A DNA stretch of 63,983 nucleotides, filler included, from Octopus bimaculoides (Eukaryota), in NCBI RefSeq assembly GCF_001194135.2. It is 5 parts of 5 records of this genome, joined end to end, with 100 filler letters (N's around TTAATTAATTAA, not from the genome) between each part and the next. Parts side by side here need not be neighbours in the genome. Positions count along the whole stretch, not along the records: positions 33,503 to 56,461 come from NC_068982.1; positions 56,562 to 62,539 come from NC_068985.1; 3 more parts are not named here. One strand, 5' to 3'. This document shows, one piece after another, positions 1-63,983 of the stretch. Position 1 is the first letter of the stretch. Each line of letters begins with the position of its first letter. Made by a program: the position numbers and the translations under genes. The notes beneath the pieces are model-generated. The model was not told the DNA's origin and made no database searches. It saw only the letters and a list, made by a program, of their open reading frames with translations.

Positions 1-1134
1 ATATATATATATATATATATAGTTATCGCCAAGCCAACATGGCAGTCCCAAATGGAACAAAAACGCAATAGAGGACAATAAAACTTTCGGATAGATAGAC
101 ATACACACACCTAGATCAGTTGTTGGATAAGGATCCGGAGAATACAAACGTAGTGCAGTAGTTTATTTAACATGGTCCAGTGCCCCTTTGTTCTGGAGTT
201 TTCACAGTGTGCAGTTGCTTCTCTACAACCAGTTGCATAACGTGGAAACCTCAGAGTAACAGGCAACTAGATCAGCTTAAACACACGAGCGCACCCCCTA
301 CACCTATGTATTTTGCGAGGGTGTCATTCGACCAACAAACTCGTACACACTGGTGCTAAATAACTGAGTTGTCAAACTCTTTCGTTACATGCATAATATG
401 CTTCTAGCCTTTTGAATCAGTTCTCAGAAGACGTTACTGAGTACACAGACGTGACCATCACACATACAATTTATATATATCTGGGAAGGATTGTCCAATC
501 TATTCTTCGTTATATAAGATGGTAAAATGCGATTTGAGGGACGTTTAATTGCTCTTTTAGCAGGCGGCTTTTGCATCCGCTTTGTGTTTCCTTCATCATC
601 TCTTAAATTATCGATGGGTGGAAGAGTTAAACGAGCATTTTTTCCATCAAAATTTGCTCATCTAATTTATATGATAGTTAAAAGCGATATTTTAACGAAC
701 CTTTTCAAAACATCGACCATTACTATTTGAGACTCACAACTCACTTTCCACACAAGTATTATTGCAAACGGATTATAGAATCACGTACGCATTCTTATAA
801 CGGCCATGATAGCAACATTACAGTATTGTTACAGAACAAAGCACAAAACCGTATGCATTCATCATATCTATTCATTTAGATGGCACAAAGTTCATGCGTT
901 TTTTAAATTATTAAAATAGATGTTTGATAAAAATGTAAACAAATGCAGATTAAAACACAATAATATATGAATAATTTATTCCTCTAGTATGTGGGTGGAA
1001 TAGTTTTTCTATAGAAGTTAGAGCATCTCTGTTTACTATTTTAACTTTCTACTAAAACAAACTTTTCAGCACAGCTTCGAAGATGATGAATACATAATAC
1101 AGATATACTTTTTTGTATTGACACACACATACAT

Positions 1135-1157
1135 GTCTGTCTGTCTGTCTGTCTGCC

Positions 1158-1218
<61 letters not shown>

Positions 1219-1234
1219 ACCTGTCTGTCTGTCT

Positions 1235-1305
<71 letters not shown>

Positions 1306-1355
1306 TGTCTGTCTCCTTGTTTGTCTGTCTGTGTCTGTTTGCTTGTCTGTCTCTC
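1135..1355. repeat. (CTGT)n/(GT)n microsatellite
   Basis: Directly visible; explains the spurious ORFs at 1066-1529. Confidence 0.95.
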
Positions 1356-1407
1356 TGTTCACGTAGGCATAACTGGGTGTTTAGAATTTGGCTTGTCAAC
1401 CACATAG

Positions 1408-1510
1408 CTTTGGGTTCAATGACACTGCATGTCTTCTACTATGGTCCTGGACCGACCAAGCTTTGTGAGTGGATTTGGTTGACGGAAAGTGAAAGAAGAC
1501 CGTTATATAT
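1408..1510 (+). mobile_element. Internal fragment of CORE-like tRNA-derived SINE
   Basis: gtcttctactatgg...tgtgagtggatttggttgacggaaa matches the copies at 14950 and 25786. Confidence 0.7.
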
Positions 1511-1511
1511 G

Positions 1512-2632
1512 TACAGGTGCGATGAATAAATTGTCTAAATTACGCAAAAATGACATAACACTGACATCTCATTTTAACAGATATATTTACCAAAATTACT
1601 TTAAAATATCTTGGAATACTTAAGAGTAAACTTGTTCACTAAAATCGCCTTTGGCTTCAACCACGGCTTCCACGCGACGTCGGAATCTTCTGCAACTCTT
1701 CTGGACTGTCTCCTTATTTAAGTTGGTGAGTGCTGCAATAATTCCTGCCTCCAGTTCATCTTTGGTGTTACAAGGAGTTTTGTTGGTCTCTCGCTCAACT
1801 GCACCCCACAAATAATAAAGGGGTGTTGCAGTCTGGGGAGTTAGGTGGCCAGATGTTAGGGGTATTGTGGTCGCAGAAATTGTCTGACAGCCATGACTGG
1901 GTTCTCCTGCTTGTGTGGCATGATGCAGAGTCCTGTTGCCAGACATAGAGTCTTCTAGCAATCACCCTCTAGACCCAGGGCAGCACTACCTCCTCCAGGC
2001 ATTTTATGTAGGCCTCCATGTTGAGTCTCAGGCTGTGTGGGAACATGAATGGAGAAAAACCAAAGCATGTTCGGTTGGAAGGGATGCTTGAGTTTGTTCA
2101 ACAGCTTCGTAGCGCGATTTTTCCTTTTGTCTTTGATGGCTTGGGATAAAAATTAGACCCTTCTCATCTTGTATGAAGAATACCGAATGTCTTTATGCAC
2201 TACCTGCCATGTCCCTGGCAATGGACCTGATTGACTTGGAGGGATCGTTGTCAATCATGGCCTGGATCTCACCAACAAATTCAGGAGTTTTTTTTCTTAG
2301 AACGATCAGAGTAAGTTTTCCGAGCTGCCGTACCTCCGTAATTACCATTAGACTCATCCATCTCTTTCCGAATCCTCTGCACTGTCCTCAGATTGACACC
2401 CAAACACTCTAAAATGTTCGTATAGGAGCTTCTGGTCCGAATGCCAAGCAATACAGCATGTCGATTCCAAATTTCTGGCAGAGTGAATTGCGTCATGGTG
2501 CTGTTTTTCTCACAGACGGTGCCCAACTAACCCTAATCTACTGTGTAGTCAACAAAATCAAAAACAAACAATACGCATGCGTGAAATTAAAAATATTAAA
2601 TGGTGATAATTTACCCATCGCACCCAGTTTAT
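1512..2632 (-). mobile_element. Tc1/mariner-superfamily transposon remnant, maT (DD37D)-like, internally deleted
   Basis: Imperfect TIRs (tacaggtgcgatgaataaat at 1512; atttacccatcgcacccagt at 2609). The minus strand encodes an HTH-like N-terminus (LGVNLRTVQRIRK) and WQQDSASCH...WPPNSPDCN...YLWGAVERE...RRVEAVVEAKGDF across frameshifts. Confidence 0.85.
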
Positions 2633-2636
2633 ATAA

Positions 2637-2667
<31 letters not shown>

Positions 2668-2974
2668 TATATGTATGCATGTATGTATGCATGCATGCAT
2701 GCATGTATGGTTGCGCTGCTTGCACGGATTCCGGTGATTCTGTCTGCACCCCTACGGATGCATTGCAGTTACTCTCTTGATAGGGCTTAGTGACCATGAC
2801 CGTCGATCTTCAGCGTCAATGTAAGAAGCAATGTAAGCGCTCAGTTGAGCTCGTCCGCTGTTTTTTCACCATGTTGCTGTCCCGTGACTTCGCTGTATCC
2901 CTGGCAGGGGGGCCAAAGGGCAACCCATAGCTATGCAGGGTGCAGTCGTCACTCAATGAGGTTTTTCAAAATCA

Positions 2975-3026
2975 CACAGACACACACAGACACAGACACA
3001 CACAGACACAGACACACACAGACACT

Positions 3027-3069
<43 letters not shown>

Positions 3070-3118
3070 ACACAGACACACAGACACACACACACACAGA
3101 CAGACAGACAGACAGACA

Positions 3119-3161
<43 letters not shown>

Positions 3162-3180
3162 GCACATACACACATACGCA
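2975..3180. repeat. (CA)n/(CAGA)n microsatellite
   Basis: Directly visible. Confidence 0.95.
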
Positions 3181-3539
3181 CGCGGCGCGAATTACAGACA
3201 GATACTCACACACGCATCTACACAAATATACATTCACGCACGGACGTAAAATTTTTTTCGTGTCGGTTAAACTCAAGAACCTCATTCTTCAAAACTGACA
3301 GATGCCTGCATGAATGAGCGTTTTCTTGTCAATCATCGCATGCTATATTTATGTATATATCTATGTGTGTCTTTGTGTTTGTATGTGGCGCCCCTGTGAC
3401 TTAGCATTTCGGTCTAAGAGACTGACAGAATACGTACAATGCTTAAAAATATGTATTGGGTGGGGTGATTCGTTCGACTAAACCCCAGCATGACCACAAT
3501 CAAATGATTGAAAGATGTACAAGCTATAAGATAAATAAG

Positions 3540-3575
<36 letters not shown>

Positions 3576-3889
3576 AACAAATACTCAAACACATGTACGC
3601 GCGCACGCATACACACACACATACACACACAAACCCCCACACGCATACACGTACAGACGAACGTGCCTACACAAATACATGCTGACGCATGTACGTACTT
3701 ACATGTAGTTTTACTTTTTTCCCTGTCGGTTGAACCCAAGAACCCCCATCTTCAAGACTTTCAGAAAACTGTCAGATGCATGCATGAATGATTGTGTCCT
3801 CTGCAATCATCGCAGGCTGCGTTTATAGTTTACAACACGTGACACTACCAATTTACCATATGATGGAACGTACTTATATTCTTGTTATG

Positions 3890-5500
3890 AATAATAATAA
3901 TAATAATAATAATAATCCTTTCTACTGAATGTACAAGGCTTGAAACTTTGGGGAAAGGGACTGGCCGATTACATCGACCCCAATGTTTAACTGGTACTTA
4001 ATTTATCGACACTGAAATTGCAGAAGAATTCATTGCTGGGCAGTTTAGTTTAATGGTAAAACACTTGACGCGTAATCACAGAGATGTGAGTTCGAGTCTC
4101 ATGGTTGGCCAGTAGCGTATTTTTCTGCAATATATGGATAATTTATCCTGATCACGCTATTTATAGCATTATCACGCGTTTAAGAAATAAATTTATTTCT
4201 GTTTCTTACATTACATCTCAACGCTTCTAAAAACAAACTTTGTTTGTTTACGTTCACCGTAAAGTTGAATTTAATAATATTAATAATAATAATAATAATA
4301 ATAATAATTCTTGCTACTATAGGTACAATGCCTGAAATTTTGGGGGAGGAGGTAAGTCGATCACATCGCAACTAGTACTTGATTAGTACTTAATTTATCG
4401 ACCCCAAACAGATGAAAGGAATAATAATAATAATAATAATAATAATCCTTTCTACTATAGGCACTAGGCCTGAAATTTTTGGGGATGGGCTAGTCGATTA
4501 CACCGACCCTAGTAATCAACTGGTACTTATATCATTGACCCCGAGAGGATGAAAGGCAAAGGTCGACCTCGGTGGAATTTTGAACTTAGAACGTGAAGAG
4601 GGATGAAATACTGCTAAGCATCCGCGGCTAGGTGGTGTGTTAGCGATTCTGTCAAATGATAACAATCTTTTCTACTATAGATACAAGGCCTGAAATTTGG
4701 GGGATGTAATCGACTGTAGCGCGTTTACTGGTACTTGTTTCATCGACCCCAAAATTATGAAAGGCAAAGTAGACCACGGCGGAATATTAGTTCAGAACGT
4801 AAAACCGGAGCGTTTTGTCCGGCGTGGTATCGATTCTGCCAGCTCAACACCTTTTTATGATAAGTTTCAAATTATGGGATAAGGCCTGTGATTTTAGAGG
4901 GAGAAGAATAGTTGATTACATCAACCCCAGTACTTCATTGGTACCTTATTTTATCGACTCTGAAAGCATGAAAGGCAAAGTTAGACCTCGGCAGTATTTG
5001 AACTCAGAATGTAACGTGTTGGAACAAATAATCACCAGAGCTTCTTTTCCGATGCTCCAACGATTCTGCCAATCCGGTGCCATAAATAATTGTTTCTAAT
5101 TTAGGACACGGTTTGAGGCGGTGAACTAGCAGAATCGTTAGCATGCCAGGTGAAATAATTAGCAGCATTTCGTCCGTCTTTACATTCTGAGTTCAAATTT
5201 CGCCGAGGTCGACTGTGCCTTTCATCTTTCCGGGGTCGATAAAATGAGTACCAGTTAAGCACTGGGGTCGATGTAATAGACTTATACCCTCTCCCTAAAT
5301 TGCTGGCCTTGTGACAAAATTTGAAACCAATCTAGGACACGGTCAGCAATTTTAGAGGAAGGGCTTAGTCAGTACTATCAACCCCAGTATTTGACTCCTA
5401 CTTTATTTTATCGTCTCCCAAAGAATGGAAGGCGAAGTTAATTTCAGCGTGAATTGAACTCAGACCATAAAGATCGGAAACAATTCCTGCAAGATATTTT
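3890..5500. mobile_element. Cluster of about 7 fragments of the most abundant SINE, in both orientations, with (AAT)n tails
   Basis: Repeated motifs atcgacccc, gatgaaaggcaaagtcgac, gaactcagaacgta and aataatcctttctacta; minus copies near 3910, 4310, 4445, 4670, 4870 and 5335, plus copy at 5115-5330. Confidence 0.9.
4038..4308 (+). mobile_element. tRNA-Thr(CGT)-derived SINE, copy 1
   Basis: Cloverleaf-like head at 4038-4111 (D stem GTTT/AAAC, T arm GTGAG-TTCGAGT-CTCAT, CGT at the anticodon, but G33 and anticodon-stem mismatches). The roughly 160-bp body is shared with 39313-39572 and ends in an (AAT)n tail. Confidence 0.8.
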
Positions 5501-6638
5501 GTCCGATGTACAAACAGATCACATTAATAATCGTATGATGACTAAAATTTTAGAATGGGAATTAAAGATTAAAGGTTGATATATTCAGAAGCACTCGAAA
5601 GTATATATGACGTAATTCGCATTACTTCATCTCATCAATAAGAATAACAAAAATACTAACAATAACAACAACGACGACGACAACAGCAGCAGCAGTGGCA
5701 GCAGCAACCAGCAGGAGTAGTAAAAAAGTAGCAACAACAGCAACATTATTATTTATATATCACATATAATATACACTCCTAAAGATAAATCACATATGGA
5801 GAGAAATGTTAAAATAAATATGGACGAAATATATTCATATGGGTTTAGCTTATGCAAATATACGCAAAAATAACAAAAAATTTTCTGCAGAGCGGTTGTG
5901 TGTTGTTTTAGCGTCAAGAAGAAAGTTACAATTAGCAAGGGGTTATTTGCAGGCTCCTTCTGCATGTTAGATAGCACTCGTAAAAACAGAAAAAATACCC
6001 CAGTGTACGCCATGAACCATATACATACAATTAAAAGATCTGAAGTTACTGGAGACTGAAATGATTAACTTCTAGGAATGGGTTGGATAATTTTGACGGA
6101 TAAGTAGAAAGTATAAACTGAAATTAGGCAACCAATACATACATACATACATACATACATACATACATGCATGCATACATATTGTAAAACTTTCCAGAGG
6201 TTTATCATGTAAGTATATACGCGCATGTCTATATGCATAATAGAACAGACATAAAACAACACATACAAATCTACACATGTACTGACTCAAAATACCGCAT
6301 GTATACACATCTACATGCAAAAATACCCTGTTGATGTTGAGGAAATTCAAATGAAGGAACCGTGTTAGAAACCGGCTCATTCTCTATTGGCAAGAAATCT
6401 TGAAATAAAACTGACTACATACATGCATACATACATACATACATACATACATACATACATACATACATACGTACATGCATACATATTTGTTTCATTATAC
6501 ATTATTCATTATACATAGTACAGCTATCCATCCATTCATCCATACATGCACATACAAACACGCACACAGACATGTATACACATATATCTGTGTGTCCATG
6601 TATCCCGTATGCATGACTGTATGTACGTATGTAAATTT

Positions 6639-6692
<54 letters not shown>

Positions 6693-7245
6693 GCCTACCT
6701 GTCTGTCTGTCTGACTGTCTATCTATCTATTTACGCAGACACACATCCAGACATATATGTATGTATATGTATGTATGTATCTATGTACGTATAACCTAAT
6801 ATAATTCTAACTGCAAAGTATATGCTTTTGAGAATTTGTGAATGCCTCAACCTTTAATTCACATTCTAAAATTGCATGCATTTTACAATTAGCTATGGAA
6901 GTTTTGTGAATAACAAATTATAAACTCAACACAGATACAGTAAATAGGAAATGAACTATAAGACTAATATGAAGTAAACGACTGAAAAATTTATTATCCA
7001 GCTATGATGATTTTAGCAATTACATAATCATTCTCATTCTTTCTGCTATAAACGCGTGGCAACAAAGCTCCACGATAAAAGGATTTATGAAAATTTATGA
7101 AGATTTACACACACACGCGCGCTCACACACACTTGCACACTCATGTATGTGTGCGCACGTATATTTGTGTGTATACGTTTATGCATGTGTGTATGTATGT
7201 ATGTATGTACGTATGTATATATATATATATATATANNNNNNNNNN

Positions 7246-7286
<41 letters not shown>

Positions 7287-7440
7287 TATCAACAAATATA
7301 TACATTTATATCATTATATAGTCGTATGTGTACACATGCATACATTCATACATACATGCATTGATGCAAACGCATATATATACATATATGCACTCTTTCA
7401 TACATACGCATATATATACATATATATGGGAGAATATACA

Positions 7441-7600
7441 AATAATAACAACAGACGAGGACAGGTGGTGTAAATAACAAAAGTATATATTAGTATGACG
7501 CTCGGGAATACGGAAAGTCTTTGACGTTTCGAGCTACGCTCTTCAACAGAAAGAATACGGAGACAAGGAGAAAAACACGGAGAAAAAAAATTGAATAGTG
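7441..7600 (-). mobile_element. Short HHR-bearing dispersed repeat, family A, copy 1
   Basis: Reverse complement aligns with 46400-46543 (ctgttgaagagc...gctcgaaac...aaagacttt...ttcccgagcg...acaccacctgtc). Confidence 0.8.
7518..7554 (-). ncRNA. Minimal type I hammerhead-like motif with U at core position 6 (family A)
   Basis: TCTTT-CTGTTGA-A-GAGC(GTA)GCTC-GAAA-CGTC-AAAGA: 5-bp stem I, 4-bp stem II, palindromic ACGT helix III, GUC triplet; core A6 is U. Confidence 0.6.
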
Positions 7601-7729
7601 TTCAGTCAACGGTCAATCATAATAATGGATACACTCTTTCATAGACACGTACACATGTTTATAAGTATAGTATTTCTAAAACACAAAACTATCCGTCACC
7701 GATAACAACACAAATACAAAAGCGAAAGA

Positions 7730-8420
7730 ACTAGTTTCGTACTATAATAATGAATAATAATGAGCGCTCGGAAGTCGCTATTATACTACGTCGATTCCTG
7801 CTGGGTAAACTAGGACTGTAACTTTCTGTTCGGCAGCTTTGATAAAGATGCAATAGACGAATTGGAGGTAGTTTATTCTTGACATCCTTCAAAGTACACA
7901 AATTCGGATTGTACAGAGATGACGATTTAGTTATCTCATACAACATGAATTGTTGCACCATGGTCAAATTTAGGAAGGACTTTGAAGAAATCTTCAAGTA
8001 GTTTGATTCAAGCTTGAAAACTAGAACCAATTTAATGATAGCTAACTTCTAAGACACAAAGCCAAAGACACTACGTATATACACAACAATCAAACAACCT
8101 CAAGTCACAAATACATGCAGACTTAGCTATATCAGGGCTTTCCCTCACTGTAATGTTCTAGCATGAAGTGGATTTAGTGAGAAACCAGTATAAAAGAACA
8201 TACCCGTACACTATAGAAGAATCAAGAATAGGACGGTCACCTGATTTAATTCACCATTGGATATGAATGTTGTCACTCATGTACCTAGGTACTTACTATT
8301 CAATATTTTACCAATGCCTGAAAATGGAGCTATGAAGTCTGTCTAATGTTATAATTGATTATAAATGAGCTGTGCGTGTCTTAGGGATAACTTTTTGGTG
8401 GTTTTCTGTTAGCGTAATGT
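7730..8420 (-). mobile_element. Possible decayed Penelope-like fragment
   Basis: ORF 7731-8030 (FKLESNYLKISSKSFLNL...SSLYN) loosely resembles PLE N-termini; weak GIY-YIG C-terminal-like words upstream. Recognised by eye only. Confidence 0.35.
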
Positions 8421-9440
8421 TTTCTCAGAAACTATAACGGCTCCGAATTATACCTAGAATCGAACAGATAGAATTTGATGAAGTTACTCTACTAACTAGT
8501 GTACAATATTGAACATCGACATTTGTAACTAGACAATGGGCAATGTTGTTACATCACGTGTTACTGTGAGGAAGGGTCTTTGGCTACAGCCTTGGGTCAA
8601 CCCAAGTTTTCTAAGTGAACTGGAATAGATAGAAACAATGTAAAAAACCTTTGGGTGGATTTTTGAATATACAATTCACCAAACGGATTTTTACACTGTT
8701 TCACACAATACTTTGGTTTATAAATTTAGTCCATCTCAAGGACCTTGCATGCTTTAGCAGAGTTCAAAAGTAATTATTCAAACTAAGCCTCCACTCTATG
8801 GCTTTCAAGATATTCCCCACCACTGCACCCGCCAGTATCAGAGGCCATGAAAAAGGCCAAAGGCGTGAAGTCTTAAAAAATACTCTTAAATTAACTCCAT
8901 CAGAAAAAAAAAATACATCATCTCACCAAGACAAGTCTCAGCATAAAATTTACTGGGTTTCCCATCCATTGGTATTTTTCTATATATCCGATTTTCCTGC
9001 TGAAAAACAATTACTATGTTATAGACAAACTTTGCTGCTAAGAGACTACTGACTATCCCAAGAATTTCATTTATATCTACCTAATACATCTATCAATCTG
9101 ATTTTCAACGCTTCTATGTTTCTCTCGTTAAGTTTCGCGTCATCTATTTCCTCAGCAGTTCATCATTCTGGAAACTGTTCCTATGTTGACCTCATTCCTT
9201 TCTTCTGATATTTCCACAATATATCACAGTCTAGCAGTGCATGTAGCTCTGTTTGACAAGGTTCAAACAACTTACATGAAATAGATTTTTTCAGGCATGA
9301 CATTAATATCCAAAATGTTCTACTTCTACGCCACACATACAGTTAACAGTTCTGTTCATAAAATTAACTGGAGTTATGTACTCAGTCTGATTTCTCACAT
9401 TAATGCGAGGTCAATGCTTTGTTGGGGAAGGATATTTTTG

Positions 9441-9521
<81 letters not shown>
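9441..9521. repeat. (TAC)n microsatellite
   Basis: Directly visible; source of the poly-Y and poly-S ORFs. Confidence 0.95.
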
Positions 9522-9727
9522 AAAGACAAATACATAACAAAGACTCTACGACGTACAAGTATATATAGCATACAGAAAATAGCACTCCTAAGCACCACAC
9601 ACATTCTATATAAAGCACTTTCAATATATCAAAGATAAGAGCACCACAACAAACCACAGCACATACCCAAGGCATACAGAGTTGTGCTCGGTAGTGCAGT
9701 GAAAGCACGTGATAAAAATAAGACTAT

Positions 9728-9794
<67 letters not shown>

Positions 9795-9802
9795 TAATAA
9801 TA

Positions 9803-10365
9803 ATCCAAGAGCATTATACTGGTAGCGCAAGACCAAATTTTGACCACGAACTGGTGGGTCAACAATAGAAATGAATAAGTGTCTCTGCTGTGCCGCATCT
9901 GCAATAGAGTGGATGATACCATTGTCCATATCACAAACGAATGCCCTAGACTTGCCCCAAGCCAGTACAAGTTGTAGCGACACGGTCAGGTAGCGAAAGT
10001 GCTACATTTGAAACTGCGAAAAGTGGGGGTCTAGAGAGAGACAGGACGTGGTATGAGAACAAACTGCAAGTCAAGAAACTATCAAAATCCACCGGGATTT
10101 CCCAGTCCAAACAGACCAGGTGCTAGAGCATAACAGACTGGTGGTAGACAAGATGCAACACACATGCTATATAGTCGATGTTGCATGCCCCTTTGACGTA
10201 CGAATAATCAAGAAGGAAAGCGAAAGGATAGATACATACAACCCTCTCAAGTACGAAATAGCCCGGCTAAGGAAAATGAAGAAGGTGAAAATTGTGCCAA
10301 CAATTGTTGGGTCCTTGAGAACAGTATCAGAAGGTATTAGAGTTGTCCGAACGCAAAGACGTTAA
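9803..10365 (+). mobile_element. R4/Dong-type non-LTR retrotransposon 3' fragment (CCHC knuckle + REL endonuclease), pseudogenised
   Basis: AQDQILTT...CRICNRVDDTIVHITNECPRL...RHGQVAKVLH...YIVDVACPFD...IVPTIVGSL with stops and frameshifts; (AAT)n at 9731-9803 directly 5'. Confidence 0.85.
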
Positions 10366-10969
10366 CAATTTGACACGAACGATTTACTGAAAGTAGCGTA
10401 GAGAGCGAAAAATAGGACAAAAAAAGAAACATTATAAGTGGTTTACACAGCATAGGAAACAGAACTATTTGAATGACTTTGCCTATGAAAGACAAGGATT
10501 GCGTCAACTATTTGTTTCCGAGAAATTTATCTTTTTTTAATGGCATGTATTCAGTTTCCGTTTGTGAGTGCAATATCTGGAAACATTCGCTAGAATTTCA
10601 GATGATGAATAACCTTTTTTCTCTTTCGAACTCGCAACGTACACAGTTAAAAAGGTATATAATAATGGAAGACAAAACCTGACGTCACAACTGAAGAAAT
10701 TTAATAATGCCTAAACATGCCTAATGTTGTCATTGTATTTATTAAATATTACACTCACTCCTCACTGCATGTCGACATTCAATTTGGATTTTGGAGTTTT
10801 GTCTTCTACACTCCACAACCAGAATTAAATCATTGATATAATGTTTTTTCCTCTCCTCATTACGGGTGTAATTATAGACAGTTAAAAACCTCTGGAAAAA
10901 ATGTTTATAAAAGTTAATTTAATTTAAAGTATTTGGGTTGCTACATAAGTTTACTGGCAACCACTTAGC

Positions 10970-11620
10970 TACAAGACTGCTGCACCTGGACTATTTCCAA
11001 TCAGTGTCGAAGAAACGAAATCTCAATGAAAATTAATTACAGCTACAAGCCAGTTAGTGACTATACGTTGCACAGCGAAAGGAAGTTTAGTAAAGTTAAT
11101 AGCAAACAGAGGAGAACTTCTACATGGTTGCTTAACATGATGGAAATGGCAGTTAAATATCCCTTATAATATCTTAACCTTATCGTCTTGAAAAAGAAAG
11201 AACATGCCTGATATGTGACAGAATGTGTGCACCATCGACCAGAACAAGACATGGAAGCGCGTGCTTGGTTTTTAAGTTGAGAATTAGACAAGGAGACACT
11301 GATATTTTCCAGAAATGCGAAGCTTACGGTCAGAGTTATGGGCGCCGTCGTTAAACCTTTGTCTAACTGTCACCTTTACGTAACAGTAATGAGTTGTGAT
11401 AAGCAGGTAGGTAATCTTGAACAAAACGTGATTGGATGGGGCCTACATGAACTTACCTTGGAGTTATACGCAACTGTGGGATCGAAGAAAAGATCAGTCA
11501 GACTAGGGAAACAGGACAGAAAGCCCAGTTACTCTGCATGTGCTAATAACAACCATTTGAGGGCCTCCTCACCAGAAGAAGAGTAAAAGTAGCTTTGGAA
11601 ACAAAAGGGAACTGGTCATG
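10970..11620 (+). mobile_element. RTE-type LINE RT C-terminal remnant
   Basis: EQDMEARAWFLS*ELDK...RNAKL and LDGAYMNLPWSYTQL resemble RTE thumb and post-RT motifs; heavily decayed. Confidence 0.6.
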
Positions 11621-11779
11621 GCGAGTACTTCTTTGATCATAGGCCTGCTAAATGAACAATGGTCTCAGTTTACACAACAAATATAACAACAACAATACTA
11701 CACCGAATGAACGCACGAAGTAACAACTTTATTAATGAAAACAGGATTAAAATATCCTGTCAACAGTATCTCATATTTA

Positions 11780-12345
11780 ATATAACATCATTGCGTATTG
11801 TGTAGGTGTTAAGCTACTATTGTAAACTTCCATTTCAACTAGCTTTACCGAAGCCACAAAAAATTGCTCACGCTTTGGGAGACGAATTTTTACATCATTT
11901 TCTGTTGATGCGATTGTTGTTCCTTAAGTACACGAAGGAGCCTAAAGATTTTAGAGGGTTTTGTGAAATTGTACTTATTGATCCTTCCTGACCGAAGCAG
12001 ATGTATTTAGATTTTGAGGTGTTGACATAAACCTCAATATCTTCAGTCATTTTCTTAAAGTCTTACAGAAGGGTGGTAGCTTCTGATACGGCACCTGCAC
12101 CAGAGCGATTTCACCAGCATAATCTGCACCTATTATTGTCGCAGTCGGGTTTCGAGGGAGGGGTAATTTTGTCGAAGTGAAGGTGCGAATGCCATAATCG
12201 AAGCAGATGATAAACAGGGACGGTATTAGAGTATCGTCATGCAAGATGTTTACGATTATATATTCTTTCAATAAACACAATAAACACCAACTGAGAAATG
12301 GACTGAAGGTTGTATCATCCAGTTCTTGGAGAAAGGCGTAGGTAG
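11780..12345 (-). mobile_element. RTE-type LINE RT remnant (QGD motif through YLG region)
   Basis: LHDDTLIPSLFIICFDY (QGDTLAPYLF-like), ADYAGEIAL (YADD-like), VNTSKSKYICFGQEG, STENDVKIRL. Confidence 0.8.
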
Positions 12346-12349
12346 ATAC

Positions 12350-12640
12350 AACACAGGAATTACTTTTATAGCGACAACACAAGAATCTACAAGAAACTGC
12401 TGTTGAATCGTATACAGCCAAAAACTTAAGAATGTCTTTTTAAAGAAACGAAAGGTGATCGAAAAAAAATATTAGTCAACTATTAAAGAGATCTTAACAG
12501 AGAATGAGGGAATTAGAGCTAGAAATTTACAGGTAGTCTTCCTGTTTGCAAACATCTCAAAAGCTTTCGATTTTGTACACCAAGGCAAAATACAAAAGCA
12601 AAAGTTCGATTCCCAGATGGAAACTTTTCCGAAATCAATA
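12350..12640 (+). mobile_element. RTE-type LINE RT remnant (upstream RT motifs), inverted relative to 11780-12345
   Basis: IYKKLLLNRIQPK and EGIRARNLQVVFLFANISKAFDFVHQGK (DFSKAFD motif). Confidence 0.8.
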
Positions 12641-12873
12641 TATANNNNNNNNNNNNNNNNNNNNNNNNNNNNNNNNNNNNNNNNNNNNNNNNNNNNNNNN
12701 NNNNNNNNNNNNNNNNNNNNNNNNNNNNNNNNNNNNNNNNNNNNNNNNNNNNNNNNTATATATGATTTCCTCACTTTCCCAAGCGTCAAACTAATACACC
12801 TGCTTGTTGTTCATACACCTGTCTTCGTCTTTTGCTTTTCTGTAAATTTCAGCTATATATATATATATATTTA

Positions 12874-13487
12874 TACGAGGGGTTACCCAAAGAAACCGAA
12901 ATTTTGCAACATTATTTTAATCACTTCATTTTACATGTTTACACTTTCATCGCCTATAAAATACTTCCCGTTTGAAACAATGCATCGGCCCACTCACGTT
13001 TTCTACTGTTCGAAGCAGTGCTGGAACTCATGTGAAGTGATTGCTTTTTAACGCCTCTGTCATTTTTTTCTTCACCTCTTCCACATCTGCAAATTCCGTA
13101 GCACCAGCTTTCATCAGCAGAGATGACCTTCGAAAAAAAGGCCTGGATTAACTTCCATCTGTTCTTTCAGTTTACGACACGCATTCAGTTATGGCTGCTT
13201 TTGATCTTCCGTGAGCAAGCGAAGCACATATTTTGCTGCAACTCTTTTCATTTGCAATGCCTTGCTCAAAATTCGTTGGTAGTCATATCAACAAGTTTGG
13301 TGACAGCCCCCCCAACATCAGTTCATGAATTTCCATGATGTTTTCATTCAATCGGGGGGGGGGGGGTCGTCATAAACGAGGCTGGTTTTTCAAGCAACAA
13401 GTGACCATTCCTAAAACGTAGAAACCACTCGTAAACTTGTGTTTTGCTCATGGCAGCGTCCTTGCAAGCTGTTTGATGCGATGTTGT
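12874..13487 (-). mobile_element. Mariner deletion derivative (same family as 57188-57953)
   Basis: Terminal tacgaggggttacc; ADESWCYG fused directly to FADVEEVKK...CFEQ; 5' part truncated near 13487. Confidence 0.85.
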
Positions 13488-13488
13488 C

Positions 13489-13527
13489 TAAGAGTACCAA
13501 CGAATTTGAATCAAACTGTTTTGATCC
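13489..13527 (+). repeat. Solo fragment of HHR family E
   Basis: agagtaccaacgaatttgaatcaaactgttttgatcc matches the arms of the 50912-51071 palindrome. Confidence 0.8.
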
Positions 13528-13992
13528 CCCTCTCTCTTTCTTTCTCTCTCTTTCTCTTTCTCTCTCTCTCTCTATATATATATGTGTGTGTGTGTGTTTA
13601 TATATATATACACATATATATATTCATATATATATGTGCATACATACGTACATACATATATATATACATACACACACACACACAATTGTTATATACTCAG
13701 TTCTTTTATTTTCATTTATATAAAGACTAAACTGAACAACAGTCACATTTTTGATAGAACATTTTTAAATGAAAATCTATTCTCCACTCACACGAATGCC
13801 CGTGCGAACATACACGAATCCATTCAAAGAGTATAACATAATTTGATTAAGATACCGTGATACATGCCAGCACACACGCGTACGCACGTAGTGATCATAA
13901 GAGTGTTTGGTTCAGCTAATAGAAATGATATAAACAAATAGTAATTAAAATATTCTCGGTCAAAATTAATATATGTGTGTGTCAATACACAC

Positions 13993-14082
13993 ACTGTCAA
14001 TATACTATATATATTCTACATATTAATGAATGCATTTACTGTCAATATATTATATATATTCTACATATTAATGAATGCATTT
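13993..14082. repeat. 45-bp perfect-length tandem duplication (1 mismatch)
   Basis: actgtcaatata(c/t)tatatatattctacatattaatgaatgcattt twice. Confidence 0.9.
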
Positions 14083-14949
14083 ATGTATGAGTGTGTGTAT
14101 ATATATATACGTATATATATATATATATATATATATATATNNNNNNNNNNNNNNNNNNNNNNNNNNNNNNNNNNNNNNNNNNNNNNNNNNNNNNNNNNNN
14201 NNNNNNNNNNNNNNNNNNNNNNNNNNNNNNNNNNNNNNNNNNNNNNNNNNNNNNNNNNNNNNNNNNNNNNNNNNNNNNNNNNNNNNNNNNNNNNNNNNNN
14301 NNNNNNNNNNNNNNNNNNNNNNNNNNNNNNNNNNNNNNNNNNNNNNNNNNNNNNNNNNNNNNNNNNNNNNNNNNNNNNNNNNNNNNNNNNNNNNNNNNNN
14401 NNNNNNNNNNNNNNNNNNNNNNNNNNNNNNNNNNNNNNNNNNNNNNNNNNNNNNNNNNNNNNNNNNNNNNNNNNNNNNNNNNNNNNNNNNNNNNNNNNNN
14501 NNNNNNNNNNNNNNNNNNNNNNNNNNNNNNNNNNNNNNNNNNNNNNNNNNNNNNNNNNNNNNNNNNNNNNNNNNNNNNNNNNNNNNNNNNNNNNNNNNNN
14601 NNNNNNNNNNNNNNNNNNNNNNNNNNNNNNNNNNNNNNNNNNNNNNNNNNNNNNNNNNNNNNNNNNNNNNNNNNNTATATATTTATATATAAATGACATA
14701 GAATAATGTAATATAAAATTAATTAAATTAAATAGAATAATATAAGATAGTATAATATACAGTTGTCCTCCGTCGAAACTGCGGAAACACACGCCATACT
14801 ATTTGCATGCTTTCACTTCAATATGTTTTCTGTTTTCGTCATATTTTTTTTTCCTTTCTACCTTTCCTACTCAGAATCTCTACTTCGTCGTTTCCATTTC
14901 ACTCTTTCATTTTCCTATCATTTCACTTCCATCTTACTCCTTCCATAGA

Positions 14950-15295
14950 TTGATACAGTGCACCTTGGGCAAGTGTCTTCTACTATAGCTTCGGGCCGAC
15001 CAGAGCCTTGTGAGTGGATTTGGCAGACGGAAACTGAAAGAAGACCGTCGTATATATGTATATATGTATGCGTATGTATATGTTTGTGTGTCTGTGTTTG
15101 TCCCCCCAACATCGCTTGACAGCCGATGGTGGTGTGTTTACTTCTCTGTAACTTAGCGGTTCGGGAAAAGTGACCGATAGGATAAGTGCTAGACTTACAA
15201 AGAATAAGTCCTGGGGTCGATTTGCTCGACTAAAGGCGGTGCTCCAGCATGGCTGCAGTCAAATGACTGAAACAAGTAAAAGTAAAAAAAGAGAG
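14950..15295 (+). mobile_element. CORE-like SINE, 5'-truncated
   Basis: caccttgggcaagtgtcttctactatagc...aataagtcctggggtcgatttgctcgact...gactgaaacaagtaaaa. Confidence 0.85.
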
Positions 15296-15306
15296 TAATG
15301 TATATA

Positions 15307-15354
<48 letters not shown>

Positions 15355-15998
15355 CATACATACATACACACATTCACACATATATACACAAAGCCAATCA
15401 ATTCATCCGTCTCACTATGTGCTTTTCGATCAAACATTTCCGCAGTAAATGCAATGATCGGAGTGAATAAAATAATATATGTACAAGATAAAAAAGGATA
15501 AAAAGTGGCTTGCATGCTTTAAAACTGAAGAGTTAAAAATTAATATAAGTCTATAATTATACATAAAATTATATACAATTATAATGAAGAGTACTGGGAA
15601 AAGTGCGAACATGCTAAAAGTAGAAGTCAAAACAACTCTAAACCATTTAAACAAACCAACAACGGTTGTGAGGTAGTGATGGGGACAAACCTAAACACAG
15701 ACACACGCACATACACGCGCGCGCACACGCGCACACACTCACACACACACACACACACACACATACACACAGAGGCACTATTATAGCCTTGTGAGTTCAT
15801 TTTGAAGACGGAAACTGAAAAAAGCTCGTTCTCTCTGTGTGTGGGGGTGTTTCTGACTTTGTGCTCGGGTTTGTCCCCAACCAGTCTTCATTTTGTCTAC
15901 GTCACACTAACACAGCAGTTCGGCAAAAATAAAAATGGGATAGATACTATAATTGTCCTATGTAACAAGTAAGATTCACATATTTGAGTATTTCAATA

Positions 15999-16914
15999 TA
16001 CGAGGGTGCTCTGAAAATTCACTAGGCTGACTATGAAAGAGTGAAAAATCTTGCATCCATTAATTTCAATCCATCTTATTAATAACTGCATTGTTTCTTA
16101 CCAGGTAGACACCTGACTGTTCAAGGAAAACTTCAAAAGTAACTGGGAGTGACGTTTCTTGAAAATGGATAAAATTTGTATCGTGATGTTATTATGTACC
16201 TGCAGAAAAAGGGTTTAGTTTCCAAGGACATTCATGCTAATATTATTACTACCTTAGGGGATTATGCTTCAGATGTAACAACATTGCAAAAGTGGGCAGT
16301 TGAATTTAGGAGGGATATCTTGAAGATGACTGAAGGGATATCTTGAAGACGACTCAAGGTCTGGACGTCCTATAACTGCCATTACTGAGGAAAACATTGA
16401 TCGTGTTCATCACATGCTGATGGATGACAGGCATTTGACTATAAATATGCTAATAGCATATGTCGTGAGAGAGTTGAGAATATTCTGCAAAATGATATTG
16501 ACATGACGAAGATTTCTGCTCAGTGAGTGCCTCATCTACTGACACATGATCAAAGGGGCACCAGGTTGATTCTATCATGGTAAAATCTGACATTGTTTGA
16601 GATAGATCCAGCTCGTTTCCTTGAACGTTTCCTAAACCAGGATGAGTACTGGGTTCATCACTTGAGTCAGAGTCAAAGAGACACTTCATGCAGTGGAAAC
16701 ACGCCTCCTCACCTGCTCCACGGAAGGCCAAGATCATTTCATCTGCAGGGAAAGTGATGGCCTCACTTTTTGGAATACAAAAAGCATTGTGTTTATTGAC
16801 TATCTTCAAAAGGACCACATCATCAATTGAGAGTGCTATGCCAATTTGCTGAGATAGTTACGAAATTTTCTTTCTACAGTCAGATGTCAGTTTACTTTCT
16901 AGCCCACCTTCGTA
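15999..16914 (+). mobile_element. Mariner element with both TIRs, C-terminal half of the transposase deleted
   Basis: TIRs tacgagggtgctctgaaaa and ttctagcccaccttcgta; MDKI..., DDSRSGRP, QDEYWVHH, frameshifted AGKV..FW-like region. Confidence 0.85.
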
Positions 16915-16987
16915 GTTGAATTTGCGTTTACATACACAAATTCAGAAAAGGACACACACAGACACAGACACAGACACACAGACACAT

Positions 16988-17029
<42 letters not shown>

Positions 17030-17808
17030 GCACGCACGTGGACACACACATAGTACTTACACACAAATACGTAAATACTAATTGTTACTAATTTACGCTC
17101 ACCGATATAGAATAAGGTGTCTCATCCAGATGAAGCAACATATGTACGCAATACAATATGCAGTACTGCGTACACGCTCACAGACCTCATTCCGTAATAA
17201 CATTTATCGAAAGCAAAATATATTCTGTCCTCACGAAACCAAATTTAATTCATTCTGGATCTAAGCTTACAGCACTTAGGTTTCATAACGTTACTCGTAT
17301 TATAAAAATTCAACTTCGAAGGCGGAGGAAATGATGCTTGCATAACATCAAAAGAGTTGCCATTTACTGTATTCCATGCATTAAATTAACATTTTATAAT
17401 GAAGTGGAAATCATTTGCTTTTATATTCAATAATTAATAAAGTTATTCTAATCTCAGTAGGCATTGCATACATTCCATATTCAGACACATCCTTGATATA
17501 CATATATATATACACGTATGTATATAAAAATGGGTATGTGTACCGTGTACATACATACATAAACACAAACACATAGATAGATATGTGTGTATGTGTATAC
17601 ACACATACAACACACACACATATATATAAACATATATATGCATATACATACATGCACATACATACACACACTCACAAAAACCTGACGAATAATAGCATAT
17701 TGCATACTGCACAAGATAAAGTTTTGAATTTTCGAAAGAATCTCAATGATAAAAAATTTTGAAAATCAATATTTTATATATATATATATGTTTATAAAGG
17801 TTTACATG

Positions 17809-17874
<66 letters not shown>

Positions 17875-18380
17875 CGTGTATTTATAATGGTATATGTCAA
17901 TTTATATATATATATATATATATAATTATGTGTATTTCTTCTATCTTAATGAATAAAAATTCTTCTGATAGAATAAATGGGTTAATAGAAACCAATGTAG
18001 CAAAGAACANNNNNNNNNNNNNNNNNNNNNNNNNNNNNNNNNNNNNNNNNNNNNNNNNNNNNNNNNNNNNNNNNNNNNNNNNNNNNNNNNNNNNNNNNNN
18101 NNNNNNNNNNNNNNNNNNNNNNNNNNNNNNNNNNNNNNNNNNNNNNNNNNNNNNNNNNNNNNNNNNNNNNNNNNNNNNNNNNNNNNNNNNNNNNNNNNNN
18201 NNNNNNNNNNNNNNNNNNNNNNNNNNNNNNNNNNNNNNNNNNNNNNNNNNNNNNNNNNNNNNNNNNNNNNNNNNNNNNNNNNNNNNNNNNNNNNNNNNNN
18301 NNNNNNNNNNNNNNNNNNNNNNTATATATATATATATATATATATAACAAAATGGAATTAGCAGAGCAAGTCGGAAAATA

Positions 18381-18420
18381 TTGCTGAGGAGGTCACAGAT
18401 GTGTGACGAAAGATTTCTGG
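18381..18420 (+). ncRNA. Hammerhead-like motif, family B
   Basis: CTGAGGA (18384-18390)-G-GTCAC(AGATGT)GTGAC-GAAA-GATTTC; stem I weak. Confidence 0.55.
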
Positions 18421-18520
18421 ACAATGGACAAAAGTTAGAATAAGGACTGTAATAAATGAGTGAAGAACGAGTATATAGTGCGTGTGTTTATTTGGCAAAA
18501 AAAAAAAAAGAATGATCGGG
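18381..18520 (+). mobile_element. HHR-bearing dispersed repeat, family B, solo copy
   Basis: Shares gctga(a/g)gaggtcacagatgtgtgacgaaagatttc(c/t)ggacaatgg...gtgcgtgtgtttatttggcaaaa with 35832-36089. Confidence 0.8.
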
Positions 18521-19793
18521 AATAGTAGGAAAGTAGTAATTGCTCACCACAACCCAATAAACACTAAGCATAACGTATTATTCACTCTGGGAGCATGTTT
18601 CTCCACTTCCTATTTCCACCCTTCCTCGTCTGCTTTAATGTCTGTGTATTGTGCTGAATACCTTTATTACAATGCTTTTATCTTTATCATTTTTTTAATT
18701 TCCCTATTTTGTAATCTAATTTTAACATATTGTTTTTTATATCATTGTGTTGTGTCCATGCAAATATGTACAACAAAATCTATTTAATGTGTGTGTATGA
18801 GTGCGTCGTGTTTGTGTGTGCGCGCGCATAAATGAACGCATGTGTGTGTGTGTGTGCGTGTGTACGGCAACTATTCGTATCTATGTTTTATGTGTGACAA
18901 ACTGTTGACTATCTTCTTTTTGCAGTTGACCTGACCAACAAAAATACACATTCGCTTCTTTAAACCGAACATTTTCCTTTCTAATTCTTTCCATCTGATT
19001 GTATCTTTGCACCAGTTTCTCAATAATGCACTCGTCTCCCTCTTTGTCTTTGGAATCTACCACTTTCCTTCTTTAGACCATCTCCTCATACATGCATTTA
19101 CTTCCTCTCTCCTATTTCATGTCATTCTCCATGGCGACCCAATTCAAGTCGAATGATGTTGAAGTAAAACCTATCTCTACTTCGAAAAATCAAAATATCT
19201 ATTCCCACTCAGTTGCATCCAAACTTGAAAGGATTTTACACTGTTCTTGTAAATACGAATTTTACAACGGAAACAAATATTTGTGTCCCTGAATTCTGGA
19301 TTTTCTACAGACACACACACGCATATTTATTTGAAGTCAAGTCCTACGAAGAGCTTGTCTTTTGTAATTAATAATTTGAACGAATTTGGTCTCTGTAAGG
19401 TTTGATAATACAATACATAAATTCATGCATGCATACTTGCGTAATACATACATACATACATACATACATGTTTGGATGTATATATATGTATATATATAAC
19501 ACACACACAACCACACGCACACACAAACACGTATACACAGTTGGAGACCAAACACATACACACAGGTGGAGACACTCAAATGAGAACATCTAACCCAAAA
19601 GAAAATCCTAATTCTTTCTTCAACAAGACATTCATCACAACATACACACCAAACACAGCTGGTCAAATTCCAAACATTCCTATTTTGGAGAGGGGGGACC
19701 AATCGGTTAGATCGACCCCAGTACTGGTACTTAATTTATCGACCCCGAAAGAATGTAAGGCAAAGTCGATCTCGGCGGAATTTGAACTCATTC

Positions 19794-19837
<44 letters not shown>

Positions 19838-19893
19838 CACACACACACANNNNNNNNNNNNNNNNNNNNNNNNNNNNNNNNNNNNNNNNNNNN

Positions 19894-19905
19894 TTAATTA
19901 ATTAA
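19894..19905. other. Assembly spacer TTAATTAATTAA within N44/N44 (not biological)
   Basis: Same 100-bp construct at four places in the window. Confidence 0.9.
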
Positions 19906-19951
19906 NNNNNNNNNNNNNNNNNNNNNNNNNNNNNNNNNNNNNNNNNNNNTA

Positions 19952-19983
<32 letters not shown>

Positions 19984-20099
19984 TTTAGATACCTGCATGA
20001 AGCGTCCATTATGTTACTGCACATACACACACGAGCACAAACATATATGCGTATTTGTGTGTCTATACCCATTATTGAACATACATATATATAAATGTG

Positions 20100-20143
<44 letters not shown>

Positions 20144-22182
20144 ACAATATGCATATATATATATATATACATATATACTAATGTATATGTATATATATAT
20201 ATATATATGTATGTATATAAATATAGATATATATACACACATATACATAGGTATATATATATGTGATAAATATTTGCAATATATGTATGTAGATACTTAT
20301 ATAAACAGTTGCATACATACACGTGTTCCTACTTAAAGACGTACATAACACTACACATAGAGATATAAAGCATTACATCCATAGGCTCTCTCTTTCTCTC
20401 TCTCACTCTCTCACTTTCTCTCCCTCCTTCTTTCTCTCTTTCACCTAACGCTCCCCCCCCCACTCTTCTCCCCACACACCTATCTTCTTAAACGTTGTTC
20501 CACTCGTTCCGCTCAGTCGATCCTCCATTTACTATTCGGCAATGCTCTTTCCTCCTCTTACCCACAACATAAAGCCATCAATTTTCCTACCGTTGATCCA
20601 CACAAGACTCCCCCACTCCATCCCCCCCCACCACCTGCTCCGATTCACCACCACCAAATCCTAATCGTATTCCTTTGAAATGCGTAAACGTAAAATAACA
20701 CGCCTTCACGGATNNNNNNNNNNNNNNNNNNNNNNNNNNNNNNNNNNNNNNNNNNNNNNNNNNNNNNNNNNNNNNNNNNNNNNNNNNNNNNNNNNNNNNN
20801 NNNNNNNNNNNNNNNNNNNNNNNNNNNNNNNNNNNNNNNNNNNNNNNNNNNNNNNNNNNNNNNNNNNNNNNNNNNNNNNNNNNNNNNNNNNNNNNNNNNN
20901 NNNNNNNNNNNNNNNNNNNNNNNNNNNNNNNNNNNNNNNNNNNNNNNNNNNNNNNNNNNNNNNNNNNNNNNNNNNNNNNNNNNNNNNNNNNNNNNNNNNN
21001 NNNNNNNNNNNNNNNNNNNNNNNNNNNNNNNNNNNNNNNNNNNNNNNNNNNNNNNNNNNNNNNNNNNNNNNNNNNNNNNNNNNNNNNNNNNNNNNNNNNN
21101 NNNNNNNNNNNNNNNNNNNNNNNNNNNNNNNNNNNNNNNNNNNNNNNNNNNNNNNNNNNNNNNNNNNNNNNNNNNNNNNNNNNNNNNNNNNNNNNNNNNN
21201 NNNNNNNNNNNNNNNNNNNNNNNNNNNNNNNNNNNNNNNNNNNNNNNNNNNNNNNNNNNNNNNNNNNNNNNNNNNNNNNNNNNNNNNNNNNNNNNNNNNN
21301 NNNNNNNNNNNNNNNNNNNNNNNNNNNNNNNNNNNNNNNNNNNNNNNNNNNNNNNNNNNNNNNNNNNNNNNNNNNNNNNNNNNNNNNNNNNNNNNNNNNN
21401 NNNNNNNNNNNNNNNNNNNNNNNNNNNNNNNNNNNNNNNNNNNNNNNNNNNNNNNNNNNNNNNNNNNNNNNNNNNNNNNNNNNNNNNNNNNNNNNNNNNN
21501 NNNNNNNNNNNNNNNNNNNNNNNNNNNNNNNNNNNNNNNNNNNNNNNNNNNNNNNNNNNNNNNNNNNNNNNNNNNNNNNNNNNNNNNNNNNNNNNNNNNN
21601 NNNNNNNNNNNNNNNNNNNNNNNNNNNNNNNNNNNNNNNNNNNNNNNNNNNNNNNNNNNNNNNNNNNNNNNNNNNNNNNNNNNNNNNNNNNNNNNNNNNN
21701 NNNNNTATATATATATATGTGTATATATATATATACATACATGGAAGCTTACCTGCATGGTTACAAAGGTACATGTATAAGTATGTCGACATACACAAAG
21801 AAACACCTGACGAAAACACACATACACACGTACACACTGGCGAACACACATATGCACATGCACACACACACGTATATAGATAGAATGAGAATCACGCGCA
21901 CATATACTGATGTATTTATACAAAAATATACGCATGTATAACAACTTACAAGTGTATATAAAATGTGCATACATATAATCATGTATATAGATATATATAC
22001 GTACGTATACATATATATACATATATTTACATATTTACATAAGTATATGCATATATATTTATATACACATATATATACATACATATATTTACATATATAC
22101 TTATATATGTGTATGTGCGTGTATATATATATGTATAATATGCATGTATATGCATACACATATGTGTATTTATTTATCTATA

Positions 22183-22217
<35 letters not shown>

Positions 22218-22749
22218 NNNNNNNNNNATGTATGTATGTATGTATGTATGTATGTATCCATATGCACGAAGGGAAATATATATTGAATTAGAAGGACATT
22301 TGTGCACATGGACCCATGCGATTACTCATGCGGGAAAACCATTTCGCTATTTATGCAAATGTACATTTTTCGCGCCTCTCGCATACCCGTTCGCCTGATC
22401 GTGCTTGTGTGACATTATGCATCGTATGAGTCTATGCGTGTGTGTGTTCGTTTTGAAATGTGTTCAGCCCTCGATTTTCCCGCTTCGTACGAACTCGGAT
22501 CTGTCTAAGCGAAAACAGAGCCTTGGCTGATGTCTAATTAATCTCCACTCCCGGTGATCGCCTATATACTCTCACGACGCTACCGGCTCCAGCATTCGAT
22601 CCTGGCAAGTGATTGGTCAATTAGCTGTAAGGGGACTTGCGCTATGATAGCGGGTCGCTGCATAAGTGCTTGGAAGCAATCTGGCTGGTAGGTTCAGGCC
22701 CAGGGCCAAAAGATTGTTTTTACTCTTAATATCAAAACAAACCGGTATA

Positions 22750-23000
22750 TAATAATGGCTTCAAATTGTAGCTCAAGGCCAGTAATATCGGGGGTAGAAT
22801 TATGTAGATTACATCCACCCCCACCCCCTGGGCTGAACAGGTACTTGTTTCATCGACCCCGAAATGACGAAGAGTGAAGTCGACCAAATGATGACAGACA
22901 AAACCGACCTCGGCAGAATTTGAACTCACAACGTAAAGATTGACGAAATACCGCTAAGCATTTCGGCTGGCCTGCTGACGACTCTGCTAGTTCGCCGACT
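22750..23000 (-). mobile_element. Abundant SINE copy
   Basis: atcgaccccgaa...cctcggcagaatttgaactcacaacgtaaag...ccgctaagcattt...ctgctagttcgcc. Confidence 0.8.
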
Positions 23001-23016
23001 TAAACACACGTATGAT

Positions 23017-23036
23017 GATAATAATAATAATAATAA

Positions 23037-23067
<31 letters not shown>

Positions 23068-23082
23068 AAGAAGAAGAAGAAG

Positions 23083-23116
<34 letters not shown>

Positions 23117-23495
23117 GCAACAACAGCAACAACAACAACAACAACAGCAACACAACAACAACAACAACAACAATAATAATAATAAAAATAATAATAATAA
23201 GAAGAAGAAGAAGAAGAAGAGGAGGAGGAAGAAGAAGAAGAAGACGATAATAAGAAGAGGAGGAGGAAGAAGAAGAAGAACAAGAAGAAGTAGAAGAAGA
23301 AGAAGAAGAGGAGGAGGAGGTAGAAGAAGAAGAAGAAGAAGAACAACAACAACAACAACAACAACACAACAACAACAACAATAATAATAATAATAAAAAT
23401 AAGAAGAAGAAGAAGAAGAAGAACAACAACAACAACAACAACAACACAACAGCAACAACAATAATAATAATAAAAATAATAATAAAAATAATAAA

Positions 23496-23552
<57 letters not shown>
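23017..23552. repeat. Composite trinucleotide array (AAT/AAG/AAC/GAG/CAG)
   Basis: Directly visible; generates the poly-L/F/S/C ORFs at 22926-23656. Confidence 0.95.
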
Positions 23553-23553
<1 letters not shown>

Positions 23554-23559
23554 GTAACG

Positions 23560-24180
23560 ATAATAAGCTTGAAGGTCTGTTACATATTGTGAAAGCATTC
23601 AAGTAATGACAGCAGGAGGGAACGGAATTCGGTCCTAATGAACGTAGGAAAGTCACTTACCAGAAAGGAAAATTCAAGACCTCCCACCCAGTGGTGTTGA
23701 ATGTTGACACAGTCGTAAAAGAACTCGAGCAGGGAACAAACTTAGAAATACCTCGGAATAAATGAAGGCTCTGGCATTCAGCATGCAAGCATGAAAGAGA
23801 GGATCGGGAAGGAACGTTTACAGGAGAGATCGAGCAGTCCTAAAATACGATTTTAATGCTAGGAACGGGGTGTTACCTATAAATGCCTTCGCAGTTCCAG
23901 TTGTTATTTTCAGCTTCAATGTGTTTAACTGGAATATGAGTGAAGTAAGGAAGATTGACAGGGAAACCCGTAAGCTGCTGATTTGCAATAAGATGCACCA
24001 CCCAAAGGCAGATGCAGATCGTCTTTACCTTCCCAGATCCCAAGGAGGTCGAGGTTTGATCCAATTTGAAATCTCTTGCAATGCCACCACAAATGGACTG
24101 GAACAATATCTTGAAACATCTCCCGATTGGATGCTAAATCTCGTTGAAAATCACGACAGACGTAGGGGCCTCATTTTGTT
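23560..24180 (+). mobile_element. R4/Dong-type LINE RT-thumb fragment
   Basis: KYLGINEGSGIQHASMKERI...INAFAVPVVIFSF...KIDRETRKLL...HHPKADADRLYLPRSQGGRGLIQ. Confidence 0.9.
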
Positions 24181-24195
24181 ATGACAGAGAACAAG

Positions 24196-24585
24196 TTGTT
24201 GTAGTTGGCACTCCGTCGCTTACGACGTCGAGGGTTCCAATTGATCCGATCAACGGAACAGCCTGCTCGTGAAATTAACGTGCAAGTGGCTGAGCACTCC
24301 ACAGACACGTGTACCCTTAACGCAGTTCTCGGGGATATTCAGCGTGACACAGAGTGTGACAATGCTGACCCTTTGAATTACAGGCACAACAGAAACAGGA
24401 AGTAACAGTGAGAGAAAGTTGTGGTGGAAGAGTACAGCAGGGTTCGCCACCATCCCCTGCCGGAGCCTCGTGGAGCTTTAGGTGTTTTAGCTCAATAAAC
24501 ACTCACAACGCCCGGTCTGGGAATCGAAACCGCGATCCTATGACCACGAGTCTGTTGCCCTAACCACTGGGCCATTGCGCCTCCA
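24196..24585 (-). mobile_element. Full-length tRNA-derived SINE (about 390 bp family)
   Basis: Minus-strand head GGAGGCGCAATGGCCCAGTGGTTAGGGC (A box) and GGTTTCGATTCCC (B box); body shared with 30220 and 31325. Confidence 0.9.
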
Positions 24586-24599
24586 CTACGGAGAACAAG

Positions 24600-24840
24600 A
24601 GATGAAAGGCAAAGTCCACTTCGGCGTAATTTGAACTCAGAAAGTCTTCAAGACGGACGAAATGCCGCTAAGCATTTTGCTCGGAGTGCTAATGCTTCTG
24701 CCAGCTCACCATAATATTGGTTTCAAATTTTGGCACCAGACCAGCAATTTTAGAAGAGGGGCTAAATCTATTAGATCGACCCCTAGGCTCAACCGGTAAT
24801 TATTTTAGCGATCGCGTTAGAATTTTTCCCGGCGTGTTAA
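24600..24840 (-). mobile_element. Abundant SINE fragments
   Basis: gatgaaaggcaaagtccacttcggcgtaatttgaactcag...ccgctaagcatt...ctgccagctcacc. Confidence 0.75.
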
Positions 24841-24931
24841 ATGATTATTGTAACTGGTTTGCTTCAGGCTCGTTCTGGTACAATTTATGTAGGTAGCGAG
24901 GTACTACCTGTAGCCTTAGGTATCCACTAGC

Positions 24932-24978
<47 letters not shown>

Positions 24979-25322
24979 GTCAAGACGAAGACCGCTATTC
25001 GATTGTATAGATATTTTATTCGTTGAACAATATTTCGACAGTACGTCTGTCTTTGTCAAGTTCACGAAGTCCATTTGCCCAGGATTGGGTTCAACACTGG
25101 GGTCTAGTGAAACTGACAGGGCTGACAAGCCAACTGTAAGAAGGAATAAAACGCAAAAGCTGTAATTTACCAAAGCAGCCGGGTGTCTAAGGAAAATCGT
25201 AATGTAAATTACAGCTTTTGTAATATTACTGTCAAAATATTTTGTACAATCTATACAATCGAATCGCGCTTTTCGTTTTGACTATTTGCCTTCGTGAAGA
25301 GTTACGTCAATCCTTTTAAACA

Positions 25323-25368
<46 letters not shown>

Positions 25369-25736
25369 GCCTTTGCACAGTTTCTAATGCTGGAGATGTA
25401 CTACCGTGTCAGCTGTTCACTACCAGTGAACTAAGGTAACACCTCTTATTTTTCGAGCACCTTCCGGAGTATTCAAGCGGTTCCAAGCAGTGCTGTTTTC
25501 TACATGTGCTCCAGCCTTATTGCAGCCCCTATTTGTTCCACGTTGCTTCCTTACTAACCACATGGTTCCGTATTCAGTCCCACTGTGTAGCACCTTGGGC
25601 ATGTGGTTTCTACTATAGCCTTTCAATCTCTCTATCAATCAAATGATAATACATTTATGTATTCTCATAATGCATTTCTCAACTACCACATACACATATA
25701 TAACAACACAATACTTTACGAAATATATATATATAT

Positions 25737-25779
<43 letters not shown>

Positions 25780-25785
25780 TAATAT

Positions 25786-25965
25786 GCACAGGAGTTGGTG
25801 TGTGGTAAGTAGCTTGCTTACCAACCACATGGTTCCGGGTTCATTCTCACTGCGTGGCACCTTGGGCAAGTGTCTTCTACTATAGCCTCAGGCCAACCAA
25901 AGCCTTGTATGTATGTGCGTGTGTATGTTTGTGTGTCTGTGTTTGGGTCCCCCCCCCCAACATCA
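25786..25965 (+). mobile_element. CORE-like tRNA-derived SINE, 5' part with head
   Basis: gcacaggagttggtgtgtggtaag...ggttccgggttca...caccttgggcaagtgtct; the ccttgggcaag block resembles the CORE domain. Confidence 0.8.
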
Positions 25966-26237
25966 NNNNNNNNNNNNNNNNNNNNNNNNNNNNNNNNNNN
26001 NNNNNNNNNNNNNNNNNNNNNNNNNNNNNNNNNNNNNNNNNNNNNNNNNNNNNNNNNNNNNNNNNNNNNNNNNNNNNNNNNNNNNNNNNNNNNNNNNNNN
26101 NNNNNNNNNNNNNNNNNNNNNNNNNNNNNNNNNNNNNNNNNNNNNNNNNNNNNNNNNNNNNNNNNNNNNNNNNNNNNNNNNNNNNNNNNNNNNNNNNNNN
26201 NNNNNNNNNNNNNNNNNNNNNNNNNNNNNNNNNNNNN

Positions 26238-26530
26238 TATATGAGGGGCTGCTAAAAAGCTCCTGGCTTTGGGGTAAAAGAAAATACGGAAAGACCATTT
26301 AATCATGATTTTTTTTTCAACATATTCCCATCTCAGATTCACACACTTATTGCATCGATCCTTCAGCTTCTCTAAGCCTTGTAAAAGAAATCCACCCAGG
26401 GGTTTTACGATATCCTTAGGGCTAGAAATTTTGGCATTGGACCCAAAACCTGTCAGGTTCAAACCATATCCACGTTTATGCAAAAACTTTGAGAAGCGTT
26501 CTGAAAAACGTGAAGGTTTCTTGTAGATGT
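26238..26530 (-). mobile_element. Mariner 3' end fragment
   Basis: Terminal tatgaggggctgctaaaaag; GLEKLKDRCNKCVNLRWEYVEK* resembles the mariner C-terminus. Confidence 0.75.
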
Positions 26531-26703
26531 GAAATATGTATTCATATATTCAAATAAATATTATGTGTAATCCACATCGTAACAAGTATTGAGTGCAGTT
26601 TCTATTAAATTGATTTTGATGTTCTTCATCAATGTCTTAATGTTTATATATGAACACTTGCATATAAACATACACACACATATACAATGAGACACTTACT
26701 CAA

Positions 26704-26795
<92 letters not shown>

Positions 26796-27413
26796 ATGCA
26801 TTCAACGACGCACATTACACTTCCGTACACGTACATCCGCTCACACGTCCACACACACTCACACAAAAACATAATCAAGTTAGACCGTATGTATATAAAT
26901 ATATATACATATATAAATATACATATGCATATATATATATACACATACAAATACACACGCACACAAACACATACACACACACACACACACAGATATATAC
27001 ATATGTATAAATATATCTCTATATATATACTCATATATAGATTTATACGTATATATATACATATGGATGTATATATATGCATACATATGTAGACACGTAT
27101 ATATATATATATATATATATAATTATGCGTATATATATGTATATATGTGTGCATATTTATATATGTATGCGTGTGTATACGTATACATATAATTATGTGA
27201 CATACTAATGCCTACAAAGATACATAGAGATGGCAACAGGAACATTCACACACATACACACACACTCAGACACACATGCACATATGTATCTGCAAATACG
27301 TACAAGCCTATACATCTTTATGCAGCACCTAAACATGTATACATGTATGCATGTATATATATATATATACATGAAATACACACAAACACACACACACATA
27401 TATACATATTTGT

Positions 27414-27466
<53 letters not shown>

Positions 27467-27651
27467 NNNNNNNNNNNNNNNNNNNNNNNNNNNNNNNNNN
27501 NNNNNNNNNNNNNNNNNNNNNNNNNNNNNNNNNNNNNNNNNNNNNNNNNNNNNNNNNNNNNNNNNNNNNNNNNNNNNNNNNNNNNNNNNNNNNNNNNNNN
27601 NNNNNNNNNNNNNNNNNNNNNNNNNNNNNNNNNNNNNNNNNNNNNNNNNNN

Positions 27652-27711
<60 letters not shown>

Positions 27712-28531
27712 ATATACCTTCATCCAGATCAGATACTCAGACACGCATACGTTTGTACAGATGTACATACACGCACACACGCATTGATATATAGTGTACA
27801 AACTCACCAATACACGAACGTACGCACATGCGCACAAATGCGGGACTTTTTTTTCCCCCTTTTCGCTGTTTCAGGTATATCGTAACATGGAAAGATTTTG
27901 AAAAGCTCACAAAATACAACACATACATACAGGAAAGAAAAAAGAAATTAAAATAAAAATACAATATAAATAGATAAATATAAAAAAATAGAACGTTTCA
28001 AAGGCAAAAGAGCAAAACGCAGAAGGTGCGGCACAGCTGTAGCTAACTATCTGGCTTTCCACACGGCTGAAGAATTGGACAATAACCTCCCAACAATGTG
28101 GAATGGTTAAATCGAAGCCAAAAGAGTCTAAAAGATTAAAAGACCGCTCAGATATCTGCCAACATCAATGGCTTGTAAAGAAAATGGCGATTCTCTTAAT
28201 GGCCGCCTTCAGAATTTAACGGCCTAACTTGATTATGTTCTTACGTGAGTGTGTGTAGATGTGTGAGGGGATGTATGTGTTCGCGACCGTAATGTACGTA
28301 GTTGTATGCATGTATGTATATATGTGCGTGTGAGTGAGTGTGTGTTTGCGTGTGTGTATGTTTATTTGCAAATGAGCATGTGTGTACACGGTTATTTGTG
28401 ATTGCCTGTGCGGTTCTGTGTGTAGCTGCGTCTGTGTGCTTCTGTAGATATTGTTAATGTGCTTGTGTGTATGTGGATACACATGTAATTTATATATACA
28501 TGTACATACATTCGCATATATGTACACATAC

Positions 28532-28580
<49 letters not shown>

Positions 28581-29500
28581 NNNNNNNNNNTATATATATA
28601 TATATATACATACATGCTGGTTATATGTTAGTGAATATATATATATACACACACACACAAAAACACACAAACATATACATACATACATACATACACATAT
28701 ATATACATATACATACGTTGTTGGGAATGCTACGCATGTATGTGTGTACGCATTTATGTTTGCACGGCTGTTTCGAAGTATACGTGTACGAGTGAGTATC
28801 TGCGTGTATATTTGCATTTTTGCATGTCTGCGTGTGTGTTTCTTTCCACTTTGTCTTAGTGTGTATATATAGGTATGTCTGTTTATGTTTTTTATGTATG
28901 TATATATAAGGCATGCATACTTCTCTATATGTGTTTATAAACACACATGCATGCCGAATCGCAAGGGTCGTGTGTGTGTGTGAGTGTGTGAAGGTATATA
29001 CGTGTGAATTTCGCTGGAGTATTTAGGTACGTTTGTACCTGTGTGTATGCATCTTAATGACAATGTATGAGAAATACACACCGACACACTATATATATAT
29101 ACATATACATACATGCATGCATACACACGTACGTATAAATATATNNNNNNNNNNNNNNNNNNNNNNNNNNNNNNNNNNNNNNNNNNNNNNNNNNNNNNNN
29201 NNNNNNNNNNNNNNNNNNNNNNNNNNNNNNNNNNNNNNNNNNNNNNNNNNNNNNNNNNNNNNNNNNNNNNNNNNNNNNNNNNNNNNNNNNNNNNNNNNNN
29301 NNNNNNNNNNNNNNNNNNNNNNNNNNNNNNNNNNNNNNNNNNNNNNNNNNNNNNNNNNNNNNNNNNNNNNNNNNNNNNNNNNNNNNNNNNNNNNNNNNNN
29401 NNNNNNNNNNNNNNNNNNNNNNNNNNNNNNNNNNNNNNNNNNNNNNNNNNNNNNNNNNNNNNNACGCTGACACATACACACACAGATATATATGTGTGTG

Positions 29501-29540
<40 letters not shown>

Positions 29541-29767
29541 TGTGTGTGTGTACGTGTGTTTCGTTGATAGTGTGTGGGAGTGAATGATAGATATATTAAT
29601 AGTTTGTTTCCGCGTCTCTTTCGTTTATATCGATGTCTTCAGGCATCAATAACACATATATATATATCGTGGGTGTTTAGAAATTTCATACAAAAATAAC
29701 CACATAACCACGTAATAATAATAATAATGATAATAATAATAATAATAAAAATCATAATAATAATAAC

Positions 29768-29826
<59 letters not shown>

Positions 29827-29919
29827 TGATGATAATAATAATAATAATAATAACAATAACAATAACAATAATAACAATAATAATAATAATAATAATAATA
29901 ATACTAATCAGAAGAAGAA

Positions 29920-30515
29920 GTATTTCAAATTTTTCGGCACAGGCCAGTAATTTCGGGATGGGGTTAAGTCACTTACATCGGCTCCAGTATATCACTGGTA
30001 CTTATTTTATCAGTCCTGAAACGATGAAAGGCAAAATCGACCTGGGCGGAATTTGGACTCAGAACGTAAAGATAGACGAAATGTCGCTAAGCATGTCGCC
30101 CGGCTTGCTAACGTATCTGCCTGTTCACTGCCTTTATAAGGGTGATAATTGAAAAAAGAAGCTTAATTCAGTTCAATTAAAATGCATGGGTCAGCAACGC
30201 ATTGTAAGCCACAATGTTGTTGTTGGCACTCCGTCGCTTACGACGTCGAGGGTTCCAGTCGATCCGATCAACGGAACGGCCTGCTCGGGAAATTAACGTG
30301 CAAGTGGCTGAGCACTCCACAGACACGGGGATATCTCGGGGATATTCAGCATGACACAGAGTGTGGCATGGCTGGCCCTTTGAATTACAAGACTTCTTTT
30401 TCATTATTACAGTTGCCGATGTCGTCCTTACTGCTTCAATTCTTTTCTAGATTAGGCACAAGGCCCGAAATTCGGGGGAGGGTGCCAAGCGATTAGATCG
30501 AACCCAGCGCACAAN
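29920..30515 (-). mobile_element. Three SINE fragments (two families) after an (AAT)n tract
   Basis: Matches the families at 22750 and 24196. Confidence 0.8.
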
Positions 30516-31324
30516 NNNNNNNNNNNNNNNNNNNNNNNNNNNNNNNNNNNNNNNNNNNNNNNNNNNNNNNNNNNNNNNNNNNNNNNNNNNNNNNNNNNNN
30601 NNNNNNNNNNNNNNNNNNNNNNNNNNNNNNNNNNNNNNNNNNNNNNNNNNNNNNNNNNNNNNNNNNNNNNNNNNNNNNNNNNNNNNNNNNNNNNNNNNNN
30701 NNNNNNNNNNNNNNNNNNNNNNNNNNNNNNNNNNNNNNNNNNNNNNNNNNNNNNNNNNNNNNNNNNNNNNNNNNNNNNNNNNNNNNNNNNNNNNNNNNNN
30801 NNNNNNNNNNNNNNNNNNNNNNNNNNNNNNNNNNNNNNNNNNNNNNNNNNNNNNNNNNNNNNNNNNNNNNNNNNNNNNNNNNNNNNNNNNNNNNNNNNNN
30901 NNNNNNNNNNNNNNNNNNNNNNNNNNNNNNNNNNNNNNNNNNNNNNNNNNNNNNNNNNNNNNNNNNNNNNNNNNNNNNNNNNNNNNNNNNNNNNNNNNNN
31001 NNNNNNNNNNNNNNNNNNNNNNNNNNNNNNNNNNNNNNNNNNNNNNNNNNNNNNNNNNNNNNNNNNNNNNNNNNNNNNNNNNNNNNNNNNNNNNNNNNNN
31101 NNNNNNNNNNNNNNNNNNNNNNNNNNNNNNNNNNNNNNNNNNNNNNNNNNNNNNNNNNNNNNNNNNNNNNNNNNNNNNNNNNNNNNNNNNNNNNNNNNNN
31201 NNNNNNNNNNNNNNNNNNNNNNNNNNNNNNNNNNNNNNNNNNNNNNNNNNNNNNNNNNNNNNNNNNNNNNNNNNNNNNNNNNNNNNNNNNNNNNNNNNNN
31301 NNNNNNNNNNNNNNNNNNNNNNNN

Positions 31325-31887
31325 GTTTATTGAGTGAAGACACCTAAAAGCTCCACGAGGCTCCGGCAGGGGATGGTGGCGAACCCTGCTGTACTCTTTC
31401 ACCACAACTTTCTCTCACTCTTACTTCCTGTTTCTGTTGTGCCTGTAATTGAAAGGGTCAGCCTTGTCTCACTCTGTGTCACGCTGAATATCCCCCGAGA
31501 ACTACGTTAAAGGTACACATGTCTGTGGAGTGCTCAGCCACTTGCATAGGATAGCGGTTTCCATTCCCAGACCGGGGTTTGTCAATGTTTATTGAGCGAA
31601 AACACCTAAAGCTCCACGAGGCTCCGGCAGGGGATGGTGGCGAACCCTGCTGTACTCTTCCACCACAACTTTCTCTCACTGTTACTTCCTGTTTCTGTTG
31701 TGCCTGTAATTCAAAGGAGCCAGCCTTGTCTCACTCTGTGTCACGATGAATATCCCCCGAGAACTACGTTAAGGGTACACGTGTCTGTGGAATTCTCAGC
31801 CACTTGCACGTTAATTTCACGAGCAGGCTGTTCCGTTGATCGGATCAACTGGAACCCTCGGCGTCATAAGCGACGGAGTGCCAACAG
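31325..31887 (+). mobile_element. About 390-bp SINE family, two partial copies in tandem
   Basis: The block gtttattgag...ctcagccacttgca occurs at 31325-31545 and again at 31587-31810. Confidence 0.85.
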
Positions 31888-32757
31888 CAAAATGGCTCCT
31901 ATCAGCGTCGCCGGCAGAATTATTGCTCACATCGTTCTTACAATCGTCTTCGTTGTTATTACTATTGTTGTCGTCTGCGTCCTTATTGGTACAATTATTC
32001 ATCGTTATTGCTCTTATCGTCCCGGACGCTGTTAGTGTTGTGGTTGTTTTTGCTGTTATTACGTTAGTCAATATTACACACATCTCGTTGCGTCTCCATT
32101 CAAAATGGCCGCAGTATAATCGTTTATCTCTTTTTTTTTCCGTTTATCGAGTCGGTCATGTTTGCGCATTTAACGAGAATGCTTTTCTCTGGGTTTTTCT
32201 TGTTCTATGCAAAATTTTCTGTTTATTATTAAATATGGGGGAGCGAGGGCTAGTGAGAGAAGGGGGGAAGTCCTCCTTATGTTCTCCTTTTTTTTTTTTT
32301 TTTGTTAGTTTCTGGTTTCTGTTCGCTTGTAGGCGCCATCTTTGTTGGTTGTCTGTCAACAAGATAGAAAACTAAATATTCTTAAGAAACGGACATTAAA
32401 ACGATTCTTCCCTATCAGGAAATGCGTCTCTGCACTTTTGAAAAAAACGGGTTTCTTGCGAAATGTTGCAACACAAGGATCCCCCCTCCCACACCGCACC
32501 ACTCCCCCGCAAAAACATTAATGAATAAAGAAAGAGAAAAATAACGGATAAAGGAGTAAATTTTATCCGGTAAAAGCAGGGAGCAATAATCCGGCGGCAG
32601 CTTCGGGACTGGCAACAAGGTGTCTTGCTGGCAGAAGCAACAACCGTCATGAAGGAGAAACAACAACAACAACAACAACAACAACAGCAACAATAACAAC
32701 AATAAGAGTGATGATAATTTTTAACGATGAAGTTGATGATGATAATGATGATGACGC

Positions 32758-32788
<31 letters not shown>

Positions 32789-32899
32789 AAAGTTGATGAT
32801 GTTGCTAGTGATGCTGATGATGATGATGATGATGATGTTGATGATTCTTTCCAATTTTGGCAGAAGCTTAGTATTGTTGAGACAAGGGAGATTAATTGA

Positions 32900-32974
<75 letters not shown>

Positions 32975-33790
32975 GTTTCAAAATTTGGCACAAGGCCAGC
33001 AAGTTCCGGGAAGGGAGCAAGTCGATTACATCGAACCCCCATGCTTAACTAGTACCTATTTTTATCGACCTCGAAACGGATGAAAGGCAAAATCGAATTT
33101 GAACTCAGAACGTAAAGATCGACGAAATACCACTAAGAATTTTGCTGGCCGTGCTAACGACACTGCCTTCTCACCGCCCGAGGCTACAGGAGAAGACACT
33201 TGCTCAAGTCAGTTGATTCCGGCTATGCTAGAGCGCCGCCTTTAGTCGTACAAATTGCCTGACCGCTAGATTACGGGGACGTAAACACACTAACATTGGT
33301 TGTCAAGCGATGGTGGGCGGACGAACACGCACACGCATATATATATATCACACCACTTCCCAGCACCCACACCACACACCATCAGCTACACACCATCATC
33401 TANNNNNNNNNNNNNNNNNNNNNNNNNNNNNNNNNNNNNNNNNNNNTTAATTAATTAANNNNNNNNNNNNNNNNNNNNNNNNNNNNNNNNNNNNNNNNNN
33501 NNGTGAATTTGGTAGATTAAAACTAATATACGACGAAGCCCGTCGTATATATACATATATGTGTCTATGCGCGCGTGTTTTTGCGTCTGTTTGTCCCCCT
33601 CCCTCCCCCATCGCTTGACAACAGGTGTTGGTATGTTTACGTTCTCGTAACTTAACGTTTCGGCAAAAAGACCAATAGAATAAGTACTAGGCTTAAAAAT
33701 AAGTCCTGGGGTCGAATTGTTCAACAAAAACATTCCAAAGCGGTTCTCCAGCTTGGCTGCAGTTAAATGACTAAATCAAGTAAAAGAATA
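32975..33790. mobile_element. SINE fragments flanking an assembly spacer
   Basis: Abundant-SINE minus copy at 32975-33180; CORE-like SINE pieces at 33180-33330 and 33503-33790. Confidence 0.75.
33447..33458. other. Assembly spacer TTAATTAATTAA
   Basis: N44 on both sides. Confidence 0.9.
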
Positions 33791-35071
33791 TGCACGCACT
33801 CGCGCGTTTGTGAGTGCATGTGTGTTTATGAGTGTATACTCAACGGAATTCCGTAGAGTTTCCATCTATCAATTTTCTTGTCAGGATTAAAGGTCCTATC
33901 TTCAACTTACATGACTGTATATTGATGAAGTCTTTTTGATTTTTACAATTCACACCTAGGTTAGACATACTGACTGAAATTTGGTGGGAGTGAAATAGCC
34001 TACGCACTGAGCTAACACGCATATTTCATTCTATAATGAATCAATTTTCAACGATGTTAACAATAGTCATCAGATTCCCATAGAATGATCCATTCGGAAC
34101 ATAGGCATCCTATACAGATATATGTGTTTCTCTTTTCTTTAGTATATTGAAAGTCATAGCTAAGTATTCGTTCTCAAAATTATTTTCGCCTGGGATACAG
34201 CGTAGTACAGATAGCATGTACATTAAGTCTTGAATCTATTCAGCATATGAATATTGATTTGTACAAATTCAAATCTATAACCAACTAGTCTGCGATGGTT
34301 TAGTATGTTGTAGGCTTGCTATTTCTTATTCAGACTAATAAAATTTATGTAATCCATTCTTATGTTAAATCATTTATTTTATCTACATTGATTATCACTG
34401 AATCTCTATGATCCACTCGGACAACGCTTATCTCAAAAATATGCATGAGTTTAGAGAGAGAAAAATTATATAAGGACAGATTTGTTTAACACATGTAGCT
34501 TTGCCAATCGCTGAAATTAAGCACGGCAACGAATAGTTAATCAACCTTACATTAATGTGGTATCTAATACCATAGGAATATACGGGACTTGCAGCCCGTT
34601 TAAGATGTATGTGGGCATAAACAGAATGCAACACAGTTCACAATGTTGCAGACATATCATCTTTCAGCTAGTTGTATCATACAGTATTAATTCCCCTATT
34701 TATGAACTCTTATATTAAAACTCTCCAAAATGTGAAAACGCTTTTGAGCTATCTCAAAGAACGATTTTGTAGGATGGCATTTGAGTGTATAAAACATGGT
34801 TTAAAAGTTAGAATGTATGAGAATGTGACTAGCAACGTTGAGATATTCTGGCCAGCAGACTATTTTTTTCTGACAATTCCTTATCCCACAAATACTTAAT
34901 CTGAAATTGTCCATTACATACAAGAGAGGACTTTGTTGTTTTCTCCTCTATATTCCCCTCTCACTCAAGCTAAATATTCTCTTCATGTTCATCAGCACCT
35001 CTTTATTTCTCTTTGTTATTTTCCCCCGATCACACGCGCGCGCACTTGCTTTAAATCTCTCTCTCTCTCTT

Positions 35072-35125
<54 letters not shown>

Positions 35126-35365
35126 AGTGTGTGCGTGTTTGTGTGTGTATTAGTGTGTGCGCGCGCATGTATATACATATATATACATACATACATATTA
35201 TTTTACTGGTTTCAGTCACTGGAATACGACCATACTGGAGCACCACCTTAAAGGACTTAATTGACCAAATCTACACAATCACATATCCTGCATATTCAGT
35301 CAGTTACTTTATTCCGAACCACTAAGTTACGAAAATGTAAAGAATTAAATGGTGACAAACACAAA

Positions 35366-35401
<36 letters not shown>

Positions 35402-35753
35402 CACACGCATGCACACACACACACATATATACATACATACATACATAAATACATACATACATACTCCTAGTAGTGAGGATTACGGTATGGCTGTCACGAT
35501 CGCTAGATCAAAGGTTCGATTCCCGGACCGAGCAGTGCGTTGTGATCTTGAGCAAAACACTTCATTTCACGTCGCTCCAGTCCTCTCAACTGTGATAGAC
35601 TACCCTTCCGATTACGGGAAATGTTAGCCTCCTCTCTCAGCCATCGGGGTGGAGTGATTCAAAAGCTAAAAAATGCGAAGCGCAGTGACCAGCAATGTAT
35701 ACCAACATTTGAAAGCTTGGTCGATACCGTAATGCCGCGTTATATATACATAT

Positions 35754-35799
<46 letters not shown>

Positions 35800-35831
35800 A
35801 TTTCGGGATGGTCGTTTTTTTTCTTTTTTCT

Positions 35832-36089
35832 TTTTTTGCCAAATAAACACACGCACTATATTTTTTTTTTTTAGTCATTCGTTTATTACTGTTCTTATTT
35901 TATTATTTAAACTCATATCCATTGTCCGGAAATCTTTCGTCACACATCTGTGACCTCTTCAGCGATACAGATGTGTGACTGAAGATTTCCGGACAATGGA
36001 TATGAGTTTAAATAATAAAATAAGAACAGTAATAAACGAGTGAAAAAATATATATATAATGCGTGTGTTTATTTGGGAAAAAAAAAAAA
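35832..36089. repeat. Head-to-head inverted repeat of family B (about 120-bp arms, 15-nt spacer)
   Basis: Left arm 35832-35951, spacer gacctcttcagcgat, right arm 35967-36089; the arms differ at several sites. Confidence 0.9.
35922..35964 (-). ncRNA. Hammerhead-like motif, family B, intact core
   Basis: CTGAAGA (35962-35956)-G-GTCAC/GTGAC-GAAA-GATTTC; helix III AGATTT is self-complementary with two G-U pairs; stem I about 3 bp. Confidence 0.6.
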
Positions 36090-36232
36090 NNNNNNNNNNN
36101 NNNNNNNNNNNNNNNNNNNNNNNNNNNNNNNNNNNNNNNNNNNNNNNNNNNNNNNNNNNNNNNNNNNNNNNNNNNNNNNNNNNNNNNNNNNNNNNNNNNN
36201 NNNNNNNNNNNNNNNNNNNNNNNNNNNNNNNN

Positions 36233-36293
<61 letters not shown>

Positions 36294-38399
36294 TATATGT
36301 GTGTGTACATGCATGTATGTATGTATGCATGCATGTGTGTATGTATACAACATTTTTCTACAAAGAATTAATGTCTCTGGCTACAGTTAGCCACGCTGTG
36401 GTTCTGAACCTGATGCCACGAGATTTGGAAATGAACTTCTTAACCACACAACCATGCCTGTGCCTATAATGTGTGTGTGAGTGTGTCTGTATGTATGCAT
36501 ATGTGTGTGCTTGTGTATGTGTGTATGTATGTGTGTGTGTGTGTGTGTGCGTGTGTGCGTGCGTGCGTGTGTTTGTGTGTGTGTGTGTGTGTGCGTGTGT
36601 GTGTATGCATTTATTTTATTGTCTTTTTCTCTTCATCCCCCCTTTGAAAACTTTATTCGGATAGGCTCCGTATCATTTATCTGCCACAGTAATATGTTGC
36701 GTAGTCAAGGAAAGGCCAACCCTAACCGCCCTAAAGTAGGCGGGAATGCAACACCCGGATATGATAGGTAATAAAGTAACATTTCGGTTCTAACCGATTT
36801 GCAATGAACGGATAACTAACATCGATAACATTTGTTGATCTGTAGTGCACTCTCTTTGAATGTTTTGTCTCTCAAAACTTTACCCATACACATTATTCAA
36901 TTGCACCCGTTGATCGTCTTATCTCCCTCTCTATAACCCTGCACCTTATAAGTACAGCCTTTTCCCACGCTAGTGAACTCCCTTTGAAAATTGTTATGTA
37001 TACATTCCATAAAACAACAGCAACAACATCGTTAAGTTTAAAAAAGTGCTTTAAGGAGCTTAATGAAATCATTGGTTTGCACCAAAATAATATAACCTGA
37101 CAGCATCAGTCCACTTTCTCGCATCGAAAGTACACAGTTCATGCTCGTTGAAATGACTGATAAGCAAATAAAATTTGTAGTACTGGCTGAACGTGCCGCA
37201 TTAATCCATAATCACACGCAGTATCTTGTGATTTTACAGTCATAAATTGAATTATTGGGTATTTTAATAATGATTTTTCTTGCGCATTAGCAAACTATAT
37301 TTTCGGTACTTTTATACTTCTCTTTAGTACTATATCTCTTAAATAATGGAAACAAGATTCTCGAGCTTTTATTTAAAAGTCTGACGTTCGTATCCCATCA
37401 TTGGTTTTTTTTCATTGAATTCTTGTAGCCTAATCTATCTAGTTGGAAATTAGGTACAATATAAAACTAATGCTTACTGCTTTAGGTTACTAAAGCATTT
37501 CTAATTGCTTATTTGGACAGGAGTTTGCAGTTTGATGAAAACTAGAGATGCGATTGGGCCTACATAGAGGACAGTCACTTAAAAATTATCAAAAACCAAT
37601 TACGACTCGGTGAAATATTATCTGGTAAAATTGGCAGCAAAAAATAATAAAGAAAATATTTAGAACTAAGTTTCTCCTTTTACAAATGGCTTAATCGTGT
37701 CTACAGCGCTGAAATGATTTCTTTTCTGAAAATTTGTAAGAAGTGGGTTCCAGGTGAATCGAGTTTGCAGAAGAAGTTTCACTCGATATCCTTTGCCTTA
37801 CAATACGCTTCTAATCATTTCTTATTTTACAAAAAGTAGACAAACTTCCTCAGAATAAAACATACTTAATAAAGTTTTTTTCATATTTTATCAGTAATGG
37901 ATGGATGTTGTTTTTATTGAGACTGGACAGGTTATTTTTCCCACCGGCCCGAGATTTGAAACAGAAAAAGTATGTGCTGTGGAATAGTCACTATAAACTT
38001 TTAGTATTGATTATCATTTTATCGTCAGTTGACAGGACATGAAAGCAAAATGTTTTCAGTCGATAGCTTAACACTCCACCCGGTTTAATACCACCACTTG
38101 ACCTTTGGGTGACTTAACATTTCACTCCCTTGAAAGCAATTTGATAACTGTCACCTAGAGGGATGCAATAAATTCTACCTTCAGAGCAGAAATGCGTATT
38201 TAAGAATCTCGATAAATAAAATGCCTATAGACAGGGTTGACTGGCAGCATTGTTACAGCGTCGAAGCGTACACTTTCCTATATTTATTCCCGATTTATGT
38301 CTTCTAAGTCCAAAATCCCATTCAGGTAACCGTTATCTCACAATTATAGTGAAGTAACCGTTTCAGAGTGGATTACTAAAAACCAAAAAGGCACCAAAT

Positions 38400-38760
38400 T
38401 CAGTGGCTTAGGAGCTGTAGTCATCTGTTTTACAAAATGAACAGAACTCAAGAGAAAAATTATATTGGTGTAAATGAAAGCGGTTTTACAAAAAGATATG
38501 CCAAGCACCAGTTTTCTTTCCGATGTGTATACGAGTATAAAACTACTAAATTAGCTAGCCATAGCTGGAACCTGAAAGCCAACAATACCCCACACACCAT
38601 GAAATGGAGCATCGTACAACGATCCATCGCATACACTCATGTGTCAAAGAGCTAAAGGTTTGCATAGATGAAAGAAATCATCGTTTTTAGGCCTAAGAAT
38701 TTCACCGATATCCGTTGCCTTACAATTGTTGAACGAAGATTTTCACTAAATGCAAGCATC
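38400..38760 (+). mobile_element. Penelope-like GIY-YIG endonuclease remnant
   Basis: KNYIGVNESGFTKRYAKHQFSFR...TTKLASHSWNLKANNTPHTMKWSIVQRS matches PLE YIG..F..RY..H..SF..T.LS...W.LK. Confidence 0.85.
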
Positions 38761-39194
38761 TGGATAAGTTTTTATTATCGAACTGGAGAATACCCCACTC
38801 TTCGAATTAAGCACGCAATCTCACAAATGTTAACCTTTCCTCTATCTAATTAATCAGACAAGCCATTCTTGATTCCCTTTCAAATGGACCCAAGAGACAC
38901 AACTCTTATCGCCTTAACCTCTATGCTCTCATTCCCGTTTCCTTTTTCTGCGTTACTGTTTTTATTTTCTCGTTCTTTTTCGCTTTTGTTTTATTTTGAG
39001 TTTAATGATTACTTGATATTACTCGGCAGGCTATACAGGCTGGCCCAACTAATGTTCCTGTCGAAAGCATGACACTAATTGTAGCTCGCATTTGAATGTT
39101 ATGTACATTAAATATTTATCTTTCGTTCTAGTTGGAGTGCTTTTTTACTGATTGGAATAATAATTATTTCACATTTTTCAAATGTTTGCCACAA

Positions 39195-39305
39195 AAGGAT
39201 GAAAGGCAAAGTCGATCTCGGTGGAATTAGAACTCAGAACGTAGCGTCAGGCGAAATGTCACCAAACATTTCGTCCAGCGCGCTAACGATTCTGCCAGCT
39301 GGCCA
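39195..39305 (-). mobile_element. Abundant SINE 5' fragment
   Basis: gatgaaaggcaaagtcgatctcgg...gctaacgattctgccagct. Confidence 0.8.
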
Positions 39306-39312
39306 CCTTGAT

Positions 39313-39572
39313 GATAATAATAATAAATTCAACTTTACGATGAAAGTAAACAAACAAAATTTGTTCTTTTTTAGAAGCGTTGAGATGTATTGTAAGAACA
39401 GAAATAAATTTATTTCTCAAACGCGTGATAATGCTATAAATAGCGAGATCAGGATAAATTATCCATTTATTGCAGAAAAATACGCTACTGGCCAGCCATG
39501 AGACTCGAACTCACATCTCTGTGATTACGCGTCAAGTGTTTTACCATTAAACTAAACTGCCCAGCAACGAAT
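39313..39572 (-). mobile_element. tRNA-Thr(CGT)-derived SINE, copy 2
   Basis: Head at 39489-39562 differs from copy 1 at 1 of 74 nt; same body and (AAT)n tail. Confidence 0.8.
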
Positions 39573-39613
39573 GCATAGAAGATGGACATTAATCGATGAT
39601 GATGATGACGATG

Positions 39614-39645
<32 letters not shown>

Positions 39646-39753
39646 ATTACACGATTACATGTACAAAAAGACGCATAGTGACTTGAAGGTTCTATGTTCT
39701 GCCTACATATATGTGTTCGTGCATATGTGTGTGTGTGTGTGTGTGTATGTGTG

Positions 39754-39784
<31 letters not shown>

Positions 39785-41999
39785 TTACATCGTAATAATA
39801 GAACCCATAACCTGTTCCAATAGTGATTATTTACATTCACTCGAATTATCCACTTATGAGATCTGTCAAGAAGGTCTCTTTAACAATGTTTTATAGTTTT
39901 ATAGTGACATTTCATACTTGTTTATTAGTTTATATTCATCTCTTTCAAGCATGCATATATATATATTTGTTTGGTCATCTTCGCCTGGACATAGGTACGT
40001 GTATACGAGTGATACACATGCATTTGTATATAGACATAGGCATACACACAGGCGCGCACACACACACGCAGATAGATATGTGTGTGTGTGAACTTCAGAT
40101 ATCCAAGGCATAAGACCAGAAGGAGAAATTGTGACATATGATCTACACATATAAATAATGAACATCTGATTGGAGAACGTCTATCAATTAAACGTCCATC
40201 TATTAAAATGCTATTAGCAGTTCTTGGGACTGTGGTACTTGCATCATGTGCAAATAAATTCTGTTTAAAACACTTTAAATTCGAGAAGAAAGTGTTCGCC
40301 AAGATCACTTGTTTCACGTACAAACCATATTCTGCAAAAGCAATCACGCCAAGTCAGTGTTGCAAATACACGATCAATATTGATGAAATTCCTCGAGTTT
40401 TACAGAAGTGCGTCTGTGTTGTATTGATTATAGTCAAATATATTGCAGGGTTGATTACAACATATGCTATACATTAAAAGCATTGCGCTCCAGTTCATAT
40501 TTTACATCACTATGAACTTCAACCAACTAAATATATGGAAACACCGAGTTCTTTGAGACTTATCAACGTTTTAGGCAAAGCTGCATTTTATCAACTTTCT
40601 TTTAAAATTGTATGCTGAAATCATACTTAGAATATCAAATTATTTGAAATTGCAATGAATACTGTCGAATGAAATCTCCAATTGTCTAATATTTAAATGT
40701 TATATCTGAAACCAAAAATGATGATATAGGGTGCAACGAAAATACTGGTCTTTTCAAGAAAGTAAAAATGTTGACAACTTATCAAATAAACAATTTTTTC
40801 TATTGAATGATAACAAGTGGGACTGATTCTTTCAATTATGCCCACTTCTTACAGTTGCAGAGTGCTTTACAAGCGAGATAAATAAAAAAAAGAACCACCA
40901 ATGCGGCGGCTAAAGTAAGCTAACAAAATTGCTTATGGAAGACTGAGATAATTAAAATCAGATATGAGAGAGGTTTTCATAGCGCCATGCATAGAGGATG
41001 GCGTTTAAACATAACACTTTTATTTCCAACTAAAATACATTGTTTATACTTTCCAAATAACTACAGCCTTTTCCAGATGCGATCTAATTAAGAGATAATT
41101 TCATTGTCGCAGAATCAGAAAATATTAAAAAACTAGACTTAAAACTTGAAGATCCAAATAGTTCTGCATATGCGTTATAGATGTATTGATAGAAGAGTTT
41201 AAAGTGTCTAAATAAAATATTTTCCCTGGTTCTTTGAGAACTAAAGTTTCAACGTTATTACTTGTATGTATAATAAGTTAATGGTTGACACCAATTCTTA
41301 ATGACACATTAAAACTTCAGAATCTGTGCCCTATTTTAGTTAATACTATCGTATAATCTTCAAATATGATATATCAGTTACTGCAGTTAAACAAACTAAC
41401 TTTCTCAACGGTACATAGTTTTGTGATATCTAAAAATAAAGTTTTAAGTGACAATGGTATTATTGGTATTTGTCCCTCCGTTTGGTTATAGGAATGTAAT
41501 TTTGGTGTGCATTTTAAGTTGTCAGAATGTTAGCCTGCGAGTGACAGCGATCTTTCGCTATGTTTAAGATCTGACAATTAGGTTTGTTTTACACGGGTAG
41601 TGTGCAGTTTCTTGAAATAATAAACGACAGCTATGAGAACTACCATTTGGAATATTTTAGTAGATAGTATGCGTCTCTGTAGCTATTTCTATTTTTAGTA
41701 TAAATCCAGTTATGATTTACTTTAAACTTGCGTCTAGGGGCTTCAGTCCTGCCAGTAATGTTTATGTATATGAATGCATTTTTCCATAACGTTGCAATGG
41801 TGACAGGATTAAGCTACGACTGCAATCTGTATCAGCATGAGAATTACAAGTGAGTGAGTGTCTTTCAGTTTAGCGTCACTAGCATAATACCAATTATTTA
41901 CCTTTCAACGCAGTTTTCTCATTAGTGTCTTTATTACCTACATAGGCAAAATGAGATTATTTACCCAGAAATTGTGTACATGCCAACTCGGGTTAATGT

Positions 42000-43830
42000 G
42001 GTCTTATCAGCGGATAATTCTTTGAAGCTCATTAGCTGCACATATAATTAGTGGCAACAGTATCATAGATCTGTTTTTCTCTTGATGGCACGCATAGCCT
42101 GTGTAGTTTCTCCCGGAGGAAGAGCTGAAAATGACGAAGAGTGTATTAGTGAAGGTTTTATTAAGGATACTTCATAAGATGATGGGTGAATAGTTTTCAT
42201 AGTCTCCAGATAACGCAGAGAGTTGATGTTTTCCCATTTCCATGCAGCTGAAGAAGTGGTAATGTGTAACTCTTACCTTGAAATCATTGGCTGCCATATC
42301 CCTTTCATATTTCGTGATACCATTGGACAGTGTTAGGAAAACTCTATAATTCACAGTCTTTGAGATGTGTAATTTACCATGTAAGCAAATGGCGAATTGA
42401 ATTTTCAGGAATTACAGGCTGGGTTTCTGATGGACATTTTTACCACTGCATTTTTGTTCGACTTGCAATGTTCTCTAAGCACGAATAGCTAACTTTAATG
42501 TTATAAGCTTGTAAAGACAACATGATAATTATAGATACGTGAGAAGTGCTGTCAAATTAGATGCAGAAATCTCCCAGATAAAGTATTAAGTTTTATGCTT
42601 CCATATCGAAATCTCTTCAGAAAGCTTCGAGAAAATTAGAACATCGATATCAGAATAATCTAGGAAGTCACTCATGTTTTATATGTATGCAACATAGTAA
42701 AAACGAAAGTGAACCCGCTGATTGGGCGTCGAGGATGCTACGTCCTCTAACTTCGTCAGGTTATTCATCCTGTGTATTCAAAAGAATGTGCACATCCCCA
42801 CGGCTCGATCGAGTATAGGGACGACGGCCAAGCAGTTTCAAACGATATGAACGATCACGCTATGTTAATTTTTAAGAAGTATCTTATAAATATCTTTAAA
42901 ACAATTCGGCCTGCATATAACTGTTGCTATCAATTTAACAACGATCAACTTACTGAGTAGACAACCAAAGGTAGAGTAACGATGAAAATGTTTATATCCA
43001 TAGGTATTCCAATGATCACCCAGCTGTAATTAGAAACCTAGTCAGAAGCAGCTGCAACAGAATCTTCAGACTATCGGCGGACAAAGAGAGATCTTCAACG
43101 GGGCCGCATTCCATTATAACACGGCACATAGTGGCTAAATCGATAAGTTAGTAAATTTAGAGGATCCACACGCCCCTGTAAACCCGAGGGGAGTTTGAAG
43201 AAGAAAGGCAGTTTAGTCGGATTTTTCATTCAATCGGGATATATAGGTACACTAGCATAGCTAGAAGCGTCCTCTCCCTAATTAGAAAGATTTTCCATAA
43301 GTATCGTACCATTGATAATGCCTATATCGTGAAGGTTATCAACTCATGCTTAACTAATATCGCTTCTAAGATCGTATACCACAAGAGGACAACAATGCAC
43401 AGACAGATTCCATCCCATACCCCAACTACCGCAATTCCCATTTGTCAATTAGATAGATTTTGCCACTTAAAAGCTGTTATCTATAGCGCTACTTCACACC
43501 ATCTAAGGGCATCACAAGTATCTAACATTAAATTATTCAAAGAATATTTTACACAGCGTATGCACTCCTCCGGGTATGAGAATTGGGAAAACTTTACCTC
43601 CAAGTCTAGCTTTATCCACACACTCCGAGACCAGGGAAACTACTTCCGTAACATCATATGCCCTCACTACTTATCTGCAGTTCGCAATTTTCACATTTGC
43701 CTCCGTGTAAAATTACATATATTACAACAGCATGCAAACCCATTAACAGAGAAACTGATGTGTAATATTGCTATCACCAAAGATTTACCCTGTTGTTCAA
43801 CTACAAACTATTACCCGTTGATACTCTGAA
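42000..43830 (+). mobile_element. Near full-length fossil Penelope-like element (RT + GIY-YIG)
   Basis: Collinear motifs: FYASIS, SRKSLMF, YRDDG (42814-42828), KKYLINIFK, YIHRYSNDHPAVIRNL, IFNGAAFHYN, TSIARSVLSLIRKIF, VKVINSCLTNIAS, CQLDRFCHLKAVIYSA, FTSKSSFIHTLRDQG, HICLRVKLHIL. Many stops and frameshifts before 43329; 5' limit uncertain. Confidence 0.85.
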
Positions 43831-44582
43831 AAGACTACCTTAACCTTGGTTGACCTATGACAATTGCTGGATAAACAATTCCAGGTTCCCCATGGTGATA
43901 TTATTTCCCTTCCACATGTTATGGTTGTGGCCTATCAGTGCCTAGTTAGAAATACATCACACTCACATCAATACATGACGTCCCTGTAAGTATGCAAACT
44001 GACACATCCAGAAAGGTTACTTCGATTCGACCTGACATCCTTGAATACTTGTTGTCACTGTTTTATAAGTCTATTCCCGTGACCTGAAATGACCAATGGA
44101 GATCACAATATGCACAATATGTTCTCATTTAAAAACCATCATTAATTTTCCATATATTGATCATGTAGTCGCTTACTATGGAACTCATAGTAACGTGGGG
44201 CTAGTTCAGCCTGATAATTAACATTATTAATCACCACTATTATGAGTTAAATACCTTTTCTTTTATTTGTCTACCTATCTGTATATGTATGTGGGTTTGT
44301 TTAGAATTGACAACGAGAATAACACTACGGAAGACTGAATGAAGCACAAAGTGTGATTATTACTTTGACTGTTGGTGACAAAGAAAGGAAATAGATGTAA
44401 CACTTACATTTTGAGAATATGCTCGAAGTTTAGAGAGCTACAATAACGAAAAGGAAGAAAAGTCTAATGGCGTTGTGTATCAGATCATGTATGCGTGTGT
44501 ATTTGTATACCCACACATGCGCCCTCACACATATACACAGAAACACATGCATGTATGTGTCAGTCGTTAGAGAAGTGTTCTC

Positions 44583-44650
44583 ACGTGGATAAGAGTTGTT
44601 TTGACTCTTATTTCTAGCAATGTTGGTGTTGACTAGCGTCCTCAGTCACT
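44583..44650 (-). ncRNA. Degenerate hammerhead-like motif, family D
   Basis: CTGAGGA...TAG(T)CAA/TTGCTA-GAA then an 8-bp helix III ATAAGAGT/ACTCTTAT, then C; stem I needs a 1-nt bulge and there are 3 extra nt before stem II. Confidence 0.4.
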
Positions 44651-44741
44651 TTAGTCACTATACTTGCGCCTTTCGGTTGTAAACTGCGAATAACCATCTT
44701 AATAATGTGTGTGTGCGTGCGTGCGTGCATGTTTGTGTGTG

Positions 44742-44790
<49 letters not shown>

Positions 44791-45254
44791 TGTGTCTATG
44801 TCTGTGTCTGTGTCTGTGTGAACACGTTATGTTTCTGCAGTTTTTCACTCACAAGGTAATTCTTTTTACCAGATGGTTCTTATCTAACCTAGATCACAAA
44901 CTGTTGATTAAAAGTAAACCAGGATGTTAATATGACTTAGGCTGTCGTTATTTATTTAGCTTGCATCAACTTGGTTTCACCTTCTAAGCTTTAACATATT
45001 CATTTAGTGCAAAACAGTTTTGAATCTTTCGATTTTGACTACATCTCTTATGATGCCAGATGTGTTTCAGTCATAAGACTGGAAGACTATTACAACTCCC
45101 TAGACTTTATTTCTAATCTAGATTTTGTTTTTAAAAAATATTTGAATCTGTGATGGGACAGAGGAAAAGGACTTCCTAGATCACGTTAAATTCTTTATGT
45201 TATGCCAAACTTTCAAAGGTACCAGCAGTAGATACGAATTGGTAAGATTAGAAA

Positions 45255-45590
45255 TTCTTTCTTCTGCCGAGGTTGACTTTGCCTTTCATCCTTCGGGGTT
45301 TGATAAAGTAAATATCAGTTGAGTACTGGGGTCGACGCAATCGACTTACTCCACCTCTGAAATTGCTGGCCTTGTGCAAAAATTTGAAATCAATATTAGA
45401 AATCGGTTGACAGAATCGTTAGCACGCCGGGCAAAATGCTTAACGGCATTTCGTCTATCTCTACGTTCTAAGTTCAAACTCCACGCTAGTCGACTTTGCC
45501 TTTCATACTTTCGGAGCACTGTGATCGATGTAATTCACTTAACACCACTCCCAAAATTTCTGGCCTTGTGAAAAATTTGAAACCAATGGA
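45255..45590 (+). mobile_element. Two tandem copies of the abundant SINE
   Basis: ttgcctttcatc...ctggccttgtg(c/a)aaaatttgaaa at 45265-45395 and 45405-45585. Confidence 0.85.
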
Positions 45591-46337
45591 TAAATCATTT
45601 TGGAAGTCAATAAATATCGTTCTAAAGTTAACGATCGAAATTAAATGTTTTAAACCTTTTTCAAAATTTTCTAGAAGTGGTTTGTGAGGCAACAGTTTAT
45701 AAGAATTAAGGTCATAAATATCTATTTACGTTTTCTTCTCAGGTTCTTGTCAAAGTCAAAAGGCCTCCAAGCATCATACTTTGATATTAGTATTTTTTTT
45801 TAAGGGAAATCCCCCAAAATATATGTAGCCGATTTCGTCAGAGCTCGGTAGGATTTCTATCCAAACTTTTCCAGGCATTTATATTTACTTTTATATTGCA
45901 TCTCATCATTCATTCAAACAAACAGCCTCTGGATTTCATTTCTTAAATATTATCAGTTTTTCTACTTTCAAAGAGAATATTTACTCTAATACCCCAACTA
46001 AATAATCGGTCAGTTCTTACTTTAAATAGATTTTCATAGCGTTGGTTTATTAACTTAAACAGGACATTAACAATTTTCCTGTCTTGTACATCACGTATGA
46101 TAGACAGGACATATTTACTTGGCGTCTATACGTCATATGTGATACACATTCCTAGTTTATCAACAACCAGATTAATTTGAGACTTACGAAGGGAAAGCTG
46201 TATGTTACTTACAACGTATAAAACAAGAGTTAACTAAAAGTATGAAAACAAGCATGGACGTTTAGGACAAACTTATGAAAATGCTTTGGACAATCATGAA
46301 GATTAGACTTCTGCAATGGTTTGTGTTACACTCTTTG

Positions 46338-46386
<49 letters not shown>

Positions 46387-46399
46387 CTGACCACTACAC

Positions 46400-46543
46400 A
46401 CATTTTTTCTCTCCTTGTTTCTCTCCTTGTTTCTTTCAGTGTTCCTTTCTGTTGAAGAGCATAGGCTCGAAACATTAAAGACTTTCTCTATTCCCGAGCG
46501 TTATACTAATACATTTGTTTGTTGTCTACACCACCTGTCTTCG
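46400..46543 (+). mobile_element. HHR-bearing repeat family A, copy 2
   Basis: Aligns with the reverse complement of 7441-7600. Confidence 0.8.
46445..46480 (+). ncRNA. Hammerhead-like motif, family A (U6 variant, helix III CpG-decayed)
   Basis: CTTT-CTGTTGA-A-GAGC(ATAG)GCTC-GAAA-CATT-AAAG. Confidence 0.5.
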
Positions 46544-46553
46544 NNNNNNNNNN

Positions 46554-46587
<34 letters not shown>

Positions 46588-48479
46588 TGTATATATAAAT
46601 ATGTATGTCTATATATATATATATAGATGATATATTTAAAACCACTTATATATTTATTCATCTATCTATACATATGTATTTTTATTTATTTCTCTATTTC
46701 TAATTAATAATCAATAGCTAAATATAGTCAGAAATATCAACCAAATACCTATCTACAAGGCATCAAAATTATTCTCATTTGAATTTCGTATGAGATACTT
46801 TGTTATTAATGAATAACATTGACATGGATGGCGCTCTAACAAAAACTTAACTTCTAATTCTTGCCTTAGTTTTTCAATAAATGATTCTCATAACATTTGA
46901 CGTGACTGGCAATACTAAAAATTTGTTAACATAAGGATTCCATCCCTTTCCGATCTAAACTCACACCCATTCAAGAAGTTCAAGTTAGTACTGCAAGCCA
47001 AAAAAAAAAAGATATTCCGTAACTTTTCAGTACTGTCACCTCTTTAAATAGAGGTATATCCGTCAGTTAGTAAACACATATGGATAAGTTGGCGAGCTAC
47101 AGAAAGTACCGTGCACTGGTGATAGTTTAACCCCACACTTAGTGACTTTCAGTTAGTTCATTTGTAACACACAGTAATTTTTTTTATATTTATAAATGAA
47201 TGAAAAATAAATTAGGTGAATGAATTATTGCAAAAACAAAAAAACAATCAAAATTGAATATGCATAACTATTCGCACAGTAATGATTTCCAATTAATTTC
47301 TGTTTTTGAGTAATCACTATGAATTAGATTCACTCTTTCACTATTTTATATCATTTTTTGTATTTAATGCTCTTGTGGAAATTTTTGAACAGCACACAAT
47401 CGTATTTCCTTTCGTTTATAAAACCAACTGTTTCCTACATTATTTATGAGTTCAGATTTGTTTGTTTAGTTTAAAAACAAAATGCTTCATTTTCGCTATT
47501 TTGGTTCACTTAGTTGTACTTATATAATTTGGTATCTAGCACTTTTACTGTTCTAATCAATATGAGCACTTTAAAAAGCATTCCGTTATCTTGCAGTACT
47601 GAGTTCGCATCTCAGAATGAAGAGAGCTTCGCATCCCAGCATGAGTAGAAGGAATTCCTTGGGAGAAAGAAATAAAGCATTCAGTTTTACCATTTTAAAT
47701 GTCTTTAAAATTTAAATTTTTTAATCTAAAGTATAATATCCTTTTCATTCTTTTTATCTTATGAAAGGAAATTTTTATAATAAAACTCTGTTTCCTTTCA
47801 AGTAATTTAAAGCCGTTTTTTTATATAACATTTGCTTAGAAATACTTGTAGATACCTCATACACTTCAATTACATATAAAGATTTATGAGTGTGTAAATG
47901 TGCGAGTGTAAATTTTGGAGTGTCTGTATGTTCGTAGGTATGAGAAGACTCTAAGCCGCCCACAAACAAATTACTAAGATATTTCTTTAGTCATGATTTT
48001 TAGAGTCACTTATAATGTAGCGCCATGCAACCAGCAATAAAACAAGCATCAAGCAACCACTTAGTTTGTTGAGAATTACAAAAACAAAGTAGAATAGAAC
48101 TAATGAGAAACTAAAATATATAAGACGATAAATGCAAAAGGAATTAAGATTATGCCTATGATTGAAAGAAGAATGAAAACAGCTCCATAAAAATGTTCGA
48201 AGAAAGTAAACTATTTGAGTAGAAACTCTTCTTACTAGGGGGGGGGGCTGTAACAGGCACAGAATGTGGTTAATAAACCTTAAGAGAATGAAAACGAGAT
48301 AATCGTTCGGAGAAACAACTCTCAGGGTATAGGACTATGTCAATGCGTTGATGTATTCATAAACGTAGGTATATGTGAGGATATATTTGCACTTATATAA
48401 TGAGAACATGTATGGTTATTTTTCTCAGTATGTTTGCGTCTACGCCATATATGCACGCTTCATTCAGTGAATGTCCTCA

Positions 48480-49800
48480 TTCTAGGTAGCTCACTGGAGA
48501 ATCTTTTCAATGTTTTCACAAATCTTTGCTGTAACAAATTTTTACTGTTATCAATCTGATGCTTAGGATGTGAGTCATTTTCTTTCGTTCTTTCTTCGAA
48601 AGTCCTAGAACTTTCAGGATGTTGTACAAATCTGTACTTGCATAGCAAAGCACAACTGTGATAATAGGTATAAATGAAAATCTAGAACCGGGTAGAAGAG
48701 CTCTATTTTATAAATAAGCTGACTTCTATGACACCGAATACTCTTTTCGTTGAAACGTTCGAAGAGTCTTCTGTATTTCTAACGCTATGGATACATTGTT
48801 TCTGATGAACTTATATGATCCTCAAAACAATCCTTTATCTGGATAGTATCAAAGTTTTGGCTCATGGAATGTGATATCTTGCTGATATTTTGGGGGAGCT
48901 ACCGATAATATGGGCCATATCTTCCGTATAGGCGTAACACAATCGATATTTTCTATCACAACAAACACGCATCGGAGCTTTTTCATGTCTTATTGCTGCG
49001 ATTTTCTGTTCCTGAATAACGAATACGCATTCCCAGGTGGGAGGTGATTAATCTAGCACAGATGCTAGGGAGATTCTTCTTCCTTCCAAAATTCGTGATA
49101 GCCTCTAACTTGCATAACTTCCTGCAGATATGATAAATGTATCGCCTCCCACTTTTGTTCTAAGATGATTCTGCTGCCCTTGGTTCTGATGGGCCAGTCA
49201 TATCTGTTCCATGTGTATCCGTTGACGTGTTATTCACCTAGTTTCCAGATGTTATCATATTCACTGATGACTGCACATATCTCTCTTGGCTATTCAGCAG
49301 ATGTTCACTAATCGACGCAATTTAGCCCTCAAAAGCCATCTGGATCATTGTTATGTCTCTACTTACATCCCCCGTTTAACATAGACCCTTTTAGTGATAG
49401 AGTTCACGTGAAAGTTACCAGTGATGGTTGAATGTTCCTAGACTTGATATTCAAGTTGCATATCTCTTCAATTTGTCCAGTCTATTATCCCAAATTGGTA
49501 CTGATAGTGGCACTGCAAAAGCATTCTATGGTATAATTTTATTGAATGCTAACAGCTTTGTCTTCCATACATTTCGAAGTCTCCCGAAGTTCTCGTCTGT
49601 CACTTTATCTTTGCACACAACGTCAACGTATGCAATATTTATATAAATTCCCTAATGCCACTTGCATCCGTCAACCATATTCCTTCGCTAGTCAAGAATC
49701 TTTTCTTGACTGACTACTATAAAGAAAAATGAACATTTATACTGATCAAATTCCATTTTTAAGACCCGTGAGAAAGTTGCGACCTACTCTGACTCAAGTA
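48480..49800 (-). mobile_element. R4/Dong-type LINE remnant (RT thumb to REL end)
   Basis: EICNLNIKSRNI, KRVYVKRG, VIQEQKIA, KYRLCYAYTEDMAHIIGSSPKISARYHIP (CCHC-derived), VIEVS, FVKTLKRF. Confidence 0.75.
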
Positions 49801-50219
49801 GTCTTGAATACTACCTGAAATCAGCATTAGTTCAAAGGTACGTATAACAATAATTTTTCTCCCTTCTGCATATCCTTGCGTATAACCTCAACAAGGCTGT
49901 ATGTATGTATGTATGTATGCATGCATGCTTATATGCACATATGCATGAATATATGCATATATGGATGCATGTCTGTATGTATGCATGTATGTATGCATGC
50001 ATGTATGTATGTATGTATGTATGTATGTATGTGTGTATGTATGTATGTTTGTATGTGTGTATTTATGTACATGTGGTATGTGGAATCAGTAACAGAAAAT
50101 GAGAACCGGGGAAGTGAGAAAAAGGAGTGTGACTGGCATCTGTGGAGAAGGAGTGAGTAGTAAAAGAGTGAAATAAAGAGAGAGTATGAGAGTGTATATG
50201 TGTTTGTATGCTGTGTGTG

Positions 50220-50269
<50 letters not shown>

Positions 50270-50942
50270 TTACGACGCGTTGAGTTGAAGACGTATCGTA
50301 TCACAGACCCAAATGGAAAGAGCAGACGACATATCGGGTAACCAAGAGCAGATGGGAAGAAATCAGAACTTTATTTTTTTCTCTATGTTTTTGTTGTTTT
50401 TTTTAATGTTAAGATATTAATATCTTTTTGATGCTTCTGACAAGCTTAACAAAGTTTACATTTTAATTAGAATTTAAGAAAAATTATTTTTAAACGACAG
50501 TCGTTAGGTGCGAGTAAGTTTGCGCATAAATTTAGTATGTGGATGTGTGCGAGGAAGGAAGGGGTATGTGGTATTAATAAGTGGATTTCTTACATTAAAA
50601 CATGAACACACAATCATAAAGAACGGATATATGTATTCGAATTGAATCGAGAAGTAAACATTGTTTAACATCTTAGCTCAGCTCGACGAATAATAATTAA
50701 TAGACAACTACATTGATTCTGTTTAGCTTTGAAACTAAATATATACAAACAAAACGAAATATTCGAAGCACCCGCCGCTGATTGAATTGTCCCATTAGGT
50801 GAGTCAATCTTCAGTTATCTTTTATGTTGTCACTCCTATCAGTGTTAATTCAATAAATTTTATTATATTTCATTGTAATGTTGAGATTTGTCAGTACTGG
50901 TAAGGTACATGTATGGATCAAAACAATTTGATTCAAATTCGT

Positions 50943-50983
50943 TGGTACTCTTGAGTTTCAAGCGCGAAGCTAATCGTCAGCCA
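50943..50983 (-). ncRNA. Minimal type I hammerhead-like motif, family E, intact core
   Basis: TGG-CTGACGA-TT-AGC(TTCGC)GCT-T-GAA-ACTC(AA)GAGT-A-CCA; GUA triplet. Confidence 0.65.
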
Positions 50984-50999
50984 TTTTGTAATTACAAAA

Positions 51000-51040
51000 C
51001 GGCTGACGACTAGCTTCGAGCTTGAAACTCAAGACTGCCA
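51000..51040 (+). ncRNA. Degenerate mirror copy of family E hammerhead
   Basis: CTGACGA at 51003-51009 and GAAA are intact, but helix III reads ACTC-AA-GACT followed by G17, so it is probably inactive. Confidence 0.45.
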
Positions 51041-51147
51041 ACGAATTTGAATTAAATTGTTTTGATCCATATGTGTGTGTATATGTATATNNNNNNNNNN
51101 NNNNNNNNNNNNNNNNNNNNNNNNNNNNNNNNNNNNNNNNNNNNNNN

Positions 51148-51188
<41 letters not shown>

Positions 51189-51859
51189 ATTTCTTAGCCC
51201 TCTCATTCTTTAACTCCCACTTTCCCGCCTCGTTTATCTCCCCTGTACCTTTCCTTTTGTGTCTTTGATATTTTTCTAATCCTTCAATCCCGCTACCATT
51301 TAATCCCTCTTTCCACATTCCACGTGACCCGTGTCCGGCCAGCCATGGTCTTTCGTTCCAGGCCTCACTGCCGACCGCCAACACTCCTTATATCCATCTC
51401 CTGTGTTCCTGCCTTTAGGCATTCACTTCATACACGCCAGCTAAATTTGATTCGTTCTCAGTCGAAAGACACCTATTGTTATATGCTTGTTGATTGTTTT
51501 TGTAATTGTGTACCTTGTTCTCAGTCTTTTGTCTTTGCTGCCGTACACATTCACTAGCCTTCTTACAAAATATCTAATGCTCTTAGATTAGACTTTTTGT
51601 GGTGTAACCAGATCGAACTGCCTCAAGTGTATCTGCCCGAAACAGTGAGGACATTTGGTAACTTGACTGAAGAAAGCAGACCACTGATGATCTGTCCTTT
51701 TTTCCCTGTCCTTCTAATTGTTGTTTTTCCTGTCCGCCTTTGTATCGTCTATCTGTCCGAATGTTTTATTGTCCTCTATTGCGTTTTTGTTCCATTTTTT
51801 AGTGACTTCGAAGTCTCGCTTTGTTCGCCGTCGTCAGATTGTCAGTACGTGAGCGTTCG

Positions 51860-51908
<49 letters not shown>

Positions 51909-52435
51909 CATTTATATTCATACATGTATACATATACATGTTTTTATAATTAATACATATATAAAACATCACTTGGTTTGTAAAATATATTTTATCTAAA
52001 TAATGAAATACACATGCGCAGGCATGTGTCACATACTGTACAATTAGTACACATCTATATATATTTATGTATAAGGGTGCGCGTGAAAGTTAACGAATAA
52101 CGAATAGACTGTATTGAATGCAAGGGAAATGCAATGCAAGGGAAATAGCAATTAAAGAAATCCCTGAAGAAGTTGCCTTCCCTTATCTGCGTATCTACAA
52201 ATTTTCAAGTTTCGTATAATCTTGTGTACTCTCGTGTAGTCCCATCCAAAATGGATGCGACAGCCAACGTTTTTAAATAGATGCTTCAAGAAGTTATTTC
52301 ACATGAAATAACTTCCATTGATAGCAGTATTAATATTTATCCACCAAATGCAGTACTGAGCAATCATTCTTACTGTTCTATACTACTGTATAGCTTGTTA
52401 TGTGTGTATGTGTGTGTGTGTATGCGTGTGTGTGT

Positions 52436-52436
<1 letters not shown>

Positions 52437-52507
<71 letters not shown>

Positions 52508-52508
52508 G

Positions 52509-52577
<69 letters not shown>
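52437..52577. repeat. (GATA)n microsatellite
   Basis: Directly visible. Confidence 0.95.
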
Positions 52578-52578
<1 letters not shown>

Positions 52579-53279
52579 TGGTTGGGGTGTGTGTGCATAT
52601 TTATATGGATAGTTGGTTTTGTGTCTGTATACTACCTTACTTGTTTGTTTATGCAGGATTGCATTCTCTAATATGTCCTTTCCTAATTCAAGATAAGTCG
52701 TTATATATTGAAGATAATTTGGCTGATATTTTTATCAGATCAAGCAACCACGTTGTGACTTTCCTTAATTGGTTGGAAGTAAATTTAGTTGTTTTATATC
52801 AAGTCGTATCTGAACAAAACAATGGTGAAAGGTTTTATCATTTTATATCACGAAATACATTTTTTAGTATAGCCTTTATTAAGACGATAGGGTGTGGCTT
52901 AAGAGATTTAGCTGCTATTTTCATTGGGTTACCACATTGATTATGTGTTAGATTTCTGTTCAGCAAAGTTGCCTAAAAACGGTTCTCTTTTGCTTACTCA
53001 TCCGCCGTCTTACGCTCTGAATCTCATATCCAGATTAAGTAGATGGCTAAACTAACAGGCGAGTCAGTTAAGATGGTGTGAGTTTTAATTTTTTTTTTTT
53101 TTTTTTTTAGTGAGTGTCATAGAAAACACAGTTTATTCTATCAATTCTATCAAGTACGCCTATATCAACTCGTTAACATCATCAGAATGCGATTCATTTT
53201 TTAATAATACCAACAAAAGATAGATTACACAACTCGACAGTTATTTTGATGCTGGGACGTTTTTATCTGCTTTGGAGAT

Positions 53280-54110
53280 TTTTTCATGTGCTGAATCCAA
53301 ATCTGGAATCCATATTTCTCATCACGTCTTGATTCCAAGACACCCAAACATTACTAGATGATATGCGTGGACTTTAAGATCGTCATTTTTTTCCTGGGGG
53401 CAACAATAAAAGGATATACCAAATAGTCATCCTTTTTATTAATGTAAGAGAGCTGAGACATGGAAAAACACTGGGTAATCAGTAATCAAAGAATGGCCTT
53501 AGCAAACACTAGTTCCAGGGCATTTTAATGTGGTTGAAGAGCCTTTGTTCAACCGGCAGAAAATCATCCTACCTCCACTCAAAAGTGGCATTTCGAAGCA
53601 GTTTCTTAAAGCTCTTTATAAAGATGAACCATGCTTTCACAATATCTGCAGCATATTTTACGGTCTGAGCAGTGAAAAGATAAAAGCTGGAATATTTTAT
53701 GGGCCTCAAACCAGAAAATTGATGAAAGATGGGAACTTAGTATATTCAATGAATTGTATTGAAGCAGCAGGATAGAATTCATTTGTAATGGTTGTAAAAT
53801 GACTTCCTAGAAAACAAGAATGAGGCCAACTGTGCCAGAATAATCGAAAACATGCCGAAGAACTTACAAAAGTGGAAGCAAATATGATCACTAGGCTGCA
53901 CAGTCACCTTGAGAAATTCTCTGAAAATCTTGGTATCACAAGTGAGGATCAGGCAAAACCTTTCCATCAAGACATGAAATCAATGGAACGAAGATATCAA
54001 GGCTCATGAGACTTGCATATGTTGGCGGACTAATGCTGGAACTTGACTCGTGATCTTTCTGAGGTTCAGTACTTAAGAAAATCATTCAATTGCAAATTCA
54101 TGGAAAATTA
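53280..54110 (+). mobile_element. DNA transposon remnant, tentatively Chapaev3 (CMC) type
   Basis: ICVDFK...GYTK, QKIILPPL, KQFLKAL, KAGIFYGPQ, HLEKFSENLG.TSEDQ...FHQDMKSMERRYQG, MLAD*CW; family assignment from memory of these motifs. Confidence 0.7.
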
Positions 54111-54230
54111 GGCATAATCAGTGATATGGTTTGTCTGTAGAAATTTTAAAATTTTTATTAGCTTTTTGTAGAAAACATTCTATTTTGAAAATAAATAAAT
54201 GAATGAATGGTGAATAGGAAGGGGTATCCC

Positions 54231-54268
<38 letters not shown>

Positions 54269-54754
54269 ACCTATCTATGTAATCTGTCTGACTATCTATC
54301 TATCTGTGTCTCTGTCTATCTATCTATCCATCTATCTATCTATCAGCCTGTCTACCTACCTATATTTCTATCTATCCATCTCTATTGTCAATGGAACCTG
54401 ACCCCCACAAAAAAAAACAAAAAGAATCTTCTCTTCTTATAAACAAAACCCCCCAAAAAACATCTGTTTTATATAAATGAACAAGCTGTTTGTACATTCA
54501 CAATATTTTATTTGACAATTTCGAGAAACAAACGAAAGCGCTAATAATAATAAAGAAATANNNNNNNNNNNNNNNNNNNNNNNNNNNNNNNNNNNNNNNN
54601 NNNNNNNNNNNNNNNNNNNNNNNNNNNNNNNNNNNNNNNNNNNNNNNNNNNNNNNNNNNNNNNNNNNNNNNNNNNNNNNNNNNNNNNNNNNNNNNNNNNN
54701 NNNNNNNNNNNNNNNNNNNNNNNNNNNNNNNATATATATATATATATATATATA

Positions 54755-55320
54755 CTGTTGCGTCTGGGAAGAGTCATTCTTTTTTAGTGCCTTATTTATT
54801 TAACACACTCACCGGTAAAATTTCCATTCGTTTATTTATTTATTTTTCTAAAATGTCCATGCATCTTACAAGTTTTTCAATAATTGTTGACTCTGTCCGT
54901 TATTCAAGTTGCGTTCTTTTTGTTTGTTTGTGCGTATGTTTGTGGATCAGTGTGTGTGTGTGCATACACATGTGTGTATGTATTATGTATGTATGTATGT
55001 TTGTATATATGTGTGTATATGTGTGTATATGTGTGTATATGTTATGTAGATGTGTGTGTATATGTATATGTGTGCATATGTTATGTAGATATACGTACGT
55101 GTGCTTGTCTGTTCATATTACCTATGTACCTATCCGTCTATATGTCTATCTGTTTACTTTCATATCCATTTGCCTACATACATGTGCATATACACATACA
55201 CATATACACATGCACACACACATACATGCATGTATCTACATAACAGGCCACCAACTATTCTACCTGTATATAAATATAAACTGTGCGTATGGGGGTATGA
55301 TTATCTACTACATATATTTC
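54755..55320 (-). mobile_element. Microsatellite-containing repeat, same family as the PLE 5' region at 58900-59870
   Basis: gagtcattct...caccggtaaaatttcc...ggatcagtgtgt...tatgtacctatccgtct...ataaatataaactgtg shared. Confidence 0.75.
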
Positions 55321-55374
55321 CTATTTAGTACTGGGGATGTTTCATTTGTATATATATATATATGTACATATATA

Positions 55375-56295
55375 TATCAGGTCATTAAGAATGAAATGTC
55401 CGATTTTGAACTGAAAGCTTATATTACTTTATCTCAATAAAAAGCAATGCAGTTAATCAAAGTATGCACCTAAATTATCAACACAATTTTCCCATTTTAT
55501 CGGCACCTTGTTTATGCCGTCAGCCAAGAATTCTGGAGGGCAAGAGGTGATGATATCACGAAAGGCTGTTTTTGCATCTGTTTTAGATTTGAAGTTTTTT
55601 CCTTGCAAAAAGTTGTCGAATGCCTGGAAAATGTTATAGTCAGTGGTGCAAGGTCTAGTGAATATGGCGGATGGCAGAGTACTTCCAGGTTCAGTTCCTG
55701 TAACTTGAGTAGCTTTCTTTGTGCAACATGTGGTCGAGCATTGTTTTGCTAGAGAATTGGCTTGCCTTTATTGACCAATCTCGGTTGCTTAATTGCAAGT
55801 TCACTCACCATTTCATCCAGCTGGTTGATATATACATCCGCTGTAATTGACTTACCAGGTCTCATGAGGCTGTAGTGAATGACACCAGCGCTGGACCACA
55901 AAACAGACACCATTAGTTTTTTGGGGTTAATATTCTTTTTTAGATTGTGTTTTGGCACTTCGTCTCTATCCAAGCATCGTACAGAAAGCTTGGTATGGAA
56001 AAGAATCCATTTTCATCACACGTAACAATACGATGCAAAAATGGTTCGCTTTTATGCTGTGACAGCAAAGAACAGCAAGTTTCAAGATGACGTGTCATTT
56101 GATGCTCGCTGAGTTCATGTGGTTCCCACTTGCCCAGCTTCTTTACTTTGCCAGTTTATTTCAGATGATCCGATACAGTTGGAATCGAAACATCAAACCT
56201 TGCTGCTAAATCACACTAGTTTGAGATGTATCCGCTTCCATTACAGCTTCCAGCTCATCATTATCCACCTTTGGTCACAGGTCTAACATTTGCTC
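55375..56295 (-). mobile_element. Mariner (Hsmar1/cecropia-like DD34D) remnant, catalytic half
   Basis: MVSVLWSSAGVIHYSL...KQPRLVNKGKPILL, then frameshifted DNARPHV and HPPYSLDLAP; TA at the 3' end. Confidence 0.85.
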
Positions 56296-56296
56296 A

Positions 56297-56331
<35 letters not shown>

Positions 56332-56374
56332 GTGTATGTATGTTTGTAGGTATGTATATATGTATGTATGTATG

Positions 56375-56408
<34 letters not shown>

Positions 56409-56430
56409 TATATGTATGTATGTATGTTTG

Positions 56431-56461
<31 letters not shown>

Positions 56462-56505
56462 NNNNNNNNNNNNNNNNNNNNNNNNNNNNNNNNNNNNNNN
56501 NNNNN

Positions 56506-56517
56506 TTAATTAATTAA
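56506..56517. other. Assembly spacer TTAATTAATTAA
   Basis: N44 on both sides. Confidence 0.9.
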
Positions 56518-56655
56518 NNNNNNNNNNNNNNNNNNNNNNNNNNNNNNNNNNNNNNNNNNNNATATATATGTAAACTTTATTAATGAGTGTAGAAATTGAT
56601 ATTAATCAATTAAAACCAGCGGTCTAGCATATTAAAAAAATCCGAAGATTAAAAT

Positions 56656-57185
56656 TATATTACATACAAAAATAAGAGGAAAGACCAGCAAAAGTGGACT
56701 CCTATATGGTAGAAATAGATGCCGAATCATCTAACCGCGAAAAAATATATATGTTCTCAGTAAAAATTCAGCGACACAACAGAATGTAAGAGGGCAAGAC
56801 AAATGAGAAATACTAAATAAAAAAACGATTGAAGACATTTGAAATGATACCCTGAATGTAATTTGTAGAACTCTACACGTGCTCCCTTTCGGGAAGACGT
56901 CTTGTGCCTAGTTCTGGAAATTGCATTGAGAATCGACGGACTACGCTGACGATCCTGCAGATATTACTTATGTCAATTTTAACAGGTGAATCCATGGTAC
57001 GTAGGTTAATCGTTTTTTTTATTTAGTATTTTTCATTTGTCTTGCCCTCTTACAATCTGTTGTGTCGCTGAAATTTTACTGAGAACATATATTTTTTTCG
57101 TGGTTAGATGATTCAGCATCTATTTCTAGCATATAAGAGTTCACTTTTGCTGGTCATTTCTCTTATTTTTGTATGTAATATATAT
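56656..57185. repeat. Head-to-head inverted repeat (about 175-bp arms) around a 177-bp spacer with an HHR
   Basis: Left arm 56656-56830 is the reverse complement of right arm 57008-57185, with scattered substitutions. Confidence 0.9.
56941..57004 (+). ncRNA. Type I hammerhead-like motif, family C
   Basis: CTACG-CTGACGA-T-CCTG...CAGG-T-GAA-[T]CCATGGT-A-CGTAG: 5-bp stem I, palindromic helix III, GUA triplet; A15.1 appears mutated to T at 56991. Confidence 0.7.
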
Positions 57186-57187
57186 AT

Positions 57188-57953
57188 ATATATGGTGGTG
57201 TCCTATTAGCTCATAGTCATAGGGTGCATTTTTGTTTTACAGTGCTTCTTCCCTGTTTGAGTTTTGCGATGGCTAAAACGAAGGAACTGCATGAAGTTCT
57301 GTTTGCTGCTGTGGAAAACGGTGGCCGAAACAGTTTTCATGCTTTAACCAGCTTACAAGGACGTTGCTAGTAGTAGGAAAACACAAGTTTACTAGTGGTT
57401 TCTATGTTTTAGGAATGGTCACTTGTCGCTTGAAGACCAAACTTATTCAGGAGAACCGCCGACCATCAGGAAGGATGACAACGTCAGGAAAATTCATCAA
57501 CTGATCGTGCAGGACCGTAACCTAACAATTGACAAACTTATTGATATGACTGGTGTGTCCTGGATCTTCGGCCAAAAAAAGGTTGCTGCAAAATTTGTGT
57601 TTCGCTTGCTCAAGGAAGATCAAGTGCGGTCACGACTGAACGGGAGTTTTGAAATGAGAGAACATCTAAAAGTTGATCCGGAACTATTTTACGAAGACCA
57701 TCATTAGTGACGAAAGCAGGTGCTACGGAATTTGCCGATGTGGAAGAGGTGAAGAAAAAAAAACGACGAAAGCGTTCAGAAGCATCACATGGCAAGAGTT
57801 CCAGCACTGCTTCGAGCAGTGGAAAACGCGCCTGGACCGATGCATTGCTTCAAATAGAGAATATTTTAAAGACGATAAAAGTGTAAACATCAAAACGAAG
57901 TGAAAAAAATAATATTGCAAAATTCTGGTTTCTTTTGTGTACCCCATTGTATA
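57188..57953 (+). mobile_element. Mariner deletion derivative (same family and junction as 12874-13487)
   Basis: SLEDQTYSGEPPT...DRNLTIDKL, ISDESRCYG fused to FADVEEVKK...FEQWKTRLDRCIASNREYFKDD; terminal taccccattgtata. Confidence 0.85.
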
Positions 57954-58239
57954 CACATAAATATGCGCACGTATATANNNNNNNNNNNNNNNNNNNNNNN
58001 NNNNNNNNNNNNNNNNNNNNNNNNNNNNNNNNNNNNNNNNNNNNNNNNNNNNNNNNNNNNNNNNNNNNNNNNNNNNNNNNNNNNNNNNNNNNNNNNNNNA
58101 TATATATATTTATATATATATATAATAAAACAAATGTGCCCTTTTAAAATCTAGCCAGGCTCATGGGCCCGGTTTCCCGGTTTCAATGGCGTTTGTGTTC
58201 CTCAGCTGGACGAGACGACAGTCCATCGCAGACAATCAA

Positions 58240-59570
58240 TTTTTCGACCTTTTTATATGTAGCGAATTTTGGTGTACTTCTAAAGCATGCATTTCATCTG
58301 TATCTCGCTGTACTGCACCATATATTCTAGAAGTGCAATTGCTGTTGTTGTTGTTGGCATTGGAGGTATTGTTTTTCGGAGTCTTGGCGCCGAAGTCCTC
58401 TGGTAGTTTACATTCCGACATGACAATCCCGTCGATATTGCTTGGGTGTTTGTATTGATTCTTACCATGCAGTGATCGTTTTAGTGGTTTCATCCACTTG
58501 AGTTTATTGTTTGTTAAAGGGATGGTTTACTCATGTTGTATGTGTCATGAATCTATCTCTTTCGTGTGGTGTAGTGGTGTTTTTAGTTCATGCAGCTGGA
58601 CTCTCTTTAATTTTTGGTACTGCTTGATTTCTGGTATTTATTTTTCTTTTTTGATGTTTTGTAACATCGTTTGTTTTAGTTTTCATGTTTGATATTCAGT
58701 GAGTCCGAGCTACTTGATAACCGTATTGACAGATTTCATGTATAGCTTGGAGGAGATGCATATTTGAATGAAGTGGAGGTGTCGGGTAGCTATTTTGATT
58801 TTTAGACAGCAGAACACGGTGTTTCTCAGCATCTTGCTAGCTTGGCCAAAGCTTATTTTATTTTGTTTTGGATTTGGTTCGCAAGATTCATTATGTGCGT
58901 CCGTGTGTTGAAGCATAGTTTGTTGTGTCTGGGGAGAGTCATTCTCTTTTGGTGTTTTATAATTTAACACACCCACCGGTAATATTTACACTCATTTACT
59001 TATTTATTTTTCTAAAATGTTCGTTGTGTCTTGCAACCTTTTCAGTAGTCGTTAACTTTGTCCGTCATCCAAGCTGCGTTCTTTGTGTTTATTTGTGAGA
59101 ATGTGTATGGATCAGTGTGTGCGTGCATACACATTTATGTATGCGTGTATGTATGTATGCGTGTATGAATGTATGCGTGTATGTATGTATGCATGCATAA
59201 AAGTGTGTGTATGCATTATGTACGTGTGTGTCTGCGTATATATATATATATAAATATATATANNNNNNNNNNNNNNNNNNNNNNNNNNNNNNNNNNNNNN
59301 NNNNNNNNNNNNNNNNNNNNNNNNNNNNNNNNNNNNNNNNNNNNNNNNNNNNNNNNNNNNNNNNNNNNNNNNNNNNNNNNNNNNNNNNNNNNNNNNNNNN
59401 NNNNNNNNNNNNNNNNNNNNNNNNNNNNNNNNNNNNNNNNNNNNNNNNNNNNNNNNNNNNNNNNNNNNNNNNNNNNNNNNNNNNNNNNNNNNNNNNNNNN
59501 NNNNNNNNNNNNNNNNNNNNNNNNNNNNNNNNNNNNNNNNNNNNNNNNNNNNNNNNNNNNNNNNNNNNNN

Positions 59571-59601
<31 letters not shown>

Positions 59602-59870
59602 GTATGTATGTATGCGTGTATGTCTGTATGTATGTAGTCTGCATATTCATGTGTTTGTGTGCTTTTATGTGTATGTGTGCTTGTCTTTACTTATTATCTA
59701 TGTACCTATCCGTCTGTATGACTATCTGTTTATTTTCAAATCCATTTACCTACATACATGTACATATACATATACATATATACACATACAAACATATACA
59801 TCTGTATAACAGTCCACTAACTATTCTATCTGTATATAAATATAAACTGTGGTTATAGGGTTATGATTAC
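58240..59870 (-). mobile_element. Probable PLE 5' region (microsatellite-rich leader plus decayed ORF N-terminus)
   Basis: ISFGQASKMLRNTVFCCLKIKIATRHLHFIQIC resembles PLE N-termini (YGQ...KIAR..NHL.F..RC); leader shared with 54755 and 60190. Confidence 0.55.
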
Positions 59871-60189
59871 CTACTCCTTTGTATTTGTCTGTTTATACCA
59901 CGTGTTCACCCCGTTTGCATTGTCACATGTTCTCTGTATCCTATTCCAGTCTTTGCTTCTATATCTAGGGAAAGTACCACTGGTTTCATTACATAAAATG
60001 TTATCAAACTACTTTCTTGTACCTGTGTATACTCGAACCCCCTCTTTCTGGTCATATCCAGACAATTGCATGCGGTGCCTGAAGTTTAGTACAGGTTTCT
60101 TCGTTTCATACGATCTGCATTTTGGGGACACGTTGTTCATTATCCTAAGTCTGCTATCAACATGCTAATTTTCATATTGTGTGACAAAG

Positions 60190-60415
60190 CCGAACGCGCA
60201 CAAACATACAAAAAGAAAGCAGCTTGGAAAGCAATTATTGAAAAGTTTACAAGACGCAACGAAATAAGTGAAAAATAAATGAATGGAAATTTTACCGGTG
60301 TGTGTGTTAAATTATAAGGCACTAAAAGAGAATGACTCTCTCCAGACACAACAGAATATGCTTCAACATACGAACTCACATGAAGTATCTTGCAAACCAA
60401 ATCTAAAAGCGAAAT
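60190..60415 (+). mobile_element. Inverted partial copy of the 58860-59100 segment
   Basis: aaagagaatgactctctccagacacaacagaatatgcttcaacatac is the reverse complement of 58905-58950. Confidence 0.8.
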
Positions 60416-60647
60416 ATGTATGTGTATGTATATATATNNNNNNNNNNNNNNNNNNNNNNNNNNNNNNNNNNNNNNNNNNNNNNNNNNNNNNNNNNNNNNN
60501 NNNNNNNNNNNNNNNNNNNNNNNNNNNNNNNNNNNNNNNNNNNNNNNNNNNNNNNNNNNNNNNNNNNNNNNNNNNNNNNNNNNNNNNNNNNNNNNNNNNN
60601 NNNNNNNNNNNNNNNNNNNNNNNNNNNNNNNNNNNNNNNNNNNNNNN

Positions 60648-60680
<33 letters not shown>

Positions 60681-62504
60681 ATCTATATAAACATCTACAT
60701 ATCTTACTTAATAAAGACACATCGTCGATATTGCAGTTACTTCATTTTTGAAGCGAGATAACACTTATTGTCAACGTGCTGTGTTAACAACACGTCAAAG
60801 GCAGACTAAAATTGATCTCATCTGACACTAGTAAGAACATCACATGTACTTCGTGCATTTTTAGCCGCCTTTTCCAATGGTATATGCTCGCATTCAACTC
60901 CATGCTCGATCGAGGACTTATTGTTTCTGAAACTGGAAAATATGGGTAAAATAGTCAATGATGATGGGAATAGCCGCCCAACGGAATAGAAATTTGGTTC
61001 ATTAAACTGAGGACGTATTAAATTATAATAGCCATGTGCATAGTATACTTAATGTATGCACAATTTTAAGATGTATCAGTCAAATTACTGCAGTAATTGG
61101 CTTGTATAAATATTCTGAAATTGTACAAAATTTATGACTAGCACTGTTGCATGAAATCTGAAATAACAATGGACTTTATAAGGAAATAGAAAATTTCCCA
61201 AGTCTCAATATTTGTAATGAGACAAAACATGGAGCCTAACGAAACACAAGCGTAAGATCACTCTGATAGGAACGTAAATACCCTGCACAGGTTTGATGTA
61301 TATATGTAGTGGGTATTGAGACAAGAATGTAAATCTAGTAGTTAAGCGTTAATCAATCATCTTAATTTATTCCTTGACTGCATTCTCCTCATAGTTCCGC
61401 GCCGGTACTGGATAGCATGCGATTGTTCTCGAGGATAACGCCTCTGTGATATATAAGTGCACACAGAGTCATGGAAAGTACCTTGTAATACCATGATTGG
61501 TGTTATTAGCATCACTCGCCAATAATCTCTCTCTTTCTACTTATTTATCTTAATATATACAAAGCCTGCCCTTCCCTTGCTATTTCTTTCTGTCAGTTTC
61601 TCTGCTTCTCTGTCTATCCCTCTCTGTCTGACTCTGTTCCTCTCTCACTCTCTCTCACTCTCTCTCCTCTCTGTTTTCTACATTTCGAATATACTTTTCC
61701 CATCCATCTTTTAACATATCTTCTAATTCTTATTCTGTCTTCCCCCTGCAACAAACATTATAGTGTGATTTACGACTCTGACTTATGTTCTATACAGCCT
61801 TGTAGACTTCCTGGCTACAATTAAGTTTTTCTCCATTTTGAAGCAGTAATTTTCCTGAAAATTTATATACATAAACGGGCATGTATACGGTCGAACTGTA
61901 GTGACAAGTGATTAACAATGTTCATGAGTATTTACACGTTATGCTACTTTTGGTGTGGAAGCATCTAACTTTTAAGCAAATGTCTGCGTAATAAGTAACC
62001 ACACAATTTCCCCCATCGTTAATCTCTGTCCAATTGAGATTTCAAATCTGAAATGGAAGAGAAAACTAAGAGGAGGAAAGAAGAAACTACATTTCTGCAA
62101 ATATTTCCAATTGAAAGTATAGCGTGTTTAGCTTCTAGTGAAGGAAATCGTTAATTATATGCCAATGTTTAGCAATGCTGACGTAAATTTGAACACTGTG
62201 TACAGTTATACCAATTCCAATGAATCTAAATGAAGTCTTCGCATACACAATTGTGATCCATTAATCTCACAATCGACCATTGTTTATTCAACTAAAAAGG
62301 TAAAAAAAATATTTCCTTCTCGACTTTCTCAATATCTCTATTCGGATTGAATGAATTGAAAGAAGGTATGCATACACACAAGTATATGCAGACGAACGAA
62401 AGTGGGAGTGATGCAGTAAGATTCAGGGAAGAAACACACACGCACGTATGAGTGTGAATATGTACTATGCCGGTATGTCCGTATGAATAGAGATAGATAG
62501 ATAG

Positions 62505-62539
<35 letters not shown>

Positions 62540-62583
62540 NNNNNNNNNNNNNNNNNNNNNNNNNNNNNNNNNNNNNNNNNNNN

Positions 62584-62595
62584 TTAATTAATTAA
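62584..62595. other. Assembly spacer TTAATTAATTAA
   Basis: N44 on both sides. Confidence 0.9.
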
Positions 62596-62639
62596 NNNNN
62601 NNNNNNNNNNNNNNNNNNNNNNNNNNNNNNNNNNNNNNN

Positions 62640-62806
62640 AGAATAAGTCCCGGGGTCGATTTGCTCAACTAAAGGCAGTGCTCCAGCATGGCTGCAGTCA
62701 AATGACTGAAACAAGTAAAAGAGTAAAGAGTATAAAACATACAAAGTTAATTATCTGAAAGCATTTTTCTATTAGAACAAACGAAAACTGCATATTAATA
62801 CTTTTA

Positions 62807-62852
<46 letters not shown>

Positions 62853-63320
62853 CATCATTATTATTATTATTATTGTTTTGGTGGCAAGCTGGCAGAATCA
62901 TTAGCACACCGGGCAAAATATTTTGCTGTATTTCGTCCATCTTCACGTTCTGAGTTCAAATTTGCCTTTCATCCTTTGGTGGTGGTGGTGGTGGTGGTGG
63001 GGGGTCGATAAATTAAGTACCAGTAAAACACAGGGGTCGATGGTGAGGTGACAAACACAAATACATGCACTCACACACAATAGGCTTCCTCACAGTTTCT
63101 ATCTCCCAAAGTCACTCACAGAGCATTGGTTGGCCCATAGCCATAGCAGAAGACATCTGCACAAGATAGGGTATTGAACCTGACTGAAAGCACGTGGTTA
63201 CAAAGCAATCTTCCTAACCACACAACCACATTAATGATTTATAAAGTTGCTAATGGCATTGATGTAACTGACTAACCCACTCCCCTGAAATTGCTGGCCT
63301 GGTGCCAAAATTTGAAACCA
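62640..63320. mobile_element. SINE fragments (CORE-like tail, abundant SINE, minus CORE-like body)
   Basis: gaataagtcccggggtcg...; ggcagaatcattagcac...; ttgctggcctggtgccaaaatttgaaacc. Confidence 0.7.
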
Positions 63321-63952
63321 ACATTATTTTTATTGAATAAGCAGGTTGGCTGCTAAGAATGCATTAGTTATGCAAATTGGCTAATCCAATTTACTGGAGC
63401 TCTTCTCAGAACAAAATGCAGTACAGCCTGAAATTACATACAAACAAGTATTGGTTAGTAAACTGTACCATGCTTTTGCTAAATGTTTTAGATGCCTATG
63501 CAGCAGTAGGTAGACATAGATAGCCCTTACGCTTGGTCCAGTGGAATACCTAATGTGTGGTAGCTAGCAGGGAGATAACTGCACCAACAGCCGGTTGGTA
63601 CTCATTTATATTTCACTAGATTGGAGTAACATAAAGTGAGGTGTCTTGTACGAAGATATAACATGTTGTTTGATCCAGGAAATGAGCTTACAACCTTCCA
63701 TGATCCATATATATTTCCTTTATGTCGTGAATTAGAAGTTGAGTCTTTCTGTTAATTTTTTTTTATTGTATAGACTTAGTAACATAGTCTCCAAGTAATT
63801 CCGAATTTATTAGGAACGTTTGTTGAGCACTTTGGTAAAAAAAAAAAAAAAGATAGTTCAGTAACACTACTTATGATGTATCTTTGTAGAGCATATACAT
63901 GTATTGGTACTGAGTGTGTGTGTGTGTAATATGGATATATGTATATACACAC

Positions 63953-63983
<31 letters not shown>

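Follow-up and report, generated by a model that had tools for sequence, protein, structure and literature searches.

Minimal type I hammerhead ribozymes (HHRs) have been described in the pseudo-LTRs of metazoan Penelope-like retrotransposons (Penelope-like elements, PLEs), where CUGANGA and GAAA boxes are combined with a short helix I, a long helix II, a bulged base, a palindromic helix III and a G10.1-C11.1 pair termed highly conserved, and where pairs of motifs, as in Schistosoma, lie on opposite strands 100-700 bp apart (PMC4209133). PLE insertions are reported to carry an inverted, 5'-truncated copy at their 5' end, a one-sided tail of 30-40 bp and a bias toward microsatellites (PMC8557442), and their pseudo-LTRs can stand head to head with palindromes at the junction (PMC3846280, PMC8557442). 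Animal non-LTR retrozymes, which are non-coding and abundant and have type I HHRs and a probable PLE link, form direct tandem units of ~300 nt with canonical HHRs and circular RNAs (PMC7229834; bioRxiv 10.64898/2026.07.22.740005), and have been argued to come from pseudo-LTRs (bioRxiv 10.64898/2026.07.22.740005).

Here we analysed 63,983 nt of Octopus bimaculoides DNA, filler included (the window), in which a sequence-only reading had noticed three foldbacks with HHR-like motifs and had taken them for small non-autonomous ribozyme elements mobilised by PLE machinery. In our interpretation, to which we assign a probability of about 0.8, the foldbacks are dead stubs left from the 3' ends (pseudo-LTRs) of three PLE families (A, B and C) after 5' truncation, the two copies of each pair were likely joined head to head in one insertion, and the HHR is near the centre because its predicted cut lies only 34-270 nt from the end of the element. 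As in insertions of endonuclease-bearing (EN+) PLEs (Penelope/Poseidon, Neptune and Nematis), an inverted copy stands head to head with the forward one, the junction has a palindrome or a short overlap, 5' truncation is strong, microsatellites flank the copies and the 3' ends are of two classes; the differences are that only stubs of 80-360 nt are left here and that the extension in C is 87 nt, not 30-40 (PMC3846280, PMC8557442). The layout is thus not new but that of a typical published PLE insertion, and since it has already been described for PLEs, the finding is an ordinary one.

Structure of the foldbacks

Self-BLAST and a motif descriptor placed the three head-to-head repeats and their HHR-like motifs where they had been claimed, at 35826-36089 (A; E 3e-90), 50912-51071 (B; E 4e-62) and 56656-56830/57008-57182 (C; E 1e-68), with cores at 35962 (minus) in A, 50980 (minus) and 51003 (plus) in B and 56946 (plus) in C. 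Arm identity is 92.5-94.3% across the foldbacks, with mismatches in 7 of 108, 6 of 80 and 10 of 174 aligned columns for A, B and C, respectively. The inversion points likewise agree with the sequence-only reading, falling 8 nt after the predicted cut in C, inside stem II in A and ~10 nt before the core in B. The inverted pairs with arms of at least 60 nt and a spacing below 300 nt (n=6) include three that are more than 85% alike, all of which contain an HHR-like motif, and three older ones (69-77% alike), none of which does. Three of the four descriptor-positive loci fall inside these six pairs, which make up 3.4% of bases (P about 1.5e-4). The descriptor, which was tuned on the motifs of the three foldbacks themselves, finds 3-4 motifs in the window and 0.04-0.09 in shuffles, and an earlier descriptor with no bulged base and a looped helix III found none in the window. 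Among the five visible outer ends, four have a (TA)n or (TG)n flank, a weak match to the microsatellite target because the window is full of microsatellites. Target-site duplications, which vary and are often missing in EN+ PLE insertions, would fall here within gaps and microsatellites.

The forward copy of foldback A (35826..35967, minus strand) begins ~5 nt above the core, holds an entire HHR-like motif and ends in poly(A). Between the poly(A) and the (TA)n flank, a stretch of about 30 nt (35793..35825, minus strand) is, from its sequence, a putative PLE tail; it is missing from the family A copy at 18384. The inverted copy (35968..36089, plus strand) begins inside stem II and therefore has no core; it meets the N gap at 36090, so that the right end of A is lost in an assembly gap. 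Self-BLAST and the descriptor also identify a solo family A copy (18379..18512, plus strand; core 18384), 80% alike to the forward copy, with a whole HHR-like motif and no inverted partner seen.

Foldback B consists of a left copy (50906..50988, minus strand; core 50980, predicted cut after 50946) and a right copy (50995..51071, plus strand; core 51003), separated by a six-base palindrome (50989..50994) that lies outside the family homology, which family contigs leave at 50988. The cleavage triplet of the right copy is altered at this locus; family contigs have G at 51035 and A at 51037. A 38-nt family B 3' stub without the core (13490..13527, plus strand; 97% alike by self-BLAST) precedes a microsatellite elsewhere in the window.

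The arms of foldback C are present as first placed, except that the left arm is about 87 nt longer than had been stated and reaches to about 56570, as family contigs covering 56562-56655 indicate. At its 5' end, this inverted copy (56570..56830, minus strand) begins 8 nt below the predicted cut, and (TA)n follows its 3' end; the extension relative to the forward copy is one-sided. The forward copy (56827..57182, plus strand) is 5'-truncated 172 nt above the cut and ends at (TA)n, and loose ends occur before 56827. The two copies overlap by GATT (56827-56830), that is, by 4 nt of junction complementarity.

It is highly improbable that the inversions are artefacts of a short-read draft. All three foldbacks lie less than 100 nt from an N gap, and PLE structures of this kind are reported to trouble short-read assemblies (PMC8557442), but the arms differ by 5.7-7.5%, unlike a read or graph foldback. 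In addition, contigs of two studies cross from the unique flank into the left arm of B without a difference (for 24 letters of the arm, below the 31-letter bar), and, by subtraction, the locus letters account for about 30.7 of the 94.3 depth units that run X1 has at the B centre, near the 31.6 of a single copy. Similar foldbacks also occur in contigs of a second organism. No contig listed shows the junction at the A or the C locus, and that of B is seen by depth subtraction only.

Predicted hammerhead motifs

The three motifs are predicted from sequence to be of hammerhead type and self-cutting. The CUGANGA, GAAA and UH boxes are present in the window in A and in the minus-strand motif of B, and at the family level only in C and in the plus-strand motif of B. 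All three families have palindromic positions 15-16 and loop 3 (helix III), for which the modelled self-duplex is -7.7 kcal/mol in B (minus), -9.2 in C and only -0.4 in A. Motif A (35926..35965, minus strand; CUGAAGA, GAAA, predicted cut after 35929) has one bulged nucleotide, a 6-bp helix II closed by G-C, a 3-bp helix I and the self-complementary AGAUUU. Motif C (56941..57004, plus strand; CUGACGA, predicted cut after 56999) has a 5-bp helix I, a 4-bp helix II with a long loop and a palindromic helix III; it reads GAAU at the locus and GAAA in the family, with 56991 T>A in 49 and 57 contigs and in 36/36 and 30/30 RNA reads. The left motif of B has a near-palindromic helix III.

Compared with the minimal type I HHRs of PLEs (PMC4209133), all three motifs share the boxes, the short helix I and the palindromic helix III, and the opposite-strand arrangement recalls the Schistosoma pairs. 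The bulged base, the long helix II and the G10.1-C11.1 pair that follows the bulge are found in A only (at 35962 and 18384). B and C have a helix II of 3-4 bp and, at 10.1/11.1, a U opposite U that the family B loose-end consensus has too, and because U-U replaces G10.1-C11.1 these predicted motifs are treated as variants rather than consensus members. Rfam covariance models reported no hammerhead at A, B or C in three local scans, nor among the 150/300 matches listed for the whole window, in which microsatellite matches dominate. In Rfam, A appears as a sub-threshold microRNA hairpin.

The predicted hairpins would be very stable (-118 to -309 kcal/mol). The proposal that such a hairpin masks the ribozyme agrees with the models for A, where the core lies in the apical loop, and for B; it does not extend to C, where the motif is predicted within a 177-nt loop, unpaired with the arms.

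Families B and C beyond the foldbacks

A comparison with public runs covered families B and C. Family B continues upstream of its centre in 45, 34 and 52 contigs in three runs and family C in at least 10 contigs, so the idea of small non-autonomous elements of fixed extent is not supported. Summed contig depth in run X1, which does not give copy numbers, declines from about 129,000 at the 3' end to 12,600 at the core in family B and from about 760,000 to 107,000 in family C. Both families are thus abundant, with copies concentrated at the 3' end and, in most listed contigs, sequence that goes on past the centre; we therefore consider them 5'-truncated pieces of longer repeats. Fixed palindromic units were rejected on the same evidence, and a MITE, i.e., a DNA transposon unit of fixed length with TIRs, does not match families B and C, in which sequence runs past the centres and 3' ends vary. 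Family B 3' ends are of two classes: in one, (TA)n comes next (19 and 30 X1 contigs), and the other (79 contigs) is at least 30 nt longer and occurs on neither arm of foldback B.

We think it quite unlikely that these are dedicated non-autonomous retrozyme-like elements moved by PLE enzymes, perhaps palindromic units making regulatory double-stranded RNA. Stubs without an ORF, very high abundance, the stability predicted for the hairpins and the argued derivation of animal retrozymes from pseudo-LTRs (bioRxiv 10.64898/2026.07.22.740005) are all compatible with this model. However, each of A, B and C pairs two truncated copies in inverted orientation and has minimal motifs, self-BLAST of the window shows no direct tandem units at any of them, two of the four whole motifs within foldbacks are broken, and arm mismatches have no bias toward G-U-keeping changes. 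Contigs crossing the family B centre (at least one in X1 and at least six in X16, three of the seven with at least 31 letters on both sides) amount to only about 0.6% (X1) and 1.4% (X16) of the summed depth at the B core, and their centre letters differ.

The position of these centres raises a second alternative, in which the HHR fold, or a short palindrome above it, sets the stop of the PLE reverse transcriptase and the joining of cDNAs, such that family B has remade a 160-nt two-ribozyme palindrome at independent loci in two species. The seven centre-crossing records listed and one X9 joint all lie 8-12 nt above the core, and the centres fall within about 3 nt of one spot, a tighter concentration than stops at random would be expected to give, though one that the query itself favours; five further family B joints near the cut were left out of the count owing to unknown letters between or a possible helix III variant. 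The forward copy of A begins 5 nt above the core and the inverted copy of C 8 nt after the cut, which would fit the same rule, as would the about eightfold fall in family B depth from 10 nt below to 16 nt above the cut. However, alignments break at a helix III length variant in just this place (26 and 30 loose ends at 50950-50951). Moreover, the other family C junctions among the 15 joint rows (of 122) and 12 letter rows (of 50) listed, all single contigs, lie between -198 and +119 relative to the predicted cut, and the core is missing at four of seven. HHR mutants are also reported to insert normally in vitro, and a lizard PLE to have no RNA-seq ends at the cut (PMC11167929). We accordingly judge a ribozyme-set junction unlikely, and a ribozyme-centred architecture is not supported as a rule. 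If a ribozyme-set junction were true, the thousands of copies in such families would map in nature how PLEs integrate, a step yet unsolved, and the U-U motifs of B and C would, from their sequence, be a candidate hammerhead subtype.

RNA evidence and the link to PLEs

RNA reads show no pile of ends at the predicted cuts of families B and C, a further point against a junction set by the ribozyme. None of 63 reads crosses the B centre, and family C reads that are 99% alike to the locus number 1 of 1254 and 0 of 918. Hence the suggestion that a read-through hairpin is an ADAR/Dicer substrate is unsupported, on data too thin to reject it. A>G counts were excluded as editing evidence because the reads come from many copies. 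No go-back joints, as expected of circular RNA, were seen among the rows listed for three ordinary RNA-seq runs, of which about 6% each was covered.

The window also contains PLE-like RT/endonuclease ORF remnants of other families at 38440-38789 and 42969-43754. Pfam gave no match at cut-off in 32 + 3 window frames, and the 38431-38646 frame had no relative by word-based homolog search or in the Atlas; relatives emerged from a full HMMER search only, and one of ten of them matched Pfam GIY-YIG weakly (E 0.0085). Motif scans of metagenome contigs and prokaryote genomes gave no match, so that no family is tied to an RT-GIY-YIG ORF.

A possible route of insertion

Under the stub interpretation, the most likely route would begin with the element's GIY-YIG endonuclease nicking the two strands of a target that is AT-rich or made of (TA)n. 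Reverse transcription would be primed at either nick, close to where the pseudo-LTR RNA ends 3', and would stop early in both cases. A few complementary bases (GATT/AATC in C; in other family B copies, AATT) would then let the two cDNA ends join, and repair would fix the pair in its head-to-head inverted form. In this scheme the ribozyme would only be carried along, because core-keeping copies must come from uncut RNA. Priming on both strands is compatible with the activity reported for a purified PLE protein, which cut both strands and extended them, started at two internal sites and had no need of HHR cleavage in vitro (PMC11167929). Literature searches, judged by title, returned nothing on twin priming of PLEs.

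Alternatively, within a PLE origin, the inversion may have arisen by self-priming, whereby one cDNA or antisense template folds at a short palindrome and copies itself. We consider this less likely. It has been proposed for head-to-head PLE repeats (PMC3846280), the centre of B is palindromic, AATT forms the centre in other family B copies, and the 5' end of the inverted copy lies within the span of the forward copy in A, B and C. By contrast, the about 87 nt of extra 3' sequence on the inverted copy of C cannot come from its own cDNA, unless the forward copy lost it at (TA)n. The part of the sequence-only reading that fits the evidence and the literature is a PLE origin with a foldback made at integration; the part concerning small fixed units is not supported. 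The copies have since decayed and are probably without function now.

Implications

These results add three PLE-type stub families to a known pattern, and such stubs could be misread as MITEs or as hairpins of microRNAs. Whether head-to-head PLE insertions arise by self-priming (PMC3846280) or by priming on both strands, which PMC11167929 allows, is unsettled, and the positions of junctions and tails across thousands of copies could decide the route by which PLEs insert.

Association of foldbacks with hammerhead-like motifs

The window is a microsatellite-rich draft sequence with 4,941 N across 25 gaps, and no host gene was recognised in it, Pfam being blank at cut-off on 32 of the 178 stop-to-stop window frames. 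Self-BLAST recovered all three head-to-head inverted repeats located by the sequence-only reading, namely foldbacks A (~35826-36089), B (~50906-51071) and C (~56570-57182), whose arms differ in 7/108, 6/80 and 10/174 aligned columns, respectively (13 of the 23 changes being transitions). A descriptor of the minimal type I hammerhead ribozyme (HHR) matched three sites (18384, 35962 and 50980), where 100 block-wise dinucleotide shuffles averaged 0.04 matches, and four sites (56946 gained), against a shuffle mean of 0.09, when one GAAA change was tolerated; it should be noted that these counts are partly circular, since the descriptor was designed after the motifs had been seen. A strict looped HHR descriptor found zero motifs over the window, and there was no Rfam hammerhead match at any of the three foldbacks. 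Inverted self-hits with arms of at least 60 nt lying less than 300 nt apart number six and cover 3.4% of bases; exactly A, B and C among them are >85% alike, and three of the four motif loci fall within the six (P ~1.5e-4). The association between foldbacks and motifs is real and beyond chance.

Anatomy and predicted folding

Foldback A consists of a minus-strand copy with the whole motif, beginning ~5 nt above the core (the conserved HHR boxes), and a plus-strand partner beginning inside stem II; a solo family A copy with the whole motif lies at 18379-18512. Both copies of foldback B begin 8 nt above the core, flanking a six-base palindrome, and no cleavage triplet survives in the plus copy. 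In foldback C, the forward copy begins 172 nt before the predicted cut, the inverted copy 8 nt after it, with GATT at 56827-56830 common to both. Motif A agrees with the minimal HHR consensus of PMC4209133 (bulged base, 6-bp helix II, G10.1-C11.1, palindromic helix III), whereas B and C differ from it in having U opposite U at 10.1/11.1; the alignments of that study may already include U-U variants or mollusc families. The earlier proposal that a read-through hairpin masks the ribozyme agrees with folding prediction for A and B, whose full hairpins leave helices I and II at zero probability, but not for C, whose motif is predicted to remain in the hairpin loop (helix II probability 0.37 alone versus 0.11 in the hairpin).

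Other repeats and motifs in the window

A solo degenerate HHR-like motif (51741-51860, minus strand; core 51837) with palindromic helix III was found by eye and missed by the descriptor; it lies outside any foldback, with a (TA)n/(GT)n run 22 nt away, and has kin at 50-105. Another HHR-like variant, also seen by eye (~46440-46480), follows a pyrimidine tract and AG and belongs to a short repeat family (46387-46620, 7374-7605, 12776-12827). Two tRNA-headed repeats (4028-4282 and 39315-39572), which lie 35 kb apart in inverted orientation and are 94% alike, are likely a young SINE. Nested SINE-like copies in both orientations at 3886-5478 form two old foldbacks (69%) with zero HHR matches. Another young repeat (94%) occurs at 24197-24542, 30214-30389 and 31325-31893, and 31325-31808 forms a partial direct tandem. 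We take 12861-13474, 55375-56295 and 57200-57964 to be mariner-like fragments (weak Pfam HTH match, E 0.068) and 53240-54160 to be a decayed coding piece, probably of a DNA transposon; foldback C lies in a (TA)n stretch flanked by two of the mariner-like fragments. Twelve-base islands lie amid 44-N gaps at 19894-19905, 33447-33458, 56506-56517 and 62584-62595; those beginning at 33447, 56506 and 62584 are an identical AT palindrome. The islands were rejected as biology, being assembly or submission filler.

Penelope-like sequences in the window

A decayed ORF end at 38380-38800 (plus strand) resembles a GIY-YIG endonuclease; 441 relatives of its 72-residue frame (38431-38646) score E <=0.001. 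One relative, P0111 (722 aa), presumably combines reverse-transcriptase motifs with a C-terminal YIG endonuclease region and has the look of a Penelope-like element (PLE); Pfam GIY-YIG was weak and appeared in 1 of 10 scanned relatives. PLE-like protein matches at 38440-38789, 42969-43754 (plus strand, decayed; tblastn E 1e-8) and, weakly, 7897-8133 (plus strand, decayed; E 6e-4) indicate that PLE-like ORFs have inserted in the window, none of them linked to family A, B or C. An older inverted pair (58859-59097/60199-60416; 77% alike, 1.1 kb apart), with a third copy at 54750-55069, encloses a decayed minus-strand frame (59883-60164) that we take to resemble a PLE thumb/linker; Pfam was blank on this frame, and the descriptor gave zero matches across 58859-60416. 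PLE families are reported from Octopus vulgaris (PMC13282606).

Family B in public sequencing runs

Family B was followed in DNA runs X1 and X9 (organism A, the source organism) and X16 (organism C, a second organism) and in RNA run X22. In X1 the 3' end has a depth of ~129,000, against 12,600 over the core. Since 45, 34 and 52 contigs of the three DNA runs, along with 10 RNA reads, continue past 50988 into upstream family sequence, the centre of foldback B is a truncation point. Two classes of 3' end occur: the first (19 and 30 contigs, X1) stops at 50909-50912 and adjoins (TA)n, and the second (79 contigs) lies at least 30 nt beyond it; a PLE tail would likewise give two kinds of 3' end.

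Depth across the centre is low, at 94 in X1 and 357 in X16 (~0.6% and 1.4% of both-arm core depth), with at least one crossing record in X1 and at least six in X16, varying in their centre letters; the 31-letter bar is reached by 3 of the 7 listed. A further joint in X9 has AATT at its centre. In both organisms, these records place the foldback centres of other loci 8-12 nt above the core, where the foldback query is itself biased toward finding matches; no joint centred 15-30 nt further up occurs among the 7 joints listed. The centre has 94.3 depth units in X1; other letters account for 36 and 27.6 of these, and the residual 30.7 is close to the single-copy depth of 31.6. These values suggest that foldback B's own junction is present in this independent sample. 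Starting in unique flank, contigs of X1 and X9 extend 24 letters into the left arm with zero differences, and an organism C contig reaches 18 letters into it with 22 differences, all below the bridging bar; an old B insertion common to both organisms is suggested. RNA reads on 50993-51031 numbered 0 of 63, with no end piles.

Family C in public sequencing runs

Family C was sought at 80% likeness in two DNA runs (two studies) and two RNA runs (one study) with 56562-57977 as query, mariner-like piece included; 7,281 and 7,192 contigs aligned. Position 56991 is A in 49 and 57 contigs (nearly all depth) and in 36/36 and 30/30 RNA reads; the family thus carries GAAA and a helix III that is a perfect palindrome, and the window copy is broken. 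Summed depth in X1, which is distorted by edges and does not equal copy number, declines from ~760,000 close to the 3' end to 107,000 across the motif and 18,000-67,000 upstream of it, the slope of a 5'-truncated retroelement. Because family sequence spans 56562-56655, the inverted copy of foldback C exceeds the forward copy by ~87 nt.

Ten contigs continue upstream of 56827 with family sequence. Among the matches listed (15 of 122 joint and 12 of 50 letter rows), there are seven other contigs in which part of the left arm is linked to a forward piece, the arrangement expected of a foldback, each join being a single contig and one maybe an internal hairpin; their forward starts lie at -198, -139, -96, +14, +93, +117 and +119 relative to the cut, and the core is absent from 4 of the 7. 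No contig with foldback C's own junction was found among the matches listed. RNA reads occur in both orientations, 1/1,254 and 0/918 of them being 99% alike to the locus; no end pile was found at the cut, the sole pile being at 56592 (~6% of each RNA run).

Origin of the foldbacks

The loci and their families display inverted pairing, truncation and decay, along with short complementarity at the junction, a bias towards the 3' end and two classes of 3' end. According to PMC3846280, PLE inverted repeats with junction palindromes are abundant and mostly head to head, and solo pseudo-LTRs (PLE terminal repeats) are known. PMC4209133 describes minimal HHRs as mostly single, probably from truncated PLEs, with opposite-strand pairs 100-700 bp apart and low in vitro cleavage; retrozymes are treated in PMC7229834, PMC6765202 and bioRxiv 10.64898/2026.07.22.740005. 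We infer a PLE origin for the foldbacks, with a probability of roughly 80%.

Self-priming has been put forward for such repeats (PMC3846280). Priming on both strands followed by end-joining of the cDNAs appears the likelier route, mainly because of the longer 3' end of C's inverted copy, a comparison that covers foldback C and PMC11167929 only. In the latter, a PLE protein from a lizard cleaves both strands and extends them, two internal start sites define the tail, and HHR cleavage is unneeded. Since copies that keep the core require an uncut template, cleavage cannot explain A, B or the forward copy of C. The known PLE insertion pattern already accounts for the foldbacks in outline; the parts that merit genome-wide attention are the centre that recurs in family B and the U-U variants.
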